Source: Candidatus Thorarchaeota archaeon
Lineage (GTDB): Archaea; Asgardarchaeota; Heimdallarchaeia; Hodarchaeales; Hodarchaeaceae
Direction of reading: 5' to 3'
DNA length: 32,000 bases
NCBI GenBank assembly: GCA_048882505.1
Contig: JBHLRO010000003.1
Location: 180,001 to 212,000, forward strand
Positions 1 to 32,000 of this stretch are shown one piece after another; positions within the stretch are counted from its first letter, which is position 1; every line of letters begins with the position of its first letter. The notes under the pieces are model-generated. The model saw only the letters and a program-made list of their open reading frames with translations, was not told the origin of the DNA and made no database searches. Position numbers and translations under genes: made by a program.

Positions 1-269
1 GAATGAATGATGGTTTAATTGTATTGAATGTAAGTAATCCCCTCAATCCTCTAGAGATAGGTCGTTACTATGAAGGAGGGAGGATTAATAGCGCGTATGT
101 AGTGAATGATTTGGTTTATGTTGCAGATCAAGACAATGGACTTATAATCTTAAATATGAAGTCCTCAACTGAAGCGAAATGGCCTTTCCAAACCACATTT
201 GTACCTGAGATAGCGGTTGTCTGTGTCATTCTCTTGATGGCTTTCACAAGAAAGCAAAAGACTGCTTAA
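1..269 (+). CDS. LVIVD-repeat (beta-propeller) surface protein, C-terminal part; runs off the left edge
   Basis: Repeat-like segments GLIVLNVSNPLNPLEIGRY and LVYVADQDNGLIILN match the LVIVD pattern. Ends in a hydrophobic helix (IAVVCVILLMAF) and basic tail (TRKQK). Confidence 0.8.
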   Translation, partial: MNDGLIVLNVSNPLNPLEIGRYYEGGRINSAYVVNDLVYVADQDNGLIILNMKSSTEAKWPFQTTFVPEIAVVCVILLMAFTRKQKTA

Positions 270-308
270 ATCATCCGTTTTTGGTTAACTGGAAAAATTT
301 CAACTCCT

Positions 309-530
309 TTATAAATTATAATTTGCTCTTAATGCACCTAATCCTTCTTCAAAATGTTCTAGTTTGCATACTGGAAAAACTGGAAAACGAATACCATCCT
401 TCTCTGGTACCCAAGCCAAAGCGATCTGAAAATGGGTAGCCCCTGTTTCATTCACTATTTCACTAGTGTCCTCTGCTGTTTCCCAATTTTTCATAGTATT
501 CCTATCTGCCTGGAAAGGCTGCAGCTAGGG
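309..530 (-). pseudogene. Aldo-keto reductase C-terminal remnant
   Basis: KNWETAEDTSEIVNETGATHFQIALAWV...KLEHFEEGLGAL resembles the AKR C-terminus (gvTpAQiALAWl...leHleEnlgAl). An in-frame TAG lies about 12 codons upstream of the ATG at 494, and there is no room for the N-terminal barrel before the next gene. Confidence 0.55.
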
Positions 531-641
531 ACAAACATTGTCAATTGCCCTCGGACGAGATAGTAATCATCCCTTCCCCATATTCTCCCGACCTAATAGA
601 GGGGTAGAAGTTGGTATCCCGATAATATAAATACCATTTAC

Positions 642-2087
642 TTGGAGAAGATCAGTGTAGAGAATTGGTTCACTACCCTTTCTCTTTTCGATTTGATTCC
701 CTTGAAGAGAAATAAGCTTTTGGAAGTCATTCAACGGGCGGAAACTGGGCCCATTACATTAGAAAAGCACTTCGATCTCAAAGTCTTGAATGCTAAGGTC
801 AAGGAAGTCGTGAAAGAGTACGACATTCGATTTTCAGATGATCCCACAATAGTTATCCCTAGTGATAATAGCCTAGCGGACTCTTTGTTTCAAGCAGCGG
901 TAGATCTCTATTTAGAGACTGGTACATATTGTATGAGCAACCATCGACAGATAATATTTGAGGAAGCAGAGATTAGAGGAGCTTTCAGGAATGCGCCTGC
1001 GGAAATTACGTTTGGTGCAGGTTCCGACACGCGAAACATGAAAAATCGGAAAGTAGAGGATACTACACCCCCACTGTGCTTGACCTCGGGCGGAGGGGAA
1101 ATTTCGGAGGAAATATATGTTCAATTGATCCAAAGTTATGCGCAAGAGCCACTAGCAGACACGGTTAGTGGAGGGTTTCCGCTTCATAAAATCAGCGGGA
1201 TGGACCCAAAGCCAGGCACGCCTGCAGAGGTTTTAGCATCGATATATAATATCAAATATGCTAAAGAAGGTGCTAGGCTTGCCGGTCGTCCTTCCATTGG
1301 TTTTCATAACCTATTGGGCAGCGCCCTCTCCGCCTCGGGATATATTGCAGCCACTCAACCAGAATATGGAGTTCGACCAGTCGATGGAAACCTCATAGCA
1401 TCAATGGCTGAACTCAAGACGGACTTCGCCCAATTATCAAAGGCGCTATATTATACAGAACGAAACAATGTCCTCATAGGTGCAGTGTACGTGCCACTAA
1501 TGGGCGGATACGCGGGGGGACCTGAAGGAACGGCTGTGGTGACGCTAGCCCATCATTTTCAGGGACTTATGGTGCATAATGTAGCATATTCTGATTTTCC
1601 TGTATTGCATTTACAGCATTCTTGCAGTACCGCCCGAGAAACCCTGTGGATAGCTGGAATTGTAGGGCAGGCACTCAGTCGAAACACCCATCTTCTTTCC
1701 GCAACTGAAGCCATTACTGCTGCTGGTCCCTGTACGGAAATGTGCTTGTATGAAGTTGCTGCAAATGCAGTCATAGGGGCCGTTTCGGGGATTCACATTA
1801 ATAGTGCCAGCGCGGCCAAAAGTCAGTATTTAGATCGAGAATCAGGAATGGAAGCCCGAATTGGCTGTGAAGTCGGCCATGCTGCGACTGGAATGAAAAG
1901 GGATAGCGCCAATGAACTAGTTAACGCAATTCTAGCTAAATATGAACCTTCATTGGGAAAAGCTCCTCTGGGCAAAACTTTTCAGGAATGTTACGATTTG
2001 AAGACGTTACAACCTTCTAATGAGCATACTGGCATTTATAATCAGGTTAAAAAAGAATTACACGATCTGGGCCTTAATTTTTCTTGA
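642..2087 (+). CDS. mtmB: Monomethylamine methyltransferase MtmB-family protein, pyrrolysine-free (paralog 1)
   Basis: MtmB motifs RAETGP, AGRP, ELK, PLMGGYAGGPEGT, AGPCTEMCL, GMEAR and GKTFQECYD. The ORF is uninterrupted. His (CAT 1305-1307), or the following Asn, sits where MtmB has the amber/Pyl codon. The true start is probably TTG 693 or 702, by comparison with paralog 2. Confidence 0.9.
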   Translation: MEKISVENWFTTLSLFDLIPLKRNKLLEVIQRAETGPITLEKHFDLKVLNAKVKEVVKEYDIRFSDDPTIVIPSDNSLADSLFQAAVDLYLETGTYCMSNHRQIIFEEAEIRGAFRNAPAEITFGAGSDTRNMKNRKVEDTTPPLCLTSGGGEISEEIYVQLIQSYAQEPLADTVSGGFPLHKISGMDPKPGTPAEVLASIYNIKYAKEGARLAGRPSIGFHNLLGSALSASGYIAATQPEYGVRPVDGNLIASMAELKTDFAQLSKALYYTERNNVLIGAVYVPLMGGYAGGPEGTAVVTLAHHFQGLMVHNVAYSDFPVLHLQHSCSTARETLWIAGIVGQALSRNTHLLSATEAITAAGPCTEMCLYEVAANAVIGAVSGIHINSASAAKSQYLDRESGMEARIGCEVGHAATGMKRDSANELVNAILAKYEPSLGKAPLGKTFQECYDLKTLQPSNEHTGIYNQVKKELHDLGLNFS

Positions 2088-2313
2088 TTAGTTGACTCTG
2101 GTTTGGTAGAAGGTAAGTAAATTTAGGACCTAGGGCATTGTACAAAGGCTCCCCGATGACTTCGGAGTATCAATGCGTGTGAGGTATGTTCAATGCACCC
2201 AATCTGTATTTTGGTCAGATAGTAACTATAAACGGATAGATTTTAATATCTAGGATCTCTCCGTATTTAATAAAGTAAAAATATGACCGTCCTTCTAATT
2301 GGATGTAGATTCT

Positions 2314-2703
2314 ATGACAATTCTCTGGGACACACTGTCAGAAAAACAGCAGGAATGGCTATACACTCTCATTAGCTTTCTTATTGTACTTATCACTCTT
2401 GTACGGATCTTTACATCACCATCTGATTTTGCCTCGTTAGCATTAGTTTATTTATTTCTTGGTCTCTTCGTTGGATATTTCTTCTTTATCAAAGGGAGAT
2501 TCAAATTATTGGGACGTCCTTTGGTTCAGCGATGTTCTCGATGTCATACTCAGATGTTCGCGAAGTACAAGGGTACCTTCTATTGTTCAACACATTTAGA
2601 AGAAAAAATATCCCAGATCCAAGCCGAAAAAGGAAAATTAGGGAGAACGGAAAAAAGATTCTTGAAAAAAATCCAGTCCAGCAAACGAGAAGTGACCACC
2701 TGA
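2314..2703 (+). CDS. Small membrane protein with cytoplasmic C-x2-C-x13-C-x2-H zinc-finger-like motif
   Basis: Two hydrophobic segments, then CSRC (2533-2544) and CSTH (2584-2595) and a Lys-rich tail. ATG at 2314 preferred over TTG 2299. Confidence 0.7.
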   Translation: MTILWDTLSEKQQEWLYTLISFLIVLITLVRIFTSPSDFASLALVYLFLGLFVGYFFFIKGRFKLLGRPLVQRCSRCHTQMFAKYKGTFYCSTHLEEKISQIQAEKGKLGRTEKRFLKKIQSSKREVTT

Positions 2704-2790
2704 GCGATACGCTATTGAGGGGGTACGGTATGACACATAGCTTTTGTATTTATTCCAATTTCCCAATATTCGTAGTAAGAAGATTTAGAA

Positions 2791-4179
2791 TTAATAGATA
2801 AACGGAACCCCAATATCCTGAAGTCCTTTTTTGGTTTTACGATAGAGATCCGTATATTCCTGAGTAGGTTTAACCTTTCTCACATCATAACACTCTCTAA
2901 AGTGCTTCCCCTTGGGTGCCGTTGGGATTTTTTCTTCATAAAGATCAAGGAGAGCAAGAGTGAGCTCATTCGCATCGTTACGGGATATATTTTCCTTTGC
3001 TACCCCGCAGCCTACCTCTGCGGCAATTCGAGCTTCCAGGGGTGTTGCATAATTCTTGTATTTATTGAAAGCAACTCCAATTTCCCATAAATTCGCTCCA
3101 GATACAACTGATACTAGCCCGTGTGTTGCTGCCTCATGCAACACCATTTCTGTACAGGGACCTGCAGCTGTGAATCCTCCAGACATGGATATTAGATTGC
3201 TATTTCGAGCTAATGCTTGGTAAGAGGCAGAAATCACCCATAAGAGTTCTCGCATGGTATTACAAGTACTGTATTTCAAATGAAAAGGAAAATACACCAT
3301 AAAATGTGCCTGATTGACCATCAAACTCTGAATATGATATGCAATCCCAACAATGGCAGTTCCCTCTGGGCCGCCCGCGTAACCCCCCATAATAGGACCC
3401 GCCAGTGCGCAGATAAAACACCCATAAGTGTGAAAGTGTACCATTTTATTTAAGAGAGAATTATTCACCTTCAACTCGGTAACACTAGCAACAAATCGAC
3501 CGTCCGTTAACCGCTCTCCCCATTCAGGATTGCTCGCCGCAATTTGGGCAGCATCAGATTCCGCGGTTCCCACACTTTTCAAGAATATGCCTGGGCGGCC
3601 CGCACGTCGTGCGGCCTCTCGAAACATCATGGCATGAGCGACCGAGCCCTTAAGTTCAGAAGGATATCCCGATCGAATGGGCATTCCTTCAATCTCCTCG
3701 AGGATGGGGGCGCATACTCCATCAGCCAGTGGTTCTTGTACGTATGCCATTGACATTGGAACAAAGAGGTCTTCATCACAAGTAATATCCGGTGAGAAGA
3801 GGCAGTAAGGCCTTTGAGAATCCTCGATTTTCCTAGCTGTAATCTCTCTGGAGTCCCGTCCAAAACCAACGGTAAATTTTCCTGGGAAGTTTCCCAAAGC
3901 CTCATGGATTTCTTCCTCAGAAAATAGGATTCGACGGTAGGTATCAGTGCAAAGGGTTCCGACTTCTAAATAGAAGTCCCACGCGGCCTCCCAAAGTCGA
4001 TCCGCTAAGTGGTTATCGGCTGGGATAGGTTGGGTACGATCGAAGTTTATGTCGTAGTCTTGGATGACCCGGTGAAGGGCTGGTACCAAGAGTTTCAGGT
4101 CAAAATCCTTTTCCAAGCAAACAGGGCCAGTTTGGGCCCGATCTAGGATCTCGTTAATCCGCCACGGAGGGGTTACCAT
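2791..4179 (-). CDS. mtmB: Monomethylamine methyltransferase MtmB-family protein, pyrrolysine-free (paralog 2)
   Basis: Motifs DRAQTGP, CTDTYR, AGRPG, ELK, PIMGGYAGGPEGT, AGPCTEM, EAR and GKHFRECYDV. The ORF is uninterrupted, with Lys (AAA, 3577-3579) at the Pyl-equivalent position. Confidence 0.92.
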   Translation of the reverse strand: MVTPPWRINEILDRAQTGPVCLEKDFDLKLLVPALHRVIQDYDINFDRTQPIPADNHLADRLWEAAWDFYLEVGTLCTDTYRRILFSEEEIHEALGNFPGKFTVGFGRDSREITARKIEDSQRPYCLFSPDITCDEDLFVPMSMAYVQEPLADGVCAPILEEIEGMPIRSGYPSELKGSVAHAMMFREAARRAGRPGIFLKSVGTAESDAAQIAASNPEWGERLTDGRFVASVTELKVNNSLLNKMVHFHTYGCFICALAGPIMGGYAGGPEGTAIVGIAYHIQSLMVNQAHFMVYFPFHLKYSTCNTMRELLWVISASYQALARNSNLISMSGGFTAAGPCTEMVLHEAATHGLVSVVSGANLWEIGVAFNKYKNYATPLEARIAAEVGCGVAKENISRNDANELTLALLDLYEEKIPTAPKGKHFRECYDVRKVKPTQEYTDLYRKTKKGLQDIGVPFIY

Positions 4180-4395
4180 TGTTCTTACCTGGTCTCAGGT
4201 TTTTAATAACCAAATTGTCCACGTTTACCCGGGTGTACTCTTGGTTAACGCTCGCCATCTATAAAGATTCTGTTGATTCTTGGATAGATTTGGTAGGGTC
4301 AGCCTTTATAATATGGTTCAAGAAAAAAGATTTCGGAAAATCCAGGGCTACAGAAAATAGGATCCTCCTCTGGTTGGAATTGGCAGATAGATTAG

Positions 4396-4920
4396 GTGAA
4401 AATTAACATGACGATTATAGGCATTCTTTCGGACACTCACGATAATTTGATCGCGATCAAAAGAGCGGTAGAGGTGTTTAAAGCTCATGATGTCGAGATG
4501 GTGTTTCACGCGGGGGATTTCGTGGCACCTTTCGCTTTGCTTCCACTATTCGAATTTCCATGCCGATTAGTTTTGGGGAACAATGATGGTGAAATTCGTT
4601 TGCTTCGCAAACGAGTCAAAGAACATTCTGATAGCGTGTTGGAAGGTGTTTTGCTTATTGAAGAAATAAACGGCAAACGTATTGCATTGACCCACGGGCA
4701 TCACACGCAGGTTTTTACAACGATTCTGACTTCCGGCTCATTTGATGTCGTAATTAGTGGGCATACGCATCAACAAAAAGATGAAGTTCTCTCAAATCAA
4801 ACCCTTCATATCAATCCAGGTGAAGGTGGTGGATGGATTAGTGGAAGGGCATCGGTTGCGATCCTTGATTTGACCTCACTCGAAAGAAAGTTCATTAACA
4901 CCTGGCAATATAACATTTAA
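4396..4920 (+). CDS. Metallophosphoesterase, MJ0936/YfcE family
   Basis: Calcineurin-like motifs SDTH, HAGD, GNND, THGH, GHTH and NPG in the expected order. Confidence 0.92.
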   Translation: MKINMTIIGILSDTHDNLIAIKRAVEVFKAHDVEMVFHAGDFVAPFALLPLFEFPCRLVLGNNDGEIRLLRKRVKEHSDSVLEGVLLIEEINGKRIALTHGHHTQVFTTILTSGSFDVVISGHTHQQKDEVLSNQTLHINPGEGGGWISGRASVAILDLTSLERKFINTWQYNI

Positions 4921-4948
4921 GGTCTTTCTGGCTTCCTTTAGTCTTCCT

Positions 4949-5263
4949 TTAGTCTTCTATTGCCGCGATTTTATCTTCCATCTGTCGGGGTTTATCTCGG
5001 CGATCATCGATTCGAAGGTGAGTGACCACTCGATCCGCGCCTGCATCAATGATGGCCTCGTGGGCCGACCTTGTCACAGAAAGGACTTGATCTAAGGAAT
5101 CTGCCTCAATCACGGTCCCCATCGGATGGTGAATAACACGAATGTCAGGAAATCCATCGATTTGTTTCACGGCTTGCTTGACATACTTACTGAGGCTGGT
5201 TCCTACCCCAACCGGAAAGGTGCTTAGTTCAGCAATGATTTTGGATTTCAAACTATCAGCCAC
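4949..5263 (-). CDS. MTH1187/thiamine-binding protein family (UPF0045)
   Basis: ELSTFPVGVGTSLSKYV, HPMGTVIEAD and RIDDRRDK...MEDK match the family pattern; 104 aa. Confidence 0.88.
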   Translation of the reverse strand: MADSLKSKIIAELSTFPVGVGTSLSKYVKQAVKQIDGFPDIRVIHHPMGTVIEADSLDQVLSVTRSAHEAIIDAGADRVVTHLRIDDRRDKPRQMEDKIAAIED

Positions 5264-5347
5264 CTATTTTTTGTCATTATGTTCATTCATTGGCGATTTC
5301 TTCCTAGCTAATTGCATCTTCTTGATTAATGTTTTTTCTAACTCCTA

Positions 5348-6718
5348 TCAAATCCCTTCAGATGATGGTATGCTCCGTCTTTTCCTTCGGATGGCGAATA
5401 CAAGAAAACAAATCCCTACCAATGGTGCCAACCAAGATAGGTTGGTTGATCGGGCAGCCCCCACATGTAATATAATCGTGGAGGAACTTTGATCCCCATC
5501 TTGGTCCCGAACTACTGCTGTGAAGTTATAAACTCCTGCTGTATCTAATGTGATTTGATGCTGGATTAGCTCTTTTTCCCACGGTGACTCCGCGATATTC
5601 GACCCATTTTGGTAGATTTGATACGACATCGGGTTCGAAGAAACCGCCCGCCAGCGTAACGAAACGGCCGTATTAACTAATACTGTTGTATTCCGCATGT
5701 CCGATACAATAACGGGAATCGGAACGTTTGGGAATTCGGAGTCATTTATGGGGGATGTGTCAAGAAACACTTCTGCCCAATCAGAAAAAGAATCTTGGTC
5801 TGTATCTTCCGATATAATATCTGTCCCCTGGATATACTCATCAAAATTTCGCAGACCATCATCATCCTTGTCCTCATGTGAATCATTTTCGTTCGGATTA
5901 AGTTCATAACGATGCTCATAGTAATTGGGCATGTTATCTCCATCTGCATCATTCAAATCAAACCGATAACGCGTAGCATTAATTCGTCCGAAATTGACTT
6001 CATCACATGGGAGATTGTTCTTATTCCACCCATTATTATGCATCTTGATTAGATCAGAATAATTCATGAAGGAAAGGGATTGATTTCCATACCATGAATC
6101 GTCTACAACACCCTCTGGTCCGTGAGCCGCTCCAAATAGATGGCCTACCTCGTGAAGAAGTATTAATTGTCGGGATGTCCAATCTAGAGGTTGATAGTGT
6201 GCAATGATGAGGGCATTTCCGTAAACTGCATTGACCCGATTGTGCCCGCCCAGATAGTACTCTTGATAGATGATTAGCCAATCATAACCGTTGCCATTGA
6301 CTCGCGGATCTGTAATACCTGATGAATCCTGCCACGAAATTTGACTTGTTACCTTTTCGAGACTTACATCCAATGAGTCATTTTCGCCGGGATCATATGT
6401 TGTGATACCTTTGACCTGCAAGGAAACGCCGAACTTTGTCTCAAATGGTTTTAACCAATCCTCAAATTGTGTTATAACGGCACCTTCATCAGGGAAATAT
6501 TTTCCTTCTCCGAGCAGGTTAATATCTAATGCTACAAGGATCGTACTAGTGCCATCTGGCTCATACCGATTGTATTCGGTTATAATAGGAACTTCGTTAC
6601 CTGTATATAGTGTTCTTGTTGGTATCGCAGATATTATTGCCCCGTTGAGCATCAGATAACTAACTACTAGCAGAATGGAAGGTATTAGTACCTTATGTAA
6701 GCTGCTTCCTCTTTTCAT
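5348..6718 (-). CDS. Membrane-anchored zinc metalloprotease (metzincin) with DxDxDG calcium-binding repeats and Ig-like domain
   Basis: N-terminal hydrophobic signal; HEVGHLFGAAH (6122-6154) with Met-turn SFMNY; three DxDxD repeats (about 5780-5950); beta-rich domain with YNFTAVVRD; C-terminal helix plus RRKRR. Start ATG 6718 preferred over 6745. Confidence 0.85.
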   Translation of the reverse strand: MKRGSSLHKVLIPSILLVVSYLMLNGAIISAIPTRTLYTGNEVPIITEYNRYEPDGTSTILVALDINLLGEGKYFPDEGAVITQFEDWLKPFETKFGVSLQVKGITTYDPGENDSLDVSLEKVTSQISWQDSSGITDPRVNGNGYDWLIIYQEYYLGGHNRVNAVYGNALIIAHYQPLDWTSRQLILLHEVGHLFGAAHGPEGVVDDSWYGNQSLSFMNYSDLIKMHNNGWNKNNLPCDEVNFGRINATRYRFDLNDADGDNMPNYYEHRYELNPNENDSHEDKDDDGLRNFDEYIQGTDIISEDTDQDSFSDWAEVFLDTSPINDSEFPNVPIPVIVSDMRNTTVLVNTAVSLRWRAVSSNPMSYQIYQNGSNIAESPWEKELIQHQITLDTAGVYNFTAVVRDQDGDQSSSTIILHVGAARSTNLSWLAPLVGICFLVFAIRRKRRSIPSSEGI

Positions 6719-6853
6719 GACAACCACGGTCACGGGGACGATCAACTATCTTCATTGGAGTATTCAAAATCATCGACGGAGAGGAATCCAAAAATTTTTC
6801 TTAGCTAACGTCATATCGTCGAGAATTCTCTCAGACTGGCCCATATGATAGAG

Positions 6854-6860
6854 TTTATAA
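6854..6860 (+). promoter_or_regulatory. TATA box of the ABC exporter operon
   Basis: TTTATAA 67 nt upstream of the GTG at 6927, immediately before the tandem operator. Confidence 0.65.
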
Positions 6861-6864
6861 GCAA

Positions 6865-6905
6865 ATGTTAGAAATACATAACATGATGTTAGAAATATTC
6901 AACAT
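6865..6905. promoter_or_regulatory. Tandem palindromic operator, 2 x ATGTTA-N8-(T/C)AACAT
   Basis: 6865-6884 ATGTTAGAAATACATAACAT and 6886-6905 ATGTTAGAAATATTCAACAT. The first 12 nt are identical, each unit is an inverted repeat, and the period is 21 bp. Confidence 0.75.
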
Positions 6906-6926
6906 TTCTCATCGGGGTTCCATCTA

Positions 6927-7664
6927 GTGATAGAGGTTAAGAATCTTTCAAAAGAGTTTAATGGATTCACTGCGATTAGGAATATTAGTTTTCGCATAAA
7001 TGAAGGAGAAATTTTTGCATATCTTGGTCCCAACGGTGCGGGAAAGACCACCACTATAAATATCGTGGCTACGCTGCTTTTGCCATCATCAGGTACGGCA
7101 AAAGTTGCTGGATATGATGTAACAAAAGAGGGATTGAAGGTCAGACGGTTAATCGGGTATTCTCCTGATGATTTTGGACTTTATCCAACCTTAACGATTT
7201 TTGGAAATCTCGATTTCAGCGGTGCTCTATATGGGATCAGGAAGAACGCGAGAAGAAAGAAAATCAAGAAATTACTTGAGTTTTTCACGTTAGAAGATAA
7301 GAAAAATACCCCTATATCAGCACTGTCAAAAGGGATGAAGCAGAAAGTAAATTTGGCAAGAGCATTAATCCATAATCCTAGGATATTGTTACTTGACGAA
7401 CCTACATCAGGTCTTGATCCAGTCATGGCAAAAGAAGTCATGTCACTGATATCCGGGTTGAAAAAAGAAGGTAAAACCATACTTATGACAACCCATCTTT
7501 TATCTAGGGCAGAAAAAGTATGTGATACGGTAGCTGTCATCAATGAGGGGAAAATACTAGACGTAGGAAACTTAATTGACGTTAAGACGAGATTAAAACA
7601 ATCTACGCTAGAAGACGTTTACTTTTCCCTATTAGGTGAGGACGCTGAATTCCGCGGTAACTGA
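6927..7664 (+). CDS. ABC-2 type exporter ATP-binding protein
   Basis: Walker A GPNGAGKT, signature LSKGMKQK, Walker B LLLDEPT, H-loop TTH. Confidence 0.95.
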   Translation: MIEVKNLSKEFNGFTAIRNISFRINEGEIFAYLGPNGAGKTTTINIVATLLLPSSGTAKVAGYDVTKEGLKVRRLIGYSPDDFGLYPTLTIFGNLDFSGALYGIRKNARRKKIKKLLEFFTLEDKKNTPISALSKGMKQKVNLARALIHNPRILLLDEPTSGLDPVMAKEVMSLISGLKKEGKTILMTTHLLSRAEKVCDTVAVINEGKILDVGNLIDVKTRLKQSTLEDVYFSLLGEDAEFRGN

Positions 7665-8331
7665 AATTTGTTATAAGGAACTGAAGGTACGTTTTGGATC
7701 CATGAAAGTTCTTCTGCCAATGTTAATTTCGTTGGGAATACCAGTGGTGGCTTTTATGCCGCAATTAATCGCGTTTATGTCACAAACCGACTCGGAAGCT
7801 GAATATTTCATTCTGTTATTTTTCTTGATGCTTCCCGTGATGGGAACTACTCTAGTAGGAATCACCACGTTTATCAATGAGATCAGGTGGAAAACCATTA
7901 AACCTCTCCTAGCGGCTCCAGTCTCCGAAGGAATAATCCTTCTAGGGAAGAGTTTGGCGTGCATCATTGCCGGTGTAATGATAGACGGAATCCTGTCCTT
8001 AATAATCCTTTTTTCTGGACTACCATTTCATTTATCACGGGTTTTGCTGTTATTCGTTGTGGGACCCCTTTCTGTGGTTTTTACAACGTTCCTCTTTATA
8101 CTCGGAACTTCCAAACTTCCTTCAATTGTGGAAAGCGGAGGCGTAGTTTTATTGCCCATGGGCGGATTGTTAATCATTTTTGGTATGTTTTTCCTTCTAA
8201 AAGGAGTTTTTCAGTTCGATACCGTTATCGCATATTTGTTATTGAGCGTTGGACTTCTCATGGCCATATTCGTGACATTCTTTCTTGCTCAAAGATTATT
8301 TGACCGAGAAACCTTGGTCCTTGCAGTATAG
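7636..8331 (+). CDS. ABC-2 type exporter permease
   Basis: About six hydrophobic segments and an EIRWKTIKPLLAAPVS motif (E..T...LL..P). Overlaps the ATPase stop. Confidence 0.88.
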   Translation: MRTLNSAVTEICYKELKVRFGSMKVLLPMLISLGIPVVAFMPQLIAFMSQTDSEAEYFILLFFLMLPVMGTTLVGITTFINEIRWKTIKPLLAAPVSEGIILLGKSLACIIAGVMIDGILSLIILFSGLPFHLSRVLLLFVVGPLSVVFTTFLFILGTSKLPSIVESGGVVLLPMGGLLIIFGMFFLLKGVFQFDTVIAYLLLSVGLLMAIFVTFFLAQRLFDRETLVLAV

Positions 8332-8343
8332 GGTGGTATTGTT

Positions 8344-8757
8344 ATGTCTCTCAGGAATCCAAGACTTTTCCTCATACTGATTCCCCCGTTGTTGGGATCG
8401 ATTATAGCCTTGATGGGTATATTTGGTTTTTTCTCAAGCAAAAATACTCTTGATCAGCTGTTAAGCGGTTTTTTGATTTTTCCCGGGATTTTAATCTTGA
8501 TATATTCCTATCGAGATTTTAAATACCGAAGAAAGGGAGTTACCACGATCAGACACGATGAACGGTCCGAAATAAACAGATTAAAGTCTGCTGATGCAGC
8601 TTTCAGATTTTTTTTTGTTACACTGGCATTCCTGATATTAATTAACAGCATAGGGATTATTGATGAGGTGATTTTTGTTGCTTTGACTGGACCGATTGTT
8701 GCGGGTGGTATTATCATATACTACATTGGATTTTATTGGGCGGAGAGACGGGGTTGA
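8344..8757 (+). CDS. DUF2178-like membrane protein
   Basis: Hydrophobic segments around a [11 protein letters not shown] motif, in the usual position directly before an XRE HTH gene. Confidence 0.7.
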
Positions 8758-8768
8758 GGGTACCTCAA

Positions 8769-8966
8769 ATGAAAACACGGATAAAAGAATATAGAGCTCG
8801 TTACAATCTTACACAAAAGCAGCTCGCGGAGCAAGTAGGTGTGAGAAGAGAAACTATCGTTTTCCTGGAAAAAGGAACCTATAATCCATCTTTAAGACTA
8901 GCTTACAATATCGCGCGGGTTCTTAACGCATCGATTGAGGAATTGTTCGTCTTCGAAGAAGAATAA
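8769..8966 (+). CDS. XRE-family helix-turn-helix transcriptional regulator
   Basis: [51 protein letters not shown]...IEELF. ATG 8769 gives the canonical length of 65 aa. Confidence 0.93.
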
Positions 8967-9046
8967 GGAAGGTCACGTGTTATTTCTCTTGTATTCTTGG
9001 TTAGAAACGATCTATATTTCAACACGAATTGTTTTACGCCTACTCT

Positions 9047-10762
9047 TCAGTATAAAACCATTTTCTTTGAATAAGATCGAATAAAACCGAGTGAAAAAAC
9101 CAAAACTGCCACAATTACAAAAAGCCAACCAATTTGTTCCCATTGGAAATTCAAAAACAGTATACCTATCAGGTCAAAATAAGTAAAGAGTGATAGAAAC
9201 CTTAGGGGCATCAAAGATTCTCCAAAATAAGGGATGACCGCGAAGAGAATCGTCCAAGCTCCCACACCAATAACAATTCGAATTCTATATTCTGGACGTA
9301 CTATAATAGCGATAGCCATGGCCAAGCAAAAGAGCGTGATGTATAATAAGGGAATAAGGATAAAAGCAACCATTTGGTCAAATAACCGCGAATCTTTTTG
9401 AATTACGATTTGGCCAAAGAGCAGAGTTATCATGGCCAAAAAGCTGAGAAGAAGGATCTCGATTACACCTGTGAAAATTCGAAGCAATAGCACTTTTCTG
9501 GTTGTCACAGGGGTTCCATAAAGGAGATCTTGCATTCCTGCTGAATAATCTCTGTCGATGACTTTCGCAGCTAAGATAATACTGAATGGGGCAAAATAAA
9601 TCCATGTATAGCCGTAAAACTGACCCAGAAATACACCCAAAGGATCTTGGGCGACATCATACCCGCGTAGGATAGATGCTACGATTGGATTGTTCGTATA
9701 AATTGGCATCAGCTGTTCAAGCCCTTGTTCTGGGTAGGCAAAAATAATCGAAGACACCATCAATACAAGGAAAATAGAATAGCCAATAAAAAGAAAATAA
9801 TCGCTTTGGAATTGTTCGGCCGCAATCGGCGAAACTCGGTTTAAGAACCTTTGAATCGGAGAAAGCAGTTTCCCTGGTCGAACTATGGATAGCATTCCTC
9901 TAAGTGACTTTCTGCGGGGACTGATGCTACTTGACCTCGTTTGAACGGCCAATAGATCTCTTCTTCTAAAAATAATAAGTCCAGTAGCCAAAAACAAGAC
10001 TGCGAGCACAAATGGCAGTATGTTCTCGATATTAACTGGGTCTCCTTTCAATAACGTCCCATTCAATCTGAAATAATAGAGAATATTTGCATATTTTAGA
10101 TCCTCTAAAGCGGGGTTAAAACCCAACGCAAAAACTATCAGATATGAGTAGATAAATAGCAATCCACCAAATCCACGAGCCAGGTCGCCTCTTAGAGTAA
10201 TTAAACTAACCGAAAAGGTTAGAAAATAGAATGTAAGCGTTGATAACCAAAGAATGAAAAAGGCTATTGCTACTCGTTCGAATGGAATAGGCAAATTGAA
10301 AAAAAGGAATACGGTTGGGATCTGTAGAAACATTAGGGTTAGGATGGACGTGATGAGTATTATATGAGAAAAAATGTGTCTAATCGTGACATTGATTTTT
10401 CGATTGGACGTGGATAAGTAAATATCCGCCATACCAGATCGAACCTCGTCGGGTAATCCCGCTCCCCCAAGCCATAATCCTACAATTGGAAAGAGGTTCG
10501 TAGCATACAGTAAAAAGTAGACTAGAATAAAAAACAGGTAAACCTCTGGGTTTTCCCCTCCCACTTCAACTAGAAATTCACCTATGATCGCCTCTCCAAA
10601 CGGTGAGTCAGTCAGGCCGTAGAAGGCTAATACCCCCTCCTCGCCTGGGTATGCAGTTACACTAAGGGTAACACCGAATAATCCGATGAAGAATAAGAAT
10701 ATGTAAAGAAACCGATTTTGGCGCCAGATGATCCGAAGGCTCTCGATCCACATCCGAATCAA
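9047..10762 (-). CDS. ABC-2 exporter permease with two fused, duplicated transmembrane domains
   Basis: 571 aa with two homologous halves (AYP...GMADIYLST and AYP...GMQDLLYGTP), each with several TM segments. Lies directly after the ATPase. Confidence 0.85.
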   Translation of the reverse strand: MIRMWIESLRIIWRQNRFLYIFLFFIGLFGVTLSVTAYPGEEGVLAFYGLTDSPFGEAIIGEFLVEVGGENPEVYLFFILVYFLLYATNLFPIVGLWLGGAGLPDEVRSGMADIYLSTSNRKINVTIRHIFSHIILITSILTLMFLQIPTVFLFFNLPIPFERVAIAFFILWLSTLTFYFLTFSVSLITLRGDLARGFGGLLFIYSYLIVFALGFNPALEDLKYANILYYFRLNGTLLKGDPVNIENILPFVLAVLFLATGLIIFRRRDLLAVQTRSSSISPRRKSLRGMLSIVRPGKLLSPIQRFLNRVSPIAAEQFQSDYFLFIGYSIFLVLMVSSIIFAYPEQGLEQLMPIYTNNPIVASILRGYDVAQDPLGVFLGQFYGYTWIYFAPFSIILAAKVIDRDYSAGMQDLLYGTPVTTRKVLLLRIFTGVIEILLLSFLAMITLLFGQIVIQKDSRLFDQMVAFILIPLLYITLFCLAMAIAIIVRPEYRIRIVIGVGAWTILFAVIPYFGESLMPLRFLSLFTYFDLIGILFLNFQWEQIGWLFVIVAVLVFSLGFIRSYSKKMVLY

Positions 10763-10764
10763 GA

Positions 10765-11703
10765 CTAACCCTCCTTTGGTTCCTCATAGTATTGCATGAA
10801 ATAATCTTCCAGACTAGGGGCGGGAATCGTTACCTCTCCTAAAGGTAGATTCAGGTCTTGGAGAACCCGAAAAATCGCAGAAAAATCCGGATTTGGCTTA
10901 TCAAACCATAATTCATACTTGCGACCATCACTGTTGGATGCAGGTTTGAAGGTGCTCACATAAGGAATTTTTGCCAGATCCTCGGGGCGACCGATTTCGC
11001 CCAACGACACAATCATCTTTCGTGGGATTTTCTCGCTCAACTGCTCGATTAGGTCATGACTCACTAATTTCCCCTCCTTAATGATGGCTACTTCATCACA
11101 GATCTTTTGGACTTCGTCAAGATTATGGGAGGAAAAGAAAATTGTCTTTCCGCGGGATTTAAACTCCGTTAATACCTTATACAATCGTGTTTGCATCAGA
11201 GGATCAAGGCCCGCTGTGGGTTCATCCAAAATAACGAGATCTGGATCATGCATTAGCGCCTGTACTAATCCCACCTTCTGTCTGTTTCCTTTGCTTAGCT
11301 GATGGACCCGTCTAGTTTCATCAAGGTCAAATCTTGTAACCAATTCAGCTCGAAGAGAAATTGGTTTTTTCCTCAGCGCTGCAAAGTAATCCAGCATTTC
11401 CTTAACGGAAAAGTGCCGATACAGATCAAAGTCGCCAGGCAGATATCCGATTTTTTCTTTCAAAAGATAGTTGGAATCCCAGTTAGCAATCTCCTGATCA
11501 AAGATCCTGACATTTCCTCTAGATTTGTTGATGATCCCAAGTAAACACCTTATGGTTGTAGTTTTTCCCGCACCATTAGGACCTAAGAATCCAAATATCC
11601 TTCCTTTTTTAATGGTTAGGGTTAAATCTTCTATTCCCCGAATTTTACCGTAATATTTCGTCAAATCTCGAAGTTCCACCACATTCCCATCTGTTTCAGT
11701 CAT
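10765..11703 (-). CDS. ABC-2 type exporter ATP-binding protein
   Basis: GPNGAGKT, LSKGNRQK, LVILDEPT and SSH motifs, plus a C-terminal extension ending PSLEDYF. Confidence 0.95.
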   Translation of the reverse strand: MTETDGNVVELRDLTKYYGKIRGIEDLTLTIKKGRIFGFLGPNGAGKTTTIRCLLGIINKSRGNVRIFDQEIANWDSNYLLKEKIGYLPGDFDLYRHFSVKEMLDYFAALRKKPISLRAELVTRFDLDETRRVHQLSKGNRQKVGLVQALMHDPDLVILDEPTAGLDPLMQTRLYKVLTEFKSRGKTIFFSSHNLDEVQKICDEVAIIKEGKLVSHDLIEQLSEKIPRKMIVSLGEIGRPEDLAKIPYVSTFKPASNSDGRKYELWFDKPNPDFSAIFRVLQDLNLPLGEVTIPAPSLEDYFMQYYEEPKEG

Positions 11704-11961
11704 GATATCATACCTCGGGTGCTGGATGCTAAATACATGCTCTTATATATGATTGTTTGCATGCGTGAACTTTCCACATTAAATCAGGTAAAAACTAAAA
11801 AATATGGTTAGGATGATGCGATGATGCGGTTGCATATAGTGGGATTATGATTTACCTGACAGTAGAAATGAGTAATCCTTTCCCTGCAACCTTACAACAG
11901 TTTTTTCAGGTGCAAAATTCTCAACGGCAGGATTAATAACTTCAAAAGGGATTGTAAACAG

Positions 11962-12147
11962 TTACAACACTGAATTTGGAGCTAAGAGTATAAAGACTGT
12001 CGTCAAAACCAAAAATCGCCTCTCTCTATGTTTCATATAGAAATCAAGAAATACAACGCCACCGATCATTCGAATAAATGCGAAACTTAGCACGATAAAG
12101 GGATAGCTCTCTTTACTGATCAGACAAGCAGTAACCGCCTTAACCAA
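11962..12147 (-). pseudogene. Possible membrane-protein fragment
   Basis: 61-aa hydrophobic ORF in a 580-nt gap. The reading frame continues for about 40 codons after the TAA, and there is no convincing start. Confidence 0.2.
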
Positions 12148-12282
12148 TAAGAAGGGATCATTCTGAAAAACAAGGGGAGGGGAATATGACCTTCGATGAC
12201 AAGGCTGGCAAAAGCTATTCTCACAATGGGGCGTAGTTCAGATTATTACCCCGAAATCCATCTGGGTGATTCATCCGGAATA

Positions 12283-13674
12283 TTATTTGGTAGCTGTAGT
12301 TATGCGACAATCTCTCACACGGACGGTCGGGATCCATGTGGGTACGAAAACCTGCCACCACTCGACCTGAACTCTATCATTACCCATGGCATCGATATTG
12401 GCAAAATGGCTTAGGATGTTATCACTGATACGGAAGTTCTTTACTGGAGTCCTGAGTTCGCCGTTTTCAACAAGAAAAGCGGCATCTCGTGGGATGGTAC
12501 TGTACTCTGTGGAGATACGGCTCGTATAGCGGGTGTACCAGTTGCAGGTTACATAAAGGGTTGGCCTGGATCCATTCTCTAATAATTCATCAAAGTTATG
12601 GTCACCATTATTGAAAACCGTATTAGATGGGGAAGGAGCTAATGCCTTGGCTCTTCCCGCTAATGGGACTAAATCGCTATTTCCAGTTGATTCTGTTTGA
12701 AACAATTCAGCAGTGGATGTATTATGAATAAAATTTACGAGAACGCCATCCGAAAAAATCGGGGTGTTCTGACGGGGGTACCCCTCTAGGTCGAAAGGTG
12801 CAGTCCCTAGGCCATCGGGCTGTAATCCATTATCATAGACCGACACAAATTCAGGGCCAAGCTTGTCACCCATTTTATCCTCCAATGGGCTCATTCCCAT
12901 CATAACCGCAAAGGGGCTTGCTCCCCGAGGGATAACTGCGAGAATGTTTGCCGCTACCGCAGGTGACATAATTATGTCGTATTTGCCAGGGGCGGCTTGG
13001 ATTGCACCCTGATGCATTTTAGAAAATCGTCCCGCTCGCTCACCTGCAACTAGGAGGTCATTTTCAGCTTTAGACGGTATACACCCGCAGGCCAATCCTT
13101 GTCCAGAGGCATCCAATTCTTCCTGAAATGCTCTAATAGTCATATTGAAGAAAGTATCGTTATAAGTGCCCCGTGGTCCAGCCGAACTGGCAAAGGACAG
13201 AGTTTTTTTTCCAAAAAAATACGAGCCTGCGACTCTTTTAGCGCCAGCTTCTAGGGCTCGATCGATACAGTTATTCACATCCTCTGGTGCCTTATCCCTA
13301 TATTCGTCAATCCTAGGATCTTTTTGCTGCGGAATGGGCGAATACATCTCCGATGTGTCTGTTATCCCCTTAAAAAACGGACTAAAGGGCATATGTTTTG
13401 CAAACTTGGCCATTGATATCAGTTGGTTCTTGACCATGTCTTTGGAGGAAGGTGTAAACTCTCCAATTGTCACTCGGTCTCCGTCAACGACCATTAAAAC
13501 ATGTAGTGTCTTTGAACTCCATTGTTTATTGATGTCGATCTTGTTTTGGGAAAATCGAATTTGGTTCTTCGTTTCCGCTATACCTCGGACAATCAATGCA
13601 TCTATATCCATCCCTTGTCCTAGCTCTTGGCTGTAATCCACAAAGGATTGTAAGGATTCACTCATAGGTTTCAC
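12283..13674 (-). CDS. tldE: TldE/PmbA-family protein (non-catalytic partner)
   Basis: PGKYDIIMSP, PFDLEG, DGVL..FIH, ENGEL..PVKNFRI. No HExxGH motif. Follows tldD by 3 nt. Confidence 0.85.
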   Translation of the reverse strand: MKPMSESLQSFVDYSQELGQGMDIDALIVRGIAETKNQIRFSQNKIDINKQWSSKTLHVLMVVDGDRVTIGEFTPSSKDMVKNQLISMAKFAKHMPFSPFFKGITDTSEMYSPIPQQKDPRIDEYRDKAPEDVNNCIDRALEAGAKRVAGSYFFGKKTLSFASSAGPRGTYNDTFFNMTIRAFQEELDASGQGLACGCIPSKAENDLLVAGERAGRFSKMHQGAIQAAPGKYDIIMSPAVAANILAVIPRGASPFAVMMGMSPLEDKMGDKLGPEFVSVYDNGLQPDGLGTAPFDLEGYPRQNTPIFSDGVLVNFIHNTSTAELFQTESTGNSDLVPLAGRAKALAPSPSNTVFNNGDHNFDELLENGSRPTLYVTCNWYTRYTSRISTEYSTIPRDAAFLVENGELRTPVKNFRISDNILSHFANIDAMGNDRVQVEWWQVFVPTWIPTVRVRDCRITTATK

Positions 13675-13677
13675 CAG

Positions 13678-15093
13678 TCATCCAAGACGTATGTTTCGCA
13701 TCCTAATACTTCCTCCACCGGCATAGACGGGTACACCTTGACTGGGATCGCTCTTTCCGCAAGTACCGGGAAAGTCAAATGCAAGATCCTTTCCCACCGC
13801 ATCTATTGAAGAGAACAGGCCGATGCTAGTCAATTCCATCGTCGGTCTTCGAACCATAGTATCGGTAATCTCTCCATCTTGTATCAAATAACATTCGAAT
13901 CCAACGTATTTACTTTGATATCGGCGATCATCAATGTTCCACTCTGTGAATGATAGCATGTAAATGCCGTGTTTTACGTCCTCAACGAGTTCTTCAAACG
14001 TGTAATCACCAGGTTTCATATAGGTGTTTGCCATTCTAATGATAGGCTCACGATTGAAATCCACAGACCGAGCGGCACCATTGGAACCCATTCCGAATTT
14101 CGTTCCATATTCTCGGTTCAGTAACGGCTCGTTTATTATACCCTCTTTAATCAGAATTCTTTCCCGAGTTTTTACTCCTTCATCATCGTACAAATAAAAC
14201 CCGCCCGTTCCAGGAATGGTTGGATCCTCAGCAATGGTGACATGCTCTGTACCAACCCGAGACTCCCCTAAGGTTAAGTCTCGCCAAAATGATTCACCTG
14301 CTTGGGCTCCTTCGCGTCCCATTATGCGATCACCCTCACTTGGATGTCCACAATTCTCATGACAAATGATCCCCACGACTTCGGGGCCCACCACAAAGTC
14401 GACAACATCCTTTAATGTATTATCTGATTGTTCTGCCACCTTTTTGATCTTCTTACATTCGGTTTCAAACTCATCGATCCACGTTTTGGTTCCTTCCCAA
14501 CCAGTTGAACGTGTAAGATCCAAAAATCTTTGCTCAGAGTCGAGAAGACCTTTGATTGTCAACAATCCACGATATTTAAGCATAGACAAATCCGCATCGA
14601 TTTGAGTCCCCTCAGAAGTAACCAAATACTTGGTATATGTTTGCGCCTCATATATAGCCACTCTAGTGTTGATTCCTATTGTTTCAGCTCGCTTATCCAT
14701 TTCTTGGAGAAGGCTTACCATCACCTCGGTATCCTGATCAGCTAAATTCTGTTTCACTGGCACGCCCCATGACCCCTGGTTCGAAATCGGGGCTCCAAGC
14801 TCTATCTTTTCTTCAGGATTTGATGCCCTCGCTAGTTTGACTCCCGCCTGAATAGCTTCTTTTACAGCCTTTCGTGTCAAATCGTCTACTGAAACAAACC
14901 CAAGTCCACCATTTTTGAGAACACGGAACCCAATTCCTTGCCAGGAAGGCATTTCCGCACCAGACATCACGTTTCCATTACGCAAGACCAAATTTACATT
15001 TTTCCCTTTAATTAAACGAGCCTCTGCGTATTCTGCGCCCTGTTCTTGAGCGAATTCAACCCCAAAGTCGGCCAAACCTTTTGCAAATGACAT
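13678..15093 (-). CDS. tldD: TldD-family metalloprotease
   Basis: HENCGH (HExxGH), DDEGV, RMANTYM.PG and the C-terminal Cys ligand in GTCGK. Confidence 0.92.
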   Translation of the reverse strand: MSFAKGLADFGVEFAQEQGAEYAEARLIKGKNVNLVLRNGNVMSGAEMPSWQGIGFRVLKNGGLGFVSVDDLTRKAVKEAIQAGVKLARASNPEEKIELGAPISNQGSWGVPVKQNLADQDTEVMVSLLQEMDKRAETIGINTRVAIYEAQTYTKYLVTSEGTQIDADLSMLKYRGLLTIKGLLDSEQRFLDLTRSTGWEGTKTWIDEFETECKKIKKVAEQSDNTLKDVVDFVVGPEVVGIICHENCGHPSEGDRIMGREGAQAGESFWRDLTLGESRVGTEHVTIAEDPTIPGTGGFYLYDDEGVKTRERILIKEGIINEPLLNREYGTKFGMGSNGAARSVDFNREPIIRMANTYMKPGDYTFEELVEDVKHGIYMLSFTEWNIDDRRYQSKYVGFECYLIQDGEITDTMVRRPTMELTSIGLFSSIDAVGKDLAFDFPGTCGKSDPSQGVPVYAGGGSIRMRNIRLG

Positions 15094-15164
15094 ATTCCAA
15101 GCACCCTACAACATCAACTAAATTAAGGACTCCCCGTTGACATCTAAAATTCATTATGGCGTTT

Positions 15165-16370
15165 CTAATCTAACTTTTTCTTCCTTAAGTTGCGAGTAAT
15201 TAGGAACAGGGTGCCAACTGCGGCAGAATAGGTGCCAGCCGTAATCAAGAAGGAGATTGTGAAATCTCCTGTTTCTGTGATTAATAAAGCACTTATTGAA
15301 GGGCTGCCTCCTCTACCAATTCGGTCTCCCGCTTGCATAAGTGATTGAGCAGTTGCCCTATTTGTTTCCGAGACATTTTCTTGCAGTATGGCAATTTGTG
15401 CTGGACGGCTCATATTCATCAATGCCATCCGAAAAAAGAAGGCAAGTAGCGAGACAGAAAAAACGTTGCTTAACGCTAAAACGATTGTTAATGGAATTGA
15501 AAGTCCCTCTGTTAAATAAATGACCTTTATATCACTCATTCGGGCCGCTAGCAGGGGTATGCCACTCATGAAAATCGTTGTAATTATCTGAGCTATACCG
15601 TTTAGGATATTCACTTCGGACGGACCAAGGGAAAATCGCTGAACAAAGTAAGGTTGCGTGAAAGGAACCAGAAATCCTGCACCAAATCCAATTATCAAAT
15701 TTATGACCAAAAATCCCAGAATGAACTGTCCTTGAGGAGTTTTTATCATATGCCCAAAACTGAAGGTCTTTTCAGTTAAGTCATGGGGAGGTTTGCTGTT
15801 TTGCCTGTCTTCATCGCTAATCAAGAATAAAGAGGGAAATAATGAAAATCCAACACTCAAAAGTGTTGTAATCATTGTAAACTGCAGATTGTAATATGAA
15901 AACTCATTTTGTGCAAGTGCGAAGAAGAAAGCGGACACAAAATAACCTAATGATAAACTTGCCCACCGAGCGGTTTCATTTCGGGTAAAAACATTGATTT
16001 TATCTATTTCGTTATTGTGTGCTAAGATGGCCACTCGACTCGGCATCACGGCTCCATTGGCCAACCCAACACCAGCGATACCGTACAACAGATACTCCCA
16101 TGAAGGAGCGAATGCAATGAAAGCATAGGATCCTATATAAACAAGTGTGCCTGCTATCAACAAACGCTTATGTCCGAATCTATCAGCTAAAATCGCCGCA
16201 GGAAGAAGAAAAATTAAGTTTGACACGACTCGGGCAGATTGGATGAATCCATAATCCACCAGGCTTCCGCCAAGAACCGTAACATATGAGGGAAAATTCC
16301 CCCTCGAAAAGGATTCTCCAAATGCAAGAAGGGCGGTTCCCAAATAAACAAGAACATTAGTTTTGTTCAT
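15165..16370 (-). CDS. Major facilitator superfamily transporter
   Basis: About 12 TM segments and motif A (LADRFGHKR). Confidence 0.92.
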   Translation of the reverse strand: MNKTNVLVYLGTALLAFGESFSRGNFPSYVTVLGGSLVDYGFIQSARVVSNLIFLLPAAILADRFGHKRLLIAGTLVYIGSYAFIAFAPSWEYLLYGIAGVGLANGAVMPSRVAILAHNNEIDKINVFTRNETARWASLSLGYFVSAFFFALAQNEFSYYNLQFTMITTLLSVGFSLFPSLFLISDEDRQNSKPPHDLTEKTFSFGHMIKTPQGQFILGFLVINLIIGFGAGFLVPFTQPYFVQRFSLGPSEVNILNGIAQIITTIFMSGIPLLAARMSDIKVIYLTEGLSIPLTIVLALSNVFSVSLLAFFFRMALMNMSRPAQIAILQENVSETNRATAQSLMQAGDRIGRGGSPSISALLITETGDFTISFLITAGTYSAAVGTLFLITRNLRKKKLD

Positions 16371-16754
16371 GTCAATGTTTCTCTTGTTTTTGCGCTTACT
16401 TTGACGTGAAACAATACTGAATTATTATTTTATTTGAACAAGAGCTAAAAGAGTTCGGAATAAGACGCCTAGTTCAAAATCGGATTAATAATCTCGACTG
16501 TTAATATTCCTTAAAATTCTCCCAAGTTTCCTATATCGCAAGGAGAATGCCTCTGTTTTCGAAAACTTGAGTCATTCGAGATATCTTGATTTATGTAAGG
16601 ACTTTCTAGAGACCCAAAATGGTCTTGGTTTTATGAAAGTCTCCCCCTTTATTTTCTCCAGGTTACAATCTAAATCTAGGGTCCGTCACGCCTATCTTGG
16701 TTGATCAAGGAAAACTCGAGAACAAATCGCAGCCAAACTGGGATAAATGGTCGA

Positions 16755-17087
16755 TCATTCTGATGGATTTTCCCTTCCCGTCGCAAGCGCTGCAATCAGC
16801 TTACAGATCTCAAGTATCATTGGATCTGTTAATGAATAGTAAACTTCATTTTTTTTTCTTTGGCAATCAACAATTCCTTTCTCCCTCAATACGCGTAGGT
16901 GTTGGGAAATATACGGTTGGGGACGTTCTGTCTCGATTTCAATTTGACTAACGTTTTTTGGGCCATTTTCCAAAACATGGATTAGTTTAAGGCGAAAGGG
17001 ATGTGTTAGCGATTGACATAATCTTGCTGTAAGCTCTAACGCTCTTTCATCCTCAGTGGAAAATTTAGAATCTAATTTAGAGCTCAT
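16755..17087 (-). CDS. ArsR/SmtB-family transcriptional regulator with three Cys
   Basis: SLTHPFRLKLIHVL, VSQI, ISQHLRVLREKGIV, VYYSL. Start ATG 17087 (MSSKL) preferred; the longer ORF would run through the divergent promoter. Confidence 0.9.
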   Translation of the reverse strand: MSSKLDSKFSTEDERALELTARLCQSLTHPFRLKLIHVLENGPKNVSQIEIETERPQPYISQHLRVLREKGIVDCQRKKNEVYYSLTDPMILEICKLIAALATGRENPSE

Positions 17088-17114
17088 ATTACTCTCATTG
17101 AGAATATGCCATAG

Positions 17115-17163
17115 ACCATATATAAGCCCTATGGTAATATTCAAGAAAAGCAATATTTATAAA
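17115..17163. promoter_or_regulatory. Divergent ArsR/PDO promoter: ACCATA-N9-TATGGT inverted repeat around a TATA-like TATATAA, plus palindromic TTTATAAA
   Basis: ACCATA at 17115-17120, TATGGT at 17130-17135, TTTATAAA at 17156-17163. Confidence 0.45.
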
Positions 17164-17204
17164 TTTTGAATTAAAGGTATATTTAGATCTTCTAGGTGCA
17201 TAAA

Positions 17205-17867
17205 ATGGCAACCGAAGTAAAAATACGAATTGAAGATAAAATTTTGAACGAAGTCCGCCAGATGTTTGAAGACATCGGTCACGACGTTACGCTTCATATG
17301 TTTACCTCAAAGGAGCATTGTCTATTATGCAACGAGACTCTCGCATTGGCAGAGCAGGTCGCAGAACAGTCAGACAAGATCACTTTGAATCACTGTGAAT
17401 GTGAAAATCTGGAATCGGAGCTTGCGAAAAAGTGGAAAATTGCTCGGCACCCTGCAATTGCCATTGAAGGGCTTTCCAAAGGCCTAATACACTTCTATGG
17501 AATTCCGAGCGGGTATGAGTTTGGATCGCTAATCGAGTCGCTTATCTTGGCGGGTAAGGATGGACACCTTGATCTAGATCCTCAGATAGTTGAAGAACTA
17601 GAAAAAATCGATCAACCAGTACATATCCAAGTGTTCGTGACCCCTACTTGTCCATATTGTCCACGTGCTGTTCTAGCAGCCATTAAATTTGCAATGGTGA
17701 ATGAAAACATAACTGCAGACTGCATAGAGGCTACTGAGTTCATAGACCTATCAAACCAGTATGGTGTCCACGGAGTACCAAAAACCATCATCAATGATGT
17801 AGTAGAGGTCATAGGTGCTGTTCCAGAACAGGCACTTCTAGCGAAAGTCAAAGAGGCCCTCAGATAA
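17205..17867 (+). CDS. Protein disulfide oxidoreductase (PDO, archaeal glutaredoxin-like, two thioredoxin folds)
   Basis: CLLC and CPYC active sites, FYGIPSGYEFGSL, FVTPTCPYCP and VHGVPKT. Confidence 0.93.
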   Translation: MATEVKIRIEDKILNEVRQMFEDIGHDVTLHMFTSKEHCLLCNETLALAEQVAEQSDKITLNHCECENLESELAKKWKIARHPAIAIEGLSKGLIHFYGIPSGYEFGSLIESLILAGKDGHLDLDPQIVEELEKIDQPVHIQVFVTPTCPYCPRAVLAAIKFAMVNENITADCIEATEFIDLSNQYGVHGVPKTIINDVVEVIGAVPEQALLAKVKEALR

Positions 17868-17887
17868 CTGGGGACTAAACAATCTCC

Positions 17888-17896
17888 TTTTTTTTT
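17888..17896 (+). terminator. Oligo-T archaeal terminator candidate after PDO
   Basis: T9 run 21 nt after the PDO stop codon. Confidence 0.45.
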
Positions 17897-17922
17897 CCAT
17901 ATGAATTTGGGCCGAGAATATA

Positions 17923-18522
17923 ATGGACCGAATAACAGAGACTTTTTTTAATTCCGGCCAAAGTTACGATGAGATGTTGGCAGAGGCTTCCGAAAACCAG
18001 AGAATGAAGTTTGAATTGAATTTTCAACGAGGCCAGAAAAACTTCGGAGATGAATCCTTTGTCATGGATCTGGAATATTCACTCAATATAATCGCAGTGG
18101 GCGCCCCTTGGTGCTTTGATTGCAAGATGTATCTTCCTATCCTCGAATTACTCGTTCGATCCAACCCTCGCCTTCGAGTTCGATATTTTAATAAGGATCA
18201 TTACCCCTTTTTGTGTGAACGCATGAATGGAGGGGAAAAGATCCCGCAAATTCTCATATATGCGCCAGATTACGTATATGTTGCTCGTTGGATCGAACGA
18301 CCTACTCTTACGTCACAATTGATCTCAAGTATTCGAAGAGATCTCGGGTGGGAGCGTTCCGTTCAGGAACAATATAATATCATATACCACCGTGCACTAT
18401 TGAAAGACTTGAAAGCGTTTCAAGCTGCTTTTCTACAGGAAATCAAAACCTTGTTAATTCGGACTAATGTAGTCTTAGGTACGACGAAGCGTTTTTACGT
18501 CGCGACCGTTCAAGAAAAATAA
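17923..18522 (+). CDS. Thioredoxin-family protein (Thioredoxin_9-like)
   Basis: APWCFDC (WCxDC) active site and GGEKIP cis-Pro loop. Confidence 0.85.
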   Translation: MDRITETFFNSGQSYDEMLAEASENQRMKFELNFQRGQKNFGDESFVMDLEYSLNIIAVGAPWCFDCKMYLPILELLVRSNPRLRVRYFNKDHYPFLCERMNGGEKIPQILIYAPDYVYVARWIERPTLTSQLISSIRRDLGWERSVQEQYNIIYHRALLKDLKAFQAAFLQEIKTLLIRTNVVLGTTKRFYVATVQEK

Positions 18523-18569
18523 TGCCATAGCAGAGGTTCGACTTTTACCTCTTTGGATAGTGCGAGCTT

Positions 18570-20708
18570 GTGGCCCCACGTATTATCGAATGGAATCTCC
18601 CTTTAGAAGAAATCTCCAAAGCCGCAACCAGAGAAAAAAGCGTGAGGCACGGTCACCCGAGCACTCTGCATTTATGGTGGGCTCGTCGTCCCCTAGCAAG
18701 TTCACGAACTACCACTTTTGCTGCACTGATTGATTTACCGGAATCTGATAAGGATCGCATGGAACTCATAAATGTTATTAAGGATTTAGCGCCATGGAGC
18801 TCCGTTAAAGATGGAAATGGGCCGATAATCAAACTGGTTCGAAGTATTCTAGATGAAAAATGGAACAATCCACCTAAAATTCTTGATCCTTTCGCTGGGG
18901 GAGGATCAATCCCACTGGAAGCATTAAGGCTAGGTTGTGAAACATATGCAAATGACCTAAACCCGGTCGCTGCATTCATCCTGAAAGCAACATTAGAGTG
19001 GCCGCGCATTCACCCACGATTTGTTATGGATCGTGTAAAATATTGGGCAAAACGAATTAAGGAGGAGGCTTATCAAGAAATCGGCCATTTTTATCCCGCT
19101 GACCCAAACGGGTGGATCCCAAGTGGATATCTCTGGGCGCGAACTATTCCCTGCTCATTCTGCGAATCAGAAATGCCTTTGATTAAGCATTTCTGGCTGG
19201 CGAAAAAAAAAGGAAAGAAAATCGCCTATAAACCCCAAATTAGCCATAAACCGAACTCAATAACCTTCACAATTCAACGTGGTGACAAAATTGATTTCGA
19301 TCCCTCCCAGGGAACGGTAAATAGGGGAGACGCGAGATGTTTGATTTGCGGTAAAGTTACTAAAGCTATTTCGACCCGTAAGCTCGCTGCCAAAGGGAGA
19401 ATGAATGCTCGGATGATCGGAGTCATTCTGAGGCATCCTCAGATCCAAGGAAAACGCTACCGATTAGTGACTCCCGAAGATGTTCAGATTTGGCAACAGG
19501 CCAGGGTACACCTAGATCTGACTCTTTCTCAATGGCCTTGGGAATTTTCCCCTCTTCCCGATGAACCACTCCCTCCCCAAGGGTCGTTAGGAGTGAACCT
19601 CAAAGCTTATGGTTTTAATCAATGGAAAGATCTGTTTAATGCCCGTCAGCAGCTTGCCAACCTAACATTCCTTCGACTGCTTCGTAGTTCCATCCCTGCA
19701 ATTCGTGAAGATTGTTCTCGTCTTCGCGATAACGAAAAAGTAAGTAAAGCTATTTTAGGGTATTTATCACTAATTCTGGGACGATTAGTTGATAAAAATG
19801 CCAATCTAGTCGTTTATAACGTATATGGAGAAAAGATCGAACACGTTTTTGGTCGAACTGCCCTTCCAATCAAGTGGGATTACGCGGAGTTAAACGTTTT
19901 TTCTGGTGGTAACGGAGATTGGGAGGCCCACACTAATTGGGTATTACGTTTCTTGAACGCAAATACATGGGACACGAGAGGGTCTACAACAATAACTTGT
20001 GAGTCAGCGACCCGATTGGCCTATCCTGAGGGATTTTTTGATTGTATAATTACAGATCCTCCCTATTACGACAATGTACCCTATTCAGATCTTTCAGATT
20101 TCTTCTATGTCTGGCTTAAGCGAGCTGTAGGAGATCTGTTTCCTGATCTTTTCAGCACTCCATTGACACCCAAAGCGACGGAAATTGTTGCAAATAAAAG
20201 ACGACATTCGAATCCAAGGCAATACTTCGAATCAGAGCTCTCGAAAGCTTTTCGAGAAATGTATCGGGTTTTACGGCAAGATGGCATCGCTGTAATTGTA
20301 TACGCACATAAATCAGCCGATGGATGGGAGGCATTCATGAATGCTTTAGCAGAAGCTGGCTTTGTTGTCACAGCAGCAATGCCCATCCAAACAGAAATGA
20401 AAACTCGGCTGCGGGCGAAAACTTCCATCGCTCTGGCTTCTTCCCTCCATATAGTTTGCCGGAAAATGCCGAAACGTCCAAATACGCCTTTTGCAACGAT
20501 TAAATCAGAGTTTGAACATAAGATTCGCCAGACCCTAAAAGATCAGAGTGCCCAGCGTGGAAGTGGGGGTGATGCATTCAATGTGGCCATCGGACCCGCT
20601 CTTGAGATTTGGAGTAAGTATGAGGGGCTTACATTACCCTCAGGCTTGCCTCTTACCGCAAGAGATTTGCTCGAAATCATCTATGAAACATTCGGACTTC
20701 GTCCCTGA
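18570..20708 (+). CDS. DUF1156-domain adenine-specific DNA methyltransferase with zinc ribbon; stand-alone and C-terminally short
   Basis: RHGHPSTLHLWWARRPLA, SAM-binding DPFAGGGSIPLEA, CSFC...CLIC zinc ribbon, catalytic TDPPYYDN. Confidence 0.9.
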   Translation: MAPRIIEWNLPLEEISKAATREKSVRHGHPSTLHLWWARRPLASSRTTTFAALIDLPESDKDRMELINVIKDLAPWSSVKDGNGPIIKLVRSILDEKWNNPPKILDPFAGGGSIPLEALRLGCETYANDLNPVAAFILKATLEWPRIHPRFVMDRVKYWAKRIKEEAYQEIGHFYPADPNGWIPSGYLWARTIPCSFCESEMPLIKHFWLAKKKGKKIAYKPQISHKPNSITFTIQRGDKIDFDPSQGTVNRGDARCLICGKVTKAISTRKLAAKGRMNARMIGVILRHPQIQGKRYRLVTPEDVQIWQQARVHLDLTLSQWPWEFSPLPDEPLPPQGSLGVNLKAYGFNQWKDLFNARQQLANLTFLRLLRSSIPAIREDCSRLRDNEKVSKAILGYLSLILGRLVDKNANLVVYNVYGEKIEHVFGRTALPIKWDYAELNVFSGGNGDWEAHTNWVLRFLNANTWDTRGSTTITCESATRLAYPEGFFDCIITDPPYYDNVPYSDLSDFFYVWLKRAVGDLFPDLFSTPLTPKATEIVANKRRHSNPRQYFESELSKAFREMYRVLRQDGIAVIVYAHKSADGWEAFMNALAEAGFVVTAAMPIQTEMKTRLRAKTSIALASSLHIVCRKMPKRPNTPFATIKSEFEHKIRQTLKDQSAQRGSGGDAFNVAIGPALEIWSKYEGLTLPSGLPLTARDLLEIIYETFGLRP

Positions 20709-20839
20709 AATAGCATTCTCACTCCAGAATACGGTCTTCAGTTCTCGAAATGCTTCCTACGAGTAGTAATGAAGTGTTAGATAAATCTCGAGTTCATTAG
20801 AATCCAGATAATAAATTCAAAAAAGGTTTAAGGATAGAA

Positions 20840-21712
20840 TCAATTAGAGGGGTCGTGTTTCAGGAAAGTTCCTCTTCTATATTCTTCGAATGCTATATTA
20901 AGCTCCTGTTGAGTGTTCATTACGATTGGGCCATACCAGGCTACCGGTTCTCCAATTGGTTTACCTGAGATCAGGAGAAATCTTACGCCATCATCCTCAG
21001 TTCGAACTGTTACCTGATCTCCATCTCTGAACATTACTAGGTATTCTCGTTTAACAGAATCAGAACGCTGATCATCGAAATATCCTGATCCTTCGATTAC
21101 ATATGCAAAAACGGTGTATCCCTTTTTTACCTGGTGATTGAACTCCGCAAAAGGAGGAATTGCCACGTCAAGATATTCAGGATCAGTAACAATGTCCTTA
21201 ACTGGACCTTGCGTACCGTTGACTTGTCCGCTGATAACCTTAACTTCCGTTTGATTCTCTAAGGTGATTGTCGGTATCTGCTCAGCCAAAATGTCTTGAT
21301 ATCGTGGTGACATCATTTTCTGAGCCGCTGGAAGATTGCACCAGAGTTGAAATCCCCATAAAAGGCCATTCTGGCGAAATGGCATTTCGGAATGTATGAT
21401 TCCCGAACCAGCCGTCATCCATTGGACATCGCCAGGTTGAATTACCCCAGCGTTTCCCAGGCTGTCCTCATGTTTCATCTCTCCGTGGAGCATGTACGTA
21501 ACGGTTTCTATGCCCCGATGCGGATGCGTGGGAAAGCCCTTAACGTAGTCGTCTGGGTTATCAGAATGGAAGTCATCAAGGAGAAGAAATGGATCGAACA
21601 ATGTTTTTTCTGCGAATGCGCGTTTGAGACGAACTCCTGCGCCTTCAATGGTTGGGGTGCTTGGAATAACGCGTAACACCCTGCGTACATCTAATGTCTT
21701 TTGCGAACTCAT
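20840..21712 (-). CDS. Pirin-family bicupin
   Basis: DPFLLLD, HPHRGIETVTY, WMTAGSGIIHSEMP, GFQLW, YGPIVMNT. Confidence 0.95.
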   Translation of the reverse strand: MSSQKTLDVRRVLRVIPSTPTIEGAGVRLKRAFAEKTLFDPFLLLDDFHSDNPDDYVKGFPTHPHRGIETVTYMLHGEMKHEDSLGNAGVIQPGDVQWMTAGSGIIHSEMPFRQNGLLWGFQLWCNLPAAQKMMSPRYQDILAEQIPTITLENQTEVKVISGQVNGTQGPVKDIVTDPEYLDVAIPPFAEFNHQVKKGYTVFAYVIEGSGYFDDQRSDSVKREYLVMFRDGDQVTVRTEDDGVRFLLISGKPIGEPVAWYGPIVMNTQQELNIAFEEYRRGTFLKHDPSN

Positions 21713-21792
21713 GAGTAACCAATCTTGACAAAAGTTAAAAGGATGATCGTGCCAAGATCGTATTTCCTATGAGAATCACATATCCAATCCGG

Positions 21793-21924
21793 CTAATGCC
21801 AGTTCCATTTCCGTTTTTGGAACTCTTCCATCGAAATCCTGGGCTCTTTTCCAAATTTTTGTTCCAGATCGGATAATTCTTCTTTGGTTTTCTTAGGGGA
21901 TTGAGGGGCTTTTTTTTCGGGCAT
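21793..21924 (-). CDS. 43-aa microprotein (not in ORF track)
   Basis: My translation: MPEKKAPQSPKKTKEELSDLEQKFGKEPRISMEEFQKRKWNWH. ATG start preceded by GGGA; same strand as the flanking genes and fills the gap between them. Confidence 0.5.
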   Translation of the reverse strand: MPEKKAPQSPKKTKEELSDLEQKFGKEPRISMEEFQKRKWNWH

Positions 21925-22062
21925 TTAAAACATCCCAATTTGGTTAGAAGTTTGGTCCTTTTAACCACGAAACAGAGTGGTCATCAAAAATCACAAAAAT
22001 AACGAAAATGAACCAGGATTTCGAAAGAAGGAAAAATGAACCCCTTTATGACAAATGCATGA

Positions 22063-25000
22063 TTAACGTGACAGAGATATCCTTCCGGGCTTTGTAATAA
22101 TACCTTCTCGAGTTTTACCATCAACTCGCACAATAAACGGAGTTTCAGTATGAATATGGCGAATATATTCGGTTTCCGAGACCAATAAGCCAGGGTCTGC
22201 AAGCCAGTCCCAATCAATCCAAACGTTTTTCCTGGCATGATGTACATAAAGGTAAGGAATGTTTGCTGTTACTATGTTCTGAAAAAAATGGCTACCCTGG
22301 CTGTGTTCTACTTTGAAATCCTTTAATCCCACCTCACATAGGACTTGAACGCCTGAAATGTCCGACCATTTGACAGGTATCCCGAGGAGCCTATCTAAGG
22401 AACCCCAGCGACCAGGGCCAATAAGAACATAGGGTCGGCGCTCCTCTAAAAGCAGTTCATTGAAATGCCGAATTTCCTCGACCATTTCAGCTGTTTTCAA
22501 TTTATCGAATCGGTCAGGAACTACGTAGACGAGATCTTGAATATCTGTGATAATACGATTTCCTGAGGTTTGAACTGATCGTACTAAGACGTCATCTTTC
22601 GTATTTGTATCCAATTGTTCGAGTAGCGCAGTTTCTTGAGGTTCGATCAAAGGACGTATCTGTAACATATAAAAAGTGGTAGGTTTATTCGGTATTTTCT
22701 GAAAGTTTCCTGCAAATTCAAATTCTATAGGTGCTCCAAATGCTCTTTCCCCCAATTGCAAAATTTTTGTAATTAAGGAGGCTAACGGTAGTGTCTCATA
22801 TTTGAGCTGCTTACCAAAAGTGATTACGGGTGCTCCTTCTCCGCTGTAACCGTCTCGTAACATCTGGTTGTCATAATCATAGGTGTCCGCTACTTGTGAC
22901 AATGTAAACTTATCCAACTCAAATATGCTCTTTTTTACGAGGAAAGATTCTTCATCGGTGAGGACGGGATTGGATTGCTTTGATAAATCGATTGCATAGA
23001 ATTCTCGTTGACTATTCCCCAGAAGTTGATTTTGCGTCGAGTAAAAGCTGACCTGAGGATATTTTGGGCAAAACCGAAAGGAAATTTCCCCATCTACAAT
23101 GGTTTTGCCCATCCCGACCGCAAGGAAGGCAACGCGATCCTCAGGTTTCATATAGGATCCCATGGTGTAATAATTGAGAGACGATGCTACGCCAGAATAA
23201 CTGGGATAAGAAAGATCTTCTTCGTGTCGTTGTCCAACAACCTGTTGTAATACTACTGCCATCTTGATTTCTTCAATGGAATACCCTATAGATTCAGTAT
23301 ACGAGCGAGCCTCCTTAAGGACGGTCGAGGCATATACTAACTTAATTGCGTTACATAATAGTCTTAGTCTTGTCCGTAGATTTTGATTTTGAGGGTTGTT
23401 GGGTATCATATACGTGTGAAAAATCCCTGCAAAAGGCTGGTATTGAGAATCCTCTAAAATACTGGAGGATCTAACTGCTAAAGGGCCCGTTAAATCTTTT
23501 AAAATGAATTTAAGGTCATCACGTAAATCCTTAGTGAGTTTGGCCTTAAGAAACTCCTCTTTAATCTCCTCGTCTGTCATGGAATTTGAAATAACTGTCT
23601 CATAAAGGCGATGCGATGCCATAAAACGATCGAATTCATCGGTTCCGATCACATATGTTTTTGGAATACGAATTGAGAACGTTTCTGCCAATGTGTCCAA
23701 TATTAAAAAAGAGTTGAGCAAATATTGAAGAAACGCGACCCCTCTTCCTTTTCCGCCTAAGGATCCAGGTCGCAATCGCGTAAATCGATTATCTGGGTGG
23801 TGGGTTTCTCGAGAAAAAGTGTGAACGACGGCTCCAGTTTTTTCGGTCACGACTGGCCAGAGGGCATTAAGCAAATAATTACGTAGTTCTAGTGGAGTAT
23901 CGAAATCGGTCACCTTAACTGGTTTCAAACGCAAGGCCAAATCAAATTCTGCTCGATTCATCAACCAGCCGCTGAAATGGTCATTGGAACCATGGTATAC
24001 CAAAGCGTCCTCATTCACCACAGATATCACTTGGTATAGTTCCATTAGGTTGCTTGCCCTGCCCACTTCCGTGCCATCTGGAAGTCTAAAAACGAAATCT
24101 CCAAACCCCAAATACCTGATTAGGAATGTTCGAAGCTCTTTTAGCAGTAATGGTGATTTTTTATAAATGAAATAAACATCTAACTGCTTTGCTAGCTTGG
24201 CATTCTCTTTTTCACTCGACTGTAAGGCTATAGGAAGTGTTGGATTGATCTGCTTTACTTTTTTTATGAAGTTGAACCCAGCTTTGCCTTCAAGTTCCCC
24301 GTTTTTTGGAAAACGAACATCAGAGATAATGCCAATAACATACTGCTTATACTTCTCATAATACTCTATTGCTTCTTCATTGGTCTGCGCTAACAGGATT
24401 TTGGGACGGGTTCGCATGGCTAATAAGGAATAGTAATCATTTAACACCAACCCCTCGGAGATCAAACGATGCGTTTGAGTCATGATTTCTCCATAAATGA
24501 GTGGGAGGAACAGTGAGAAGTATTTTATGTTGTCTTCAATTACGATTATCACCCGCACCAAACCATAGCTTGTATCATGCTCCACATTGAGCTTGTCTTC
24601 AAGCAGCTTGATTATGGCAACAAAAACCGCAGAATCTCCATTCCACAAAAATATCTCATCAATATCTTGTTCTATTCCCTCACGCTCAGCATACTCTGCG
24701 AGACTGGTGAGACTTGCAGTATGTGTTAGGAGAAGAACTACTGGTAGATTTGGTTTTAGATTCTTGACCTTCCTGCCAAAGGTGAAAGGATTGAATCCTC
24801 CCCCAAGACGGCGCATCGTGATGACTAGGTCAAATTCCTCCTCTTGTAGGAGTTCAAGCGCTCTATCAGGGGAACCGGCGCGTGTAATATTGGGTAATGT
24901 GCGAAGGTTTAGAGAATGAAATTCCTCAAAGACTTGATCTGACAATCTCCCATCTTCCTCCAAGAGAAAACTATCGTAATAACTAGAGACAAGCAGAACA

Positions 25001-25098
25001 CGATTTATTCGGTTCTTCATTAGTTCGTGAAAGATTTTGTATTTAGGACGGTATTCGAATCCTAAATCGTCATCAGGAATATCTTGGGTCTCGGTCAT
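22063..25098 (-). CDS. Receiver-domain-fused PEP/pyruvate-binding (PPDK_N) dikinase-like protein with C-terminal phospho-His domain
   Basis: N-terminal pseudo-receiver (DLVITM); second receiver with IEDN, ISD (Asp codon 24319-24321), LQSS and IYK; ATP-grasp motifs SLGGKGRG, LAVRSSSILED, FAGIFHTY, MAVVLQQVVG, IEFEFA and LQIRP; SQGSHFFQN...NIPY His domain (His 22288-22290). Start ATG 25098 gives 1011 aa. Confidence 0.88.
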   Translation of the reverse strand: MTETQDIPDDDLGFEYRPKYKIFHELMKNRINRVLLVSSYYDSFLLEEDGRLSDQVFEEFHSLNLRTLPNITRAGSPDRALELLQEEEFDLVITMRRLGGGFNPFTFGRKVKNLKPNLPVVLLLTHTASLTSLAEYAEREGIEQDIDEIFLWNGDSAVFVAIIKLLEDKLNVEHDTSYGLVRVIIVIEDNIKYFSLFLPLIYGEIMTQTHRLISEGLVLNDYYSLLAMRTRPKILLAQTNEEAIEYYEKYKQYVIGIISDVRFPKNGELEGKAGFNFIKKVKQINPTLPIALQSSEKENAKLAKQLDVYFIYKKSPLLLKELRTFLIRYLGFGDFVFRLPDGTEVGRASNLMELYQVISVVNEDALVYHGSNDHFSGWLMNRAEFDLALRLKPVKVTDFDTPLELRNYLLNALWPVVTEKTGAVVHTFSRETHHPDNRFTRLRPGSLGGKGRGVAFLQYLLNSFLILDTLAETFSIRIPKTYVIGTDEFDRFMASHRLYETVISNSMTDEEIKEEFLKAKLTKDLRDDLKFILKDLTGPLAVRSSSILEDSQYQPFAGIFHTYMIPNNPQNQNLRTRLRLLCNAIKLVYASTVLKEARSYTESIGYSIEEIKMAVVLQQVVGQRHEEDLSYPSYSGVASSLNYYTMGSYMKPEDRVAFLAVGMGKTIVDGEISFRFCPKYPQVSFYSTQNQLLGNSQREFYAIDLSKQSNPVLTDEESFLVKKSIFELDKFTLSQVADTYDYDNQMLRDGYSGEGAPVITFGKQLKYETLPLASLITKILQLGERAFGAPIEFEFAGNFQKIPNKPTTFYMLQIRPLIEPQETALLEQLDTNTKDDVLVRSVQTSGNRIITDIQDLVYVVPDRFDKLKTAEMVEEIRHFNELLLEERRPYVLIGPGRWGSLDRLLGIPVKWSDISGVQVLCEVGLKDFKVEHSQGSHFFQNIVTANIPYLYVHHARKNVWIDWDWLADPGLLVSETEYIRHIHTETPFIVRVDGKTREGIITKPGRISLSR

Positions 25099-25294
25099 TA
25101 CTATACAACCAGGCCTGACTTCTACTATAAGGCTGTTTTTCGATTGGATCGTAAGACTGTAATAAATTACGTAATAAATAAATAATCTCCTGGCTCCGCC
25201 GCTGTTGTAAACAAGTTTGGCCGTGGGCGAACAGTTTACCTTCTCGAATTCATGATATCCAAATTTTATCAAATCAAACCTGGAAGCGGTTTTA

Positions 25295-26641
25295 ATGTCC
25301 CACATCGAACATATATATGAAAAAGTGGTAGAAAAGAACCCTGGTGAAAAAGAATTCCATCAGGCTGTTAAAGAAGTGCTAGAGTCGCTTCAACCTGCCA
25401 TTGACAAACATCCTGAGTTTGTCAAAAACAAGATGCTTGAGCGGATGGTCGAACCTGAACGGCAACTTATGTTCCGTGTACCTTGGATGGACGATAAGGG
25501 AGAAATCCACATAAATCGGGGATTCAGGATTCAGTTCAATTCTGCAATCGGACCATACAAAGGTGGACTCCGGTTTCATCCTTCAGTCTATCTTGGCATT
25601 ATTAAATTCCTGGGTTTTGAACAGGTTTTCAAAAATGCATTGACGGGCTTGCCAATGGGCGGAGGCAAAGGTGGTTCAGATTTTGATCCTAAGGGGAAAA
25701 GCGACAAGGAAGTAATGCGGTTTTGCTATTCTTTTATGCAAGAACTATTTCGCCATATTGGTCCTGACTGTGATGTCCCTGCTGGGGATATCGGGGTAGG
25801 AGGTCGTGAAATCGGTTTCTTGTTTGGGCAATATAGAAAGATCATGAATCAATTTCATGCTGGAGTATTGACTGGCAAGGGTCTCGATTATGGCGGGTCT
25901 TTAATTCGTCCTGAAGCCACAGGGTACGGATGCACGTATTTTGTGGAGGAAATGCTAAAGGACCGTGGTACTGATTTCAAGGATAAAATTGTCACAGTAT
26001 CAGGCTCAGGAAATGTTGCGCAATATACCGTAGAAAAGGTTAATCAACTGGGTGGCAAAGTTGTAACCCTTTCAGACTCCAATGGTTTTATCTACGATCC
26101 TGACGGGATTACCTTTGGCAAAAAGTTCGAATACTTCTTGGAACTAAAACAAATACGAAGGGGCAGGATAAAAGAATATGCCGAGAAATTTAATGTTGAC
26201 TATTATCCGAATAAACGTCCCTGGGAAATAAAATGTGATATTGCAATGCCTAGTGCGACCCAGAATGAAATAATGGCTGCAGATGCTCAGATGCTCGTAG
26301 ATAATGGCGTTATGGCCATTGGCGAAGGGGCAAACATGCCCTCAACCATCGATGCTATCAACATTTTTCTTGATGCTAAAGTTGCTTTTGGCCCAGCCAA
26401 AGCGGCTAACGCGGGTGGTGTCGCCACTTCAGGTTTGGAAATGTCACAGAATAGTCTTCGACTGGGCTGGTCTCGTGAAGAGGTGGATCAACGGCTACAT
26501 GGCATAATGGTCAATATTCATGCGAACGCGCGGGCTGCTGCGGAGAAGTACGGCGCACCAGGGAATCTAGTCGTCGGAGCGAATATAGCGGGATTCTTAA
26601 AGGTTGCACGAGCAATGATGGCTCAAGGTTTGTTTGGATAA
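25295..26641 (+). CDS. gdhA: NADP-specific glutamate dehydrogenase (bacterial GdhA type)
   Basis: GPYKGGLRFHPSV, PMGGGKGG, DVPAGDIGVGGRE, RPEATGYG, GSGNVA, EGANMP, KAANAGGVA. Confidence 0.98.
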   Translation: MSHIEHIYEKVVEKNPGEKEFHQAVKEVLESLQPAIDKHPEFVKNKMLERMVEPERQLMFRVPWMDDKGEIHINRGFRIQFNSAIGPYKGGLRFHPSVYLGIIKFLGFEQVFKNALTGLPMGGGKGGSDFDPKGKSDKEVMRFCYSFMQELFRHIGPDCDVPAGDIGVGGREIGFLFGQYRKIMNQFHAGVLTGKGLDYGGSLIRPEATGYGCTYFVEEMLKDRGTDFKDKIVTVSGSGNVAQYTVEKVNQLGGKVVTLSDSNGFIYDPDGITFGKKFEYFLELKQIRRGRIKEYAEKFNVDYYPNKRPWEIKCDIAMPSATQNEIMAADAQMLVDNGVMAIGEGANMPSTIDAINIFLDAKVAFGPAKAANAGGVATSGLEMSQNSLRLGWSREEVDQRLHGIMVNIHANARAAAEKYGAPGNLVVGANIAGFLKVARAMMAQGLFG

Positions 26642-26844
26642 CTGTTTTTAAGTCTCCTAGTCAAAACCTTTTGCTAAATCCCACCTTCTTCTTTTTCTCC
26701 CATTTTATGACACCCCTTTTTCAAACATTCATCCATACTTAAGGAAACTAATGAATCGTTTGGATGAAATATGGTCTTCTTAGTTGATTTAATATAATTA
26801 ACATCCCCTCCCATTCTATTTCAAAATTTACTATGAATCCTCAG

Positions 26845-28941
26845 CTATACTGCCAGAAGGGGCTCTTTTAGTACGAAAGTAAACTCGTTTCCCTTCGGAA
26901 ACAGAGGTTTTATTTTCAAATCTCCACTGTTCAACCTCAGTATCACACTACTCAATGCAATGCCAATGTAGTGCCCTTGACTTGTCCATTTATCTGTGAT
27001 TTTTCCTACAATTTTCTCAATGATGTTTTCAGGAATAGGAGGACCCCATGGTTCTCTTATTATGAGAGAAAAAGCATTCTCGCTTAAGCTGCCCTCGATT
27101 TGGATTCTGTACTCTTCATCCTGACGGAAACGTAGGCTGTACATAAGAACTTCAAGTATCGCATCGTCAATGAGTTGGCCATAAAACGATACACCATTCA
27201 GACTTGAAATGTCAACGTTTATCATATCTGAAGGGGAATCCAATTGAGAAATGGCTGAATTGACCATATCGAGTAACGGATGGCATTGATTGGTGTTTTG
27301 GGGCGATTTCTGCAGTACCTCAAATATTCGATTTACCTTATCTATGGTGCCTGCTGAATGTTGGCAGGTCTGGATGATTTCAGTAACGATTTCGTGTTTT
27401 AGTTGCTCCTCCTCCTCGTACTTCATTTTTAATAGCTCAAGATTGTTAATGATTTTATGCAAATCATTCTTGGTGAAGTGAGATACCATCTGGTGGTAAC
27501 GCTCTTCTTCCAATTTCAATTGCTTCAATTGCTGTTCAGTTTCGATTCGTACCGAGATATCAGTAAAAACGCTTAGGACACCCTCATAAACTTGATCATC
27601 CCGTAGTATCGGCCTTGCGGAGATGATAACGGGGAAAGTAGAGCCATCCTTACGTAATGCAGTTCCCTCGTAGACGCTACTATGACCTAGAACGCGTTTT
27701 TTTGATTCATCCTGAAATTTGGTCAATTCTGAAGAGGGAATTAGTTGTGACCAGTGTAGTCCGATTATTTCTTTTTCTGCGTAACCCAGCATCTCGCAGG
27801 TACGAGGGTTGACAAACGAGATTACCCCCGTGGCATCCTCAAGAAGCACTCCTTCTTCCATCCGCTCTATCAACATCTGATATTTCTCCTTGGAAGCCCG
27901 TAGGTCTTCCTCCACACGCTTACGATCAGTAATATCTGTGAAAACTGTCAATACTCCTTCGAACTTCCCGTCATCTCCAAAGATTGGAGCAGCGGTAACT
28001 ATAACTGGGACTATCCGACCATCTTTTGCAATTATACTGGTTTCATAACGGGAGCCAATCCCTTGTGGCCGTTTTTCTGTCTCGGCAGCGACTTTGGCCC
28101 GTTCCTCCACGGATACAATTATAGTCCAATGTTGACCCTCCAATTCAGAAACATCATAACCTAATATTTCGGCAGCTTTAGGATTTACAAATTTAAAATA
28201 TCCATTGGGATCCTCCAAGCACACGCCTTGATCCAATTTTTCCACCAGCATTTTGTACTTCGCTTCTGATTCTTTTAAGGCCTGCAAGGTCACCAAATAA
28301 CTCTCGCGAGACGTTTCTAATGCGTTATAGTTTTTTTGGACTTGCTGGTGCAATAAAACATTCTTCAATACAAAAGACAGGCGTCGGGCTAGCTGAATTA
28401 TTAGATCACGCAGATTTCCTGAAAATGCATTGATAATTTGTGAAGAGAGATTTAATGTTCCCAAAGGTTTATTTTCATAAAATAGGGGTATATAGAATAC
28501 GCTGCGTACGCCAGCCGCATGTAAAAGCTCATCCATTTCATAGGAATCATCCTCCCTGGCTATATCAGGGCGATAAAATGGTTGACCTGATTGTATGACT
28601 TTGGTCATGAATGTTCTATCCTGCGGAATGAACCTTCCTTTGAATATGCGAGCCTCATCGGAGTAAGCGTATGCATAGACCTTGAATCCGGGAGGATCTT
28701 CTTCTAGAAGAGCAATAGCAACTTTTGAGATTTCAAATCGTTCTCTGAAGAAGTTTAGTGCCTGTTGAATGACAATTCCGCTATCCAGATGTGAAATTAG
28801 GGATTCAAAGTCAAGCACGGTCTGATTGAAATAGCTTTGTGACTTTAACGCAGCTATTTCGTTCGTAATTTCCTCCTTAACCTTTTCCGGAATGATCTGA
28901 GTTGAGAGGTTATACTTCCTCAGGATTTGATCGATTTCCAT
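26845..28941 (-). CDS. GAF-PAS-PAS sensor with His-box and degenerate HATPase-like domain
   Basis: GAF (SVFYIPL...LGTLNLSS); two PAS domains (FVNPKAAEILGY and FVNPRTCEMLGY, with KDG.FPV..DITDR ends); H-box SHFTKND (His 27478-27480); C-terminal GHYIGIALS. Confidence 0.85.
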   Translation of the reverse strand: MEIDQILRKYNLSTQIIPEKVKEEITNEIAALKSQSYFNQTVLDFESLISHLDSGIVIQQALNFFRERFEISKVAIALLEEDPPGFKVYAYAYSDEARIFKGRFIPQDRTFMTKVIQSGQPFYRPDIAREDDSYEMDELLHAAGVRSVFYIPLFYENKPLGTLNLSSQIINAFSGNLRDLIIQLARRLSFVLKNVLLHQQVQKNYNALETSRESYLVTLQALKESEAKYKMLVEKLDQGVCLEDPNGYFKFVNPKAAEILGYDVSELEGQHWTIIVSVEERAKVAAETEKRPQGIGSRYETSIIAKDGRIVPVIVTAAPIFGDDGKFEGVLTVFTDITDRKRVEEDLRASKEKYQMLIERMEEGVLLEDATGVISFVNPRTCEMLGYAEKEIIGLHWSQLIPSSELTKFQDESKKRVLGHSSVYEGTALRKDGSTFPVIISARPILRDDQVYEGVLSVFTDISVRIETEQQLKQLKLEEERYHQMVSHFTKNDLHKIINNLELLKMKYEEEEQLKHEIVTEIIQTCQHSAGTIDKVNRIFEVLQKSPQNTNQCHPLLDMVNSAISQLDSPSDMINVDISSLNGVSFYGQLIDDAILEVLMYSLRFRQDEEYRIQIEGSLSENAFSLIIREPWGPPIPENIIEKIVGKITDKWTSQGHYIGIALSSVILRLNSGDLKIKPLFPKGNEFTFVLKEPLLAV

Positions 28942-29106
28942 TGTCCTATATTGAAAGGAATTGCCACCTTAAATAAGGGCCACTAATTTAAATCATAGCT
29001 ACAGAGTGAAGTTAGTTCACTGCAACCATCGGTTGTTTTTGCATTCTTTCCTACCCAATTTGCTTGTTCTTAATCATCCTGGCAAGATTCTTTGATATCG
29101 AAGCTA

Positions 29107-30303
29107 CTAACGTTTCCCCAGGCTAATAGAGGACATTTTACGTATCCCCCACTCCAAACTGAATCTAAAACCTCTTTTTTGCCAAATTATAGCTAAGGCG
29201 ATGTACAGAACCGAATATAACGTAATCAAAATGAAAAACCAAGTTTCTGAGGGGAGAAACGTCGAGGGAATAAAGAATAACAAGTTATGTAAAAAGAAAA
29301 TGGTGAGTGATATTTTTCCAAGGGTGGCAATCGGAGTTAATAAGGTTTTCACCCTTGGGTACCTTGTAAGGCTATCCAGAAGATTGGTTGTATCGAATGA
29401 GAACAAGAATGCTATTGAAATGAGGATTAAAACTCCCAACGAAATAAGAACGTACGATGAAGAAGCTGGAAAATGCATTGGAGTCGAGATTATACGTTCA
29501 ATACCTAGTAACCACAGTCCGAGGCAAAGGAATCCAATACTTAACATTAACAATATAACACTTCTCTGATAGATGTTTTCCTTGGTTTTCCGATTTATTA
29601 TATCTAAAATCGAAGCCATTAGTGCTCCCACCAAGGAAAAGGAAAACCAAGGAATTATAGGCGTTGTACCGAAATCAATTATGGCGTAACTTAAGATTGA
29701 AAGGATTGTCAACTCGGCATATTCGGGGATCTCTCTTGAAACTGTGTAATCATGAAAGAGAAGAAAAAGACCGATTGCTGTAAGAGTACTTGCCAATAAA
29801 ATTCCTATTGTAAAGGATTGTCTTTTATACCCCCTCATTTCTAATTTCCAAACTAATTCAAACAACGCTAGGAAAAATATGGAAGAGAGAAAGAAGAGAT
29901 GAAAGAAATTCCAGGTCAAAACATAGTTTAGAAGATTCGACGGGTTATAGCTGATTGCCACCACTATTTGTGCCAGGGAAGCTATCACCAAAAAGATAAA
30001 ACCACGTTTGAGTGCACGGTCTCTCGCTAATACGTGTTTTTCACTGTTACTATAACGGAGGAAAGAATTAACCTGATTAAATCCGTTGACAAACAAAAAA
30101 AGAGGAAACGTTAAGAATAAACCAATTAATGTCACCAAAAACCATATTAAACTCACCCCCCCTTGATCCCAATTAAGGACAGCCGGATAATCATACCAAA
30201 TCATGCCATGAGTTATAATCATTAGAATTATTCCGATCCCTTTTAACAAATCAACTGAGAAAAGGTAGAATGAAGGCGATGGATTTCTTTTATTTGCTTC
30301 CAA
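29107..30303 (-). CDS. DUF1624 / heparan-alpha-glucosaminide N-acetyltransferase-like membrane acyltransferase
   Basis: N-terminal SVDLLKGIGIILMIITH, FP.FLFVNG, PIIPWF and GKISLTIFFLH motifs; about 10 TM segments. Confidence 0.7.
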   Translation of the reverse strand: MEANKRNPSPSFYLFSVDLLKGIGIILMIITHGMIWYDYPAVLNWDQGGVSLIWFLVTLIGLFLTFPLFLFVNGFNQVNSFLRYSNSEKHVLARDRALKRGFIFLVIASLAQIVVAISYNPSNLLNYVLTWNFFHLFFLSSIFFLALFELVWKLEMRGYKRQSFTIGILLASTLTAIGLFLLFHDYTVSREIPEYAELTILSILSYAIIDFGTTPIIPWFSFSLVGALMASILDIINRKTKENIYQRSVILLMLSIGFLCLGLWLLGIERIISTPMHFPASSSYVLISLGVLILISIAFLFSFDTTNLLDSLTRYPRVKTLLTPIATLGKISLTIFFLHNLLFFIPSTFLPSETWFFILITLYSVLYIALAIIWQKRGFRFSLEWGIRKMSSISLGKR

Positions 30304-30399
30304 GCCATTAGGACTCCTAACTTAGATCATCAGCGAATATTGTAGTTTTAAAATCTGTTGTGAAAAGATTCATAGCTTTTCTATTCCTCTGTCCTCCTC

Positions 30400-30418
30400 C
30401 CGAATTAATATAATTCGG
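30400..30418. promoter_or_regulatory. Inverted repeat CCGAATTA-N3-TAATTCGG in a divergent intergenic region
   Basis: Perfect 8-bp arms between the divergent starts at 30303 and 30603. Confidence 0.4.
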
Positions 30419-30602
30419 ATGAGGGTTCCGTCAATTGAATAACGATTACCCGTAAAAATTGATGACACGCTCATCTTGGTCTTTGTTCAGCGAAAAACAA
30501 TGACAGGAACTAGTGCGCTGAAAATTTGAAAATTTCAAAGTCCATCTACCAGCCCATTCCCCGTTGATTAGGTTTCCCGATCACCTTCCATTAAAACCTT
30601 AG

Positions 30603-31286
30603 ATGATTGCCATGTCAGAGACCCCTAAACTATTCATTTTCGACCTTGATGATACATTGATTCGCTCAAACATTGACTATATGGCAATAAGATTGTCTAT
30701 TGCAGAGCTTTTTGATTCTCCGCCCACATTAAAAGAACTATCGGGGACTCCGATATTACTTGTCCTGGAAAACCTCCGGAAGATCCATCCAGAAAGATAT
30801 CGGGAGGGAAAAAGACGAATCTACGAAACCGAGGAAGAAGCCGCAAATACGGCAGCTGGGATTGATGGTGCGCACACCATTCCGGAGCTATTGGATCAAT
30901 ATCAGATTTATTCCGCCATCCTCACAAATAACTCTCGAAAAGGTGTTGAAATTTATCTGAATAATCCAGAGCTCGCATACCTGACGAAATTCAAAATCTT
31001 CACACGGGATGATTTTTCCCAGGCCAAGCCTTCCCCAGAAGGTATTGAAACAATCATTAATTACTTTAAGAATCATGTGGACAGAGGAATTACAGGCGAT
31101 AATACTGTATACATAGGAGATTCCTATATTGATGCTTTGGCGGCTGATCGCGCTTGTGTGAGGTTTGTATGGTTTCATTCACGGAAAATTGCGGATCACC
31201 TGTTCCCCACACAACCAGTGGCCACTCTTTCCAACTGGAACCAACTTGAGGGCTTAATAGCTCGGTTTTCACAAACCGTTTTGTAA
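30603..31286 (+). CDS. HAD-superfamily hydrolase (phosphoglycolate phosphatase-like)
   Basis: Motif I FDLDDTL, II LTNN, III KPSP, IV YIGDSYID. Confidence 0.92.
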   Translation: MIAMSETPKLFIFDLDDTLIRSNIDYMAIRLSIAELFDSPPTLKELSGTPILLVLENLRKIHPERYREGKRRIYETEEEAANTAAGIDGAHTIPELLDQYQIYSAILTNNSRKGVEIYLNNPELAYLTKFKIFTRDDFSQAKPSPEGIETIINYFKNHVDRGITGDNTVYIGDSYIDALAADRACVRFVWFHSRKIADHLFPTQPVATLSNWNQLEGLIARFSQTVL

Positions 31287-31397
31287 CTGGAAAAAAAAAA
31301 GGGTACCTTATAATCAGCGAAGTATTCCCCCCGCTCGTGAATTTAGTTGCCCCCGTGCATTATTCTTTCATATTATTAGCCAATAAATACGTCGGAG

Positions 31398-31610
31398 ATG
31401 AAATCAAAATTGCGCTTGTTTGCGTTCCAAGAATTAGCTTATGCAATAGTAGTCGCTAGCGCTTATGGCCTCCTAATTGGCATTTTATATAACCCAGCCC
31501 CCGATGTGTTCATCTTCATCGTTTGGGGAGGTATGATTTTGTTACATTTGCTGGGAATAATTTTAATAGTTCGTCTTGAGGAACGAGAACAGAAATCAAA
31601 TGACATGTAA
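31398..31610 (+). CDS. Small two-TM membrane protein, unknown function
   Basis: 70 aa, two hydrophobic helices, charged tail, ATG preceded by GGAG. Confidence 0.6.
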   Translation: MKSKLRLFAFQELAYAIVVASAYGLLIGILYNPAPDVFIFIVWGGMILLHLLGIILIVRLEEREQKSNDM

Positions 31611-31746
31611 ACTGGCAATCAGTAAAACGTGAAACCTGGCGATGACTCCGAATAGGGTATGTCTTCACCTTTATAATAACATCACATAAGCCATCATTGA
31701 TCAATTCCCAGTTAATCGTATAGATAAATAAAAGGAAAAAGCAAGT

Positions 31747-31926
31747 ATGTCAACTCAATTAACCTGTCACGAATGTGGTGCCACTGAAGCAATTCCAAAC
31801 CACTGTGGGCAACCCATGCACATTGAAGAGGTTGAGGGCAAAGCGATACTTGTCTGTTGGATGGGTCCTGGGTGTGGAAAACGAGAAATACCCGTACATC
31901 ATGGTAAACCAATGTTCATTCCATGA
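31747..31926 (+). CDS. 59-aa Cys/His metal-binding microprotein with an internal duplication (desulforedoxin/zinc-ribbon-like; not in ORF track)
   Basis: My translation: MSTQLTCHECGATEAIPNHCGQPMHIEEVEGKAILVCWMGPGCGKREIPVHHGKPMFIP, ending in TGA at 31924-31926. Confidence 0.8.
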   Translation: MSTQLTCHECGATEAIPNHCGQPMHIEEVEGKAILVCWMGPGCGKREIPVHHGKPMFIP

Positions 31927-32000
31927 TGGTATCTATCTATTATAGCTGGGTCTGTTAACAGTTTTTATTTGAATATTGTTTTCCGAGAATAGACTGTAAC

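Follow-up and report, generated by a model that had tools for sequence, protein, structure and literature searches.

The two MtmB-family genes and their surroundings

The window analysed here, a 32,000-nucleotide stretch of DNA taken from a 4.3-Mb Hodarchaeales-type MAG that is 94.5% complete, contains two genes of the MtmB family that converge, at 702-2087 on the forward strand and 2791-4179 on the reverse strand, on a single small ORF. Both genes are intact, with no in-frame stop in their translations, both products match PF05369 from end to end and score above its curated cut-off of 25 bits, and the two are 43% identical to one another, consistent with the first-pass annotation of this DNA, which described two full-length, amber-free MtmB ORFs facing each other across one small gene. 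Because the two genes are convergent, the pair is not co-transcribed.

Paralog 1 (702-2087, forward strand; 461 aa), referred to here as the His type, matches positions 4-450 of the PF05369 profile (E 4.2e-111, 372.4 bits) and, in HMMER comparisons, MtmB1 of M. barkeri (1tv2, 1l2q and 1nth; E 2.6e-78). Its AlphaFold model has a pLDDT of 90.7, and the structural comparison with M. barkeri MtmB that had been proposed as a check gives TM scores of 0.92 and 0.93 against 1l2q and 1nth, respectively (E 5.6e-43). The open frame of paralog 1 extends back to a TTG at 642 (642-2087, forward strand, 481 aa), but because a TATA-like box at about 623-634 lies just 8 nt before this codon, and because the database form of the protein (P0004) is also 461 aa long, the TTG at 702 is judged from the sequence to be the more probable start. 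Paralog 2 (2791-4179, reverse strand; 462 aa), the Lys type, matches positions 3-449 of the same profile (E 1.5e-98, 331.0 bits) and the same three M. barkeri structures (E 7e-71), and its model, with a pLDDT of 91.2, has its secondary-structure elements in the order seen in the paralog 1 model. Orthologues of each paralog are found at 68-94% identity across many Asgard MAGs, those of paralog 2 at 76-94% across Hodarchaeales-named MAGs, and both paralogs have scaffold motifs in common with Pyl-containing MtmB, namely an R-P before the Pyl strand, GGY-GG-E-T-A, and AGPCT-M. The conserved orthologues and retained motifs suggest selection for functional proteins.

The small ORF between the pair (2299-2703, forward strand) encodes 134 aa with a hydrophobic N-terminal part and a Cys-rich motif, and matches no Pfam family above cut-off. 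Its sole conserved counterpart, 64% identical and in the same place, is that of the closest congener (G070); the genes between the pair vary across genomes, and other genomes have different ones at that spot. The small ORF is lineage-specific and probably outside the MtmB system. Pfam scans of all larger ORFs in the window revealed no B12-binding, RACo/RamA, URO-D (MtbA/MtaA) or Pyl gene, in agreement with the earlier statement that a corrinoid protein, RamA, MtbA and pyl genes are missing from the 32 kb. In the host genome, neither paralog adjoins a corrinoid, MT2 or activase gene.

Pyrrolysine, pocket residues and phylogeny

In the comparison set, 26 of 26 Pyl-type genes have a TAG exactly at the Pyl column, and neither paralog has one. 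HMMER alignments together with a codon check place His (CAT, 1305-1307, forward strand) in the column of M. barkeri Pyl202 in paralog 1, and Lys (AAA, 3577-3579, reverse strand) in paralog 2. The His is invariant in a 40-sequence alignment and across the 64 leaves of the paralog 1 clade; in the paralog 2 lineage, the Lys is found in 59 of 59 leaves of the Asgard subclade, with Gln, Ala or Val in sister subclades. The alignments to M. barkeri MtmB also bear out the claim that the acidic residues near Pyl are replaced in both paralogs: Glu205 is Gly in each, His228-Glu229 is Asn-Leu in paralog 1 and Arg-Phe in paralog 2, and Asp258-Glu259 is Ala-Val and Ala-Leu, respectively, with the replacements retained within the clade of each paralog. 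We take Glu205, Glu229 and Asp258/Glu259 (M. barkeri numbering) to be pocket-lining residues.

A genome-wide search for PylS and PylD gave best matches well short of assignment, at 28 bits (cut-off 178) for PylS (TIGR02367) and 21 bits (cut-off 150) for PylD (TIGR03911), and no tRNA with a CUA anticodon is present in the 94.5%-complete assembly. McrA was likewise not found in the host genome. The host is thus not a methanogen, and is without the Pyl machinery.

A tree of 291 family sequences, addressing the relationship of Pyl to non-Pyl MtmB that the first-pass annotation had raised, places both paralogs within a superclade consisting entirely of non-Pyl proteins (support 0.989). On the other side of the split are Pyl-MtmB and all 11 of the methanogen non-Pyl homologues sampled, including one (L079) encoded directly downstream of a corrinoid gene, which serves as an MtqB-like stand-in and may not be the published MtqB itself. 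The paralogs are 24-31% identical to these 11 homologues and 32-35% identical to Pyl-MtmB. MtqB of Methanococcoides methylutens Q3c, published in 2026 as the first characterised non-Pyl MtmB, is a tetramethylammonium and choline:corrinoid methyltransferase, and its authors noted non-Pyl MtmBs across Asgard archaea (PMC13044021). Because such homologues, Asgard ones included, had been described, the two paralogs are new members of a known and widespread kind, and less new than was assumed at first.

A carrier and an activase encoded elsewhere

The host genome has two corrinoid proteins of the MtxC type, and one MttB whose gene shares an operon with that of a corrinoid protein. An orphan corrinoid protein of 223 aa (G000:C1:441914-442585, where G000 is the host genome) matches PF02607 and PF02310, retains the cobalamin motifs DxHxxG, SxL and GG, and is 45-49% identical to MtmB-linked carriers versus 36-38% to the MttB-linked carrier of its own genome. 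Its orthologues (65-92% identity) adjoin an MtmB homologue in 11 congeners (G057, G060, G061, G067, G069, G071, G072, G073, G074, G075 and G076), in two of which (G060 and G073) the carrier gene lies between the two MtmB genes, and in G070 the orthologue is 1.7 kb from the MtmB pair. Within the genus, the orthologue occurs in 14 of 16 MtmB-positive and 0 of 6 MtmB-negative genomes, a correlation drawn from 22 related and non-independent genomes, several of them incomplete. Further afield, three unrelated contigs encode relatives of paralog 2 (56-69% identity), in each case with a corrinoid-protein gene 4-8 nt upstream, and a related Asgard clade (L095) has a full operon of corrinoid protein, MtmB homologue, MtrH and RACo.

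Prediction of a complex between paralog 2 and the orphan carrier gave a score of 0.66, with 0.00 for the best control. The mark that it passed is attained by 58 of 80 solved complexes, as against 2 of 110 mismatched pairs; 79% or more of the contacts recur between runs, and the partner pLDDT is 84 or higher. In the predicted interface, barrel-top loops of paralog 2 (263-270, 301-305 and 167-171), which are among the most conserved parts, contact the GDxH surface of the carrier (106-112). The pass is taken as a likeness rather than as proof, because a similar complex, MttB-MttC (7xcn), has been solved and because author-built alignments were used. Synteny and phyletic pattern identify the orphan as the corrinoid gene that accompanies MtmB in this genus, and, with the complex prediction added, it is the probable cognate carrier of the pair. 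The first-pass statement that the pair has no corrinoid partner is therefore correct for the window and incorrect for the genome, where a carrier can be identified on contig C1.

A RamA/RACo-type activase of 594 aa, with RACo linker, middle and C-terminal domains, is encoded at G000:C4:208705-210486, and its orthologues occur in 15 of 16 MtmB-positive and 2 of 6 MtmB-negative congeners. Its gene is not adjacent to the pair, and genome content and phyletic pattern suggest the link to MtmB. The genome, with two MtxC-type proteins and this activase, is not one devoid of corrinoid partners.

Neither MtrH nor the acetyl-CoA synthase CdhC was found in the 94.5%-complete genome, leaving no obvious route for the methyl-group catabolism that the first-pass annotation had raised as a possibility. 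The Pterin_bind protein of the host has neighbours suggestive of a pterin-biosynthesis enzyme, and the distribution of the URO-D homologue across genomes does not follow that of MtmB. A single protein with a PF02574 homocysteine S-methyltransferase domain is encoded within the separate corrinoid/MttB operon, and because it is the sole recognisable methylcorrinoid-using enzyme of the genome, methionine synthesis is a possible methyl sink.

Proposed function, alternatives and known systems

We favor, with a probability of roughly 0.7, a reading in which both paralogs are functional Pyl-independent, corrinoid-dependent MT1 enzymes (substrate:corrinoid methyltransferases) built on the MtmB fold. 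Each would demethylate a small compound other than monomethylamine and pass the methyl group to Co(I) of the separately encoded orphan carrier, which the RamA/RACo-type activase would keep reduced. The paralogs probably differ in substrate, or act on successive demethylation steps, with one carrier common to both. The most likely donor would be an N-methylated compound of zwitterionic or anionic character, for example a betaine or an N-methyl amino acid; this suggestion draws on pocket residues, in particular the Lys and Arg-Phe of paralog 2 in place of the Pyl and His-Glu of Pyl-MtmB, and on a handful of gene neighborhoods from other clades of the family, where homologues adjoin Liv-type ABC importers, peptidases, an aminotransferase and a full histidine-utilisation cluster.

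One alternative is that the paralogs are subunits of an obligate hetero-oligomer, for instance a mixed D3 hexamer, in which neither works alone. M. barkeri MtmB is a D3 homohexamer (PMC9842639), and an oligomer interface thus exists in the family; moreover, the two types are neighbors in at least 10 of 16 MtmB-positive congeners, the pair being convergent in G000, G065, G066, G067, G070, G071, G072 and G074 and divergent around the carrier in G060 and G073. However, the genes are on opposite strands with differing genes between them, Bathyarchaeia-like and bacterial contigs have a single paralog-2-type gene together with a corrinoid gene, an extra carrier-linked paralog-2-type copy is present in G067, G071 and G074, and in G307 the paralog-1 type accompanies a carrier gene 65 kb from the paralog-2 type. 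Because elsewhere each type also stands by itself beside a corrinoid gene, a heteromer is not required, and these gene arrangements do not support an obligate one, which we regard as unlikely.

It is also conceivable that the paralogs are functional orthologues of MtqB, demethylating tetramethylammonium and/or choline. MtqB is a non-Pyl MtmB with demonstrated activity from a study that itself noted Asgard-wide homologues (PMC13044021), and the pockets of the paralogs, hydrophobic instead of acidic, would suit a quaternary amine. For the MtqB clade the study reports a pocket signature of conserved Met, Cys and aromatic residues. Against this, the 0.989 split separates both paralogs from all 11 methanogen non-Pyl homologues, the MtqB-like L079 included, to which they are less similar than to Pyl-MtmB, and the Lys and Arg in the pocket of paralog 2 are unfavorable for a permanent cation; functional orthology with MtqB has little probability. 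A similarly small chance attaches to the paralogs being repurposed TIM-barrel proteins with another reaction or a non-catalytic role, and no corrinoid-dependent methyl transfer. The separation of the pair from any corrinoid, MT2 or activase gene, and the failure to find a complete downstream methyl route in the host, would fit such a change of role, but within the genus the carrier gene tracks MtmB and in most congeners lies next to it, the modelled docking of the carrier involves barrel-top loops that are among the most conserved parts, and related clades retain full corrinoid operons.

The weakest case is that for Pyl-independent demethylation of monomethylamine, or of ammonia-like small amines, with His or Lys partly replacing Pyl: these residues occupy precisely the Pyl column and each is conserved in its own clade, and NCBI annotates all these homologues as 'monomethylamine:corrinoid methyltransferase', but neither has an electrophilic imine, to which the amine binds in Pyl enzymes (PMC9842639), both paralogs have lost the acidic residues that neighbor Pyl in sequence, docking found almost no monomethylamine affinity for a non-Pyl MtmB (PMC13044021), and, because close sister clades with the corrinoid operon retained have Gln, Ala, Val or Met at this position, the residue there is not a conserved catalytic group. 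Given the missing TAG, PylS, PylD and tRNA-CUA, the lost acidic pocket and the corrinoid operons of relatives, monomethylamine is very unlikely as a substrate of either paralog. To that extent the earlier proposal of different substrates stands, a donor other than monomethylamine being the best reading.

Extending the favored reading of a Pyl-independent MT1 pair, we tentatively suggest, while considering it doubtful, that the His-type and Lys-type paralogs use one carrier to demethylate betaines or N-methylated amino acids taken up from outside, the methyl groups going to homocysteine, and hence to methionine and SAM, rather than into C1 catabolism. If true, this would be a corrinoid-dependent methyl-scavenging route in Hodarchaeales, with two specificities not yet assigned, in a genome where Wood-Ljungdahl and methanogenesis genes were not seen (McrA, MtrH and CdhC were looked for). 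Hodarchaeales are close relatives of the eukaryotic lineage. Both clades are conserved across Heimdall-group Asgard archaea and routinely mis-annotated as monomethylamine:corrinoid methyltransferases, and methylamine use may consequently be wrongly deduced in metabolic reconstructions of eukaryote-related archaea. The MtmB pair reveals no new kind of system. Pyl-free MtmB homologues are numerous, however, and just one, MtqB, has a known substrate; what is contributed to substrate discovery and cautious annotation is a probable carrier and activase, evidence from the methanogen homologues sampled that neither clade is MtqB-like, and the repeated association of the family with importers and catabolic genes for amino acids.

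Among known systems, the non-Pyl quaternary-amine methyltransferases of the MttB superfamily, with MtgB acting on glycine betaine, MtpB on proline betaine, MtcB on carnitine and MtyB on gamma-butyrobetaine, operate with a corrinoid protein, an MT2 and an activase. The logic is the same, Pyl-free members of a Pyl enzyme family acting on other methylated amines, but these enzymes, named in PMC11291895, belong to a different sequence family (PF06253 rather than PF05369), and the paralog 1 model compares with MttB/MtgB structures at a TM of about 0.5 and 10-14% identity. M. barkeri MtmB1 (1L2Q, 1NTH and 1TV2) is much closer, with PF05369 over its full length, a TIM barrel (TM 0.92), the GGY-GG-E-T-A loop, AGPCT-M and the C-terminal ECYD region, and with a small DxHxxG corrinoid protein and a RamA-type activase as partners; it differs in having UAG/Pyl and in being just 32-35% identical, whereas the host here is a Pyl-less non-methanogen in which the carrier gene is not adjacent. 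MtqB/MtqC passes its methyl group to coenzyme M in methanogens, a step with no counterpart in the Hodarchaeales genome, and the methanogen non-Pyl homologues sampled, the MtqB-like L079 included, are 24-31% identical to the paralogs and lie across the 0.989 split from them. Like the proposed pair, MtqB is nevertheless a Pyl-free MtmB homologue that methylates its cognate corrinoid protein from a donor other than monomethylamine, and its activity shows the MtmB fold to work without Pyl.

The two MtmB-type genes and their active-site columns

The paired MtmB-family genes are predicted from their sequences to encode intact, conserved, Pyl-independent MT1 enzymes (substrate:corrinoid methyltransferases), with the corrinoid carrier and its activase encoded elsewhere in the genome. 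The first-pass annotation had read them as methyltransferases for substrates other than methylamine and had found no corrinoid partner nearby; the Pyl-independent MT1 part of that reading is supported, but the partner is absent only from the window. The open frames at 642-2087 on the forward strand (copy 1) and 2791-4179 on the reverse strand (copy 2) have no internal stops, confirming the claim of two full-length genes without an in-frame amber codon, and both match PF05369 (MtmB) in Pfam across the whole profile (E 4.2e-111 for copy 1 and 1.5e-98 for copy 2). The copies are 43% identical to each other and match Methanosarcina barkeri MtmB1 (1tv2, 1l2q, 1nth) with E values of 2.6e-78 and 7e-71, respectively. 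The AlphaFold models, built on alignments of orthologues, are confident for both copies (pLDDT 90.7 for copy 1 and 91.2 for copy 2), and the copy-1 model fits 1l2q/1nth with a TM score of 0.92. Copy 1 probably starts at the TTG at 702 rather than that at 642, because a TATA-like box ends 8 nt upstream of the latter and the protein is 461 aa long in the database. A 134-aa ORF (2299-2703, forward strand) lies between the convergent copies; it was rejected as a component of the system, since it is kept solely in the nearest congener, G070, and unrelated genes occupy its place in other genomes.

HMMER alignments place Pyl202 of the M. barkeri enzyme opposite His in copy 1 (CAT, nt 1305-1307) and Lys in copy 2 (AAA, nt 3577-3579). 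Glu205 is aligned with Gly in both copies, His228-Glu229 with Asn-Leu in copy 1 and Arg-Phe in copy 2, and Asp258-Glu259 with Ala-Val and Ala-Leu, respectively, so that the earlier remark that the acidic residues near Pyl are replaced in both paralogs was correct. The columns fall on successive barrel strands of the copy-1 model (200-203, 229-235 and 258-263), and pocket residues were assigned from strand positions and alignment only. Scaffold motifs common to the Pyl enzymes are kept, namely the R-P before the Pyl strand, the GGY-GG-E-T-A loop and AGPCT-M. Whereas the pocket of Pyl-MtmB is acidic, the predicted pocket here is neutral or basic, with Lys and Arg-Phe in copy 2 and His-Asn and Asn-Leu in copy 1.

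The idea that the copy-2 Lys is a Pyl relic or mimic was rejected as far as a general catalytic feature is concerned. Within the Asgard subclade of copy 2 the Lys is present in all 59 leaves, and the His of copy 1 is likewise invariant across its own clade. However, in sister subclades that share the operon this column holds Gln, Ala or Val, which argues that the Lys is a pocket residue specific to its clade rather than a general catalytic group; its clade is also nested at a distance from that of the Pyl enzymes. A literal Pyl reading of either copy was rejected, as neither contains a stop that could be read as Pyl and Pyl genes are missing: in the host genome (G000), PylD and PylS searches gave matches far below cut-off only, and ARAGORN found no tRNA with a CUA anticodon.

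The host assembly comprises 4.32 Mb in 83 contigs, with the window at 180001-212000 of contig C3, and the nearest homologues come from MAGs named Candidatus Hodarchaeales, Hodarchaeota or Heimdallarchaeota. It holds exactly two MtmB-family genes, both in the window, and no McrA was found in this 94.5% complete genome. ARAGORN called 20 tRNA genes without and 39 with intron search, several of the latter carrying dubious, very long 'introns'; the tRNA genes of this genome are intron-rich or hard to detect.

A probable carrier and activase on other contigs

As had been claimed, Pfam scans of the other ORFs in the 32-kb window turned up neither a corrinoid protein nor any RamA, MtbA/MtaA or pyl gene. 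These ORFs encode peptidases, ABC and MFS transporters, thioredoxin-like proteins, a DNA methylase, pirin, glutamate dehydrogenase and a PAS kinase. Among the window's features are a PmbA/TldD peptidase pair (12283-15093, reverse strand), an ArsR-type regulator with two thioredoxin-like proteins (16755-18522), a DUF1156 DNA methylase (18570-20708, forward strand) and a 1,080-aa protein that has an ATP-binding PPDK_N domain and is weakly receiver-like in its N-terminal part (22063-25305, reverse strand).

The lack of a corrinoid partner does not extend to the genome, where a search recovered two MtxC-type corrinoid proteins. The first shares an operon (contig C1, 325678-328743) with a non-Pyl MttB and a protein that has a homocysteine S-methyltransferase domain. 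The second is an orphan carrier of 223 aa (C1, 441914-442585) with unrelated neighbors and the cobalamin motifs DxHxxG, SxL and GG, and it is tied to the MtmB pair by synteny and co-occurrence. On three unrelated contigs, a corrinoid gene is followed after 4-8 nt by the gene for a protein 56-69% identical to copy 2, and the orphan carrier is 45-49% identical to these MtmB-linked carriers versus 36-38% for the MttB-linked carrier. Furthermore, its orthologues (65-92% identity) directly adjoin an MtmB homologue in 11 of the 22 genomes of the genus; in G070 a distance of 1.7 kb separates it from the MtmB pair, in G060 and G073 the carrier gene is placed between the two MtmB genes, and in a further genome, G307, a 67%-identical carrier adjoins the copy-1 type. 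Orthologues occur in 14 of 16 MtmB-positive and none of 6 MtmB-negative genomes of the genus, which, as the genomes are related and several are incomplete, is a pattern and not a statistic.

The complex predicted for the orphan carrier and copy 2 passed, scoring 0.66 against 0.00 for the best control; this mark was attained by 58 of 80 solved complexes, as against 2 of 110 mismatched pairs. Runs agreed in at least 79% of contacts, partner pLDDT was at least 84, and the GDxH face of the carrier sits on the barrel-top loops. Because the analogous MttB-MttC complex has been solved and the analysis's own alignments were used, the pass shows likeness rather than proof. A RamA/RACo-type activase is encoded on contig C4 (208705-210486), with orthologues in 15 of 16 MtmB-positive and 2 of 6 MtmB-negative congeners.

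Gene neighborhoods, substrate and methyl acceptor

At least 10 of the 16 MtmB-positive congeners have the two types as neighbors, convergent in G000, G065, G066, G067, G070, G071, G072 and G074, and divergent with the carrier gene between them in G060 and G073. The intervening genes vary, from a 346-aa protein of unknown function in one genome to Ogt and an Ada-like regulator in another. In the latter congener (L015; CP070695, 11535-12603), the genes between the two convergent MtmB genes encode an Ogt-type methylated-DNA methyltransferase (PF01035) and an Ada_Zn_binding/HTH_18 regulator; the tie to methyl-damage repair may be by chance. G067, G071 and G074 carry a third, carrier-linked copy of copy-2 type. 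A gene for an LVIVD-repeat protein adjoins the MtmB genes both in the window (3-269, forward strand) and in G067 (L108, 66-2150, reverse strand), there beside the third copy. The copy-1-type gene of G070 (C65, 17667-18769) aligns to the MtmB profile as two separate segments (positions 4-261 and 378-450), and may be broken or mis-assembled. An obligate heteromer of copy 1 and copy 2 is not required; as the family is homohexameric, its paralogs would probably pass a complex prediction on likeness.

Elsewhere in the family, Liv-type ABC importers adjoin members at three loci (L113, L114 and L115), Dpp/Opp ATPases at L092, peptidases at L015 and L115, and an aminotransferase at L113. At L112 (JGI 3300031604 contig, 866-10798), two MtmB homologues flanking a corrinoid protein adjoin a complete histidine-utilization cluster (aromatic-lyase family, urocanase, amidohydrolase and FTCD). 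Hercynine or another methylated histidine is a candidate substrate in that clade. Together with the changed pocket, these neighborhoods weakly suggest N-methylated amino acids or betaines as the substrate class.

No protein was assigned as MT2, the enzyme that would pass the methyl group from the corrinoid to an acceptor. Entry into the Wood-Ljungdahl pathway was rejected, as neither MtrH nor CdhC was found in the 94.5% complete host genome. A URO-D family protein (C21, 54274-55275) was not assigned as MT2, having no phyletic link to MtmB and orthologues also in MtmB-negative congeners. Nor was a Pterin_bind protein on C18 assigned as a methyl-THF-type MT2; it adjoins an F420-0:gamma-glutamyl-ligase-like gene and looks like a pterin-biosynthesis enzyme. 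The sole homocysteine S-methyltransferase-domain protein (PF02574; C1, 326365-327288) belongs to the MttB operon (L011, 7678-10743), which encodes a 218-aa corrinoid protein, the 307-aa PF02574 protein and a 509-aa non-Pyl MttB. This operon looks like a 'split MetH' with an MttB-type enzyme in place of the pterin-binding module, suggesting that methionine is made from a quaternary amine.

Place among known MtmB-type enzymes

Pyl-type genes were located by scanning contigs for the DNA pattern around the Pyl codon, which returned many chance matches as well as Pyl-mtmB loci, and a Methanohalophilus locus led to Methanosarcinaceae genomes for comparison. In the resulting phylogeny of Pyl and non-Pyl enzymes (FastTree, LG+gamma, 291 sequences), both copies fall in an all-non-Pyl superclade of 253 leaves (support 0.989), within which the copy-1 clade (64 leaves) is sister to the clade holding copy 2 (125 leaves; support 1.0). 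On the opposite side of the tree lie the 26 MtmBs with a TAG codon, together with every one of the 11 non-Pyl homologues taken from two methanogen genomes. Across the phylum, the family was present in 51 of 400 genomes searched, and none of the matches had an in-frame TAG.

In a related Asgard clade, a complete operon (L095; G319, C1, 1567600-1575000; locus positions 444-5140) encodes a corrinoid protein, an MtmB homologue whose Pyl column holds Met, MtrH, and an activase of RACo type carrying a 2Fe-2S domain, which indicates that this part of the family acts as a corrinoid MT1. An aldehyde:ferredoxin oxidoreductase gene adjoins this operon. In two other lineages, an AIRS/AIRS_C (PurM-superfamily) gene lies just upstream of a corrinoid protein-MtmB pair (L016, 6226-7257; L021, 1171-2343).

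A literature search found no paper on the Hodarchaeales MtmB pair; MtmB is mentioned in Sifarchaeia, where Pyl occurs only in MtbB (Sun et al. 2021, PMC9723677). The characterized non-Pyl MtmB is MtqB, which acts on tetramethylammonium and choline (Kashyap et al. 2026, PMC13044021). One of the methanogen non-Pyl copies, L079, is encoded directly downstream of a corrinoid gene and fits the published mtqB description. Copy 1 and copy 2 do not appear MtqB-like, judged against L079 rather than the published MtqB sequence, because they lie on the other side of the tree and share 24-31% identity with the non-Pyl copies of the methanogens, compared with 32-35% for Pyl-MtmB. In the 1,061-sequence tree of the same study, most non-Pyl MtmBs have no known function, and the authors remarked on their distribution across Asgard archaea (Kashyap et al. 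2026, PMC13044021). Pyl-independent MtmB is thus a kind already recognized, of which the two copies are further uncharacterized members.
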